DNA of 64,000 bases from Macrostomum lignano (taxonomy: Eukaryota): positions 1 to 64,000 of the forward strand of contig NIVC01002009.1 of assembly GCA_002269645.1 (NCBI GenBank), given 5' to 3'. The notes beneath the pieces are model-generated. The model ran no database searches. It saw only the letters and a program-made list of their open reading frames with translations, and was not told the origin of the DNA. Shown here in pieces: positions 1 through 64,000 of this stretch. The stretch's first letter is position 1, and the number at the start of each line of letters is the position of its first letter. The position numbers and the translations under genes were made by a program.

Positions 1-1870
1 CTCGGCAGAAAATAGCAGCCTCATGTCGTCCGGCACGCAGAGCACGACGGCTTCTGCATGTTGACAACCAGGGGCCGACACTCGCTGCAATGCTCACTAG
101 CCGGTCCAGCTGGCGCTGGGCGCCCTCGAAGGTCGAGGACAGGAGGGCGAGACCGTCGGCGTAGCCAAGCACACTGAGTCACCTCTAAAGATGGCGTTGA
201 CTCGCTCGTCGTTGCAACAGAAAGCCGTCGTCATTGGTAGGAAAGAGTGGTTCGCAGCACCCAGTCAATCACCAGACAAAACCTGAACGGCGCTAGTGTA
301 TCTCCCAGAAGCACCCCGGAGGATGTCTCAAAGAAGTCTAATAGACCGTCCGGTGTTGAAACAGCAGTTTTCGTATCGCAGTACATCGCCATGATGGCGG
401 AGCAAAGCTGCTCTGGCACGTTGTACGCACGGAGCACCTTTGGGAGCACAGACCTGACGACCGGGTCGAATGCCTTATTGAAGTCTATGAAGATAACAAT
501 TCGCAGGATCGATTGGCAGGTGACAGGTCCGCGCCTCCTCAATGACTCTAGGAGGTATAGGATCTGTGTCAGTGGTGAAGGTACGATGGGCGCAGTGGTC
601 CATTCGTTGGGTGCCTCCTCACCGAAGAGCACGCGATTCATCACTCTGGTGACCTCACTAGCCACTGGATGCGCAGTGCCTCGATGGGCACCTAGTCCGG
701 ACCCCCAGCGCTTTCTCGCCTGGTGACTGTTGGGCGAGAATCACAACGTCGGCTGTACTGACTGGTGCTAGGCTGAAGCTCTCCTCTGCCGGAAACGGCA
801 TTACCGGCGGCAGCGTCAGACTGTCTGGCAGCAGGGGTGGCGGCGCGATGACAACGGCGGCAAAGAACTCACACAGCTCGTTCCGCAGCGCTCGTCCGCA
901 GAGCCACCTGTCAGGTTTAGCCGAATGCGCCGCTTTCGCCCCCCGCACCGTCAGAGCGTTGATAGCCGACCAGGCCAAGCAAACTCTGGCATCGGGCCCA
1001 GCGGTAGAGACGGCTTGAATGGCGTCATCAACAGCAGCCTGGTGGCGCTGCAGATAGACAGAGCCGCCAAGGCCTCCTCTGCCTCGCGTGTTGGTCGTCT
1101 GTTCAAACTAAGCCTCTCCAGCTCTTCCCTCGCTTGCTCCCGCTTGCTCTTAGCCGCGGTCGCATCAGCGGGACTGCTCGTTCCGCGGCGGTTCGAAACT
1201 GGCTTGCCGCTGAGCACAGCGATGAAAGCGCTTGTGCGTGTCGGCGTCCTTGAGCGCGCGTAGTAAGCACCGCGGTGGCCGCTTTGGAGGACGGTAGAGC
1301 GGATTGCAAAGACGAAGGTCGCAGACGAGGAGTCGATGATCGGACCGCAGAGCCAGTGGCGTGATGGCGCGGCAATTGATGACGTTGATGGCGCTCGTTG
1401 AAGCGCAACAGCACCTGATCGAGCTGTGCCTGCCTCCGTGTTGCGTCCCGGCCACGCGCGTTCCGCCGCCTCCGCTTGCAGCCCACAAAGGTTACGAGCC
1501 CGCCCCGTGGCTTGCAGAAGCGGATGTCGACACCATGTCCTGCCTCTCTAGGAAGTCCTAGCGCTCCGGTGGTGCCGCTCTCACGCGTTGTCACGAACAG
1601 TGGCCGCTCGGACCCCGGACCTACGCAGAACCGCGTTCAGTCTACAAGGATAATCCCTGTGTCGCCCTGCACCGTTGCCTCTACCCGAACCGAGAGCTGC
1701 TCGAAGAAATCTTGAGCCTCATCAGGACGGTGGCAGGGGGTGGTGTGGCAGGGGGCGCGTACGTGCAGAACAGGCCAGCGTTCCGGCCGCGAAGCCGGAC
1801 GTCGACCCGAAGCAGCCGAGGGGACAGAGAGACGCAGCGACAGCTCTGTTGCAGCCTCGTTCTGACCAAT
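1..1870 (-). mobile_element. Decayed non-LTR retrotransposon (LINE; APE endonuclease + reverse transcriptase, RTE-like), frameshifted; runs off the window start
   Basis: RT motifs in ORF 231..665 (FIDFNKAFDPV; GVLLGDTLAPFRF.LVIDWVLR), with a YADG(D)LALL-like motif near 150-170. APE motifs lie upstream in other frames (QLDQVLL, SDHRLL, DFFEQL..GD). Several frame changes. Confidence 0.85.
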
Positions 1871-2881
1871 CAAAATTAGCATATTGCTCATAAAAAATTA
1901 CAAAATCCGTAACAAAATCTACAACCTTCGCCTAAAACAATTATTTTACGACTCTTAGAAAAATTATTTGAGATCATTTCTTTCTCATTTGCTTCAGTCG
2001 AGCATTCGAAGTAGTCAGTATTTAACTTTACTAAGCTTAGCTTAGATCGCCTTTGCTAAGATTGAAGATATTGTAATAACATAAGCATAATAAAATAACA
2101 GGTTGGAGGTTGTCGTGTGGCTGCTTAGCTTTTAAAACTCAAAGAGTTTGTGTGCATCGGAGGTTTTACCTTAATGCCATACGATCCAATTCGTCATTCA
2201 ATGAGTTGCTCTGCTGCTCGTTCCTGTCTGCTGTCCTCCAAGTTCTGCTGTTTCTGTCTTCGTTACTTCTCCCAACCCCCTACTGTACATTCGATGGGTC
2301 CTGCTCGGAGGAGAATACAGGAAGTTTGATTTCATTTGAAAGCCAAAAGCCGATGATTTCGCCATGGAATAAATGTTTTTTTTCAAGTGCAAACAAAGCT
2401 GCACGGCCTATAGTCAGTGGGCTTGGCAAACAATGGCACGCTTCTATACTACTGCATGCATGTATATACATGTACCGCTTCACAGCATTGGAAAGGAATG
2501 AAAAACTGCAGATGGCGTATTGATTCTGCATCTCTTTACTGCATCGATCGATCGGCATTGCTTATTTTATTAACATTCTCACGGCCGCTTTGTTTGCGCA
2601 CCGAGTTCGTGCGCGGAACAATTATTTGATTAGCAAAATGCTGGATTAAGCGAACTGGTTACCATGGCAGATGCATCAACAAGGGTTTTTGTTGTCTCAG
2701 TGTGCGTGGCGTGGCTTGCCACGAGGACTCAATTAAACAAGCGCGTGGCAGTTGTTGGCAACAAGTCGGGAGCATTGGACACAATGCAAACAAAATAGAT
2801 TGCTTATAAAAGCTTTGAAGGTGCTTAATTGTGCTTCTGTCTCTTGTTTCTCGGTTTAACACGGAAATTTTGAATGTAAAA

Positions 2882-4047
2882 ATGTCGGCTATCATAGGCC
2901 TGCAAGCATACGTTCTCTTGGCTTCTGTGTGCACTACTGCCCTGTCGGAAAGTTCGCGTATGTATACTGCTATAAAGTTTTTTACATACTTTTATAATCT
3001 GCAAATGTAAAAATTCTACGTGCAACTATTTAATTCAGAGGTATTTAGGTATACAGCGTTATATCACGCACACAATTCCTACAGTGTTCACTTCGAAATG
3101 GTTGACTTCCGCCGGTACAGTCTCTTCTGCGCTGACTGAGGCCCCAGGTCATAGCCCCGTGCACTGCGTCATTCAGTGCTATAATGCTGGAGCCTCCGCT
3201 TGCTCAGCGGCTTCGTTCCTGCCCAATGAGAAACTCTGTCGGTTCTCTGCTGAACGAAATTCCCACTTCAAGTCAACTGGTCCGGTCAGCAGTGTGTACC
3301 GCAGGCAGCCGGAAGCTGGAAGCGATGGTAAGCACAACTTCGGCTTGGAGTTTTCCATGCGAGCTGGAGTCAAATGAGCATTATATTTTTCAATTTCAGC
3401 TGACGCAAGCTCTCCACCGGTACAACTCCTCGGACCGTATCGCGTAATTATGAATCGCTCGAACGGCAGTCTCAGCTTCGCCCGAAGCTGGTCGGAATAC
3501 GAGACCGGATTTGGTGACGGAACGGACTTTTGGATCGGTAAGCTGGACGCATTGTGCTGACGCTATCGAACCACCATATAACCCAAGAAGTATGCATGTG
3601 TAAAACTGGCACACTCCTTCAGGTCTTCGGACTATCAATGAACTGTGCGGCAGCACGCCAAGACTACTCAGGATGGAAGCTGTCTCTTGGTCGAACGTTT
3701 TTTACGCCTCTGAATTCTCTGGCTTCTCGGTGGCAAACGCCAGCACCAGCTACACCATGACTCTGAGCTCGTATCTTGCAGCCAGCTCCAACACCAGTGG
3801 CGACTCGCTGACCTATCATAAGGGTATGAAGTTCTCCACCATGGATCGAGATAACGACCTGTCTGGCTCATCCTGCTCACAAAGTAGCGGCGGCAACGGC
3901 GGCTGGTGGTTCAATAGCTGTTCTATGAGCAACCCCAGTGGCGTCTACTACACGTCGGCAGTAACCAGCCGCGGGCGCATGTGCTGGCCACACACGGACG
4001 GCAACAATGCGCTGAAGAGTATTCGTCTAATGCTGCTGATGCCTTGA
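2882..4047 (+). CDS. Secreted PAN/Apple-domain + fibrinogen-related domain (FReD) protein, 4 exons (2882-2957, 3085-3327, 3400-3537, 3623-4047)
   Basis: Signal-peptide exon MSAIIGLQAYVLLASVCTTALS; PAN-like CVIQC..C.A.SF....CRF; FReD motifs VIMNR..GSLSFARSWSEYETGFG...FWIG, KFSTMDRDND, GGWWFNSC. All introns are GT-AG with matching phases; AATAAA near 4088. Confidence 0.88.
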
Positions 4048-4801
4048 ACCGGATCGCGTTCGTGGCATCCGATTGATCGCATCGATTAAATAAAGGGAGC
4101 ACGAGAATCGACCGCAGACGAATTGCCACTTGAGAGATGCCCCTAATGCTTATAAAGTCTTAGTAAGGAGACTTAGGGGGACATAGCGACGTTACATTTG
4201 TATGTAGCTCGTATTTATAACTCACCGATGTACATGAACCACTCGGCTTCTACGAGTATATATACATAGAAATGAAAACCTCTCCCACAAGAAAAATGCT
4301 TTGATAAGCCGTTATTTACTAGCGTACCGGAACGTTTTGATTAGGTTAATCGATTTATTAAAATTTACTAAGTACGCTCGTATTGGAGGCTAAATTCATT
4401 GAAGAAGAAAACCATGGCGGGAAAATCTCAGCGGGCAAATCTGGACGGGCAATTTGTCTGCACGTGACATGCCAGTGGATTAGAGGGATTGGGAACGCTA
4501 GCTTTGCTCACAATCATCTACTGAATGTCTCACACGCAGTGAGACACTGCGTGTGTACTGAATATATTTAGACCAATAGTTTATTGATAAAAAGAAATCA
4601 GTCACATGATATCTGTTAGAACGACTTTAAGTCCAGTGTTAAGGAAGTTTGGAACAAGCAAATTGTTGTTTCAATGATTAAATCTTGACGTGTCCTATAA
4701 CTCAAACGAGGTATTCTTGAATCAAATGCGACTATGATACAAAAATTGATGACACACATTGACGGTGCTCAACAACAGCAAGCAAGCTTTGTCAGAAAGA
4801 A

Positions 4802-7618
4802 TCACACCATGGCTGAACGACTCGTTTCAGTTACAGCTAAAGAAATAGCAGAAGTTTCAGGACAAGTATCAGAAGGTACATTCCGGTCATGAACCTTAGG
4901 GCCCTGTCGTTGAACAAAACCACGGTAGAGATCGCCAATCAGCTCAGAGGTGAACAGTTCGCCAGCATTGATCAGTATCATGTGCAGCAAGAACAGTCCG
5001 TTTGTACCAAGAAAGTTGCTGTCAAGGCTGCGCAGAGTGCGGTGCTTCTGGAAAATTCGGCAAAGCAACTTGCATTACATTTCTTCTACAAGTGTAGGAG
5101 AAGTGCCTGCGGGCTTTCCCGGTGCTTCAGTTGTCAAATTCTCAAATTGCTCTCAAACTGTTTCTGGAGTCTGAAGACAGTGTTCCTGTGTTGGTAGTGC
5201 TTGTGCTGCATCTGAGGACTGCACTTTGATGATTGCGCTGTGTCTGAGGACTGTAAATGAATGATTTTGCTGTGTCGGGGACTGTTAGACAAATGAATGA
5301 CTTACTGACCTAATGGTTTTACCTTTTTATTGTATTGATAAAGAAAACCGGCTTGATTTGTCTAAGACAGGGTCGGCTGGCTCTTTTACATCAAAATCAT
5401 GGCTGTGGGACAGCTGAGAGAGGAAAGGAGAAGGAATGGAAAATGGGAGATGAGAGAAGAGGAGGGGCGAGAGATGGGTTGAGAGAAGAGGTAAGAGGAG
5501 AGAAGAGGAGAGACAGGTAAGAGAAGAGAAGAGGGGTGATGAGAGAGAAGAGGGGAGAAAGGCGAAGAGGAGAGGGAAGAGAAGAGACAGAAACCTTGAG
5601 CGGGCCGGATTGCTATCGTGAAGTTTCAAAGGACCCGAGGGCCGGATAGAGAGGCTACACGGGCTGCAGGTGGCCCGCTAGCCGCAGTTTGCCGACCCCT
5701 GGTTTAACACCACACAATCACCTCAAGCAGATATTTCCAGACAGCTTACATGCTTTTTATAATCGCTATTGATATTGCCAGCGACGCAACACTTGTCAAT
5801 TGAAGCGAACTTGGCCAAAAATCGGTAACGACAAACCGTCAAGCGGTAGATCCACAACAACAGGCTGAGAGTGCAGATCGCCAGCACAATGGGCAGGTAG
5901 ATGCTAAGCAGCAGGGCCACCTTTTCCGTTAGCACGTTGGTTGATATGGTGCAGAATGCGACAATCGACTGCAAGTGAGTGAGCGCCTGGTACTGCAGCT
6001 TGCAGATGCCGACACTTGAAGCAGGGAATTAAAGATAATCTGATTTTAATTCGAACGGAATTCCATGTTTAAAACCAAGCAGCACAGATAATCTCTTATT
6101 TGGTGTGTAATGCTCATGTCATGCCACCAATTACAGACTGCGCGGTAGATAAAGTAGTCTCAAGTCTCACCTTGGAAAAGCTGTTTCTTCCCAATGCGAC
6201 CACGCGGTCAGGTCGAGCCCAAAAAATTGACGTAGAATTATGAGCTGAAAGTGCGAAGTGAAACAGTGAAGTTAACTAATACAATGAAATAGTAGGTTTT
6301 GAATGACTTCAGTCACCAGCCTTGTTAGTATTTCCTTCAAGTACCATCTTGAAATCAGATCTGTACTGTTGTGCCGGGGTGCATCTGCGCTGCTTACCCA
6401 GAGCTTAGCCGGCTAGAACAGATATATATTTTGGCGTGTGCGACAGTATGGGAGGCCACCTCCGTGCCGACCTAGGCTCAGCGTACTATCGTCTCATTAA
6501 AAATCAGTCTGGACTTCACGACGCTCTCTACCAGAGCGGAGAGACCTCCCCTAACGCCGCCACTGTCACTGCTGTATTGAAGTTCAGAGTGAGTCGCGTC
6601 TCTTATTTATTTGCGGGTCTGGCTGGGTTTGAATTGCGCCATAGGGGCGGGCTGACCAAGTCTCTTGACGTGATCCCACGCTCGGAGTCAGAAGTCAGGC
6701 CGGTCAGCTGACCGACACCACCTCCGTGCTCGTCGGAACTAGAGTTACGATCCGGCCTATCACAACAGTACTCAAATCTATAGACCTTTCGAGCTCACCT
6801 GGAGTACAACATTGGCCATTCCGATCAGTTTCACCAGCAGGTAGGAAGGTAGCAAAGTGATTGACCAGCGCCAGTCCGCGCGCTTCTGCTCGCACTGCAT
6901 GCAGCGACATCTACCGCAGCAGAAGCAGTAGGAGCAGCCGCCGTTGAGCGTTCGCCGCATCACGTCGGCTACCGTGGTCACCTCGTCGCGCCGCCGAGCT
7001 CTGTCTCGATGGGCGGAGCCGCGCGCCATACGGAGCAGCTCGGCCGGGTCGACGCCGAGTCCGCCGAAGCTGGCGAGGTCCCACAGCAGCTTGGGCAGGT
7101 GGGCCAGGATTGCCAGCGCGGCCAGCAGTAGAGGCACCCACATGTAGTAGTCTGAGTGCGGTTTGGGTAATTGTAGTAGCCAATGGTAAAACTGGAGATA
7201 CCTACTGGTCTACCATAGTTGACTGCCAGCCAACCCACCCTATCCTATATTTTCGGCAGTCCAATTCGCAAAGCACCCTGAGCCCCGCTAGGCACGCACT
7301 TATCTGGGGAAAATCGCGCCACTCCTGCTCGTCGTCCGGAACTGGCTTCTCCGGATGGAGCAGCCGCAGTCCCCGCACCCAGCAGAATCCCTCGAGCATG
7401 CTCTCGTCCTGGTAATCTATGTGAAAAGTCTTGTGCGGCGTCATGCAGGCCAGAGGCTTTGAGAACAGTTCACGCAGGCCGATGCACAGTGAGCAGGTGA
7501 GCAGCACTACAGGAGTGAGCAGGTAGCTGACTTTGTCGGCAAAGTCCAGCACCCCTGTGGCGTCAATAATGTCGAATGACTTCAGCTGCTTTAGGAGGAT
7601 GTTGATGAAGGTCAGCAT
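4802..7618 (-). CDS. inx: Innexin, 5 exons (7618-7300, 7151-6799, 6244-6171, 6014-5750, 5047-4802), 418 aa
   Basis: DFADKVSY, C..EGFCW, INYYMWVP, YLLVKL..ANV.LQ, FPSVGIC...FC.I.TNVL.EK and FL..NGLFLLHMI..NAGEL motifs. The exons sum to 1257 nt (in frame) with GT-AG boundaries. Confidence 0.92.
5368..5701. mobile_element. hAT (Charlie-like) non-autonomous element with a GA-rich core, in innexin intron 4
   Basis: Right end GTTTGCCGACCCCTG, left end CAGGGTCGGC. Flanks GTCTAAGA/GTTTAACA resemble a diverged 8-bp TSD. The subterminal sequence is shared with 30484-30590 (reverse orientation). Confidence 0.65.
6367..6767. mobile_element. Solo LTR (401 bp) in innexin intron 2
   Basis: Perfect 7-bp terminal inverted repeat TGTTGTG...CACAACA, flanked by a 4-bp target duplication GTAC (6363-6366, 6768-6771). 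Confidence 0.8.
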
Positions 7619-8543
7619 GCTGTCTGTGTGGTTGCGTATCGCCGATATCAATACTCTGTTGCTGAAGGTGATAAGCTATGAACTGGTCAGAATACTTTTT
7701 ATCAGTGATAAATGAGGTATCTATATAGCTTTTTGAGGACAGACATTGGCCAATGCTTACTAAAACATCAACTGGCTATATCTAATCATCAAACACGCGT
7801 GTTAACAGGTAAAAAGTAGCAAAGTTACTCTTCGATGATGCCCATGCCATGAAAACTATTTGCTCCAACTGAGGGCACGATAATGCAACTTTCGTTTTGC
7901 TACTTTCTTACCCCAGTAGCAAATTTCTCGCCGGAATTCAACTTGTTCTTGGGGTCCCACTAAACGTATACGCTATAATGTAACCCATAACAGCTCCACA
8001 GTAATGGTGATTTCATGCGGCAGGAGAGCCGCTTTTTTGTGATCAGAAGTGCCTGAACTGAACGTCAAGTCCTCTTGTTTAGGGTAGATGCTAAAAAGCC
8101 CATCAAAATAATTTGAAGAGCAAAATTCAAGCAGCGTGAACAAAAACTTCACAAAAATGAGTTTGTATTTAAATTTTTATTACGCCATTAAGAGATGGAA
8201 AGAAATTCTTGCTCGAACTACTATGAGTAATTTTCAATTTCGGGCAAGGTCTGTCCCTTTATTCAAAATATTGCCTTAATATTGCATTAACACTTAGCAG
8301 CAAAGACCCCAGATTCACGCTTTCACGTGGTCAGCTGCCCCAAAAGTTCATCAAGCGGTTGGTGATCATGATGCCACGACGAGTGGCGGTACTTTTGCAG
8401 TTCCTTCACACGTGACTCATAAATCATGCTGCTTCACTTCTGCGCCACGTGACAGCTCGAGTTAGAAGGGGTTTAGCTGTTACTGGGTGTAACAGCTTCT
8501 CGATGGCTTCAATCCATTGTGCGGCTCCTCAAGTTGAAACCGC

Positions 8544-10205
8544 TCAGTCAAGCAGCTGAAACCGGACGCCCACTGCCGGTGGCTTGTTGCAACCGCCGGT
8601 TTCGTTAACAGTTCGCGGCACAGTCGAGCTGTTGAGAAGCGGAGGCAGCCTGCTGGGATGTCCGACTCTGAGATGTCCGACTGCCTGATGCTGCATACGC
8701 AGCACGGGCAGGTCATGATGCTGCAGCCAGCTGCCACCGCCGCCATTGCCGCTGCCGTTTTGCATGCTCCGCGATGTGAGTCTGGCCACTGCGTCGTTAG
8801 CCAGCTTCTTCAGGTGGATGAGTTCGGGTGTGGTGAAATTTTAAATCGAGAGAATTAACACAAGCACCAGATGGTTGATAGATCTTCACAATTGTGAGCT
8901 ATCAAGCCGTCACTGCCGCCTATCCTATTACCTGTACGTGGCTGTACTTCTAAAGCCCATTACGGATGAAGGAACATACATGTATGAATGAAAGGCTGTG
9001 ACGCCCTCAGCCCCTGACTACATAACAGGTTAACAGGTTAACAGGTTATAGTTTTAATGTGCTTTCACAGCTGTCACACCTGGTTTTGCACCAGTCCTCT
9101 GTCGTAGGCCGCATAAGAAGTCTGGCTGACACTGCCGCCGTCGGTCTGGTCGATCGACGAACTCCAGCTGGCGTCCATGAGCAGCCGCGACGTGTCGCGC
9201 ATTGGCGGATAAACAAACGGCCGGCCGTACTTCTCCGGCCGATAGTCGCGGCGGTAGACGCTGAGATCGGCAGCTCGGTCGTCACTCTGCTGTTAGAAAA
9301 GTTCGTAGTTTCATCAAATAATAATAGCTCGTAATTTATAATTTATTACACCTGCCCTAATAGGCAGATGTAGCTCGTACAACCAACAGCTCAGCCGCAG
9401 CTATTGCTCAGGCGCATCTGAAGGCTGCGTACGGCTGTTCAGTCCAAGGACTGAGGGGTCGCCACACACACCTTCAGTTACTCCAGCTAATGCTGGTACC
9501 CATTTTACAGCTGGGTGAACTGAAACAGTACAAATTTGTTCCAAAGTTGTCACAAATTGTTCCACTGGGATCGGGAATCGAACCCCCAAACTTCCAGTCG
9601 TGAGCCCGATGCTCTAACTAATAGTCTCCGACCCCCTCATCAAAAGAAGCTTATTAACTCGAGCAGCTCGTTGCAGGCAGCTTCGGTTTGAATACTAATT
9701 AGGACAGCCCAGCAGCTGTGCATGGAAACAAACTAATGCAATGCAATGCAAAGCGCAAGTTTGCCTCCTGTTCATACGTGACAAACATGCGTCGCTTTGA
9801 CCGCAAACGTACGAGTGCCCAGCCTATACGTACATGTGCGCGCATAAAAAGCCAAGAACTTCATGGTCCTTTCAAAGATTTACAGCTATCCCTACAGCTT
9901 ACCAGCCACACAGGTCGCAATGACCGACCAGGTGGTAGCTTAGGAGCTATCGGCTTTGACAGAGACACGGGTGCCGGCGACAACAGTTGAGGCAATGGCT
10001 TCACACTGACTTGCTGCTGCTGCTTCTGTTTCTGCTTCGATTTAGGTCGTTTCCGGTGCTGCCTGATCGTTGAAAAATTCCGTTGGCTGTCCAGCGGTTG
10101 GCCGTCGGCCAAGCTGAAGCTGCTAATCCAGTGCGCGTGCCAGGGACAGAAGTACGACCGGGCCTGGCCACCAGTTGGTCGAGAAAATCTGGGCTCGCTC
10201 AGCAT
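8544..10205 (-). CDS. Uncharacterised protein, 3 predicted exons (10205-9903, 9289-9080, 8807-8544), ~258 aa; candidate ciliary/axonemal protein
   Basis: Three GC-rich segments join in phase 0 through GT-AG introns. Exon 2 encodes SVYRRDYRPEKYGRPFVYPP...SVSQTSYAAY. An X-box lies upstream. No family was recognised with certainty. Confidence 0.6.
9330..9635 (-). mobile_element. tRNA-derived CORE-like SINE (copy 1)
   Basis: On the minus strand: tRNA-like head with B box GGTTCGATTCC, CORE-like TTCACCCAGCTGTAAAATGGGT, AT-rich tail. Homologous to 57289-57608. Confidence 0.8.
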
Positions 10206-10897
10206 GCCGGCTACCCTTAGCTATTTTATGTAGATGGTGAATTAGGGCGTGAGCTGCGACGAACTGTGATTTTTGGAAACCGATTGCACATCTTTATTCT
10301 TCATTAAGTCACTGACAGGTACATGCAGTGTTAAATACTCATGCACACGTAAGCTCGTAAAACACACTGAGAAATCTCAATCAAGGATCAATGAAGACAA
10401 CGAGGTATACACTTGAAAATACCTTAATGCTTAGTTTCCGGTTCAGTTCAAATGCATTTGAAAGTAGCTAGCTGAAACTATACATGTATTTCGCTCGCAA
10501 ATTTACGCGATCAAAGCTGGCGATCGCTTACAATCATACCGAGAGGAATTTCCTTTTACTCTGATCAACTCAAGTCGCCAATCTGTGACTGCTTGAAAGG
10601 CGCATGCACCAAAAGCAGGCAAACAATACTTCGAAGCAGCACTCTATAAAGCAGCCAAAAATTTTGGAGGACTGCGTGGGTCATTTCGCCCATATACGAG
10701 TACACAGAATAACAGCACGTACAAGCGTACCAGACGTACAACTTACAGATACGAGCGTATAAGTTACTCGAAGTGATGAATTTCCTCAACAATGTAGATT
10801 GCCACAATACAGTTCAAACTTCCTATTCTTGGTGCCTATCATCTTCGAGTAAGGCCCTTTTTAAGAGCGCAAAGCAAATTCATTGTGCGCGCCTTGC

Positions 10898-10912
10898 GTT
10901 GCCATGGGCAAC
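10898..10912. promoter_or_regulatory. RFX X-box
   Basis: Perfect palindrome GTTGCC-ATG-GGCAAC, ~0.7 kb upstream of the ATG at 10205. Confidence 0.65.
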
Positions 10913-11552
10913 AATCACTGTGGCGAATTGCAGTTAACATGCATCCTGCATTAGGCACTCTATTCAGACAGTCCTGACAGGAGGACAAAGAAGCCCTGTC
11001 TAGCTGTTTAAGTGCAGCCACATACGGCGCAGCCTTCTAGTGAATTAATTTACAACACAGAACAGGAAAAAGTCTTCAAGTTGCACAAAGAACTCACATG
11101 ATGACTGATGAGTGAAAAGGTGCGTAACAATGCGCAATGCGACAATGCATGCAATACAGTGGAATAAACTCCAGTCAGGTAAAGGTGAGTCCATGAAGAT
11201 CCGCACCCGTGGCGTTAGTAAAGCGACATCCACTGCCCTCGCGGCACGGTGAGTCGGTGAATTCCTCCAGGGTACAAATTTTATGCGGAAGCGAGAGTTT
11301 GAAGGATACGACCAGAAAATTGACTCGCAAAATCGTTCGGCATCTGCTTTTTAACCCCTTTTTCTTACCCAACAGTCTTCTTTCAGAGCAGCACCTTGCG
11401 TGGTTCTAACGCATTCTTTTACTAGTCAACCAAGAGTGCGCGAGACTTGACGCGTTTTTAGTTTACGCGTATAGAAATCAAAATCAAGTCACAGTTAAGG
11501 CAAGCGAAAGGACACACGAAAGTAGGCTGCACAAAAGCAACCCTTCTTAGGA

Positions 11553-12600
11553 TACAGACCGACCGACCATTATATCAGGACGTAGGCCGACCATTATATC
11601 AGGACGTAGGCCGACCATTATATCAGGACGTAGGCCGACCATTATATCAGGACGTAGGCCGACCATTATATCAGGACGTAGGCCGACCATTATATCAGGA
11701 CGTAGGCCGACCATTATATCAGGACGTAGGCCGACCATTATATCAGGACGTAGACCGACCATTATATCAGGACACAGACCGACCATATCAGGACACAGAC
11801 CGACCACTATATCAGGACACAGACCGACCATTATATCAGGACACAGGCCGACCATTATATCAGGACACAGACCGACCATTATATCAGGACGTAGGCCGAC
11901 CATTATATCAGGACGTAGGCCGACCATTATATCAGGACACAGACCGACCATTATATCAGGACACAGACCGACCACTATATCAGGACACAGACCGACCACT
12001 ATATCAGGACACATACCGACCATTATATCAGGACACAGACCGACCATTATATCAGGACACAGACCGACCACTATATCAGGACACAGACCGACCATTATAT
12101 CAGGACACAGACCGACCACTATATCAGGACACAGACCGACCACTATATCAGGACACAGACCGACCACTATATCAGGACACAGACCGACCACTATATCAGG
12201 ACACAGACCGACCACTATATCAGGACACAGACCGACCACTATATCAGGACACAGACCGACCATTATATCAGGACACAGACCGACCATTATATCAGGACAC
12301 AGACCGACCATTATATCAGGACACAGACCGACCACTATATCAGGACACAGACCGACCACTATATCAGGACACAGACCGACCACTATATCAGGACACAGAC
12401 CGACCACTATATCAGGACACAGACCGACCACTATATCAGGACACAGACCGACCATTATATCAGGACATAGATCAACCATTACCGGCTTTTCCCTTTTATA
12501 TCAAGACACAGTTCGTCCAATATATCAGACTCAGACTAACCATTGTAACAAAATACAGAGATCAACCATTGCCGGTATATCAGGACACAGACCAGCCAAG
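11553..12600. repeat. 24-bp minisatellite (ACCATTATATCAGGACACAGACCG), ~39 copies plus a decayed tail
   Basis: Directly visible tandem array; variant units (CGTAGG vs CACAGA, ATT vs ACT) occur in blocks. Confidence 0.97.
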
Positions 12601-13054
12601 GGACTCTTATTTGGCAAATATTTTGCAAATAACAGAGACGAAATAACAAAAATGAAATGAAGCATTTAATGTTTAAATTTGACTCTGAAATTAAAAATTC
12701 ACTAATGCAATTGAAACACACACTGTAGATTTAAGAATGTACCGAGTCATGTATTTGATGAATTCAAACTTAACAGGACAATAAATCTGAATTGAAGAGA
12801 ACAATCGCATGAGCTAAAATTCTGCAATTATGTACTACACTGGGAGAATCAAGCACGTGTCAGAGAGAGAATAAGACTGAAACCAGGCACTAAAGCGAAT
12901 GTTGGAGCACCGACTGGATTCAAAAACCTAAGTCAATGAACTCGCACTTAATTAGAGCACTAATAAGCACACACTATTACTAATTAAATAGTAGTATTCA
13001 AGACATGACATTGAACTCGTGTTCAATAAAATATTAGCGCAACACTGTCACAGT

Positions 13055-16000
13055 TCACAGCACATACTTGTAGATCAGATAGGCTGCCAGAAGTACGCCA
13101 ATTGGGATGATGAAGCCAGTCCAAGAGCCGCCGTTGTCGCCGGCTCCGGCACCCTTGGACTCGGGACCAACAGCTGTCAGGCTGCTTTTCTTTTCCTTCT
13201 CGAGCACCTCGCCAATGAGGTACTTTTCCATCATCTCGCGCGCATCAGTGGAATGGCCGACATCTTCGAATGCCTCGGTGGAATAGCCGCCACCTTGTTC
13301 GAGAATCACCTCCTCGCCGCCAGGATGCTTGGAATGGGTTGATGGAGATAATATATAAAAACTAGAACTGTAAATTGATACCTTTGCTGTCTGCTCAGAC
13401 TAGTGCTACAGCCTATTCTCTCAGAGTAACTGACTGTACAATCTAGCAAACTGTCTATTCAACAAAGGTATTTTCAACTAACTAAAAAGCTAAGGCCTGA
13501 GAGACAAATATGGATATGAGATTTCTCAGTCTATACGAGAGTATTCTATACAATGGCTATATATATAGCTTTGTACAGAAATTGCAATTCATTTTTGCAT
13601 TTACACAATAAACTAGAAAATTATGATGTGCAAATATATGCACATGCTAGTTGCCTTATAAAAAACATTGATAGTGCTTGTTTTTAAAAAAATTAGGCTT
13701 TATTTTGACATAGTTTCTAACTAAATAGGCCTATATATAGCTCTATAAGAGATAGAAATCTGAAAGATAGATAAAAGAACAACAAAGGAGCCAGAGCTAA
13801 AACTAGACATAGAAGTTCAACTGGCACTAGCAGGAGTGATGAGGAAAGCCCTACCAAGTCACCCATTGCAGTGAGAAATCTGACCTAGACAAGCAAGAAC
13901 TAGCCCAGAACTGGTCCAGAGGGACAAAAGTCTTGGTTGGCAACAACCCCTAGTTTATAACAATAGCAAGAAGGCAAGAGGGACCTGGGGATGGCCTGGA
14001 CAGATTGAGGAAGGCCCAGAGTCCCAGACCCTACACGAAGATGGCCAGGAGAGGCTGATACAGAAAAGTAACACTAGACCTAATGTGCAGAAGGGAATAA
14101 TAATGGGGACTGGGATAGAATATATTGGGGTTGTGTCCCCACTTTTGACTAAATAAAAGGAGTGGAGCATAATTTTGCGCCACTTCTTTCCCTCCTACTA
14201 GGCTCGAGGCTTACTTTGATGTAATAGAATCTATTAACCAATATTTCGTATTAAACAACTCATTTGACTTAACTCTAGTGGCTCAGATTTACTTGAGACT
14301 AGCCATCTCACTCATGCATAGCTAGTCGAATAGTAGGATATATAGTTATAATCTCGATAGTGCACCTAGACTGCAACCATACTAGACTTCATATCAAAAA
14401 GCCAAACAAGTTATACATAGGGCACAAGAGTTTATGAGCTCAAAGCCAACTATTAGGGCATAGGAAATGGAGAGTTCCAGGTTCTAAGATAAGGAGATTT
14501 TCATAGGGATTGATTTTGTCAACCTAAACTTGAATAGAAACATAGAGACCTACTCAAGATTAGGTATTTATATTAATTAGTGTCCATAAAAATAACAAAC
14601 TAATTGTAGATATTAAATATATATAATTAAGTTCAAAAAGTCTATAGAGTTCAACAAAAAGTAGCAGCAAAATTTTTTTGCATTTCTTGCATTATATTTT
14701 TATATTAGATGCCCAGTCTATAGTCTAGAAAGTGGCCTTTATGCTAGAATTTTCTAGTATATTTTTGCCCTCACTGAGAATCTTGGCATACACTTAGCAT
14801 ATAGAATTTTCAGATTCAACATAAAGTGTACATAGTTGGCATACAAAAAATAGCCAAGTTCAAGGCTAAAATGTAATTATATAATTAAATATCAACTAAT
14901 ATCAAAAGCTCTTTAAAAATAATTGTAAACTAAAATAGAAAATATTAAAGAAATCATGAAAAAATCAAAATTAAAACAAAGAGTATCATTTTTTAACAAA
15001 AAACAGCTGTTTTAAAGTTTATTAAAAGTTTAGAATTCCAAAAAATATATATTTTTTAAAAAATGGCATATAAACAATTTTAATCTTGGTGTAAAAGTTT
15101 TTTTTAATTTTACATTGGCATAAAATTGAAAAAACATGAAATTTCATTCCAGTGTACACTTGCCATGATCTAGACTATGGTGCCTAGTGTTTAATAAAAA
15201 ATTTCAAACTAAACCTAACAAAGAAATTATAATTTTGTTTGTGATTTTAATATTTAATAATAAGGATTTCATAATAGCTAGAGATAATAGATAATGTAAA
15301 GGGCCCCTCCCGATTTCTTTCTAAAAATAGCTATCGGTTATTACATTTTAAATTCACGCCAAATAACTACGACGCATTTTGTTTTACTACTCGTATTTTT
15401 GATAATATTTTACGCGAATTAATTTTTGTTAAAAATCTAATAGAATTTTACTATAAATACAGGCAAATTTGGCGGAGGGAGAAGCAACCTCGCGCATCGC
15501 GGTTCAATAATACAAGTTGATAGCAATTAATAAGAGTTCCGAGAAAATAAGAATTGAAGAAGTGTTTTTCTGTGTTAATTCCTTTTAAGAAGTAAGAGTG
15601 AAGTAGACCGAAGCATATACAGCACATACTACTGAGAAGCAGCAGTGTTGAGTAGTAAGAATACGAAGTAGATCTGAAGTGATACGTGTAAGAATAACCG
15701 GAGGCTGTGACCCTCTGATCTCGGTAACGCCCAAGGACTTGCACAGTACATGGAATACATATACCAGTATAGCCAATAGACCACTCAGGCCAAAAGTACA
15801 GTAAACGCTACCAGAATAACGGAATAATATACTCAGACAAATTCTAAGAAACATTTATCGGATTATTCTAAGATTGATAAACTCATAATTTATTAATGGA
15901 ATAATCCTGGTGGCAGCTACCAACTTAATAAGAACACTTAAGAGATTAGTAAATTAGCCCTGTAACAGCTTTTGGTGGCTAATCGGAGGAATTTTGTATC

Positions 16001-19000
16001 GCACAGGAACACCCCTAGTACAACTTTGGTGTCAGCAGTTGAGATTTAAATAGAGAGAACCATAACCACTATTACAATTTGGTACCAGCAGTGGGATAGC
16101 TAAAGAGGGAAGCAAACCCCCTATCACAACTTTGGTGGCAGCGTAAAGGATCAGAGAAACGGCCAGAATATCAGAACTAGACAGATCAGAGAAACGGCCA
16201 GAATTTCAGAACTAGACAGATCAGAGAAACGGCAAAGAACTCCGGTAATTGAAGATCATCAGTGAGAAATTTTAGAATTAGGAACAGTAGTTAGAATCAA
16301 GAAGAAAGATGGCTAATGCCAATGATGCAATCGCTAGGCTAGCTGAAGAGCTGACAAAGAAGCTAGGATTAGGAACGGAGAAGCAAGTAGAGATTGAGAA
16401 GTACACACCTGACAAAAATATCAGGCAGTGGATCAATGCATTCGAGCAGCAATGCAGGATGCAAGGATTGAATGGAGAAAAACGGAAAGTAGCTCTTTTC
16501 GCCAATCTAGACATCCCAGAAGAACTGAAACGGAGGATGAGCCATAAACAAGATCAGCAGCACTATCAAGACATTAGGCGACAAGTTATTGAGCAGTTCG
16601 AAAGGAAGCAGCAGAAGCAGGAGGAGAATGGAGTCCAAGCCCTAGTTGAGTGCTTGATGACCCTGACGGTCATATTGACAAATCTGAACTTAGAACAGAA
16701 ATCAGAGCAGCAGCAGCAGTACAAGTACCAGACGGCGCCAAAATCGCGCCCGCCGCACAGATTTAGTGGCGCCAGACCAGAGCCAAGCCCTGGTCATTGC
16801 TTCTTCTGTGGGAAGCCAGGACCAATCAGGCCACAAGCAGGTCACAGATGCAGAGTGAATCTGGGAGAAGCCAGACAGCGAGCTCAGGAGAAAGGATGAG
16901 AGTAATTTTCTACTAGCACGAATCAAGCTAAGAAAATTGTACATAATGTATTTATAAAAATATAAAAAATTTATAAAAAGCTTCGAAAAGAAAATAAAAA
17001 TGACCGTACAGAGTATATAATGCACATAATTACCTAATGGAGCCCCAAAAGGGCCGTTTTAGCAAAAGACCGCTTATGTAAATCGCTAGCTCATTAAAAT
17101 GTTTGACATGCATGATTATTATAGTACTGTATTATGTAAATACGTCACTATTGCACAAATTTGCTTGAAGTAAAATAGCTCAGAAAGGTTTCCTTAACAA
17201 AATACGGTATAGAAGCCTCAGAAGGGCCGTTTTACCGAAGTTTTCGAGTAGACTCTTAGCATATTTGAAATGACTAGAATTAACACTATGTAACTGTGTA
17301 AATATTCACTATGTAAATAGCATACTAAATTACGCAAAATTAAGTCTCCAGAAGAGCCTTAAAGAATTAGGTGACCCCGAAAAGGGCCGTTTTGACAAAG
17401 AAAATTCAGAAAATCAACAAAAACAGGTTTAATTCGGTTAGTTAGGCTGCTCAGAAAGTAAGATAGGAAGTCTACCATAATAGTCGGAGTAGTGAGAAGC
17501 TCTGTGAAGAAGAAATAATTAAAGAATTAATGTAATAAACTCTGACAATAGGCAGTAGAGAGAAGAGAATACAGGACGCTGAGAAGTTGAATTGAAGAAG
17601 AAGACGAAGAATTTGAAAAGAGAAGCACGAGAATTTGAGAGGAATCGAGAATTAGAGAAGAAAAGGTGGGTTAGAAGCAAGAGGTAGACTAAAGACTTTT
17701 TGTCGCCATCGAGTGACGTAGTCTAGCCGCACCCTCAAGCGCTAATAGACACCAAGTAGAAGAGAATCAAGAGTAGTCAAGAAGCGAATTTGAAGAAGTG
17801 AATTCAAGAGAAGAATTCGAAGAAAAATCGAGAAGAAGTACATAAGCAAAGTCAAAGAAGTGAACCAGAAGAATTGAGAGTTTGATAAAGTGAGGAGAAA
17901 AATTGTGAGAAAAAGCCAAGAAAAATCCGATCAGCTATCTCATGGTGTCCCTCTTTAGATCAGATATCATTGCTGTCTAAATGGATGCGATAGTCTGTGA
18001 AGAACAAAAATAAGAGAGAGAATTCGAGAGATGAGCAAAGAGAAGAATTTGTCAGAGAAAAATTTAATTAAGAAAGAAGGAAAACTTTTCGATCCCGTTT
18101 AGGAAGGCACGGCACAGCCATTTTAAAGTCCTTTCTCAAGGATCCTGAAAAATTGGAGAAGAGAAATATGAGAGATGGAATACTGGAAGGAGTGCTCACT
18201 GTTCTTTTGGAGAAAGCAAGGTAGTCCAATGACAGCCAATTTTAGCCCATTCCTGAGAACATAGCATTTTTCGGAAAGTAAAGGCTTGAAACCAAACTAA
18301 TCCAATAATTGCATAACTTACTAACTAGAGAATGAGATAGAACCAAACGAAGAAGAATTTGAGCATGAAGATGAGTCAACAGATAGTGAGAAGACTGAGC
18401 CAGCCGAAACAGATGACGCATTAGAATTAGATAGGAGAGAAAGAAATGAAGACGAAAGGATTGAGCATAGGCCGCATTATAATTTGAGACCAAGAAGTGA
18501 GAGAGTTGTCACCTCAGGATTCGCCCCCGCAGGCGATACGGCCATTATCTGAAATGATCGAATTTGTACCATATCAAGTATCAAATTGTAAATAGAATTT
18601 GCTTAAAATCAGAAAAATTGCTCTGTAAATAGAAATCTGTTGTAAATAAAAAAAATTGACAAAAATATAAAAAGTTTAAAAATATAAAAACACAAAAACA
18701 TTGCGCATTACTAGTAGTAGAAATAAGAGAATTGTGTGAAGGAATCCGAAGTCAATAAATAATCCTAGCAACGCTTAGCAACGGTGCGCCGCTCTGAACC
18801 AATGAGAGCCCGCGAAGCGAACGCTAGAAAGCCACTATGGTTGACGAACACGTGACCCCACTAAACCCCTCGAAAGCGAAAGCGCGAACACAACGATGCG
18901 GTCCAGTTTTTCGGCTGGTCGCATATAAATACGAAACCCCATAGAGCTCACAAAACCTCATATTTCACAGCAATTAGTTCGTTCTTAGGAGACTAGAAAT

Positions 19001-21671
19001 TCTGTTATAGCGAATATGAGCCACGTTGACGATATTTTGGAAGAATTGCTGGGCGGAGCCCTGTCAGATAGCGACCTGTCAGAAGACGAAGCACCGAGAC
19101 AGCCGGCTCCAGCGCCAAGACCGCCGACTCCGCCGCCCGCTCCAGCTCCAAGACCGCCGACTCCGCCAGCCCCGAGCGCGTCAAGCCCGCGAGAGAGACC
19201 GTCAGCATCAGCGGAGATCGAGGCACCATTACGTTGCTCAACACGACCAAAGCTTCCAGGAGACTCCAGCAAGCGGCCGAGGCCGCCATCGCCAACGTCG
19301 AGCCAACGACTGCAGGTGGACGGGCCGACACCACCGAAGCGGGCAGCCATCCTGCAGGCCGCCGCCGCTGCTCCTGTGCGAGTTTATGCGGCACCTTCGA
19401 GTCAAGGATCGGCAGCCAGCAGCGCAGCATTCGAGCGACGGACAGTTCAGCTCCAGCCCCCAGCAAGTGCTCCACCATCGGGGCGACGCCAGCATGCCGC
19501 AGCCGCCGTCGTTACACCTCGCCAGCAGGCCGCCGCCGCCGCTACACCGCGCCAGCAGGCCGCTGCCGTCGTTACACCGCGCCAGCAGGCCGCTGCTACA
19601 CCTCGCCAGCAGGCCGCCGCCGCCGCTGCACCGCGCCAGCAGGTCGCCGCCGCCGCGCCCCGTCAGCAGGCCGCCGCTGCCGCTGCACCACGACCGCCAC
19701 GACCTGAGCTCGCAGGAAGCTACCAGGAGGTGGCACAACGCCTCATCGAGACAGGCGAGCCGGTCGAACGAGTTCGTTTCGGCCTGATGCAATATTTGCA
19801 GCGCATCGGCCACTTGCGCTTAGATCAAGCGCTGCCGCAACGTTCGCAGGCTTGGGCCGCCATCAGAGCGCTGCGCGAACTATGCTCATCAACCGAGGCA
19901 GTGGCGCTTCTCCAGCACATCGCCGAAGAGCTCCAGCGCATCATGAGAGCTGATTCTCAGGTAACCCAGCGACGCCTACTAAACATTGAATTGCGGTGGA
20001 TTTTTGGCCTCCTAGGCTGGCCCTATTTTCGTGAACTCCCGAACCCTTGCAAATTCTAGGCAGGTTTTCTTATTACCGGTGTGCTTTTCCGATCGTTTCC
20101 GTCGTATTTTTCTATGTTGTTTCTAATCTTCCAAATCTAGTTTACTAGTTTTTCTGTTTTATTCAATGGTAATTGCCACACATGATCTATCACTTTACTG
20201 CTTATCCGATTGTTTTGTTTTATGCCTTTATCACATAATTTTGTGCCTAATACTTTGCTCATGACTATTGCACGTAGTATTCACAAATTGTTTAGTTTTT
20301 AGCACTTCGTTTATGCACCTTTTCTTGCATTTTAAAATTTTTGCACTCGCATACTTATAGTAGACTGTAGTAAGCTCGTTTAAAAATTTTTTTTTAGGGG
20401 AGGCAGGTTGTAAAGGGCCCCTCCCGATTTCTTTCTAAAAATAGCTATCGGTTATTACATTTTAAATTCACGCCAAATAACTACGACGCATTTTGTTTTA
20501 CTACTCGTATTTTTGATAATATTTTACGCGAATTAATTTTTGTTAAAAATCTAATAGAATTTTACTATAAATACAGGCAAATTTGGCGGAGGGAGAAGCA
20601 ACCTCGCGCATCGCGGTTCAATAATACAAGTTGATAGCAATTAATAAGAGTTCCGAGAAAATAAGAATTGAAGAAGTGTTTTTCTGTGTTAATTCCTTTT
20701 AAGAAGTAAGAGTGAAGTAGACCGAAGCATATACAGCACATACTACTGAGAAGCAGCAGTGTTGAGTAGTAAGAATACGAAGTAGATCTGAAGTGATACG
20801 TGTAAGAATAACCGGAGGCTGTGACCCTCTGATCTCGGTAACGCCCAAGGACTTGCACAGTACATGGAATACATATACCAGTATAGCCAATAGACCACTC
20901 AGGCCAAAAGTACAGTAAACGCTACCAGAATAACGGAATAATATACTCAGACAAATTCTAAGAAACATTTATCGGATTATTCTAAGATTGATAAACTCAT
21001 AATTTATTAATGGAATAATCCTGGTGGCAGCTACCAACTTAATAAGAACACTTAAGAGATTAGTAAATTAGCCCTGTAACAGCTTTTGGTGGCTAATCGG
21101 AGGAATTTTGTATCGCACAGGAACACCCCTAGTACAACTTTGGTGTCAGCAGTTGAGATTTAAATAGAGAGAACCATAACCACTATTACAATTTGGTACC
21201 AGCAGTGGGATAGCTAAAGAGGGAAGCAAACCCCCTATCACAATAAACCTAGGTGAAATCTATTTCTTGATTTAAAATAATTTTTAGGCCCCTGTATTTT
21301 TTCAAGAGCTAGGGCCTAGCTCTTTCAATTAGGTCAACTTACACTTAAAGTGTTTTTAGAATAAAGTCTAGTTTTTGATATGACATTTATTGTTGGCTAA
21401 AATTAATATAAGCAATGATAATTTCTGTTCTTATTTTTAATCTTAGGCCTACTCCTGAATGTGACTGTGACATTTAGATTTATCATTTGAATTTTGATAG
21501 GCCTAGTATCATATCATCTAGTCTTACTCATGAATAATTTCCAAAAAATGGTCTTACCTCTGTCAGAAATTTTGTAACATCATAGACTTTGTCATGTATT
21601 ATGATCCAACAGCTCTCTGGTGTTTTGTGTTCCTCAACTTCTTTTTTGGATATCTGGCGCAAGATGGTCAT
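13055..21671 (-). CDS. CYB5: Cytochrome b5, tail-anchored, 2 exons (21671-21558, 13327-13055), 128 aa, 8.2-kb intron
   Basis: [38 protein letters not shown]|[11 protein letters not shown]...[17 protein letters not shown] with both heme-ligand His, and a C-terminal TM anchor. Phase-0 GT-AG intron. Confidence 0.96.
15295..16128 (+). repeat. 5' LTR
   Basis: Direct repeat of 20409-21242 (offset 5114); TATA-like TATAAAT at ~15452. Confidence 0.97.
15908..16150 (+). other. Array of five tRNA primer-binding-site-like motifs, four preceded by an LTR-end-like TRNNACA; the last (16133-16143, TGGTGGCAGCG, tRNA-Leu type) is the PBS used by this copy
   Basis: TGG-starting motifs at 15908, 15973, 16027, 16080 and 16133; ACA ends at 15967, 16022, 16076 and 16128. 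Confidence 0.85.
16309..16899 (+). CDS. gag: Gag-like protein (196 aa) with a degenerate zinc knuckle
   Basis: First ORF after the PBS; capsid-like ..[19 protein letters not shown]..; CFFCGKPGP knuckle remnant. Confidence 0.8.
   Translation: MANANDAIARLAEELTKKLGLGTEKQVEIEKYTPDKNIRQWINAFEQQCRMQGLNGEKRKVALFANLDIPEELKRRMSHKQDQQHYQDIRRQVIEQFERKQQKQEENGVQALVECLMTLTVILTNLNLEQKSEQQQQYKYQTAPKSRPPHRFSGARPEPSPGHCFFCGKPGPIRPQAGHRCRVNLGEARQRAQEKG
17950..18552 (+). pseudogene. Decayed integrase/pol C-terminal remnant
   Basis: Open stretch 18325-18552 encodes an acidic tail ending RPHYNLRPR, typical of Gypsy pol ends. Upstream frames are broken, with only weak SKVV(H)-like traces. Confidence 0.5.
18764..18930 (+). 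promoter_or_regulatory. Putative internal Pol II promoter for the cargo ORF
   Basis: Tandem TAGCAAC RFX half-sites (18764-18782), CCAAT (18799-18803), CACGTG (18849-18854), TATAAAT (18924-18930); ATG at 19016. Confidence 0.6.
19016..20059 (+). CDS. Unknown 347-aa cargo protein of the LTR element (acidic N-terminus, Pro-rich region, (T/A)PRQQAAAA repeats, helical C-terminal domain)
   Basis: Intact ATG-to-stop ORF forming a sharply bounded GC-rich island between the pol remnant and the PPT. Confidence 0.8.
   Translation: MSHVDDILEELLGGALSDSDLSEDEAPRQPAPAPRPPTPPPAPAPRPPTPPAPSASSPRERPSASAEIEAPLRCSTRPKLPGDSSKRPRPPSPTSSQRLQVDGPTPPKRAAILQAAAAAPVRVYAAPSSQGSAASSAAFERRTVQLQPPASAPPSGRRQHAAAAVVTPRQQAAAAATPRQQAAAVVTPRQQAAATPRQQAAAAAAPRQQVAAAAPRQQAAAAAAPRPPRPELAGSYQEVAQRLIETGEPVERVRFGLMQYLQRIGHLRLDQALPQRSQAWAAIRALRELCSSTEAVALLQHIAEELQRIMRADSQVTQRRLLNIELRWIFGLLGWPYFRELPNPCKF
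20396..20407 (+). other. Polypurine tract
   Basis: AGGGGAGGCAGG immediately before the 3' LTR. Confidence 0.85.
20409..21242 (+). repeat. 3' LTR (contains all four att/PBS modules)
   Basis: Appears identical to the 5' LTR by eye, and the ORF-track peptides are identical; ends TATCACA followed by the TSD. Confidence 0.97.
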
Positions 21672-23911
21672 TTTTTGCAAAACAATAGAAGTAAGGTTAG
21701 CTTATAATATTAGTTAGCTTTAGCCTACAGAAATGCTGTACACTAGCTAGAATTAAGGTTGCAGGAAAAAGTAAGTATTTCTCTTACAAAGTACAGTGGC
21801 AAATGCAATAATACTGTATTAAAAATACACCCGATTATAATAAGTGGAATGGAATACTTTATTTTTTTTCAATAACACCCCACGTTACTCGTTTATCTAA
21901 AATATTTGCGAAACGTAGTGGTGGAGTGATTTTAAAATAACACATATTTAGGTAACATAAAATAAAATGTGTAACTTTTTAGAAGTATTGGAGTACTTTT
22001 AGTACAATTGCTGAAAGCATAGAAATGAGAAATAAATGTTTTTGCAAAGAAAATAATAATAACGTTATGCTTTGTTTTTCTATACTTTTTTCACATTTAT
22101 GACCATTTTAACCTTAAGCTGCTTGCAGTCATTAAGCAGCTTAAGGTCCTCATTAGTCCTACGAAAGTCGTGGGGTTCAAACTTGGCGTAACAAAAAAGA
22201 CCACTCTGGACTTTCACATAAGACAATCTTGTACACATGTACAATTTTTTACCACTTGCAGCTTAACTATTGCACTTAACAAAATAGAAAGTTTTTACTG
22301 GTATTTGCTCTTTTGTTGATGATTTTTGTGTGATCTACAGCTTTTAAACCATTTAATGCGACGAAATAGATGGTGTTGCTTAGCTTTGTAGTTTTTATTT
22401 TTAGTTCATCGTAAAGAAGGGATTGCAATTAATGGAAGTCTAGCTAGCGAGATATTTTAAAACTCTAATAACTTGTATAAAGAGCTTTTTCAATGAGAAT
22501 CTGTACAATATGTAGCAATTGCATATACTTGACCAGCCAAATGGAATTATTTAAATTCTCCATAACGACGCAACAGGTTGCTTGGATGGATCAGGCAGGT
22601 GTGAGTGGCGATAGAGTGGCCGTTATGGTATTTGCATAGTAAAACTCGCTCCACCGATCTACTGCATGTACATTTTAGATCTACATGTAGGTCTTGGAAC
22701 GCAGCACGCAGCAGGGCCAGCGTGCGCCATGTCAACATCATGCTGTTTGAGTTGTTCCAGCGTCAAGTCTCTGTGCTCTTGGGTCAGGTCGTTATAATAG
22801 GGTAAGATGATCTCGATCGCGTACATGTAGTTACATGTAGCTGCATGGAACAAACGCAGTCCTAGTACAGCTGTACTCTATATTGGATGTTTGTAGGGCC
22901 TCGGACTGCAGTCAGGACTGACCGTCACAGAAATAAAAGCAGCCCAGGTACATGTACATGTATAAGTAAGCCCCTCTCCGGCGGACGCCACAGGTCCTTC
23001 GTGGGCGGGGCGTTGAACCAGACCGAGGACGAACTACTGCCAACGCGACCTTCGATCTGTACTAATTATTTTCCGTCAGTATATAATAGCCTCGATGTCA
23101 TCCATCACGTAAAACACAATTACAGTCTTCCGCGCTTTGACAATCAAGCCGGCACAAACTGTCGCAACAACAACCAGTCTGTCCAGGCCAGCTGTCGGTG
23201 CAGGGGCGTCAAGTGCGCTGATCGCTGTTGTCTTTCCAGTGGGCGTCGATCCACGCGACACAAAAAATTAAATGGAAAAATTGAACGTAAATATGATGAA
23301 TGATGATTAAAATGTATAATCTTACATATACAATAAGAAGTATAAAAGATTTATAAGATTGAGTGGTTCCAGGTAGTGCTCCCTTTGTTACTATACCTAC
23401 GAGTATTATGTTTGTTTTAGACTTTAGTCATATATACATCGGTGCTTAGGTATGTAGGAAGGACTGGAAACTTGTTTGAAAATTTTAGGAGGCCGGTTTT
23501 ACCATTGCAGTACGGTGAAATGGAGGTTTTCGCTTTTTCAGCACAGAAATTGTTATTGCTTTCGGCAGAAGGGAGGACCCAATCTTCATATCTTTATGTG
23601 TCTTCTTGCATGTTGCCTTAAACCTTCATTCTGGCCGTAATGTACGATTTTTCAATCTGCGTTCTAAAATTTTTCACAAAATGTACTTTCCCGTCATTTT
23701 AATTGAGTAGTCCTTGGATCGTACATGTGTATAACATGCCATCACACAGTAAAGGCTGAGGCTGTTTCTGTCTGAGGGTTAAAAAATCGTTTCAGATAAC
23801 CTTCAGATTAACAAAACAGGGCGGGACGACACCCTTTAGATTTTTAGCTCTTTTTTAATAACTAATTAATTGATTTCGAACACTTCAGCTCGGATAGCTT
23901 TGAAATGAGAG

Positions 23912-25787
23912 TTAAAAAACAGGGACGGTTCTTTCTTCAATTCGACTTCCACTCTCTGCAGTCGCGGAGGCTGTCGACGCTCGCAGAAGTGCTTCCGGCC
24001 TTCGGATGAACAACTCAAGCCGGGCCGCTGCGGCCAGACGCTCGCGTCTGGTCAGGCCTGCCAGCAAGTTGACGCGCACGTTGAAGTAGTGCGACAGTTG
24101 GCCCTCGGTCACGCGGTTGCGCAGTCGCGCCAGCAGCCTGCCGGTGCACTCGGCAGAGTCCGCCAGCTGCCAGGCAGGCCGGCCATGCGACAAGCCGCTG
24201 TCGACCTCAGCGTCGGCCAGCTCCAGCAGGCAGTGCTCGACTAAAGCGCGCCTGCCGCCGAGTTCGCGTCGGCACAGCTCGAAGACGCCGCGGCAGACTC
24301 GCATTCGCAGGCCTCGGTCGGCCCGGGCTAGGGAGGCCAGCACGGCCACCTCTTGCTTCGGGTAGCGCAGCGCCCAGCGACAAGCTTTCAGGGGATCCTC
24401 GGCGTCCGGCGTTGATGCTGCAGCAATTGGCATACCGCTGGATGTCCCTGGCGGCGCGGCATAGGCGGAGTCGTCCACATTGTCCCCGCTGCTGCCTTCG
24501 CTACTCATGCCGCTGCAACTGTCGAACGGCAGCCGCAGAGCCGGAGTGAAGCGCAGGTTGATTTTGCAAGGACTGTCGGCTTCGTCCACTGTCGGGGACT
24601 GCGGCTGCTGAAGTGCAGCAGCAAAGCAACCAGAGAAACTACTTTAACAAAATTTCACGCGATTAATATACAGTGCCGAGATAGGAATCAAGTACTTGTT
24701 TTTAATTTGACATCCCTGGCTTTTGATCCTTTGATTGATATAAAGGTTGGTACCATTTTTTCAGGTCCAAAGTCGAGATATACTGACAATGACCCAGCAT
24801 GGTTTTCTATTCATTGCGGCTATTGATTGAACTTCTAAGAAACGAACTGCTTCTAAAGTCGTCCGTGAAGATAATAGTACAACAGAAATGAGATTCAAGA
24901 AGGGCATTAATTCTTACCTCGTCATTGACAGAGTCTTCATCTTCAGCTGCCTGCAAAGGAAATGAGAACGACACGAGCCGTTCGCATGCGTCTGTCTGCG
25001 GCTCAGCGGAGCCCCCGGCCTCGTTGATGCTTCGCAACTTCAGCTCCTCCTCGGCCTGAGAAAATCCCGGCCAAGCCTCGATTGCCGCGCGGACTGTGCC
25101 GTACTCCCTGTCCAGCCGGACATTGTGCAACACTAGTGAGTCTGCGTGCTCGGACGCGACCTGCTGGAGCGCCTGTCTCACCAGCCTCAGGGTAGCCTTG
25201 AGAGCGCAGCCAGGCGTCAGAAACTGACTGTCGGGCGGCTTCAGATGGTCCAGCGGGTTCTTGTCGGAAGCTCCTCTTTTGTGCTTCTTTTCTTTGCTCG
25301 GTTTTGCTTTATTTTCTTTTCTGCCAACGGACTTCTTAGGCTTCGGAGCTTCTTTGCCGGTCCTTCGAGATCGCAGCTTCGGCACCGCCGCTGCCTGGCT
25401 CTCTAGAACCCGGATGACCACGAAGCCCGGGTCCTCGATGGAGAACTGGAGATCAGCAGGCACCGCTCCACGGGGGCCGATCGGCTGCTTGATTGGCAGG
25501 AAGATTTCGCAGCACTCTGCTTCTCCCCACACCAGGTTGCTGGCGCTGGAGGACACGAACGGCTGCTCAAAGCAGATCCGGTAGGGGTTCTTGTGCAGCC
25601 GGGCGTGGAGCTCCCGGCAGAGTTTGTCCACGCAGGACCGGTTCGCCAGGAAGCCGGACTCGGCTTCTTTCATGTCGAATGGCGGATAAACTCGGTCAAG
25701 GGACTCGGAGCTCACTTCAGAACCACTGGAGTCCATATCAAGTCGATGTCGAACGCCAAAACTGTCCTTTTTGGTCTGCATAATCAT
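23912..25787 (-). CDS. Mab-21/cGAS-like nucleotidyltransferase-fold protein, 2 exons (25787-24918, 24607-23912), ~521 aa, degenerate catalytic motifs
   Basis: DPGFVVIRV, FLTP..ALK..LRLV..AL, INLRFTPAL, RWALRYPKQEVAVL, R.RVCR...LCRREL and W....LL.RL...V..GQLSHYFNVRVNLL match Mab-21 family blocks. Phase-0 intron; start codon uncertain. Confidence 0.8.
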
Positions 25788-28269
25788 TTTGAGTGCATAA
25801 AGTAAAAGTAGTGTATTATAGGCGTAGCTGGCACAGAAGCAGCAAAAGTTTTACCTTCAGACAGACTAAAAGAAGATAAGCAAATGTTTTTACTCTTTTT
25901 TGCACCCGCGGGCTCTGCAGCCGAACAACCGCCAAACACGCAGAGCTACAAATATTTGAAGAGATTGTCCCATAGCAAGTAGCACACAAAAGCTACGGCG
26001 TAGGGGGTATTATCGCATAACAGACCAACCTGAGGCCGGGAAAGATTAGTTAGCCCCTTGGCTCTTAATAATACTATAACTTCAGGAGGGCTGCTTGTAC
26101 ATGTACCCAGCAGATCACACTTCAACTTACGCGGTGTGAAGAGCGACTGCTGACTGCTTTATGTAGGTCGCCAGCACAGCTTGGACTCTCTGTCTCGAAA
26201 TTCCTGCAATCGACGAAGGATTTCTTATAAAGTCTGAGATGGCCATCAGACGCCCAGGCAGATAGCACTGCGCAGGCATTAAGTCTTCCATTGCCAGCCC
26301 CTGTCGCCAGTTGAGTTTACACACCGGCCTATAAAAGCAGCTGCAGTCTAAGCAAGCAAGCGGGGCTGGGAAAACATTGGGTGAAATTTCATTCCCAAGC
26401 GCCACCAGGCCAGGGATGGCCTGCATGGCCCGGCGCGGGTGTTAGTTGGCAAGCGGCTTTTTGCCCAGCCTTAGACCTGACTGCAGTCTCACTGCTCTAT
26501 ACAGTAGTTGCCCGTCCATAAAAATCCCACAGCTGAGGGGAGAGGGAGCTGGAGGCTAAGAAGAGAGGACAGACAATAATTTGGCGAACACGGCTGCTAG
26601 ATAGTTCTGCACATCATTTCCACTGAGGGCAATGGAGTGGCAAAGCAAATTGCAATATGGTTAATTTTATAGCAATAATAAAAGATTAATGCATGTCATC
26701 ACTACAGGTTAAATATTGGACAAAATGCAGAGAGCCGCGCCCTGTGGCCGTATTAAATGGAGTTGAAATATTTCAAAATGCTGTACTTTAACAGGAGTGT
26801 ACTGCATACAATCGATGAAACACCATGCATGCAACCCGCTAAAAGCTCCTGGTAGAGAGGTGAGGAAAAGAATTAAGTTGCTTAAAAAGCCAGACGACAG
26901 AAGATTTCCTATACACCTCAACCCATTGGGAGCCTCTCAATGCCTCTTGCTCGGCTGCGCATCTTCCGCAGCTCACCCGCATCCATAACAGCAAGCGGTA
27001 TTGTTAGCGCACAATGAATTTGGAATTATTGTACTAAGAACAAGCTGCAGAATGGATTATGAAAGGCGAGCAGCTGAATGGCTTGAGCCTATGCAGTTTC
27101 TTAAGTTGCACGAAACCAACGATATTTCGTTAAGGGATAAACTGGAACTTTTGCCTGCATTTCCGGTATGCTTGTAAGTTGCATTACAGAGTCAGCAGCC
27201 AATAGTCCGGTAAAACAGCTGTGTGATATTCATGCAGAGGACAGCTAGCTCTTCTCTGACCAATATTACGACTGCAGTGCAGTTGAAATTGGGATTATAG
27301 CTTCGCTTTGTTGTATAGATGATCAACTCGCGCAATATGGCCCCTTGTCAATCATACGATGGTACAGCTAGCTTACCGGCTTATAGCAGTAGTTTATGAA
27401 ATCTATGCGAGGGCGCGCCTGATGCGGCCTTCTGACCTGCTGCGACTTCGACTAGCTGGGGCCACGCCATCAGGTCGGAAGCCCGCTGCCCTGGCCGCTA
27501 CGCGAACTGCTCTCTCTCACTACACCGAGCCCTCGACGCCGTCGGCAGGCGGCTGGGGGCTTGGCCGGCCCACCAGAGAAAGCGGCAGGTCCCGCCCGCG
27601 TCGTCGTTGAGATCGAGGGGGTGGACAGCGCGGTCTCTGCGGGGCACACAGGCACCGACACGAAGTGCTGCTGCTCAGCTGCAGGGACCGCGCCGGCGAG
27701 ATATCCTGACAGGCTTTTGACCGATGCCATGGCGCCCCGGACCATAGCTTGGGGAGCTGAATTTTTTTAGGGCATGGCCCAGAGACCCGCTCTCTGACTT
27801 CTCCCCCGTTTCTGGTCACTGCGTGGCAGGCGGGTGAAGTACATGTAACATGATTTTATCGCGATCCTGCAGATAATTGAACATTGCAATATCAGTTAGT
27901 CAATTTTAATTTGGATCTGAACTTACACAGTACAGTGTACATTGACTAGAGCAATCCTTGACAAGCGGAGTTACATGTACATGACATGCACTCGCGGTAA
28001 CCTGCACCGGCTTTATGATTTTATATGAAGACTCAAGACAATCAAAATTGAACCCAAGGGTTGACATGTAATTTTTCCTAATCATGAACTATCTAAACAT
28101 TTACTACTTAGCCAATTGCCTTTTAAGTAGCATTGAAAGGATTCTACATGTACATAAGCAAAAAACTACGAGCCATGTCCCGACGCAAACACTATTTTGC
28201 ACATTTTGGCAGTGGTTAGCCGTGTGGTTTTAGAATAGACCAACGGGGTGTTAGATTGTTGGTAGGTGA

Positions 28270-28828
28270 TTAATTAACGGTGGTTAGATTACCGGTGGTA
28301 GATTGGCGACTGATGGTGGTAGGTTGATGGTGGTAGGTTGACTATTGACGGTGGTAGATTGACGGGGTGGATTGGCGGTGGTAGATTGATGGTGGTAGAT
28401 TGACGGTGGTAGGTTGATTGACAATGGTAGATTGATGGTGGTAGATTGATGGTGGTGGATTGACGGTGGTAGACGGGCGATGGTAGATTGACGGTGGTAG
28501 ATTGATGGTGGTAGATTGGCGACTGATGGTGGTAGGTTGGCTATTGACGGTGGTAGATTAGCGGTGGTGGATTGGCGGTGGTAGATGGAGGGTGGTAGAT
28601 TGGCGGTGGTGGATTGGCGGTGGTAGATGGAGGGTGGTAGATTGGCGGTGGTGGATTGGCGGTGGTAGATGGAGGGTGGTAGATTGGCGGTGGTAGATGG
28701 AGGGTGGTAGATTGGCGGTGGTAGATGGAGGGTGGTAGATTGGCGGTGGTGGATTGGCGGTGGTAGATGGAGGGTGGTAGATTGGCGGTGGTAGATGGAC
28801 GGTGGTAGATTGGCGGTGGTAGATCGGT
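28270..28828. repeat. GGTGGTAGATTGGC-type minisatellite (12-15-bp subunits)
   Basis: Visible tandem array, homogeneous in its right half. Confidence 0.93.
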
Positions 28829-29530
28829 GTCATCTCGCATCACGCAGTCTTTGCTGTATCATCTGCCACTTGTTAGCAGCATAAAGACAGTGCACAATGC
28901 CAAGTGAAAATTATTCGTAAGCCGTTCTGACTGCATTGTAACACAGCTACTACTTGAGTACAACGGCAAGAAGATGCCCCTTTCTACAAGTCAACTCCCT
29001 CAGCTTAAAGGATCCCCAGTCATGCAGTGTGGCCCCGTTAGTCATAAAAGTTGAGACACCTTTGAGTGCCAGATATTTGACAGTCAAAGATTTATCGGCT
29101 TATAGGGTTTTTAAAGTCAGTCAAATTGCTTCAGTGTCAAACAAAATGAAAAAAGAAACAAAAAAGCGCATCTCCCAAAGCAAACAGTTAAACATTTACA
29201 ATCGGAAAATATGCACGACATCGATACGTTCACAACACATTAATAATAAATATATTTAAAAGCGGGTCAAACCGACCAAGCCTATACCAAATCATGCACA
29301 ATTAAACAGTTTTAATGAAAGATGAAAACAAATCAAAGCCGGATACTGAACACAAATATGGCGTCAAGCAAACAGGGGGTTACAGGCAGCTTGGGCAGCA
29401 CCAGCTTGTAGAAGACCTAGGTTCTCCAATGTTGTTTGATGTTCTTCATAAATTAATAGAAATGTAACCGCCATTGCAGCATTGACAATTCGGACACTGG
29501 CTTGGAGAATGAATGTCTAGGCCAGTCAAA

Positions 29531-32500
29531 TCAGAAGAACTTTGTCCTATTCAGCGCCTGATCTGCCACAACACTGTCGTCAGACATCAGCTTGTCCCAG
29601 TCGGTGCCGCAGGCTACAAAACCCAGCCGTTTCCGCTTGGCCTGTTCGCGCAGCTCCTCCAGATCTGCCCAGCGAACTCGCTTCCTACCGGCGGCCGTAC
29701 CGGAGTCCTCGCCGGCAGCTGGCATGCTCATGTATTCCGTCAGTAACTCGCGCGCCGATGTAGCCTTCTGCTGCTGCGACTGCGCACCCTGCTGATGCCG
29801 CAAGCCGTCCAGTCGTTCCAGCTGAGCGTCCCGATCGGCCTCGGACTCCCACTTGCTGGGCACGAACAGCCGGCCGTCTCCGGCCACCGCATCTGGCTCA
29901 GCGTCCTCCTCATTGTTGACCTCAGCGTTCCCCGCCTTGCCGCTGTCCCCAGCCTCCGCGTCGCTGGCATCGGCGTCGTCCATTTCAACCAGGGCGATGT
30001 CCGACTCCTGCAGCAGCGAGCTGGCGTCTAGCCGGCGATAGCCGCACCCGCCAACCGATGTTGTCATTGGCAACGGTTGCCAGAACTGGGCGACGGCCTC
30101 TACTTCGGCCAGACTGCGGCCGTGGATGCCGCGCTGGGCGCAGACAGCCGGCGAGGCGCCGGAAACGTCCAGAGCGAATGGCGAGTAGCCGCAGCGACTG
30201 GCAGCGCTGATGAATGGCGTCAGCTGGTCCAGCGTCTCCAGCGGGCAATCCACAATGATGAAGGGGAACAGGCCAGTCTCCAGCTGCTTGCTGAACGCTT
30301 TCAGCAGGCTGGCCCTGTACATTGGCTCTGCGTCGGCGTCGTATTCGTAGCGACCGTCCATGGTGAAATAGTCATCGATGCTGAGGATTCGAGGAGGCTG
30401 ACCGCCCTGTTAGATGTTGGGTGTGACGCGTTTGCACAAGTAAGTTCAAAGCTGTGCCTTTTCTGGGCCTTCTTCACCTTATGAAGGGGTCAGCAAACTG
30501 CGGCCCGCGAAGCCTCCTATCCGGCCCTCGGGTCCTTTGACACTTCATAATACGAAGTAGCAATCCGGCCCGCTCAAGGCTTGCGTCTTTCTATCCATTT
30601 CACTCCATTCTCTTCTCTCCTCTCCATTCTCTTCTCTCCTCTTCCATTCTCTCGTCTCCTCTTCCATTCTCTCATCTCCTCTTCAATTCTCTCATCTCCT
30701 GTCCCTTCTCTTCTCTCCTCTCCATTCTCTTATCTCCTCTTCCATTCTCTCGTCTCCTCTTCAATTCTCTAATCGCCTCTTCAATTCTCTCATCTCCTCT
30801 TCCATTCTCTAATCTCCTCTTCCATTCTCTCGTCTCCTCTTTAATTCTCTCATCTACTTTTCCATTCTTTCATCTCCTTTTCCATTCTCTTATCTCCTCT
30901 TCAATTCTCTTATCTCCTCTTCAATTCTCTTATCTCCTCTTCCATTCTCTCGTCTCCTCTTCCATTCTCTCATCTCCTCTTCCATTCTATCGTCTCCTCT
31001 TCCATTCTCTCATCTCATCTTCCATTCTCTAATCTCCTCTTCCATTCTCTCATCTCCTCTTCAATTCTCTCATCTCCTCTTCCATTCTCTCATCTCCTGT
31101 CCCTTCTCTTCTCTCCTCTCCATTCTCTTATCTCCTCTTCCATTCTCTCGTCTCCTCTTCAATTCTCTAATCTCCTCTTCAATTCTCTCATCTCCTTTTC
31201 CATTCTCTTATCTCCTCTTCAATTCTCTTATCTCCTCTTCCATTCTCTCGTCTCCTCTTCCATTCTCTCATCTCCTCTTCCATTCCCTTGTCTCCTCTTC
31301 AATTCTCGTATCTCCTCTTCCATTCTCTCATCTCCTCTTCCATTCTCTCATCTCCTCTTCCATTCTCTCATCTCCTCTTCCATTCTCTATCTCCTCTCCA
31401 TTCTCTTCTCTCCTCTCCATTCTCTTCTCTCCTCTCCATTCTCTAATCTCCTCTTCAATTTTCTCATCTCATCTCCTCTACCTTCTCTACTCTCTCCATT
31501 CTCTCATCTCCTCTTCCATTCTCTTATCTCCTCTTGCATTCTCTTATTTCCTCTCTATGTTTTTCCTCTCTTCACTACTCTGGTCCGCAGTTATGCAATA
31601 GATTCTCAATCTGGCCCCGGTGAGTAAAAAGTTTGCCGGCACCCGGCATACAGTTACACCTGTGGTGCACTTAGAAATCATAAGCCAAGCAACAAACCGG
31701 TGCTTAAAACTCGCTATGGATCACCGCTTCTATCTGAGAACCTTGAGCCATATGGAGCTCCTATTTTTTCCGATGGAGGGAGTGTGGTCAATAAAGGCTT
31801 TTGTCATCATCCATAGGGTCGAAAACTCTCAGCTACGTCCTCTATTCACTTTGCTGAAATTTAGTTTTCCACCAAGTTGATTACTTAAAGTAGAAAGGCC
31901 TGAAATTATTTAAAAGAAAAACAAACCTGTTGCATCTCTTTCTCTTTGATGAGGCGGGCCAATCTGCTTTTCCCTGCGCCAGGCAGTCCGCGCAGTAAAA
32001 TGCACAGGTTGTGCGGCCGGCTCTGCCTACCGGGCTGGCACAGCAAGCTTAACAGGTCCACCGGTGGCTCCAGAGCCGGCTGCGACGCTTCTTTCAACGA
32101 ACGAGCCGCAGCTGAAGCGAATAGCGGCTTCGGTTTTGACTGTTGCTGCGACGGCGACTGCAACTGCTGGATCTGCATCAGAGGCTGCACAGCTGGCTGC
32201 TGATCAGGCTTTGAGATCTGGTGCTGCATCAAAGGCACTGGTTGCGACTGCCGGGAAGGGCCGGCAAAGCCTTGCGCCTGGTAAGGACGACCTTGGGATT
32301 GCCAATCCTGGCGCTGGGGAGGCTGCCTACTTTTATTTGGTTGGTGGTAAGACTGATGCCGCTCATCTTGCTGTGGAGGCTGGAAGTTTGAGAAACTGCG
32401 CTGCTGCTGAGTTACTTGAGCTTGTTGAAAATTCTGGTAACCTCTGTGCGGTTCTTCACGTTTTTCACGCTCAAGCTGAACAATCCCATATGGCAAGCCT

Positions 32501-34146
32501 TGCTGCTTCGGTACCGGCTGAATTCCATATGGAATTTGCCTTTCTTCCTGTCTAGGATTCCATAATTCAGATTGTTGCTGGTTATGCTCCTGTGGCTGAT
32601 CAAGATTTTGGTATTGATTATCGGAAAGCTCTACACTGCTTTTATTCTCCTCCTGATGGCGTTGGTACAGGTGTTCTTGCTGTTGCTGGCTTAGCTGGAA
32701 TGACCTCTGTGGTGTTGGACGCTTCTGGTAATGCTGCTGATCTACATGATGCTGTTGTCCTAAACCATGCTGCTGGAACTGCTGCTCTGCATGCTGTTGT
32801 TGGAACCGCGGTTGTCCTGGATGCTGTTGTTGGAACTGATGTTGTCCTGCATGATGCTGTTGGAACTGCTGTTGTCCCGTTTGATGCTTCCGGTACTGAT
32901 CATCATAATGCTCATATTGTTGATCGTATTGCTTTTGCAGCTCATGTTCCGAATTGCCTTGCGGGTAGCGATCATGGTGTTCATAGTGCTGCTGATATTG
33001 CTCATACTGTGCATGCTGCTGCGGACGATGCTGTGCATAACGCTCTTGCTGTTCATAGTGCTGCTGGTAAGGCTTGTTCTGAATCTGGTGGTGTTGGTAA
33101 TTCTGCGCTTGCTGTGCAATCTGCTGGTACTGATCTGACTGTACCTGGCGTTCATGGTATTGATCTTTTTGTGACTGGCGTTGCTGATACTTCTGTTCTG
33201 GAACACTACGCTGTTGATGTTCCTGATCTCTATGAAACTGCTGCTGACGTTGCCCGATGCTTTCCTGATTCTGCTGGAAGCCTTGCTGCCTTTGCTGGAA
33301 GCCTTGATGCGTCTGCCGGAAACCTTGCTGATCTTGCTGGAAACCTAGCTGATCTTGCTGGAAACCTTGCTGATCTTGCTGGAAACCCGGATGCTTCTGC
33401 TGGAAACCTTGCTGCCTTTGCAGGAAACCCTGATGCTTCTGCTGGAAACCTTGCTGATCTTGCTGGAAACCTTGCTGATCTTGCTGGAAACTCTGATTCT
33501 TCTGCTGAAAACCTTGCTGCCTTTGCAGGAAACCCTGTTGATTTTGCAGACTTTTTTGCTGAAACTGTTGATCTTGATGTGTATAGAAGTCTTGCTGTTG
33601 CGAATTTTGCTCTGCACTAAGAAACTCTTGTTCACTCTGCTTGCCCAATGGGTTTGACATAGATAGTTGCTGCTGTTGCGTGCCAAAAGCAGCTGCAGGG
33701 GCTGGAGGCCGAAGGTCCATCAGTGGAACAGGCTGCTGCCTCTGCTGCAATGATGCAGGTGATGGTCTAGCAGCAAACTGAGCACTACCTATAGGCCTTA
33801 ACTGGGCTGCAGGATTCTGCTGCGTTTCAAATAAGCCTTTGCCAGATGCATTTCCGCTGGCGCCTCCAGCAATTCCCACAGGAGGATTTGGCTGCACTTG
33901 GGGGCCATCCCACTGCCGTTTCCGATTGGGCATAAGAGGAACAACCTGTTGGCCTGAGTTGGCTGGCCTTGCAGCATTAGCAAAAGCGCCAATGCCAACT
34001 GCCTGCACAGAGCCAATGGCAGCAGGAAATCCCGGCTGTAAGGGAGGTCGCCAATCCAGCAATTGAAGGGTAGAAGCAAGAATAATAAGCATCAGCATTG
34101 CTACACAAAATGAAGAGACCATTGTGATGAAAACATTGTCTACCAA
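29531..34146 (-). CDS. YLPM1: YLP motif-containing protein 1 homolog; exons ~34035/34146-31927 and 30406-29531; true 5' end uncertain
   Basis: P-loop LRGLPGAGKS..ARLIKEKE|GG.PPRILSIDDYF, YEYD...E..YRASLLK.F.K.L..G.FPFIIVD, SKWE, PP1-docking KRVRWAD, terminal ALNRTKFF. Confidence 0.9.
30484..31646. mobile_element. hAT-like non-autonomous element containing a ~1-kb 20-bp CT-rich minisatellite (TCTCATCTCCTCTTCCATTC), in the YLPM1 intron
   Basis: Ends AAGGGGTCAGCAAAC / AAAAAGTTTGCCGGCACCC; 30484-30590 is homologous to the reverse complement of 5590-5701. No TSD found. Confidence 0.7.
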
Positions 34147-34774
34147 TATTTAAAGAACAAAGAAAAATAGATTATTAAGACCCAACTTTTTATATATTAG
34201 TGCTTAGCATATCAACTTTTTGGCCCTATTAAGTTAAATACAATAAGTTGATCTAAGTTGTTCCAATAAAAGTTGATATTTGTGAGACATTTTGCAAAGT
34301 CTCTCGGCCTTCCTATAGATCCTAATGATAAATTATATCATAAGGCTAGTCAAGTAATCTAAAAATTAGAAGGTGCTTAATAGCCTTAGCTTTTTATATA
34401 AAACTGATTTTGAAAAGTTTTAAATAAAATTCAATAAAGTTTGATATTAAACAAATATATTTTTATATTTAGGCTATTTAAAATAGGCTTTTTTATACTT
34501 ATAATATGCTTTTTTAATTGTCTATTAATCTTATTCTTATATTATTTGAAAAGCTAGTTTTTGTATTTAAATTAGGGTCTATTTTGGCCCATGTCACAGA
34601 ATACATTCTATAAATCTATTTTTGTAGTATTATAAATATAATAGATAGTATCTTTACAATTACTAATAAACCAAAATCTCTACCTATAAAAATCAAAACT
34701 CTGTGTGTCTGTCTATGGACAATATTGTTCACTATGGACTCCCAAACTGCTCAACCAAAATAAGAGAGAGAGAG

Positions 34775-35230
34775 AGTAAAGAGTAGAGAGGAGAGATGAG
34801 AGAGTAAAGGAGAGAGTTGAGAGAAGGAAGTGTTAAGAGAGAGGAGAGTGAAAAATGAGAAGAGGGGAGAGAAAAGAGAGTAGAGAGAAGAGAGAAATAA
34901 AAAAAGATAAAAGAATAGAAAGGAGACAAGAGAGCAAACGAGAAAGGAGGGAAAAAGAAAATAATAGAGGAGAAGAAAGATACGAGAGGAGAGAGGAAAG
35001 AGAAAAAAAGAAAAGAGATGAAAGAGAGAGAAGAGAAGAGAGACAAGGGATGAGAGAGGAGAGAGGAAACAGAAGAGAAGATAGAAGAAGAGAAGAGAGA
35101 CAAGGGATGAGAGAGGAGAGAGAAAACAGAAGAGAAGATAGAAGAAGAGAAGAGAGACAAGGGATGAGAGAGGAGAGAGGAAACAGAAGAGAAGATAGAA
35201 GTTTCAAAGGATCCAAGGGATGTAAGGAGA
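34775..35230. repeat. GA-rich repeat with 59-bp higher-order units, ending in a hAT-family-like motif
   Basis: Polypurine run; the terminal GAAGTTTCAAAGGA is also present at 5621-5634. Confidence 0.8.
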
Positions 35231-35955
35231 GTCAGAGACAGAAGCCAAAGTTTGCCAATATATGGTTTGAGTCAAACAAACATTGCCTGACATTTTGTGC
35301 AGTATCCCAGCCAACAATTTGCCTCAAATCTTAATTTTACACAATTGTACTCTATTTTATGTTTACCTTTATCCTATTAACTATTAACAAGTCTTTGTTT
35401 GAGTATGGCCTCAGATTTCAGAATACATTAAAATTAGTTACAGGTAGGCCTATTAGAATTCCCTGGGTTCAAATAGCTTGTTCTCTAATAAAATGATAAT
35501 GTATACTTTAATATTATTTTATCTCTTATATATTGCCTAGTCATATGTAGACATTTTAATAAAAATCCAAATGTTTATATAATTAAAAAACCTCAACTAG
35601 GCCTAGGCCTAAATTTTTCAATTAGCATTTATATTAATTATAAAGACATTGTGATTAGCAAAGGGATTTGGTATTTGTTGTCTCTTTTTTGCTAAGGGCA
35701 TAAACTAGGGCATAAACAAGGGGTTTAAACTGTTAAAATTAGGCCCTAGTGTTGTGGCACTGGCCAAATGAATGAAATCAATTCACTTAAGGCGAAGGAG
35801 AGGAGAGGAGAGGTGGCTCTCAGCTACAGTGAGCTAGCCAATATATATTATCTGACTGGTATAAGCTAGATGTACATCGATGCGCGTATGTTACATAATA
35901 GCATTGAGCATGCACATTCACAACACCTAGGGCACCTAATAAGCCTTTACAAATA

Positions 35956-36692
35956 CAGGGTAGTCCAGAAAGGTCTCCCAGATTACAAATAGAGTTTTCT
36001 CAAGTCTACACTGGATTGATGGTTTGGGCTTGAAACTTGACCTGCTTAAACTTTATTCTGAATATATTTTTTTGTCTAAAAATCTTAGCAATTGCTAAAA
36101 AATCATGAAGTTACAGCAGTTTTTCTAAAAAACACTGTTTTTTGTTAAATCAGTTGGGTTTTAGCACAATCTGATATGCAGCTGTTAGTCAGTGCTCCAC
36201 ATGATGACCTTTGTTATTATCAATACAAGTCTGCAGGCACTTCTTAAAGCTATTATAAGGCTGTTGACAGCAAAGTTGACTGGTATATCCTGCATTTCCT
36301 GCATTATCCATGCCTTAAGCTCATCCAGGCTGTCCACTGGCTGTTAGTAGACATTGTCTTTCACCCATCCCCAGACACTTACAACGCCATCGCTGCTAGA
36401 CCAAAAACGGACTCTTCAATTCATCCAGCCAGGATGCCATTTTAAATCTTTCAACTGGCATGTAAGTCATAAAGCTAGAATGAAATATGCATATCAATAA
36501 GTGAAAACGGTGTTTTTTAGAAAAACTGCTGTGACTTCATGATTTTTTTAGCAATTTCTAAGATTATTAGACAAAAAAATATATTCAGAATAAAGTTTAA
36601 GCAGGTCAAGTTTCAGCACAACCTATCATTATCAATCCAGTGCAGAGAAAACTTTGTAATCCGGGTCCGGGAAACCTTTCTGGACCACACTA
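35956..36692 (-). mobile_element. Internally deleted Tc1/mariner element
   Basis: ~190-bp inverted repeats starting CAGGGTAGTCCAGAAAGG, flanked by TA. The interior encodes a transposase C-terminus VWGWVKDNVY*..LDELKAWI...KGHHVEH. Confidence 0.88.
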
Positions 36693-37994
36693 TATATAAA
36701 GATAAAATGAACTTGAAAGATAGGCCTAACTAAATAATATGTTATAATTATATAATTATTATTAGTATAAAAAATAGATAATTGTTTAAGCTAAAATTAC
36801 AACTATAACTAAGATGACCTCTTTGGCCATGCTTATGCTATGGTTAGGTCCTATGGACTATATTGATGAGTTTGTTTGTTTGCTATTTGGATGGGCTTAG
36901 GTTTATTAATTTTTATATTTTTTAGGCCTACTGTACTGGACTTAGTGTCATGGTGTCAGAGGTGTATAGGTGTAGCCTTAATTATGTAAGCCATGACATT
37001 ATGTACAAGGTGGCAAGGCCTATTTAATTTTTAAAGATTATGTTATAAGTGTTGATAACTTTAGATGGATGGACCCATAGATGTATCATAGATCTTATAT
37101 CCTTAGATAGGGGCCTAGGCCACTTTGTAGGGCCTATGGCGTTAATAGGAAAAGTAAGACTAGGCCCACTATTTTTCGTCACTTGTGCAAAAAAAGCCGA
37201 CATGGATTGCTTATAGATTTGAGTTCAGTAGCTTAGGGACATAGACGCTAGTTTTTGAGAAGTTGATAGAACTTCTCATGAATTAAATAAAAAGCTACTC
37301 AATCAAACTAAGAATGATGCTTAATATATTAATTATTATAAATAACAATCAGAATAAGAATAAGATGAGTTCAGTAGTTGATTTTCGCACTGACGCGAGT
37401 TCCGAATTTTTTAAATTAGCTTCTATGGCCACATAAGTGGTTAATGAGTGGCCCATCTTGTGTATATATATATATGATGTTTGATGTACATACGGACTAC
37501 GGTATTTAAATGTAACAAGAACAAGAGTTGGGACATAAGGCCGTATCGGATTTTCAGATTATTTAAATATGTCACAAAAACAAAAGCTTCTTTTTTTACC
37601 TAAGAAGCTGAGAATTTTAAATTATTATACCTTAATATAAAATTCCTTTACCAAAATTTCTGTCTTTAGATTTCGAAAATATCGCATGATTGTTTCTGCT
37701 AAAAACATGGCTAGCTAAATTTAAATTTTAAACAAGAAAAATGCAAAGTCTTAATCTGCTCTGCTATTAGCGAAAAGAGATTCGTAACCAGTAAATTAGT
37801 GTAGTCTACCTGTCCATCTCTCTTAAATCACTAAAAGTATTGTATAATTAATTGCATTTAATGTCTTGTATTTCCCACATCTCTTTTTGCGTTCAAAAAT
37901 TATTTTGCTATTTTACTTTTTTGACCAGGGCCTTGGCCCTAGCTAGGCTAGGCTAAGGCCTGCCGCCTATTCAGAATTTCAGATCAGACTAGCA

Positions 37995-39090
37995 ATCAGC
38001 GCCCCCCGTTGGGGAGCCAAAAAAATGCAGCAGAATTTTTTTTAATAAACTACATGTCAGCGTCTCTTTGCATTATAGCTCAGCAACGCCTTGTAAGCCT
38101 TGACATGTCAGCAATTCCCCCCCCCCCACAAGCCTTAGCATATCAACTCCCCCTTGACATCTCAGCAATGCCCCCATAAGCCTTGAAATCTTAAAAAATC
38201 TTTCAACCTTCTAACCCTAACCCTAGTCTAACCCTAGCCCTAACCCTAACCCTAACCTTAAAGCATTGACATTTCAGTAATTCTCTGTGAGAGTCATTAT
38301 AGCACTACAGCATTCTAGCAATTCCCTGCAAGCCTTGACATCATAGGGATTCCAAAATGAATCTCTTAACTTCGACATGAAGCTTCTTTTATTTTTTACA
38401 TTACACTTTATCTATCAGCGATCCCTCCCATGAAGAGCCAATAAATAATGAAAACATTTTTCAATAAACTACATGTAGCTTGTGAATTTAGCCTTGACAT
38501 CTCAGTTATTCCCCCATGAGCCTTGACATCTCAGCTATTCCCCCTGTAAGCCTTGATATATTATTATTAATGATGCCCCCCATAAACCTTGATATCTGAA
38601 AAATCCCCTGTTAATCTTGAAACCCACTAAAATCTAACCCTCAACCCTGCAACCCAAACCTGACCTAAACCTAACTTTAACCCAACCTAAAGCCTTGAAT
38701 CTCAGCAATTCTTCTCCCCTAAGCCTTGACATTTTAGTGATTCCTTAGTTAAGAATCACAGCACTATAGCGATTCCCTCCAAGCCTTGGCATCGTAGCAA
38801 TTCCCAAATGAATCTTTTAACTTTGACATCATGACTTTTCTTTTATGTATACATGGTGCTTCTTTTCTTTTTTATATGACTCTTCTTCTATCAGCGCCCC
38901 CCATAGCAAGCCAACAAAGAATGTAATAAAAAATTGAGTAAAGTACATGAACTTTGAAGTAGCTTCTGACATTTGCTTCTTTGCTTCTCTGACATCTCAG
39001 AACCCCCCCCCCCCATAATCTCAGTTATTCTCCGTGAGCCTTGACATCTTAGTAATTCTCCCCAGCACAGCACAATAGCTTCATTTAATT
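37995..39090. repeat. Complex ~430-480-bp tandem repeat (~2.5 copies) with AGCCTTGACATCTCAGCAATTCCC subrepeats and (CCCTAA)n tracts
   Basis: Recurring ATCAGCG.CCC anchors at ~37995, 38414 and 38890; telomere-like hexamers at 38211-38257 and, degenerate, at 38635-38690. Confidence 0.75.
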
Positions 39091-39099
39091 TTTACATGA

Positions 39100-39740
39100 C
39101 ACTTCTTTCATGTCTGACATTACGCTTATTTTAATTTTTTACATGACGTTTCTTTTATTCTTCTATGACGCTTCTATAATTTCTCAAATGACACTTGTAT
39201 TAGTTTTTATATGAGGCTTCTATGATCTTTTGATGACCCTTCTATGATTTTTTACATGACACTTCTATGATGTTTTGATGACACTTCCAGGATTGTTTAC
39301 ATAACGCTTCTATGATTGTTTACATGACGCTTCTATGATTGTTTACATGACACTTCTATGATTTTTTACATGATGCTTCTATGATTTTTTACATGACATT
39401 TCTATGATCTTTTGATGACGCTTCTATGATTTTTTACATGACACTTCTATGATTTTATTACATGACACTTCTATGGATTTTTACATGACTCTTCTATGAT
39501 TTTTTACATGACACTTCTATGATTTTTTACATGACACTTCTATGATCTTTTGATGACCCTTCTATGATTTTTACATGACACTTCTATGATCTTTTGATGA
39601 CACTTCTAGGATTGTTTACATGACGCTTCTATGATTGTTTACATGATGCTTCTATGATTGTTTACATGACACTTCTATGATTTTTTACACAACACTTCTA
39701 TGATTTTTTACATGACGCTTCTATGATTTTTCTATGGTTA
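39100..39740. repeat. 21-23-bp minisatellite (ATGACACTTCTATGATTTTTTAC)
   Basis: Visible tandem array. Confidence 0.93.
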
Positions 39741-40132
39741 CGCAATCTAAATCAAGTCTAGTGCTATATGCTTCCACACTACGATTCTTTTATTTTTTAT
39801 TTTTTAATTGGGCCAATTTTTGGCAGTTGTAAAGAAGGGCATGTTTAATTATTTTTTAACTTAAATGACTCAATGAGTACCAAAGTGCATTTATTGTGAT
39901 GGGAGACACATTTAACTGCATGAAACTATTCAGTTTAGGTAAATTTATTAGTTTTAGATTGACTTTTTAATTATAACTGTGTAGTTATTAAACAAGTACT
40001 AAATATAAGATTAATGCCATTTAATCTTAAATGGCATTGTTTCACCTTTATCTTAGAAGTTTCAACTGATTGTCCTTGATCATTGCTTGCAGTGACTAGA
40101 TGGCTGGACATCCACCTATGCCAACCTTCATT

Positions 40133-40313
40133 CAGGGGTGGACCTAGGATTTTATCCAGGGGGGCAAGCCTCATGTCTGGTTAGGCCAGAGCTGCAATTA
40201 GGGTACCATAATACCAATACAGCATGATACCAATACATCTGAGGATTTTTTGGCGGAGTTGAGGGGAGGGGGGGGGGCCATGGCCCCCTTGGCCCCCCCT
40301 CAGTCTGCCCCTG
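40133..40313. mobile_element. hAT MITE (181 bp)
   Basis: Termini CAGGGGTGGA...TCTGCCCCTG with a perfect 8-bp TSD CCTTCATT. Confidence 0.9.
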
Positions 40314-40550
40314 CCTTCATTGTGTGCCCTGCAACCTAAACTTGCATTGTATATAGCAAGCCAGTTAGACAAGTTATACTATATTTTATTACATTATTAC
40401 ATTTTATTATTGTTTTCTATTATAATAAATATATCTTGGTGTTCATTTTTAAAAGTTGAAAAATAATTAAATATGTGCTTCTTTACAATTGCCCAATTTT
40501 CCTTCGAAATCAGTTTGTCATTTTGATGATATAAAATTGTATATTGCAAA

Positions 40551-40826
40551 TTGCATGAGTGGCAATCCTATACTTTTGCTCAATAATTGCTTGTCTCCAA
40601 ACTTGTGGTTGTTCTTAGCAAACAATTCTAAGAATTCCCTAAATCTATTTACACATGGTAAGTCAATTATTATGGAATTGCATATTGCAAAATTGCATAT
40701 TGCATGAGTGGCAATCCTATACTTTTGCTCAATAATTGCTTGTCTCCAAACTTGTGGTTGTTCTTAGCAAACAATTCTAAGAATTCCCTAAATCTATTTA
40801 CACATGGTAAGTCAATTATTATGGAA
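40551..40826. repeat. Local tandem duplication (~127 bp identical, 149-bp period)
   Basis: Two identical copies starting at 40551 and 40700. Confidence 0.9.
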
Positions 40827-41959
40827 ATATAATCTATAAACTATAAACTAGATAAAGTTAAATATTATTTGTTAGTCAAAGTAAAAAAAGCAATTGTCAA
40901 AGTAAATAGGCCTAGTAGTGCACTAGGTGTGCCATCATTTCATCTGCTGGTAGATGAAACAAATTTTTGAAAAAAAATTAGCTACATAGTTAGTAGAACT
41001 AATTTTTCATAATTAAATATTGCAAATCATGCAGAAATAGTTAAAATAGGATGTTAGTTTTCTAGGCATAATTTTGTTCATAACAAAATGTATATGAATT
41101 TTAAATATCCATTGAAAAAGAAGTTATGGATGGAAGTAGCAGTTACAAATATTGAAGGCAAAGACAGAGTTTGCTATTGAATACGATTGGCCAGCTGTTA
41201 TAAGCATTGTTATGACCCATCCAATGATGATAACACATTTTCATTATGAACAATTATTCAGCTTACAAAAAGTTAGTATATATGTATACTATGGGTCCCT
41301 TGGGGAAAATATTTTTTAGATTGTACATTTGTGCTTCTAATGTAATGAGTTCATTATCTTCATTATAAGTTCTTTTTAAGATATACAGATCTTAAATATA
41401 CAGATATTTATTTTCAATATTATATGTACTGGCATCATACTTAGTCTTAATATTTTGTGGTAGACAAAATGTCTGCATCATATTTTTGTAGACAAAAGAA
41501 TGGCAGACAAATTGGCAGCAGACAAAATGGCCATCAACTGTGCACTATTGCCATTACCTAGTAGAAAAAGAGTGCCAAAGTTAGGCCTTGCCCCTATTGT
41601 ATAGATAGAAATAATGCTATAATAAGAACTCCTCAGTAGGCTTATAAGCATCAAATAGAATATCACTTATGCCATACATATTATAAAACTTTTATTTAAC
41701 ATGGGCCTTGGTACTTAGGCCTAATTCCATTGTATTTAGTATACATAGTGGCATCCAATAACTATAAATCTACAAAGTTAGTCTTTTTTTATAATTTGAC
41801 TCAAATATTCTTTAACTATTTTTATATAATCACACAAAATTTGAAGTCTCAAAATTAATTTTAAATGGTATATGTACTTTTAAAGTTTTATCTGTTTTCT
41901 ATTATCAAGATAAATAGCTATTTCAACCTCCAACTCTCTTTCCTTCCCTTATCTGGCAA

Positions 41960-42346
41960 GGAATTTTGGTTGTTTTGCCCCTAAACCATTCTGGCCATGG
42001 ACATTTTGCATTCCAGACCATTTTGCCCATAGTTTATTTTGCCTATATAAACCAGTTTGGCTATATGCATTTTGGCAAAAGTGGTCATTATGTAGTTTAA
42101 AGATATAGCTATGAATATATCCTTAATTTTGTCTTTTTAATGCTTATTTTTTAATATATAATAAAAAATGAATTGTTAGTATATAAGTTATTATAATTGT
42201 GAATTATTACAAGTCTTTTCTAAGAAATTCTATGAAATAAATTAAACTACACTGTACATTTTGGCCTATCTGAATGAACTGAATTGAGTTGAATTGACAA
42301 AGTGTCCATGGCCAAAATGGTTTTTTGGGTAAAGCAACCAGTTACC
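41960..42346. mobile_element. Probable MITE with ~45-bp imperfect TIRs
   Basis: GGTTGTTTTGCCC...TGGCCATGGACATTTTG versus CAAAGTGTCCATGGCCAAAATGG...GGGTAAAGCAACC. Confidence 0.55.
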
Positions 42347-43499
42347 TTAGCAAGATATACACTTAATAATAATCAAAATTTGGTGCCTTTGAGAGTGCAC
42401 AATAAATTCTAGCTCAGTATTGACTTTTGAATGACACAAATTGCAACACACAATGCAGAGTTGCACATGCACACAATGCTAGGCAAGAAGGGTTTAGGAA
42501 GGGTGGAGGCAAATATTAGATGGATTGAAGCTTCCAATTGGTTTTCTGTGTTTTTTTCAAGCATTTTATAAAATCAAAATGGTTGACAAGGTGATAGATG
42601 CTAGTCAAGACACTGCTTACTGGGACAAAGGGTGGCAACTTTTTAATTTTTCTAAGTATATATAAGGGATTTAAATAAAATTAACTAATTTTTGGCTATT
42701 ATACAACATAAGTTGCTCCATATAAAGCAATAAATAGCCTTCAAACTTGACAATTCTTTATTGACTCATTCTCTGTCTAAATATAAAGTTGCAATTCTAC
42801 AATTTAATCAGAACAGAAACTATAAACAAAGTTTGTCTACTTTTTCTGCTATGGGTGGCTTTGGACCATTTTCATTCATTCAATACCCTAGTATCAGTGT
42901 TCAGATTTTGATATGTCCCCTGCACTAATGACTGTAGGTTGCGCAGTAAAAGGGCGGCATAGATCCACTGTGTGGGAATGTGGCTGCATAGGAACTTGGC
43001 TGTGTGTCAGCGTGGCAACTGCTATCCCCAACAGCCTGTGACAAAGTATACAGTAAGATAGAGGGAAGAGCTGAGACCTTTTAGTCTCTCTTGCAAGTTA
43101 AATACAGTTGCACATTGGTCTGAGAGAGACCACAATCTTTTCCATTAGTGGCCTGAGCTTGGCAGTAGGCTTGGGACTACGGAAAAATGTAGCCTAGACA
43201 TTAAATTGGGTCTTCATGTTCAATTCTTTGCTTTTTGGAGAGACAAAAGGTGATGGATAAAACGACAAAAATCTACTCTCTATCTCTATCTACTATACTC
43301 AGAACAGAGGTGGTAGGCCAGTGTACATAGTAGCAATATAGTGTTTTGGAATTTAACTTATGACTTTATTTGTAACCCAATAAATCAAGTTTAAATTGGA
43401 ATTGTTTGAATGTTTACAACTATTATCTGTCATATTTCATGCCGACCGCCGCGGCAGCAACAGCAGAAGCAGAAGACAAGAGTGCAGCAGCGCAGTAGC

Positions 43500-46400
43500 A
43501 TGAATCGCTACCAGACCCTTAAGCAGCTGGGCGATGGCACCTACGGCTCTGTGCTGCTCGGCACCCTCACCGAGACCAGCGAGAAGGTGGCCATCAAAAA
43601 GATGAAGAAGAAGTTCTACAACTGGGACGAGTGCCTGAATCTTCGCGAAGTGAAGTCCCTTCGCCGGCTGAACCACCCCAACATTGTCCGCCTCAAGGAG
43701 GTGGTCCGCGAGAACGACTACCTGTACCTGATATTCGAGTACATGCAGGAGAATCTGTACGAGGTGATGAAGAAGCGGACTAAGCTGTTCCCAGAGGAGG
43801 TGGTGCGCAACATCGTCTGGCAGTGCACGGACGGCCTGGCCTACATGCACCGGATGGGCTTCTTCCACCGCGACTTGAAGCCGGAGAACATCCTGTGCAA
43901 TCCGGACCATCACATCAAGCTGGCGGACTTCGGCCTGGCCAGGGAGATCCGGTCCAAGCCGCCCTACACGGACTACGTGGCCACCCGCTGGTACCGCGCG
44001 CCGGAGATCCTGCTCCGCTCCACCTCCTACAACTCGCCTATTGACGTGTTCGCCATGGGCTGCATCATGGCTGAGCTGTACACCTTCAGGCCGCTGTTCC
44101 CCGGCAGCTCGGAGATCGACATGATCTTCAAGATCTGCTCGGTGCTCGGGACGCCTCGCAACGACGATTGGCCTGAAGGCTTCCAACTGGCGGCCGCTAT
44201 GAACTTCAAATTCCCGCAGTGCATCGCCACGCAGCTGTCCTCGCTGATTCCCAACGCGTCAACCGACGGCATCGCCATCATGCTGGACATGCTGGCCTGG
44301 AACCCCAAGCACCGGCCCAATGCCAAGGACGCGCTGAAGCATGCCTACTTTGCGGCCAGCAGTCAGCGGCTGCAGCCCAATGCCGCTAGCGCCAGGAGGC
44401 AGCCGTTTAATAATAGGAGCAATGGACAGGTAAATAGGAGCTTATCGCCTGCTTTAGTTAGATTTTCTAAACATATCGGCAGTTCATTCTTATTCAATTT
44501 AGTGATGGTTTTTACTTTTTGAAAATGCTTCAGACACTGCTTATTTTAAAGATGGGTTTTGGGATTAAGGTTACGAGAGTTCTTAGGGATGGGAATTAAA
44601 AATCCAAATCTTAGTGATAAGAATTTAAAGCCCAATTTTAGGGATAGGAATTTAAGATCCCAATCTGAGGGATGGGAATTCGGGATCCCAATCTGAGGGA
44701 TGGGAATTTGAGATCCCAGTCTGAGGGATGGGAATTTGAGATCCCAATCTGAGGGATGGGAATTTGAGATCCCAATCTTAGGGATGAGAATTTGAGATCC
44801 CAATCTTAGGGATGCTAGTTTGCGATCTCAATGTTTGTTCAGTCTGTTGTTATGCTTTTAATTAAGCTGGTAGTCTATCTACCTGTACTGCAACTTTCAG
44901 GTACCGATCGCTGAAGTGTCGCCCCTGCAGCAGCAACAGCAGCAGCAGCTGGTGCAGCAGCGCCAGGAATCCGTGACCGTCCCCGTGCCGGGCGCCAAGT
45001 CCAGCCGGAACCGCTGGGCCGGCGGCGGCCAAGGCCCGGACGCCAAGGACAGCTTCGACCAGCTCATGGACGACTTCGATCTGAGCTACAGCAGCAAGCC
45101 AAAGATGGCCAGGCAGCACCAGCAGCCGCTGCCCGGGCTGTCCCGGCCGCAGCAGCCAGCTGCCAAGGCGTTCCCGGCTCCGCCCGCCGCTAACCGGCAG
45201 GGCGCCACCGACAGCTGGATGGATGCCGACGAGGATTTCAGCAGCTTCTTGGGTCGGCCAGCGCAGCCGCCGCAGCAGCAGCAGCAGCCGGCAAGGGGGC
45301 ACCAGGCCTCGTATCTTGGCGGCGGCAACCGCGCCCACGGAGGCAACCCCGGCATTGGCGGCGCCAATCGGCGAGAGAGCATCGATATTGACGACATCCT
45401 GGGCTCGAATCTGCTAGGCGGACCGACCAGCGGCAAACGGGTGCAGCCACAGGTTGGTCTTTGTTGTGCTTAGATGGAGAGTTTGCTACTGCTGTCCTAG
45501 ATTATTTCATCTTTGTTGGGGTAGCCATCCTCCCAGAGCCTCAGTTCCAGTTGCTAAGATCCTCAGTTGCTGAGCCGCCACTTTCCCAAATCGTGGTGCC
45601 ACTTGCAATCCTCCCACCTCCCCTAAGCTGAACGTCTAAATCCCCCGAACCGCATCCCCAAATCCCCTAAACCGCATCCCCAAATCCTCAAACCGCATCC
45701 CCAAATCCCCTAAACCGCATCCCCAAATCCCAAACCGTATCCCCAAATAATCTAAACCGCATCCCCAAATCCCCTGAACCGCATCCCCAAATCCCCAAGC
45801 CGCATCCTCAAATCCTCTAAACCGCATCCCCAAATCCCCAAACCGCACCCCAAATCCCCCAAACTGCATCCCCAAATCCCCCAAATCCCCCAAACCGCAT
45901 CCCCAAATCCCCAAGCCGCATCCCCAAATCCCCAAGCCGCATCCCCAAATCCCCCAAACCGCATCCCCAAATCCCCAAGCCGCATCCCTAAATCCCCTAA
46001 ACCGCATCCCCAAATCCCAAACCGCATCCCCAAATCCCCAAGCCGCATCCCCAAATCCCCCAAACCGCATCCCCAAATCCCCAAGCCGCATCCCCAATTC
46101 CCCCAAACTGCATCCTCAAATCCCCAAGCCGCATCCCCAAATCCTTCAACGCAAATCCGCTCCCCCAATCGCAGATGTCCGGCAAGCCGGCCGGCTCCGA
46201 CCTGCCCGCCATGGGCGGCCGCCGGGACTCCGGGAAGCAGTCGGCGGGCTCGCTGTACAAATCGCGGTCCCGCTACCTGCCCGGCATCAACCCCAAGAGC
46301 ATCGGCTCCAACGCGGCCGTCGATCCGTTCAGCATGGGCGGCGGCAGCTACGGCGCCGGCTACGGAGCTCAGCAGCAGCAGCCTGGCCGGGGCGGCGGCG

Positions 46401-46600
46401 GCCTCGGCGCACCCGCGGCAGCTCCGCCTGCGGCTGTCGGGCAGAAGCCTCTGGCTGGCGGCTACGTTCCGTCGACATTTGCGGGCGGCGGCACCGGTAA
46501 AGGCGGCGGCTACGGCGCTGGTGGTCGCGGAGGCGGCGGAGGCGGCGGCGGCGGCGCCAACATGCGAACTGACTGGGCGGCAAAGTACTTGAAGTCCTAA
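43500..46600 (+). CDS. MAK: MAK/ICK (CILK1) family ciliary Ser/Thr kinase, 3 exons (43500-44429, 44901-45452, 46175-46600), ~635 aa
   Basis: [34 protein letters not shown] activation motif ([13 protein letters not shown]), C-terminal SRYLPG and RTDWAAKY. Phase-0 introns. Confidence 0.95.
44560..44812. repeat. ~29-30-bp intronic minisatellite (GATGGGAATTTGAGATCCCAATCTGAGG)
   Basis: Tandem array in MAK intron 1. Confidence 0.85.
45640..46145. repeat. 21-23-bp intronic minisatellite (AAACCGCATCCCCAAATCCCC)
   Basis: Tandem array in MAK intron 2. Confidence 0.93.
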
Positions 46601-47656
46601 TTGAAATACGCGATCACCAAATGTGTCTGTTTTGCTTCTTTTTTATCTTGTTTGTGCATGTTCTCTTTCTGTTCTGCTGGATGATTGGTAGACTGAAAAG
46701 TCTGTTTTGAGTTCTTGTTTTGTGAGTTCGAGTCCCGGACCTTCAATCTGCGGCCGCTGATCTCTCAATTTTTATTGTGTTTTGACTTCTGTCTGTCTGT
46801 ATCGGAGACTATCACTTGTTATTCTTGCAATTTGAGGCTTCTACTTTAAATATATTTATATATAATATTCATTGTCAACTTTAGTGCTGATATATATATT
46901 GTAGCAGAGAGTATATTTATTTTGCCGAATTTCTCAAATACTAATACCTGTCCTTATATTTCATTGCCTCTAACTTGAAGATTTGAAAGAGCAGAATTTT
47001 CCTTATATGTGTGAAGTATATACTTAGAGCTTCTCTCGGTTACTGATATTTAATTTACTCTTTAATTTACTCTAAGCGTAAAAGTCGCGTTTTTCTACTA
47101 CTAGTAGGCCTGTTTGCATCGGCGAGAGTTTTTCTCTAAAGTATATGAATAATTTAGCAAGCTGTCGCAGCTGATGAGACAAAATGTAAATGCTGCGTGT
47201 TTTTCTCTATCTGACTTCACTTCAATTATTGCTGTTGTTGATTTTTTGTCACCATAATTGTCTGGCACAATAGTACCCACCCCTTTGCGGTAATTTGTTA
47301 ATAATCTTATTTTCCTTTTAACATAGAACAGTTTTTTTCAATATTTGCCTTTTTGCCTCGGATATTTTTTCTATACAAATTTTCATTTTATATTATCAAG
47401 CTTTAGACGGATACTAAAATAACTGGATCTGTCACTCGCAACAAAACACTCAGCTACTCTTAGTAGCAAAATAAGCGTATTTAAAGTTTTTTAACTGCAA
47501 CAATGGGCTCTGACTTTCTGCAAGCAGACGCGTTAAATTAGCATCTTAATCATGTTTTCCAGCTGCGCCGAAATCCACTGCGTGTGCATAGCAAGCAAAA
47601 GAGAAGTCCGATAAACAGTTGGGCTTTCCTCTTGCCCGCTTGTATCTGTTCACGTC

Positions 47657-47868
47657 TATCCTTACTGCTCTCTCATTGGCTGGGCTAGATTGGGCCTGCC
47701 CCCCCCAGACTGAGTTTCGTCCGTCTGACTTTGGCATCTATCCTTACTGCTCTCTCATTGGCTGGGCTAGATTGGGCCTGCCCCCTAGGCTAAGTTTCGT
47801 CCGTCTGACTTTGGCCTCTCTCCTTACTGCTCTCTCATTGGCTGGCTAGGCTGAGTTTCGTCCGTCTT
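47657..47868. repeat. 82-bp tandem repeat (~2.6 copies), each with ATTGGCT (reverse CCAAT)
   Basis: Units start at ~47657, 47739 and 47819. A separate ~35-bp duplicate lies at 47941-48007. Confidence 0.8.
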
Positions 47869-48594
47869 GCATTCACTTGAATATATTTTGTCTAAATTCT
47901 TGTTAAGAATTAAGAATCCCCATCTGCTCCCAAGGCCACAAACCCCGATTAAGGAAAAGAAATTTTACGTACTAACCCCGATTAAGGAAAAGAAATTTTA
48001 CGTACTAAAAGTGACAATGCGCAGACAAGCTACTGAAGAAAAGTAGACGACAACTTCAACTGCGAGTGGTATATCTAGTCATTCTGGAATCTGTGATGAA
48101 TTCTAACTATTCAAAATATAATCCGTCCATACCTGTCCCGCCTCTGTACATTCCCGCCGACCGAATTGGGTCAAACGAGTTTTAAACTTTTTTTGTTTTT
48201 TTTTGATTGCGGATAAATTTCATTCCTTAACTATTCGGTTGTCCAATTCCGCAGCAACTGCATATCGATCCCTAAGTTCAGGTGTGACACCAGAAGCTGT
48301 ATCACCTTTCCTCTGCTCTGACTTTCTACTCCCTTAAGTTAATTGTTTCGTTTTTTGAATAAAGAAAATTTTCTTGCATAATTCAAATGCGCGTTTGGGT
48401 GAAACTTCCTAATGGCGAATATTATATTTAACTAATAAATAAATTTGCGGCAGATACTACTGAAGAGGCTCTTCTTAAGTAGATACAGATTTTTCTATGT
48501 TCTTACTCTTTCATAGTAATTATGTTATTGCACTGTCATGCTATGTAAAGTAGATAAAATATACTCAATAATATATGAGATTATCAGGCAAAGA

Positions 48595-49040
48595 AGATTA
48601 TCTGGCTGAGATGGGAGATTATCAGTCTGAAATGGGAGATTATCAGTCTAGGATGGGAATATCAGTCTGAGATGGGAGATTATCAGTCTGAGATGAGAGA
48701 TTATTAGGCTGAGAAAGGAGATTATGAGGCTGCAATGGGAGAATATCAGTTCGAGATAAGAGATTATCACTATGGGATTGAAGATAATGAGGCTGAGATA
48801 GGAAATCATCAGGTTGAGATGGGAGATAATTAGTTTGAGATAGGAGGTTATCAGTCCGAGATGGGAGAGTATCAGTCTGGGATGGGAGATTATCAGGCTG
48901 AAATGGGAGATTATTAGGCTGAAAAGGGAGATTACCAGGCTGATAATCTGAGATGGGAGATTCTCAGTTTAGAGTATGGAGATTATCGAACCGAGATGCT
49001 TGGAATTCCGATTAGGAACTGAAATGGGAGTCTTAGATGC
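48595..49040. repeat. ~20-bp diverged minisatellite (GAGATGGGAGATTATCAGTCT)
   Basis: Visible tandem array. Confidence 0.85.
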
Positions 49041-49113
49041 AGGCATAGGAAGATTACCTGGAATGCCACTGAATGCGGTGTACTAATGCTGTTGGCAACA
49101 ATTCCGATTGCAG

Positions 49114-52100
49114 GCAAATCAGCAGCAGCAGCAGCCGCGCGGCATCGTGAGCTACCAGCCCGGCCCGCCCGCTGGCGCCCCCGGCGCGCCCGGCGTCACC
49201 CGCCTGCTGCTGCCGCGCGGCCTACCGGCATCAACGGCCGGCCAGATGATCCGCGTCTCGCCCGCATTGCCAGGCGCCGCCGCCACTGGCGCCTTCCCGG
49301 TTGCCATTCTGCCGCCTGGCGGTGGCGCCACCTCAGTTGCTGGTGTGCGGCCGCAGCTGCTGCAGCAGCAACAGCAAGTCATCCGGCTTGGCTCATCGCA
49401 GCAGCCGCAGTTCTACCAGCTGCAGAGAGCGACTGCTCAGCAGCAGCCTCAGCCAGCCGCTTCATCGTCTGTGCAGAGTCAGGCCCCGCCGCAGTACCAG
49501 TACCGCATTATCGTGCCTAGCAACACCTCGCTAAGGCGGCTGAGCGTGCTGAGCTTCAGCAGCTCGCAGGTGCCGGATTTGTCCACCGCCACAGAGGCCA
49601 GCCTGCAGCGACTTGGCAGGTTCGGCCGCCTGCCCACCGCCGTTGCAGCGGCAGCCGCGGCAGCCGCTGAGGCCGAGAATCCCAGCCAGCAGCAGCGCCC
49701 GATGTACGGCGAGGGCAGCGCCTACAGACAGGCCGAACGGGACGAGGCCAAGAAGCGGAAACACGCCGGGGCGCTTCGGTGAGATCTGCGGGTGTCCGCT
49801 CGTCTGGCTGGGGTGTCCGCCGGTTTTAATGAGGTGTCCGTCTGCAGTGTTGGAGGGTGTCTGACTGCAGTGTTAGAGGGTGTCCGTCTGCATTGCTAAG
49901 AGAGTGTCCGTCTGCAGTGTTGGATGGGAGGGTGTCCGTCTGCAGTGTTGGATGGGAGGGTGTCCGTCTGCAGTGTTGGATGGGAGGGTGTCCGTCTGCA
50001 GTGTTGGAGGGGAGGGTATCCGTCTGCAGTGCTAAGAGGGTGTCCGTCTGCAGTGCTAAGAGGGTGTCCGTCTGCAGGGCTAAGAGAGTGTCCGTCTGCA
50101 GTGTTGGATGGGAGGGTGTCCGTCTGCAGTGCTAAGAGGGTGTCCGTCTGCAGTGCTAAGAGGGTGTCCGTCTGCAGGGCTAAGAGAGTGTCCGTCTGCA
50201 GTGTTGGATGGGAGGGTGTCCGTCTGCAGTGCTAAGAGGGTGTCCGTCTGCAGTGCTAAGAGGGTGTCCGTCTGCAGTGCTAAGAGGGTGTCCGTCTGCA
50301 GTGTTGGATGGGAGGGTGTCCGTCTGTAGTGCTAAGAGGGTGTCCGTCTGCAGTGCTAAGAGGGTGTCCGTCTGCAGTGTTGGAGGGTGTCCGTCTGCAG
50401 TGTTGGATGGGAGGGTGTCTGTCTGCAGTGTTGAATGGGAGGGTGTCCGTCGGCAGTGTTGGATGGGAGGGTGTCCGTCTGCAGTGCTAAGAGGGTGTCT
50501 TTCTGCAGTGTTGGAGGGTGTCCATCTGCAGTGTTGAGAAGGTGTCCGTCTGCAGTGTCCGTTTGCTTTTTTTAATTGTGTCTACGCTCGTATCTGTCCA
50601 TCTTAAGTGTTTATCCGTATTTTATCTAACTGTCTGGGGTGTCCATCTCGATCCATGTATATTTTGGTCTATACCAGCCGCTGCCCTCGCCCCCGCCTTG
50701 CAGCCGGTTCAACCCCTTCAACCAGCCGATGCAGCTGTCCTTCACCGGATCAGGTCGCGATGCCGCCAAAAAGTTCAAAGGCTCGCGCGAGGGCGGCATC
50801 ACGGCCAACGCCGCCTACTGGGTGTTCATGAAGAGCGAAGCCAACAACACCTTCGAGGCTCTGCCCGCGGACGACTTCTACAAGTTCGTGCCTGACGTGG
50901 CCTACCGGCACTTCAACTCGGAGGAGGCGGAGGAGGAGTTCAACAAGCGGGACAAGACGCTCAACAAGTACAACCTGATGCTGCGGCACCGTCTCAACGC
51001 CAAGGACGAGGGCGGAGGCGAGGAGAAGTCGGCTGGCGACAAGGACGGCGACGACGGCGAGGATCTAGACCGGGGAGACGGCGGCGGTGGCGGCGGCCGA
51101 TCGTCGCGTCGGTCGCGTCTGCAGCTGACCGACATGGACGAATTCGGCGACGAGGCCGGCGATTCGGACGAAGCCGACGCTGACGATCGCGACGGGGGAA
51201 CGGCGGCCACCTCGAAGTCCGGCGGCCGGAGCGCCGGCCCGGCCGCTTCGTCGTCAAAGAAAGGAGGCGCTGCCGGCGGTGGGCGCGGCAAGCGTCGGGC
51301 GCCGCGGTTCAAGCGCAAGCGAAAAGAGGGCCAGCCTGGCAGCGAGGACGAAGGCGGCGGCGAGCGTGACCCGGACGGCGAAGTCGAAGACGAGTCGGAG
51401 CTGGACGATCACGAGGGCGACGAGCTGGACTACCTGACCCACAGCAGCTCTGGCAGCGTGTCCGAGTCTGAGAAGGTGGACATCTACGAGGAGAAGGGCC
51501 TGGACCAGGAGGACGCCATGAAGGGCCTGCTGGTGTCCGACGAAGAGGAGAGCGAGACCGAGGGCGGTGCCGCCGCCGGTGCCGACGGTGAGAAAAACGG
51601 TGCCGAGAATGACGCGTCGACCAGCAAGAAGTCGGCGGCCGGGAGCAAGCCGAGCAAGTCTGTCGGCAAAGGCGCCGATGAGGATGACGGGGAAGACGGC
51701 GAGGACGAGGAGGACAGCGACAGAAGCGGCGGCGGCGGCGGCAGCGGCTCCGACGACTCCTCGGACAGAAAAACTTCCAAGAAGGAGAAAAAGCAGCAAC
51801 ATAAGAAAAAGAAGAAGCACAAGAAAGCTAAGCAGCCTTCCCCGGCTAAGGAGACGGAGAGGCGCGAGGCGCTGGTGAAGCGCATCAAGGAGAAGGCGCA
51901 GCTGGGTGGGGAGGCAGTCTCTGACGGGCCGCCAGCCAAGCGCCAGAAGACGTCGTCAGCTTCGGCTGGCCAGGCGGCCAACCTGATCGACGAGTCGTTG
52001 ATTCGGCACTACCTGGGCAGGCGGCCGATGACGCTGGCCGAGCTGTCCAAGAAGCTGCGCAGCAAATATAAAAAGTACAAGGAGACCAACAAGTCGGTGC

Positions 52101-52213
52101 TGTGCCAGGCGCTGGCGGCCGCTCTGACTGGCATGTTCGAGAGGCAGGCGATAAAGAAGACCACAGTGAATGCCGAGTGCACGTACTCGCTGAACCAGAG
52201 TGGCGGGCGCTGA
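49114..52213 (+). CDS. GTF2F1: General transcription factor IIF subunit alpha (RAP74), exons 49114-49778 and 50704-52213; start codon not located
   Basis: YRIIVP.N..RRLSVLSF, A.L.R, YGEGS.Y....RDEAKKRK, KKFKGSREGGIT.NA.YWVF, FEALP.DDFYKF.P...YR..NSEEAEEEF..R.K.LN, acidic linker and C-terminal winged helix (IRHYL.RRPMT..EL.KK). Phase-2 intron. Confidence 0.93.
49830..50560. repeat. 24/28-bp intronic minisatellite (GAGGGTGTCCGTCTGCAGTG + CTAA or TTGGATGG)
   Basis: Tandem array filling the GTF2F1 intron. Confidence 0.95.
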
Positions 52214-53233
52214 TTTTTTTAGTATAGTGGACTAGCGGATGCGCCCCCCTCTGAGGGACCGGCTGATGGCATTTCTGTGGCGTCTCTTTCTCCCGCCCCG
52301 TCACACTGATAGTTGTGGCATTCTCGCCGTTGCACTTTCACCTGTTCTGACCTATTCTGTAACTCCTTTACGCTCAGTTAAACAAGTTTTTTGCGCGCTA
52401 ATTCAAAATTTGCTGTCTTAGAATAATAAGCAGATGACTTTCTATCTTAGAAAGGTCAGTCAGGGGCAGACGCTGGCAATAGTCAGTCCAAGGACTACTC
52501 AAGTAGGACGGAAAACTACGTGCCTACTGTACCGTGCCTAAAAATCATGAAAAGTTTTATGAATGTCAATAGAGCTATAAGAAGGCAAGACATATCAAAA
52601 GATGAAGATTAGGCCTTCCTTATATCGCAAGGAATGACAATTTTTGTGGTAAAAAATGGCAACCTATTATCTCGGTACAAGATTGGACGCAAAAAAATCT
52701 TTCACCGAGTGCATAACAACTGCTAATATTAGTCTTCGTGATTGTTCTGCGTGTCCTGTAATTGCTGTCAGTCCTGTCAGTCCTGTGTTTAATAATATTC
52801 GGTAAATTCTGTTGCAACACCGCAGATTTCTGTTAGGCTGAAGGCTTGACGCTTGTAAAATTTATTTTTCACCTCCATGTTTCCACACACTTCATCCAAG
52901 ATGCTACTATTGCTACTAGACAGTTAGGTAGTGTGTTGATAATGTAAACAGGGTCTAATAATAGTTATTGTCTTTTCTTGCTTAACCTGTTTAATTATCC
53001 TGGCAAATACAACATACAAATATGCTTAGTAACAATGTATTAAAGGTGTTAGCTTACTGTATTTTAATTGGTCTACTGTGTTGCGTTCGTTCATTCCGTT
53101 GTTGGCAGTCTAAAGGTCAAAAGAGTTTGTAAATATTATTTTAACGCTTAAACCCGAACTAACTACTTCAATATTCCATTAGATAAGTAGTTTTGCAGCA
53201 CATTGAAACTATTTTTATTCATGCCGGCCGCTG

Positions 53234-54576
53234 ATGTACCGCCTGTACAGACAGGTGCCAGTCGCGGGCCGCTACCTGCTGCTGTGCCTGTACCTGTGCC
53301 TGTGGGTGTTCGCCCTCTTCAACTACAGCAGCAGGTGCCGCTACTCGCAGCCGGACGTCTTCATTGAAGACTGGCCAGCCGACGACTCAAGGCTGAAGTC
53401 GGGCCGCTGTTACCTGCGGCGGGACAGCCTCCAGCTGCAGCCAATAGATATGCATAATGCACCTGAGCTGCATCATCTAGAGACTGCTCTGGCTGGTCCC
53501 GAAGTTCCGGCACAGATGAGGTTGCGTCCTGGCGGAAGCTGGGCTCCATCAAACTGCACCCCACTGCAACACGTAGCCGTGATGGTGGCCTTCAGGAATC
53601 GGGACTTTCACTTGCGGCTGCTGCTGAACCGGCTGCATCGGATGCTGAGAAGGCAGCTGATCAAGTACACTGTGTTTGTGGTTGAGCAGGTGAGTAATGC
53701 GTTAAGCAGTAACTTGAGCAGTTGAGCAGGCAGTTAAGCAGTGAGTTGAGCAGTGAGCTGTGAATTGAGCAGGTGAGCAGGCAGTTGAGCACTGTGTTTC
53801 AGCACGTAAACAGACTTAAGCAGATAGAGGCAGCTTCTAAAATCTACCCAGCCTCTGTGCCCCATCACCCAGACCGGACCGGAGCCCTTCAACCGAGGCA
53901 TGCTGATGAACGTTGGCGTGGTGGAGGCCCTGAAGCTGGCCAGCTTTGACTGCTTCATCTTCCACGATGTGGACATGATTCCCGAGCACGATCGGAATGT
54001 GTACCTGTGCGATGAGAACGCCAGGCACCTGGCATCCGCCATTGACGAGATGCGGTATCACGTGATGTTCTACAACTACCTCGGCGCTGTGCTGGGTGAG
54101 TAGCTATGCCGATATGTATCGTTTGACGTGTTGTTAGTAAGCGGGATTAAAACCAGTTCTCTTCCCATCGGTCGTGTGCAGCGATGAGCAGCAAGAACTT
54201 CTTCCGCATCAACGGCTTCTCCAACGTGTACTGGGGCTGGGGCAACGAGGACGACGACATCAGCGCCCGCACGATGGAGGCCGGCATGCTGGTGTCCCGT
54301 CCGCCGCCCACCCTCGGCCGCTACAAGATGGTGCGCCACCCCAAGGCCGTCCGCATCGAGAGCGGCAACGAGTACTTCATGGCCTGGCGGGCCAGGCACT
54401 ATGAGGACGGGCTGAACGCGCTGAGCAGGGCCTCGTACTCAGTGCTGAGTCGCCAGGCGATGCCTTTGTACACAAACATCTCCGTGCGGCTGTCCCGCCA
54501 GCGGCATCGAATAACGCCCGAGTGGCTGTCCAACTCGGACTCCGTATGGTGGTTTCTGCGATTCTACTATCCATAG
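53234..54576 (+). CDS. Beta-1,4-galactosyltransferase family (GT7), copy 1, exons 53234-53689, 53873-54095, 54182-54576
   Basis: Type II TM N-terminus; VAVMVAFRNR..HL, FNRGMLMNVG, FIFHDVD, WGWGNEDDD, RYKMVRH motifs; consistent intron phases. Confidence 0.92.
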
Positions 54577-54674
54577 GCCGCCCTTTTTGACCCTGTCGAG
54601 TTGAGCTTTTGGCGCAGCGGTCCAGCCAAGAGGCATTCGCTCTTAGCAACTGCATTAGCGCCCCAATCACGCGG

Positions 54675-54855
54675 GTGAGTCGCCCATCAGCCCCACCTGA
54701 GAATCGCCCATCAGCCTCACATGAGAATCGCCCATCAGCCTCACATGAGAATCGCCCATCAGCCTCACCTGAGAATCGCCCATCAGCCTCACCTGAGAAT
54801 CGCCCATCAGCCTCACATGTGAATCGCCCATCAGACCCATCTGAGAATCGCCTCT
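54675..54855. repeat. 20-bp minisatellite (GAGAATCGCCCATCAGCCTC) 3' of the GT7 gene; also at ~62285-62445
   Basis: Visible array, one unit longer in copy 1. Confidence 0.9.
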
Positions 54856-55384
54856 AAATTACTGATAAAATCTGTCTTAATCCACTCCAGAGAGTCCGAA
54901 ACGGACCAACCGCAGTCAGCGCAACTCGCAGCCTGTATAGTCATAAAACTGAATGCTGAATTCTTTCACCGAGAGCTGCCCATATTGAAGTATTATTATA
55001 TAAACCTACCTTTGATGTACTATAGCTCCAATTGCAATCGGAATTATATTCCATTTTTTGTTTCGCTCAGCTTTGACTCTCCAGTTAATGCGAGTAAGTA
55101 ATATTATTGATTACTTATCCCTGGTGCTCGGTTCGTCAAATCGCAATATTATTTTAGGCTTTTCGCTTCCCTGAATTGGTAGTTTTTTCTATGTATTTTA
55201 CTGCAATGTCGGCGCTATACTACTATTAATAAATTAAATTGTTTAAATATAAATGATTTCTTGACGCTTCAATGTCATATTGATGTTCAGTTCACAGTTT
55301 TGTGAAATTACTCAGCTTATGTAATTGTTAAGTGAATTAAAAAAGCTTGCTTTGCTGGACATCGCTTCTTTGTTCATCGCTTAT

Positions 55385-55562
55385 CGGGGGCGCAGATAAG
55401 GAGGGGGGTTGGGCGCAGATAAGGAGGGGGGTTGGGCGCAGATAAGGAGGGAGTTGGGCTTAGAAAAGGAGAGGGTTGGACCCAGATAAATATGGGGGTC
55501 GGGCGCAGATAAGGAGGGGGGTGGGCACAGATAAGGAGGGGGTTGGGCGCAGATAATGAGGG
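55385..55562. repeat. G-rich ~22-bp minisatellite (GGGCGCAGATAAGGAGGGGGTT), short copy
   Basis: Paralog of 62973-63625. Confidence 0.85.
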
Positions 55563-55829
55563 GTAAGAGCACAACTGAGGAAAGAGGGTAAAATTGAATA
55601 GCCAATCAGAAGTAAGAGGGAGAGAGAAAAGAAACAGATTGAACTGGACAGAGGGAAGCAGCAAATAGAGGGACGACCGGACGAGGCAGTTTAACTGAAG
55701 AGATGACCAGACGACTTAGAAAGTTGCGACATCCAGAGCCATTATGCTTCTGACGAATGCGCCTGGATCCGAAAACCACCCTGCAAAATGTCTCGCAGTT
55801 ACTGTCATGCACATTTCGCTGACACTAAG

Positions 55830-57132
55830 CCTCCCAGAGTGTCAGTTGTTGGGTCAGCTTCCCAGATTCTCAGTTGCTGAACCAGCCTCCCAAATCCTCA
55901 GTTGCTAGGCCAGCCTCCCAGAGTGTCAGTTGCTGGGTCAGCCTCCCAGATCCTCAGTTGCTGAGCCAGCCTCCTAAATCCTCAGTTGCTGGGCCAGCCT
56001 CCCAGATCCTTGCGGTTGCTGGGCCAGCCTTCTAGATCCTTGCGGTTGCTGGGCCAGCCTCCCAGATCCTTGCGGTTGCTGGGCCAGCCTCCCAGATCCT
56101 TGCGGTTGCTGGGCCAGCCTCCTAGAGTGTCAGTTGCTGGGCCAGCCTCCTAGAGTGTCAGTTGCTGGGCCAGCCTCCTAGAGTGTCAGTTGCTGGGCCA
56201 GCCTCCTAGAGTGTCAGTTGCTGGGCCAGCCTCCTAGAGTGTCAGTTGCTGGGCCAGCCTCTTAGATCCTCAGTTTCTGGGCCAGCCTCTCAGATTCTCA
56301 GTTGCTGGGCCAGCCTCTCAGATCCTCAGTTGCTGGGCCTGCCTCCCAGATCCTCAGTTGCTGGGCCAGCCTCCCAGAGTGTCAGTTGCTGGGCCAGCCT
56401 CCCAGAGTGTCAGTTGCTGGGCCTGCCTCCCAGGTCCTCAGTTGCTGGGCCAGCCTCCCAGAGTGTCAGTTGCTGGGCCTGCCTCCCAGATCCTCAGTTG
56501 CTGGGCCAGCCTCCCAGAGTGTCAGTTGCTGGGCCAGCCTCCCAGATTCTTAGTTGCTGGGCCAGCATCCCAGAGTGTCAGTTGCTGAGCCAGCCTTCTA
56601 GATCCTTGCGGTTGCTGGGCCAGCCTCCCAGATCCTTGCGGTTGCTGGGCCAGCCTCCTAGAGTGTCAGTTGCTGGGCCAGCCTCTTAGATCCTCAGTTT
56701 CTGGGCCAGCCTCTCAGATTCTCAGTTTCTGGGCCAGCTTCCCAGATCCTTAGTTGCTGGGCCAGCCTCTCAGATCCTCAGTTGCTGGGCCAGCCTCTCA
56801 GATCCTCAGTTGCTGGGCCAGCCTCTCAGATCCTCAGTTTCTGGGCCAGCTTCCCAGATCCTCAGTTGCTGGGCCAGCCTCTCAGATCCTCAGTTGCTGG
56901 ACCAGCCTCTCAGATCCTCAGTTGCTGCTGGGCCAGCCTGCCAGATCCTCAGTTGCTGGGCCAGCCTCCCAGATCCTCAGTTGCTGGGCCAGCCTCTCAG
57001 ATCCTCAGTTGCTGGGCCAGCCTCTCAGATCCTCAGTTGCTGGGCCAGCCTCTTGGATCCTCAGTTGCTGGGCCAGCCTCTCAGATCCTCAGTTGCTGCT
57101 GGGCCAGCCTCCCAGAGTGTCAGTTGCTGGGC
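55830..57132. repeat. 28-29-bp minisatellite (GATCCTCAGTTGCTGGGCCAGCCTCCCA)
   Basis: Visible tandem array of ~45 units. Confidence 0.95.
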
Positions 57133-57288
57133 CGCCCCGCCCCTAAACTCTTGGGTTTAAAGAATTGGCTAACTTTCTGCACAGGCCGCAACTTGCATAG
57201 CCTGTCTGATTGACAGAACCTAATCTTACATAACTTCGTACGTACACCGCGTTTTCAAGTCTTTTTTTAATTTTTAACATTTTTAACT

Positions 57289-57608
57289 GGGGCTTGTAGT
57301 CTAGTGGTGAGAGCGTCGCACTCACGACTAGAAAACGAGAAAACGACGGTCGGGGGTTCGATTCCCAATCCCACTAGAACAATTTGTGTCCTTGAGCCTG
57401 ACACTTAACTCTGCATTGCTTCAGTTCACCCAGCAGTAAAATGGGTGCCAGCATTAGCTGGGGTAATTGAGGCTGTGTAGCGACCCCCCAGTCCTTGGAC
57501 TGAACAGCTGGACGCAGCCTTCAGATGCGCCGCGCAATAGCTGCGGCTGAGCTGTCGTTTGCACATCTGGCCATTAGGGCAGGTGTAGTCAATTATTATT
57601 ATTTATTT
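57289..57608 (+). mobile_element. tRNA-derived CORE-like SINE (copy 2)
   Basis: A box TAGTCTAGTGG, CTCACGA anticodon-loop-like motif, B box GGTTCGATTCC, CORE-like GTGTCCTTGAGC..ACACTTAAC...GTAAAATGGGT, (ATT)n tail. Confidence 0.82.
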
Positions 57609-58869
57609 TAGCATATTTTTACCAGCAAGGTCATTGGGTGTGCATATTTACTTTTTCATATCCAAATTGTCGGTATGAGTAGTCAGTTTCGCGTTTTCAG
57701 CCTGGATTTGTATTTACAGATTTGTTTTCTATGGAAAATTTCATTCTGACCATCAGTTTAAGCCTTCTGTTTAATACTGAAAGCAGAGTTGTTTTCTGTG
57801 CAATTCGAGTTCCCTTGCTTCGGTTGGTTTGCATTTCTGTGATCCAAATTCTACTCAAAATATCTTTATAATTAGATGCAAAAAATCATTGTGCAATTCA
57901 GTCTTTACGTTTTCGATTTCATGATTTTTTCAGCAATATAATGCGACTATGGAATTCGCCGCGATCTCAAACCCTGTTACAATTATTGAATAATAATAGC
58001 TCGTATTTACTTAATTATTATTAGTTTACTTCTTGAATCTCTCAAAATGTATCAGCTAGTCAACACTGGCTTCTGTCTTTTACAATTGTGAAAAAGTACA
58101 CATTATACTACTCTATTTATAACCGGACTGCTATGAAATGTGCGTTCGGTGTTTGTTGTTGACCTGTCATTTTTGTTCGGGCTTCCCTAGCTCCTTTACG
58201 AGCGTATTCAACTGGGATGAATCAGTTGTTGTGAGGTGGTTAAAATAAATTCTCATAGCAACTTCCAGCAAATTGACAGTTTCTGCAGGTTAGAATTTGT
58301 CTCTCTGAGATTTCACATCAGGTCGCTCAATGCAACATAATTTTAACATGCAAAATTGTGTTAAAAAACGGCCCATTTAGTGACAAGCATTAAATTCTGC
58401 TCCATGACGGCTATGCTTGGATATTATTGAGTAATATTTCGTTAGTGTATCGCTAATGATAAAAATAATAATGATAAGCTAAACATTTGATGACGCCATT
58501 CGTGAGAGTTCAAATAGTTGTTTTTATTAGAATATATTAGTGCATTGTGATTGTAATTAAGATCATCTAAAGTTATGATGCTAAATATAACTTACTGCAT
58601 GCATTAGTAATCAGTAGACAACAGTGACAATAGAATTTTTACTCTAATAAGCAAATATGACAACTGTAATGTAAAACTAAAAGGTTGTCACTAAAACAGG
58701 GCCTCGGGGACCGTTTTAATCAGCATTTTGCATTTTAAACTTACGTCGCGTGGAGTCAACCCTAAATTAATTTCAATTCACTTCATCTTGAGTTTCTTGC
58801 CATTGGGAGTAAAAATAAGGGTGACTGATTTAAAAGCTAAACCTTTGCAAAATATGAACAACCCTGCTA

Positions 58870-60592
58870 CTCACTGAGACACCCATCACTGGAAACCCAT
58901 CACTGAGACACATCACCGAGGCACCCATCACTGAGACACCCATCACTGAGGCACCCATCACTGAGACACATCACCGAGGCACCCATCACTGAGACACCCA
59001 TCACTGAGACACCCATCACTGAGACACATCACCGAGGCACCCATCACTGAGACACCCATCACTGAGACACCCATCACTGAGACACATCACCGAGGCACCC
59101 ATCACTGAGACACCCATCACTGAGACACCCATCACTGAGACACCCATCACTGATCACTGAGACACCCATCACTGAGACACCCATCAATGAGACACCCATC
59201 ACTGAGACACCCATCACTGGAAACCCATCACTGAGACATCCATCACTGATCACTGAGACACCCATCACTGAGACACCCATAATTGAGACACCCATCATTG
59301 AGACACCCATCATTAATCACTGAGACACCCATCACTGGAAACCCATCACTGAGACACCCATCACTGGAAACCCATCACTGAGCCACCCATCACTGGAAAC
59401 CCATCACTGAGACACACATCGCTGAGGCACCATCACTGAGACACCCATCACTGAGACACCCATCACTGATCACTGAGACACCCATCACTGAGACACCCAT
59501 CAATGAGACACCCATCACTGGAAACCCATCACTGAGACATCCATCACTGATCACTGAGACACCCATCACTGAGACACCCATAATTGAGACACCCATCATT
59601 GAGACACCCATCATTAATCACTGAGACACCCATCACTGGAAACCCATCACTGAGACACCCATCACTGGAAACCCATCACTGAGCCACCCATCACTGGAAA
59701 CCCATCACTGAGACACACATCGCTGAGGCACCATCACTGAGACACCCATCATTAAGACACCCATCATTAAGACACCCATCACTGAGACACCCATAATTGA
59801 GACACCCATCATTGAGACACCCATCATTAATCACTGAGACACCAATCACTGGAAACCCATCACTGAGACACATCACTGAGACACACATCATTTATCGCTA
59901 GAGACACACATCACCCATCACTGGAAACCCATCACTGAGACACACATCGCTGAGGCACCATCACTGAGACACCCATCATTAAGACACCCATCACTGAGAC
60001 ACATCACTGAGACACAAATCACTGGAAACCCATCACTGAGACACCCATCACTGAGACACCCATCACTGAGACACCCATCACTGAGACACACATCATTTAT
60101 CACTGAGACACCCATCACTGAGACACACATCACCCATCACTGGAAACCCATCACTGAGACACACATCGCTGAGGCACCATCACTGAGACACCCATCATTG
60201 ATCACAGAGACACCTATCATTGAGACACCCATCATTGATCACAGAGACACCCATCATTGATCACAGAGACACCCATCATTGATCACAGAGACACCCATCA
60301 TTGATCACAGAGACACCCATCATTGATCACAGAGACACCTATCATTGATCACTGAGACACCCATCACTGAGACACATTGCTGAGGCACCCATCGCTGAGA
60401 CACCCATCATTGATTACTGAGACACCGATCATTGAGACACCCATCATTGATCACTGAGACACCCATCATTGATCACTGAGACACACATCACTGATCGCTG
60501 AGACACCCATCATTAAGACACCCTTCATTGATCACTGAGACACCCATCATTGATCACTGAGACACACATCACTGATCACTGAGACACACATC
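58870..60592. repeat. 15-bp minisatellite (CATCACTGAGACACC), >100 units with higher-order repeats
   Basis: Visible tandem array. Confidence 0.96.
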
Positions 60593-60840
60593 AATGGGAC
60601 AGAAGTTGGGAGATTTCTAGAATTATGCTGTAGTTTAAGCAGGCCTTGAATCAAAATTCTGTTACAATCCTCTTGCATGGCAGAATATTAGGCTAAGTCT
60701 CCGGCATCCACCTGTATTCAGTTTGGGCCATGCATAGAGGACTTGATTACAAGAGGCGGCAAGCAAAGCAGCTGAGACCCGATATCCCTACTCTCTATTT
60801 TGTCCCCACCAACAGACGCTGGCAGGGCCGCCGCTTCCCG

Positions 60841-62180
60841 ATGCGCGTCTGCTGGCACATGTCTGTCGCGGGCCGCTACCTGCTGCTGTGCCTGTACCTG
60901 TGCCTGTGGGTGTTCGCCCTCTTCAACTACAGCAGCAGGTGCCGCTACTCGCAGCCGGACGTCTTCATTGAAGACTGGCCAGCCGACGACTCAAGGCTGA
61001 AGTCGGGCCGCTGTTACCTGCGGCGGGACAGCCTCCAGCTGCAGCCAATAGATATGCATAATGCACCTGAGCTGCATCATCTAGAGACTGCTCTGGCTGG
61101 TCCCGAAGTTCCGGCACAGATGAGGTTGCGTCCTGGCGGAAGCTGGGCTCCATCAAACTGCACCCCACTGCAACACGTAGCCGTGATGGTGGCCTTCAGG
61201 AATCGGGACTTTCACTTGCGGCTGCTGCTGAACCGGCTGCATCGGATGCTGAGAAGGCAGCTGATCAAGTACACTGTGTTTGTGGTTGAGCAGGTGAGTA
61301 ATGCGTTAAGCAGTAACTTGAGCAGTTGAGCAGGCAGTTAAGCAGTGAGTTGAGCAGTGAGCTGTGAATTGAGCAGGTGAGCAGGCAGTTGAGCACTGTG
61401 TTTCAGCACGTAAACAGACTTAAGCAGATAGAGGCAGCTTCTAAAATCTACCCAGCCTCTGTGCCCCATCACCCAGACCGGACCGGAGCCCTTCAACCGA
61501 GGCATGCTGATGAACGTTGGCGTGGTGGAGGCCCTGAAGCTGGCCAGCTTTGACTGCTTCATCTTCCACGATGTGGACATGATTCCCGAGCACGATCGGA
61601 ATGTGTACCTGTGCGATGAGAACGCCAGGCACCTGGCATCCGCCATTGACGAGATGCGGTATCACGTGATGTTCTACAACTACCTCGGCGCTGTGCTGGG
61701 TGAGTAGCTATGCCGATATGTATCGTTTGACGTGTTGTTAGTAAGCGGGATTAAAACCAGTTCTCTTCCCATCGGTCGTGTGCAGCGATGAGCAGCAAGA
61801 ACTTCTTCCGCATCAACGGCTTCTCCAACGTGTACTGGGGCTGGGGCAACGAGGACGACGACATCAGCGCCCGCACGATGGAGGCCGGCATGCTGGTGTC
61901 CCGTCCGCCGCCCACCCTCGGCCGCTACAAGATGGTGCGCCACCCCAAGGCCGTCCGCATCGAGAGCGGCAACGAGTACTTCATGGCCTGGCGGGCCAGG
62001 CACTATGAGGACGGGCTGAACGCGCTGAGCAGGGCCTCGTACTCAGTGCTGAGTCGCCAGGCGATGCCTTTGTACACAAACATCTCCGTGCGGCTGTCCC
62101 GCCAGCGGCATCGAATAACGCCCGAGTGGCTGTCCAACTCGGACTCCGTATGGTGGTTTCTGCGATTCTACTATCCATAG
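60841..62180 (+). CDS. Beta-1,4-galactosyltransferase family (GT7), copy 2, exons 60841-61293, 61477-61699, 61786-62180
   Basis: Same peptides as copy 1 (offset 7604) apart from the N-terminal ~9 residues. An AG acceptor at ~60815 precedes the likely ATG. Confidence 0.92.
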
Positions 62181-62972
62181 GCCGCCCTTTTTGACCCTGT
62201 CGAGTTGAGCTTTTGGCGCAGCGGTCCAGCCAAGAGGCATTCGCTCTTAGCAACTGCATTACGAGCGTAGCGCCCCAATCACGCGGGTGAGTCGCCCATC
62301 AGCCCCACCTGAGAATCGCCCATCAGCCTCACATGAGAATCGCCCATCAGCCTCACATGAGAATCGCCCATCAGCCTCACCTGAGAATCGCCCATCAGCC
62401 TCACATGTGAATCGCCCATCAGACCCATCTGAGAATCGCCTCTAAATTACTGATAAAATCTGTCTTAATCCACTCCAGAGAGTCCGAAACGGACCAACCG
62501 CAGTCAGCGCAACTCGCAGCCTGTATAGTCATAAAACTGAATGCTGAATTCTTCCACCGAGAGCTGCCCATATTGAAGTATTATTATATAAACCTACCTT
62601 TGATGTACTATAGCTCCAATTGCAATCGGAATTATATTCCATTTTTTGTTTCGCTCAGCTTTGACTCTCCAGTTAATGCGAGTAAGTAATATTATTGATT
62701 ACTTATCCCTGGTGCTCGTTCGTCAAATCGCAATATTATTTTAGGCTTTTCGCTTCCCTGAATTGGTAGTTTTTTCTATGTATTTTACTGCAATGTCGGC
62801 GCTATACTACTATTAATAAATTAAATTGTTTAAATATAAATGATTTCTTGACGCTTCAATGTCATATTGATGTTTAGTTCACAGTTTTATGAAATTACTC
62901 AGCTTATGTAATTGTTAAGTGAATTAAAAAACCTTGCTTTGCTGGACATCGCTTCTTTGTTCATCGCTTATC

Positions 62973-63625
62973 GGGGGCGCAGATAAGGAGGGGGTTGGGC
63001 GCAGATAAGGAGGGGGGTTGGGCGCAGATAAGGAGGGGGTTGGGCGCAGATAAGGGGGTTGGGCGCAGATAAGGAGGTGGGTTGGGCGCAGATAAGGAGG
63101 TGGGTTGGGCGCAGATAAGGAGGGGGGTTGGGCGCAGATAAGGAGGGGGGTTGGGCGCAGATAAGGAGGGGGGTTGGGCGCAGATAAGGAGGGGGGTTGG
63201 ACGCAGATAATGAGGGGGGTTGGGCGCAGATAAGGAGGGGGGTTGGACGCAGATAAGGAGGGGGGTTGGGCGCAGATAAGGAGGGGGTTGGACGCAGATA
63301 CTGAGGGGGGTTGGGCGCAGATAAGGAGGGGGTTGGACGCAGATAATGAGGGGGGTTGGGCGCAGATAATGAGGGGGGTTGGGCGCAGATAATGAGGGGG
63401 GTTGGGCGCAGTTAAGGAGGGGGGTTGGGCGCAGATAATGAGGGGGGTTGGGCGCAGATAATGAGGGGGGTTGGGCGCAGTTAAGGAGGGGGTTGGGCGC
63501 AGATACTGAGGGGGTTGGGCGCAGATAATGAGGGGGGTTGGGCGCAGATAAGGAGGGGGTTGGACGCAGATAATGAGGGGGTTTGGGCGCAGATACTGAG
63601 GGGGGTTGGGCGCAGATAATGAGGG
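62973..63625. repeat. G-rich ~22-bp minisatellite, expanded copy (~29 units)
   Basis: Visible array. Confidence 0.93.
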
Positions 63626-64000
63626 TAAGAGCACGACTGAGGAAAGAGGGTAAAATTGAATTGCAAATCAGAAGTGAGCAAGAGGGAGAGAGAAAAGAAA
63701 GATTGAACTGGACAGAGGGAAGCAGTAAACAGAGGGACGACCGGACGAGGCAGTTTAACTGGAGAGATGACCAGACGACTTAGAAAGTTGCGACATCCAG
63801 AGCCATTATGCTTCTGACGAATGCGCCTGGATCCGAAAACCACCCTGCAAAGTGTCTCGCAGTTACTGTCTGGCACAATTCCGCTGACTCCTAAGCACTC
63901 ACTCAGGGTGTAGAGGCCCTGACTTTCTCATCGATTGTCAGGCATGGTACACGTGTTGTATTTTCTGCTTTTGTCCGTGCAGACCGAAGACCGGGTGGTT

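What the first reader, a model, noticed from the sequence alone, without database searches (positions are those of the whole stretch)
15908..16150. LTR ending in a multi-primer cassette: tandem att-end + PBS modules, each matching a different tRNA
Seen: the last 220 bp of both LTRs form four 52-60-bp modules. Each ends in C-run+TRNNACA (TGTAACA 15967, TAGTACA 16022, TATTACA 16076, TATCACA 16128), and each end is followed after 3-5 nt by a TGG motif. The motifs are TGGTGGCAGC (15908), TGGTGGCTAATCGGAGGA (15973), TGGTGTCAGCAGTTGAGAT (16027), TGGTACCAGCAGTGGGAT (16080) and TGGTGGCAGCG (16133); the linkers between them differ. Established: TGGTGGCAGCG, TGGTGTCAG and TGGTACCAG are complements of the 3' ends of the three tRNA-Leu isoacceptor groups (AAG/TAG, CAA/CAG, TAA) used by metazoan Gypsy elements. 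The 15973 motif has tRNA-3'-end geometry (G opposite invariant C61) and could be Ile-like. Inference: each PBS has its own integrase-ready end, so priming at any of them would give an integrable cDNA while downstream modules survive in the leader. The element could thus switch among host tRNAs or decoy PBS-targeting 3' tRNA fragments. The diverged modules with conserved functional anchors resemble an acquired array. I know of no description of this architecture but could not search.
Basis: partly seen in the sequence, partly recalled or inferred. Interest (0 to 1): 0.92.

Follow-up and report, generated by a model that had tools for sequence, protein, structure and literature searches.

The report
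Stacked LTR-end/primer-site repeats in flatworm retrotransposon
The last 220 bp of this flatworm (Macrostomum) retrotransposon's terminal repeat is a real stack of repeated "repeat end plus tRNA-Leu primer site" junctions, also found in relatives; only the last junction was used when these copies inserted, so the stack looks like a record of a shifting priming site, not a proven multi-primer device.

Summary
Both 100%-identical LTRs (15295-16128 and 20409-21242, 4-bp TSD ATAA) end in four modules. Each module closes with CCCTnnnACA, then 3-5 nt, then a TGGT motif.

The element is a recently inserted, pol-less Ty3/gypsy derivative in Macrostomum lignano or a close relative. The same architecture occurs in three related elements:
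- a full M. lignano copy (L001, TSD GTAC);
- a probable solo LTR beside it;
- an autonomous gag-pol relative (L122).

The fourth motif (16080) matches real tRNA-Leu(TAA) 3' ends 18/18. The third is a decayed Leu(CAA/CAG/TAG)-type site. The first is a 10-nt Leu(AAG)-type remnant. The second ("Ile-like") is tRNA-like for only 7 nt. Host tRNAs could not be checked.

In both complete copies only the last junction was used. Across copies the junction core is conserved, while PBS positions 8-18 and the linkers are not. Module number differs between close relatives.

Best reading: a turnover-prone stack of former U5/PBS junctions, built by junction duplication and downstream re-priming, with the PBS rewritten by different Leu isoacceptors. 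The adaptive primer-switch and decoy ideas remain untested. I found no published description.

The parts
15291..15294 (+). Left target-site duplication, ATAA
   Evidence: The same 4 nt follow the 3' LTR at 21243-21246.
15295..16128 (+). 5' LTR, 834 bp, TGT...ACA
   Evidence: 100% identical to 20409-21242; identity stops at 16129.
15828..15975 (+). LTR block about 93% identical to the L001 relative, whose upstream LTR is otherwise unrelated; inferred to be R plus the start of U5
   Evidence: BLAST and global alignment. The R assignment is inference only.
15908..15967 (+). Module A: TGGTGGCAGC (10-nt Leu(AAG)-type run), linker, CCCTGTAACA end
   Evidence: 95% identical to module A' of L001.
15973..16022 (+). 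Module B: TGGTGGCTAATCGGAGGA (7-nt run only, decayed), linker, CCCCTAGTACA end
16027..16076 (+). Module C: TGGTGTCAGCAGTTGAGAT (13-nt run of the Leu GTCAGCA type, then decayed), linker, CCACTATTACA end
16080..16128 (+). Module D: TGGTACCAGCAGTGGGAT (18/18 to environmental tRNA-Leu(TAA) 3' ends plus CCA), linker, CCCCCTATCACA, which is the true LTR end
   Evidence: Absent from the L001 relative.
16133..16152 (+). Active PBS: TGGTGGCAGCG (11 nt, Leu(AAG)-type), then TAAAGGATC
   Evidence: First bases after the LTR plus the 4-nt spacer ACTT. The same TAAAGGATC tail is seen in L122. L001 has the full 18-mer here.
16149..16258 (+). Leader with 35-bp tandem repeats (GATCAGAGAAACGGCCAGAAT.TCAGAACTAGACA) resembling the module linkers
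   Evidence: TRF; reading.
16309..16899 (+). gag-like ORF, 196 aa, with a broken zinc knuckle; no pol follows
   Evidence: 81% identical to M. lignano BOX15_Mlig008906g1. Distant homologues carry zf-CCHC. N-terminus 38% identical to the Gag of the autonomous L122 element. ORF list.
20396..20407 (+). Polypurine tract, AGGGGAGGCAGG
   Evidence: One base (T, 20408) lies between it and the 3' LTR start.
20409..21242 (+). 3' LTR; the module cassette is repeated at 21022-21242
21243..21246 (+). Right target-site duplication, ATAA

Best explanation
The cassette is a stack of former U5-end/PBS junctions inside the U5 part of the LTR of a non-autonomous Ty3/gypsy-lineage retrotransposon of Macrostomum.

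**What a module is.** Each module is a copy of the real LTR/PBS junction: a linker ending in CCCTnnnACA (the integrase-recognised LTR end), a 3-5-nt spacer, and an 18-nt tRNA-Leu primer-binding site.

**How it forms (inferred).**
1. The junction is duplicated, either by RT template switching or by mis-annealing of plus-strand strong-stop DNA at PBS homology.
2. When the downstream copy is used for priming, everything upstream of it, including the older junction, is copied into minus-strand strong-stop DNA.
3. That older junction thereby becomes part of both LTRs.

**Why the motifs differ (inferred).** The PBS that is actually used is rewritten from the primer tRNA. Successive junctions therefore record different tRNA-Leu isoacceptors: AAG-type, GTCAGCA-type and TAA-type. 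Once buried, a junction decays.

**Present state (shown).** In the copies examined, only the 3'-most junction primed and defined the integrated end.

**Turnover (shown and inferred).** The array gains, loses and scrambles modules faster than the flanking sequence changes. Homology at the junction core is inferred to drive this, which would also explain why the core stays similar.
For: **Bona fide recent insertions ending at the last junction**
- Window copy: LTRs 100% identical, TSD ATAA, PPT, PBS 4 nt after the ACA.
- L001 copy: 997-bp LTRs with one mismatch, TSD GTAC, PBS 18/18 to Leu(AAG).

**The boundary differs between relatives**
- L001 has three modules and the window has four.
- L001's terminal ...ACCACTGTTACA|ACTT|PBS best resembles the window's internal third junction ...ACCACTATTACA|ATT|TGGTACC.

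**The newest modules are intact tRNA copies and the oldest are decayed**
- Runs of tRNA-Leu match in the window are 10, 7, 13 and 18 nt from 5' to 3'.
- L001's last internal module is an exact copy of its 18-nt PBS plus ACAACTT.

**The motifs are real tRNA-Leu ends**
- Shown by mammalian probes and environmental tRNA genes.

**Turnover**
- Module A is 95% identical between the window and L001, and the leader and internal region are 88-91% identical.
- Modules B-D are only 67-77% similar to any module, with no clear one-to-one orthology.

**Inner motifs are not kept as full PBSs**
- Information content is high for CCCT..ACA and TGGTG.C but low for PBS positions 8-18.

**Other**
- No special RNA fold: z = +1.07.
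- It is established for retroviruses that a PBS is rewritten by the primer actually used (review PMC11181671).
Against: - The architecture, with three or four junctions, persists in every relative seen. That includes an autonomous element whose Gag is only 38% identical. Pure relics might be expected to be lost in some lineages.
- The junction core is conserved in all ten internal junctions. This could mean selection rather than homology-driven turnover.
- By the standard of the active PBS here (an 11-nt run), modules A (10), C (13) and D (18) are not obviously worse primers, so inner priming cannot be excluded.
- Only two complete copies, one probable solo LTR and one partial copy were available.
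- The junctions are partly non-independent.
Confidence: 0.55

Rival explanations
1. One reading: an adaptive multi-primer cassette. Several junctions are kept functional by selection. The element can start reverse transcription at any of them with different tRNA-Leu isoacceptors and still yield an integrable end. Alternatively, the inner sites soak up PBS-targeting 3' tRNA fragments.
For: - Each motif has its own att-like end, which mirrors the LTR's 5' terminus.
- D is a perfect 18-mer of a different isoacceptor type from the active PBS.
- Cores are conserved across deep divergence, and the architecture is present in all four relatives.
- The terminal junction of one relative is internal in another.
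- Repression of LTR elements by 3'-tRFs through the PBS is known in mammals (abstracts listed: PMC7472051 and bioRxiv 10.64898/2026.01.22.698655).
Against: - Both complete copies used only the last junction.
- PBS positions 8-18 of inner motifs are poorly conserved, and B is essentially gone.
- No copy was seen with downstream modules left in the leader.
- No small-RNA or cDNA data exist here.
Confidence: 0.25
2. The repeated junction core (CCCTnnnACA, NTT, TGGTGNC) is a binding array with a role other than priming. Candidates are extra integrase or nucleocapsid sites on the cDNA or RNA, or short docking sites that concentrate tRNA-Leu for packaging.
For: - Only the core of about 20 nt is conserved in internal junctions, not the rest of the PBS.
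- Extra tRNA-binding sites that are not used for priming are known in Drosophila Gypsy and Ty3 (PMC1635307).
Against: - There is no direct evidence.
- The youngest modules are exact copies of the whole 18-nt PBS. That points to an origin as junction duplicates, not as a dedicated binding motif.
- No stable RNA structure is predicted.
Confidence: 0.12
3. An ordinary U5 minisatellite whose resemblance to LTR ends and tRNA-Leu ends is coincidental.
For: - The window is full of tandem repeats.
- The leader next to the PBS also carries 35-bp repeats.
Against: - The junction pattern is strongly clustered relative to chance.
- Exact 18/18 matches to tRNA-Leu ends occur in D and in L001's C'.
- The same junction grammar is seen in an element with unalignable DNA.
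Confidence: 0.03

Closest known systems
Canonical LTR/PBS junction of metazoan Ty3/gypsy (Ty3/mdg4) elements that use tRNA-Leu
   Same: - TG...CA LTRs, a 4-bp TSD, a PPT, and a PBS complementary to a tRNA-Leu 3' end a few nt after the LTR.
- tRNA-Leu PBSs are common in metazoan gypsy clades (PMC13524379).
- M. lignano LTR elements are mostly Ty3/mdg4 (PMC12801592).
   Different: Here the junction is reiterated three or four times inside the LTR, with differing Leu-type motifs. Neither paper mentions this.
Engineered retroviral vectors with two primer-binding sites (Voronin and Pathak, J Virol 2004; the citation was seen, but the paper itself is not held)
   Same: From my own knowledge of that work: tandem PBSs on one RNA can each initiate. 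Initiation at the downstream site carries the upstream PBS into the LTR. This is the step my model needs.
   Different: The vectors are artificial, carry two identical PBSs, have no att-like end before the second site, and are not a natural evolving array.
Bipartite or second PBS of Ty3 and Drosophila Gypsy (PMC1635307)
   Same: There is more than one tRNA-binding site on the genomic RNA, and only the 5' one is needed for cDNA synthesis.
   Different: - The second site lies near the 3' end of the RNA.
- It pairs with other parts of the same tRNA.
- It is not tandem and has no LTR-end motif.
Multiple polypurine tracts of plant Sireviruses (PMC2829016)
   Same: The plus-strand primer site is reiterated and clustered next to the LTR junction. 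It is conserved across a divergent lineage, and its role is unknown.
   Different: - It concerns the other primer (PPT) and the other LTR junction.
- The copies are identical octamers.
- The elements are Ty1/copia in plants.
PBS rewriting and primer switching in retroviruses (review PMC11181671)
   Same: The PBS sequence follows the tRNA actually used as primer. Altered PBSs revert to match the primer in use.
   Different: Those observations concern a single PBS in experimental evolution. Here several states appear to be preserved side by side in one LTR.

Membership tests
LTR retrotransposon | Two direct long terminal repeats with TG...CA termini | tested here: met
   15295-16128 and 20409-21242, 100% identical, TGT...ACA.
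LTR retrotransposon | Target-site duplication flanking the element | tested here: met
   ATAA on both sides. GTAC flanks the L001 relative.
LTR retrotransposon | A tRNA-complementary PBS just inside the 5' LTR and a PPT just before the 3' LTR | tested here: met
   TGGTGGCAGCG at 16133 and AGGGGAGGCAGG at 20396-20407. The relative has the 18/18 Leu(AAG) PBS.
Ty3/gypsy (Metaviridae-type) element, autonomous | A pol gene with the order PR-RT-RNaseH-IN | tested here: not met
   There is no pol in the 4.2-kb internal region of the window copy, so it is non-autonomous. The related L122 contig has PR, RVT_1 and RT_RNaseH in that order; its IN lies beyond the contig end.
Ty3/gypsy lineage (by descent) | A Gag homologous to the Gag of an element with gypsy-type pol | tested here: met
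   The window Gag N-terminus is 38% identical (E = 3e-21) to P0010, the Gag of L122. Homologues carry zf-CCHC.
   - D is 18/18 and C has a 13-nt run against non-host tRNA-Leu ends. A has 10 nt and B has 7 nt.
   - Not seen in two full copies.
- One relative ends a module earlier but has no leftover module in its leader.
- The genome-wide survey is not possible with these tools.
   This needs sequencing of strong-stop cDNA or VLP cDNA.

The most novel reading that the evidence does not exclude
A lineage of flatworm Ty3/gypsy elements maintains, under selection, an array of alternative LTR-end-plus-PBS junctions. The LTR/leader boundary can then slide from cycle to cycle. The element can change which tRNA-Leu isoacceptor primes it, or it can titrate PBS-directed 3' tRNA fragments. 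This would be a built-in way to escape primer shortage or tRF-based silencing.
Probability: 0.2. Interest if true: 0.85.

Novelty: new variant of a known kind. Interest (0 to 1): 0.58.

Why it matters
LTR elements are normally described with one PBS and one fixed LTR/leader boundary. A natural array of reiterated junctions would show two things:
- the boundary moves during evolution;
- primer choice among isoacceptors is fluid.

The evidence for this is the different tRNA-Leu types carried by the junctions and the different terminal junction in close relatives.

The array also gives a concrete natural substrate for testing two open ideas: primer switching, and evasion of 3'-tRF silencing that targets the PBS. 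Macrostomum lignano is suited to such tests because it has transgenesis (PMC5730564) and heat-inducible LTR elements (PMC12801592).

There is a practical point too. LTR annotation tools that take the first PBS-like match after a CA could misplace LTR ends in such families.

Tried and rejected
- **Phage collection.** A megablast of the LTR found nothing, as expected for a eukaryotic element.
- **Pfam on the two ORFs.** No significant family.
- **GC-rich ORF 19016-20059.** No homologue, and it is absent from the relative, so it gave no further loci.
- **Exact-product look-ups.** The window gag and two neighbouring ORFs are not on record. No empty site and no allelic copy could be fetched.
- **tRNA scans.** ARAGORN found no tRNA genes in the window or in L001, so host tRNAs were not checked.
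- **Viral contigs.** A scan for the junction plus PBS found nothing.
- **RNA fold of the cassette.** No more stable than shuffles, z = +1.07, so a structured-RNA reading was dropped.
- **Bacterial promoter and terminator scan.** Not informative for a eukaryote.
- **Lone junction-pattern match at 48304 (minus strand).** Not Leu-like beyond TGGTGTCA; treated as chance.
- **Literature.** Searches for tandem, duplicated or multiple PBSs in retrotransposons found no description of this layout. The exact 18-mers of modules C and D appear in no held paper. The supplement of PMC13524379 listing PBS 12-mers is not held.
- **"Ile-like" reading of the 15973 motif.** Rejected: it has a 7-nt run only, and its L001 counterpart differs beyond TGGTG.
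- **Strict one-to-one orthology of modules B and C between the window and L001.** Not supported by all-against-all identities, so it is not claimed.


Full report
**1. What is there**

A direct repeat spaced 5114 bp resolves into two LTRs, 15295-16128 and 20409-21242. A base-by-base comparison shows they are 100% identical, and identity stops at 16129.

The LTR runs TGT...ACA. ATAA flanks both sides (15291-15294 and 21243-21246). A polypurine tract, AGGGGAGGCAGG, lies just upstream of the 3' LTR. TGGTGGCAGCG begins 4 nt after the 5' LTR. This is a recently inserted LTR retrotransposon, and the cassette is in both LTRs.

The internal 4.2 kb holds a 196-aa gag-like ORF with a broken zinc knuckle. 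It also holds an orphan GC-rich ORF. There is no pol, so the copy is non-autonomous.

**2. Host and relatives**

The gag ORF is 81% identical to a Macrostomum lignano hypothetical protein. More distant homologues are Gag proteins with zf-CCHC, one of them from M. lignano.

The locus of that protein (L001, M. lignano NIVC01000269.1) carries a complete relative:
- 997-bp LTRs with one mismatch, TSD GTAC, and a PPT.
- An internal region 91% identical to window 16130-18812.
- An LTR unrelated to the window's upstream of position 15828, then about 93% identical through module A.

Next to it, on the other strand, lies a more diverged LTR of the same family. It is probably a solo LTR with TSD GTTT.

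A Logan contig (L122) encodes a Gag 38% identical to the window's N-terminus. It also encodes a Pol with protease, RT and gypsy-type RNase H. The lineage is therefore Ty3/gypsy.

**3. The architecture is shared**

L001's LTR ends in three modules:
- A': TGGTGGCAGCTACC...CCCTGTGACA, then GCTTT.
- B': TGGTGACAGTGTG...CCCCTAGGACA, then ACTT.
- C': TGGTGGCAGCGGTGGGAT...ACCACTGTTACA, which is the LTR end, then ACTT.

The PBS TGGTGGCAGCGGTGGGAT follows.

The probable solo LTR has several junctions, including GCCTAGCACA, GCT, TGGTTGCAGCAGTGGGAT.

L122's DNA cannot be aligned to the window's. Even so, it has three internal junctions of the same grammar upstream of TGGTGGCAGCGGTAAAGGATC and gag. One example is CCCTGTAACA, AATT, TGGTGGC...

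In the window the junction pattern is clustered far beyond chance.

**4. Are the motifs tRNA-Leu ends?**

Published mammalian probes give the following 3'-end complements:

| tRNA | Sequence |
|---|---|
| Leu(AAG) | TGGTGGCAGCGGTGGGAT |
| Leu(UAG) | TGGTGGCAGTGGTGGGAT |
| Leu(CAG) | TGGTGTCAGGAGTGGGAT |
| Leu(CAA) | TGGTGTCAGAAGTGGGAT |

Leu(UAA) begins ACCAGGA at its 5' end.

L001's PBS and its module C' are 18/18 to Leu(AAG).

I scanned metagenome contigs for TTCRAATCCCACTGCTGRYA and ran ARAGORN on the hits:
- Genes ending ...CTGCTGGTA are tRNA-Leu(TAA) (48) or Leu(CAA) (28).
- Genes ending ...CTGCTGACA are Leu(TAG) (9) or Leu(CAG) (2). One was called SeC(TCA). Another 25 were left uncalled by ARAGORN; the example shown has the look of an intron-containing Leu(CAA) gene.

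So window module D (TGGTACCAGCAGTGGGAT) is 18/18 to real Leu(TAA)-type ends. Module C has a 13-nt run of the GTCAGCA type and then decays. Module A keeps 10 nt of the AAG type and module B only 7. The "Ile-like" suggestion has no support.

The caveat is that these are not host tRNAs. No tRNA gene lies in the window or in L001, and the host genome could not be searched.

**5. Which junction is used?**

In both complete copies the 3' LTR ends at the last junction and is followed directly by the TSD. The last retrotransposition of each therefore primed at the last PBS.

Between the two relatives the array differs by one module. L001's terminal junction (ACCACTGTTACA, ACTT, PBS) most resembles the window's third, internal junction (ACCACTATTACA, ATT, TGGTACC...). 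The boundary has therefore moved in the family's history. L001's leader holds no leftover module, so the direction and mechanism are not shown.

**6. Conservation pattern**

Window against L001:

| Region | Identity |
|---|---|
| Module A | 95% |
| Leader | about 88% |
| Internal region | 91% |
| Modules B-D, against any other module | 67-77%, with no clear one-to-one partner |

Within the nominal B and C pairs, conservation differs by segment:

| Segment | Identity |
|---|---|
| att-like 10 nt plus spacer | 86-93% |
| First 7 nt of the motif | 86% |
| PBS positions 8-18 | 45-73% |
| Linkers | 55-68% |

Across ten internal junctions from four elements, information content is high for CCCT..ACA and TGGTG.C. 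It is low over PBS positions 8-18. These junctions are partly non-independent.

However, what is conserved is the junction core, not a full PBS.

The cassette RNA is not unusually structured.

**7. Mechanism**

Shown:
- The modules are copies of the LTR-end/PBS junction.
- Only the last was used in present copies.
- Module number and content turn over quickly.
- The youngest modules are intact tRNA-Leu complements of differing type.

Inferred:
- Junction duplication occurs by RT template switching, or by mis-annealing of the PBS end of plus-strand strong-stop DNA.
- Priming at the downstream copy moves the older junction into U5 and hence into both LTRs.
- The PBS in use is rewritten by the primer tRNA. 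This is established for retroviruses and leaves a record of isoacceptor use.
- Window and L001 differ at the active PBS itself: TGGTGGCAGCG-TAAAGGATC against TGGTGGCAGCGGTGGGAT-T. This fits resolution of an RNA-templated versus tRNA-templated PBS heteroduplex. The TAAAGGATC tail recurs in L122, so it is probably a maintained feature.
- The block 15828-15975 is shared at about 93% between otherwise different LTRs. It may be R, with modules B-D making up U5. This is not tested.

**8. Comparison with what is known**

The closest known cases are:
- the ordinary gypsy tRNA-Leu PBS;
- engineered two-PBS retroviral vectors (citation only);
- the 5'+3' tRNA sites of Gypsy and Ty3;
- the multiple PPTs of Sireviruses.

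None is a natural tandem array of att-plus-PBS junctions inside the LTR. Searches of the held literature found no such description. The recent survey of M. lignano LTR elements does not discuss PBSs.

**9. Verdict**

Evidence for current multi-site use, for selection, or for decoying is lacking.

I rate it a new variant of a known kind, of moderate to good interest. The decisive test is a genome-wide survey of LTR ends plus the host tRNA set.

**Handling note.** The element was read and compared in pieces only. Two partial scratch files, made for BLAST, were deleted. No full-length copy or consensus was printed or built.

Noticed in passing
window 19016-20059: A GC-rich 347-aa ORF with PRQQAAAA-type repeats lies inside the element. 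It has no homologue in the protein collection. It lies in the part of the element that does not align to the L001 relative (similarity stops near 18812). It may be captured or inserted sequence.
   Followed up: partly
window 53240-55817 and 60844-63881: Large direct repeat of about 2.6 kb in blocks at 94-100% identity, spaced about 7.6 kb apart, each copy containing 24-bp and 23-bp satellites. It could be a pair of very long LTRs or a segmental duplication.
   Followed up: no
window 11561-12481, 28344-28824, 30604-31554, 39089-39731, 45638-46144, 49833-50558, 55828-57133, 58871-60593: Many long satellite arrays (units of 14-28 bp, up to about 90 copies) make up a large share of the window. This would fit a very repeat-rich genome.
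   Followed up: no
window 38211-38261: Interstitial telomere-like repeat, (CTAACC) x 8.7, which is TTAGGG-type on the other strand.
   Followed up: no
window 16149-16258: The leader just after the PBS carries 35-bp tandem repeats ending in CTAGACA. They resemble the module linkers, as if the periodic array continued past the LTR without the PBS part.
   Followed up: partly
L001 6533-7510 (minus strand): Probable solo LTR of the same family with TSD GTTT. Its second module is interrupted by a GC-rich insertion of about 150 bp, and its last motif, TGGTTGCAGCAGTGGGAT, matches no tRNA end that I checked.
   Followed up: partly
L122 919-939, window 16133-16152: The active PBS of two elements with only 38% Gag identity shares the non-tRNA tail (G)TAAAGGATC after an 11-13-nt Leu(AAG) match. 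This suggests a conserved element just 3' of a short PBS.
   Followed up: no
L124 285-310: A related gag contig has TGGTGGAGCAGCGTTGGAATTCGA upstream of gag. This is a longer tRNA-like stretch of a different type.
   Followed up: no
L099 (metagenome contig): TGGTGTCAGCAGTGGGATTCGAA is not followed by a tRNA body. It may be the PBS of an unrelated retroelement that uses the same Leu-type primer.
   Followed up: no
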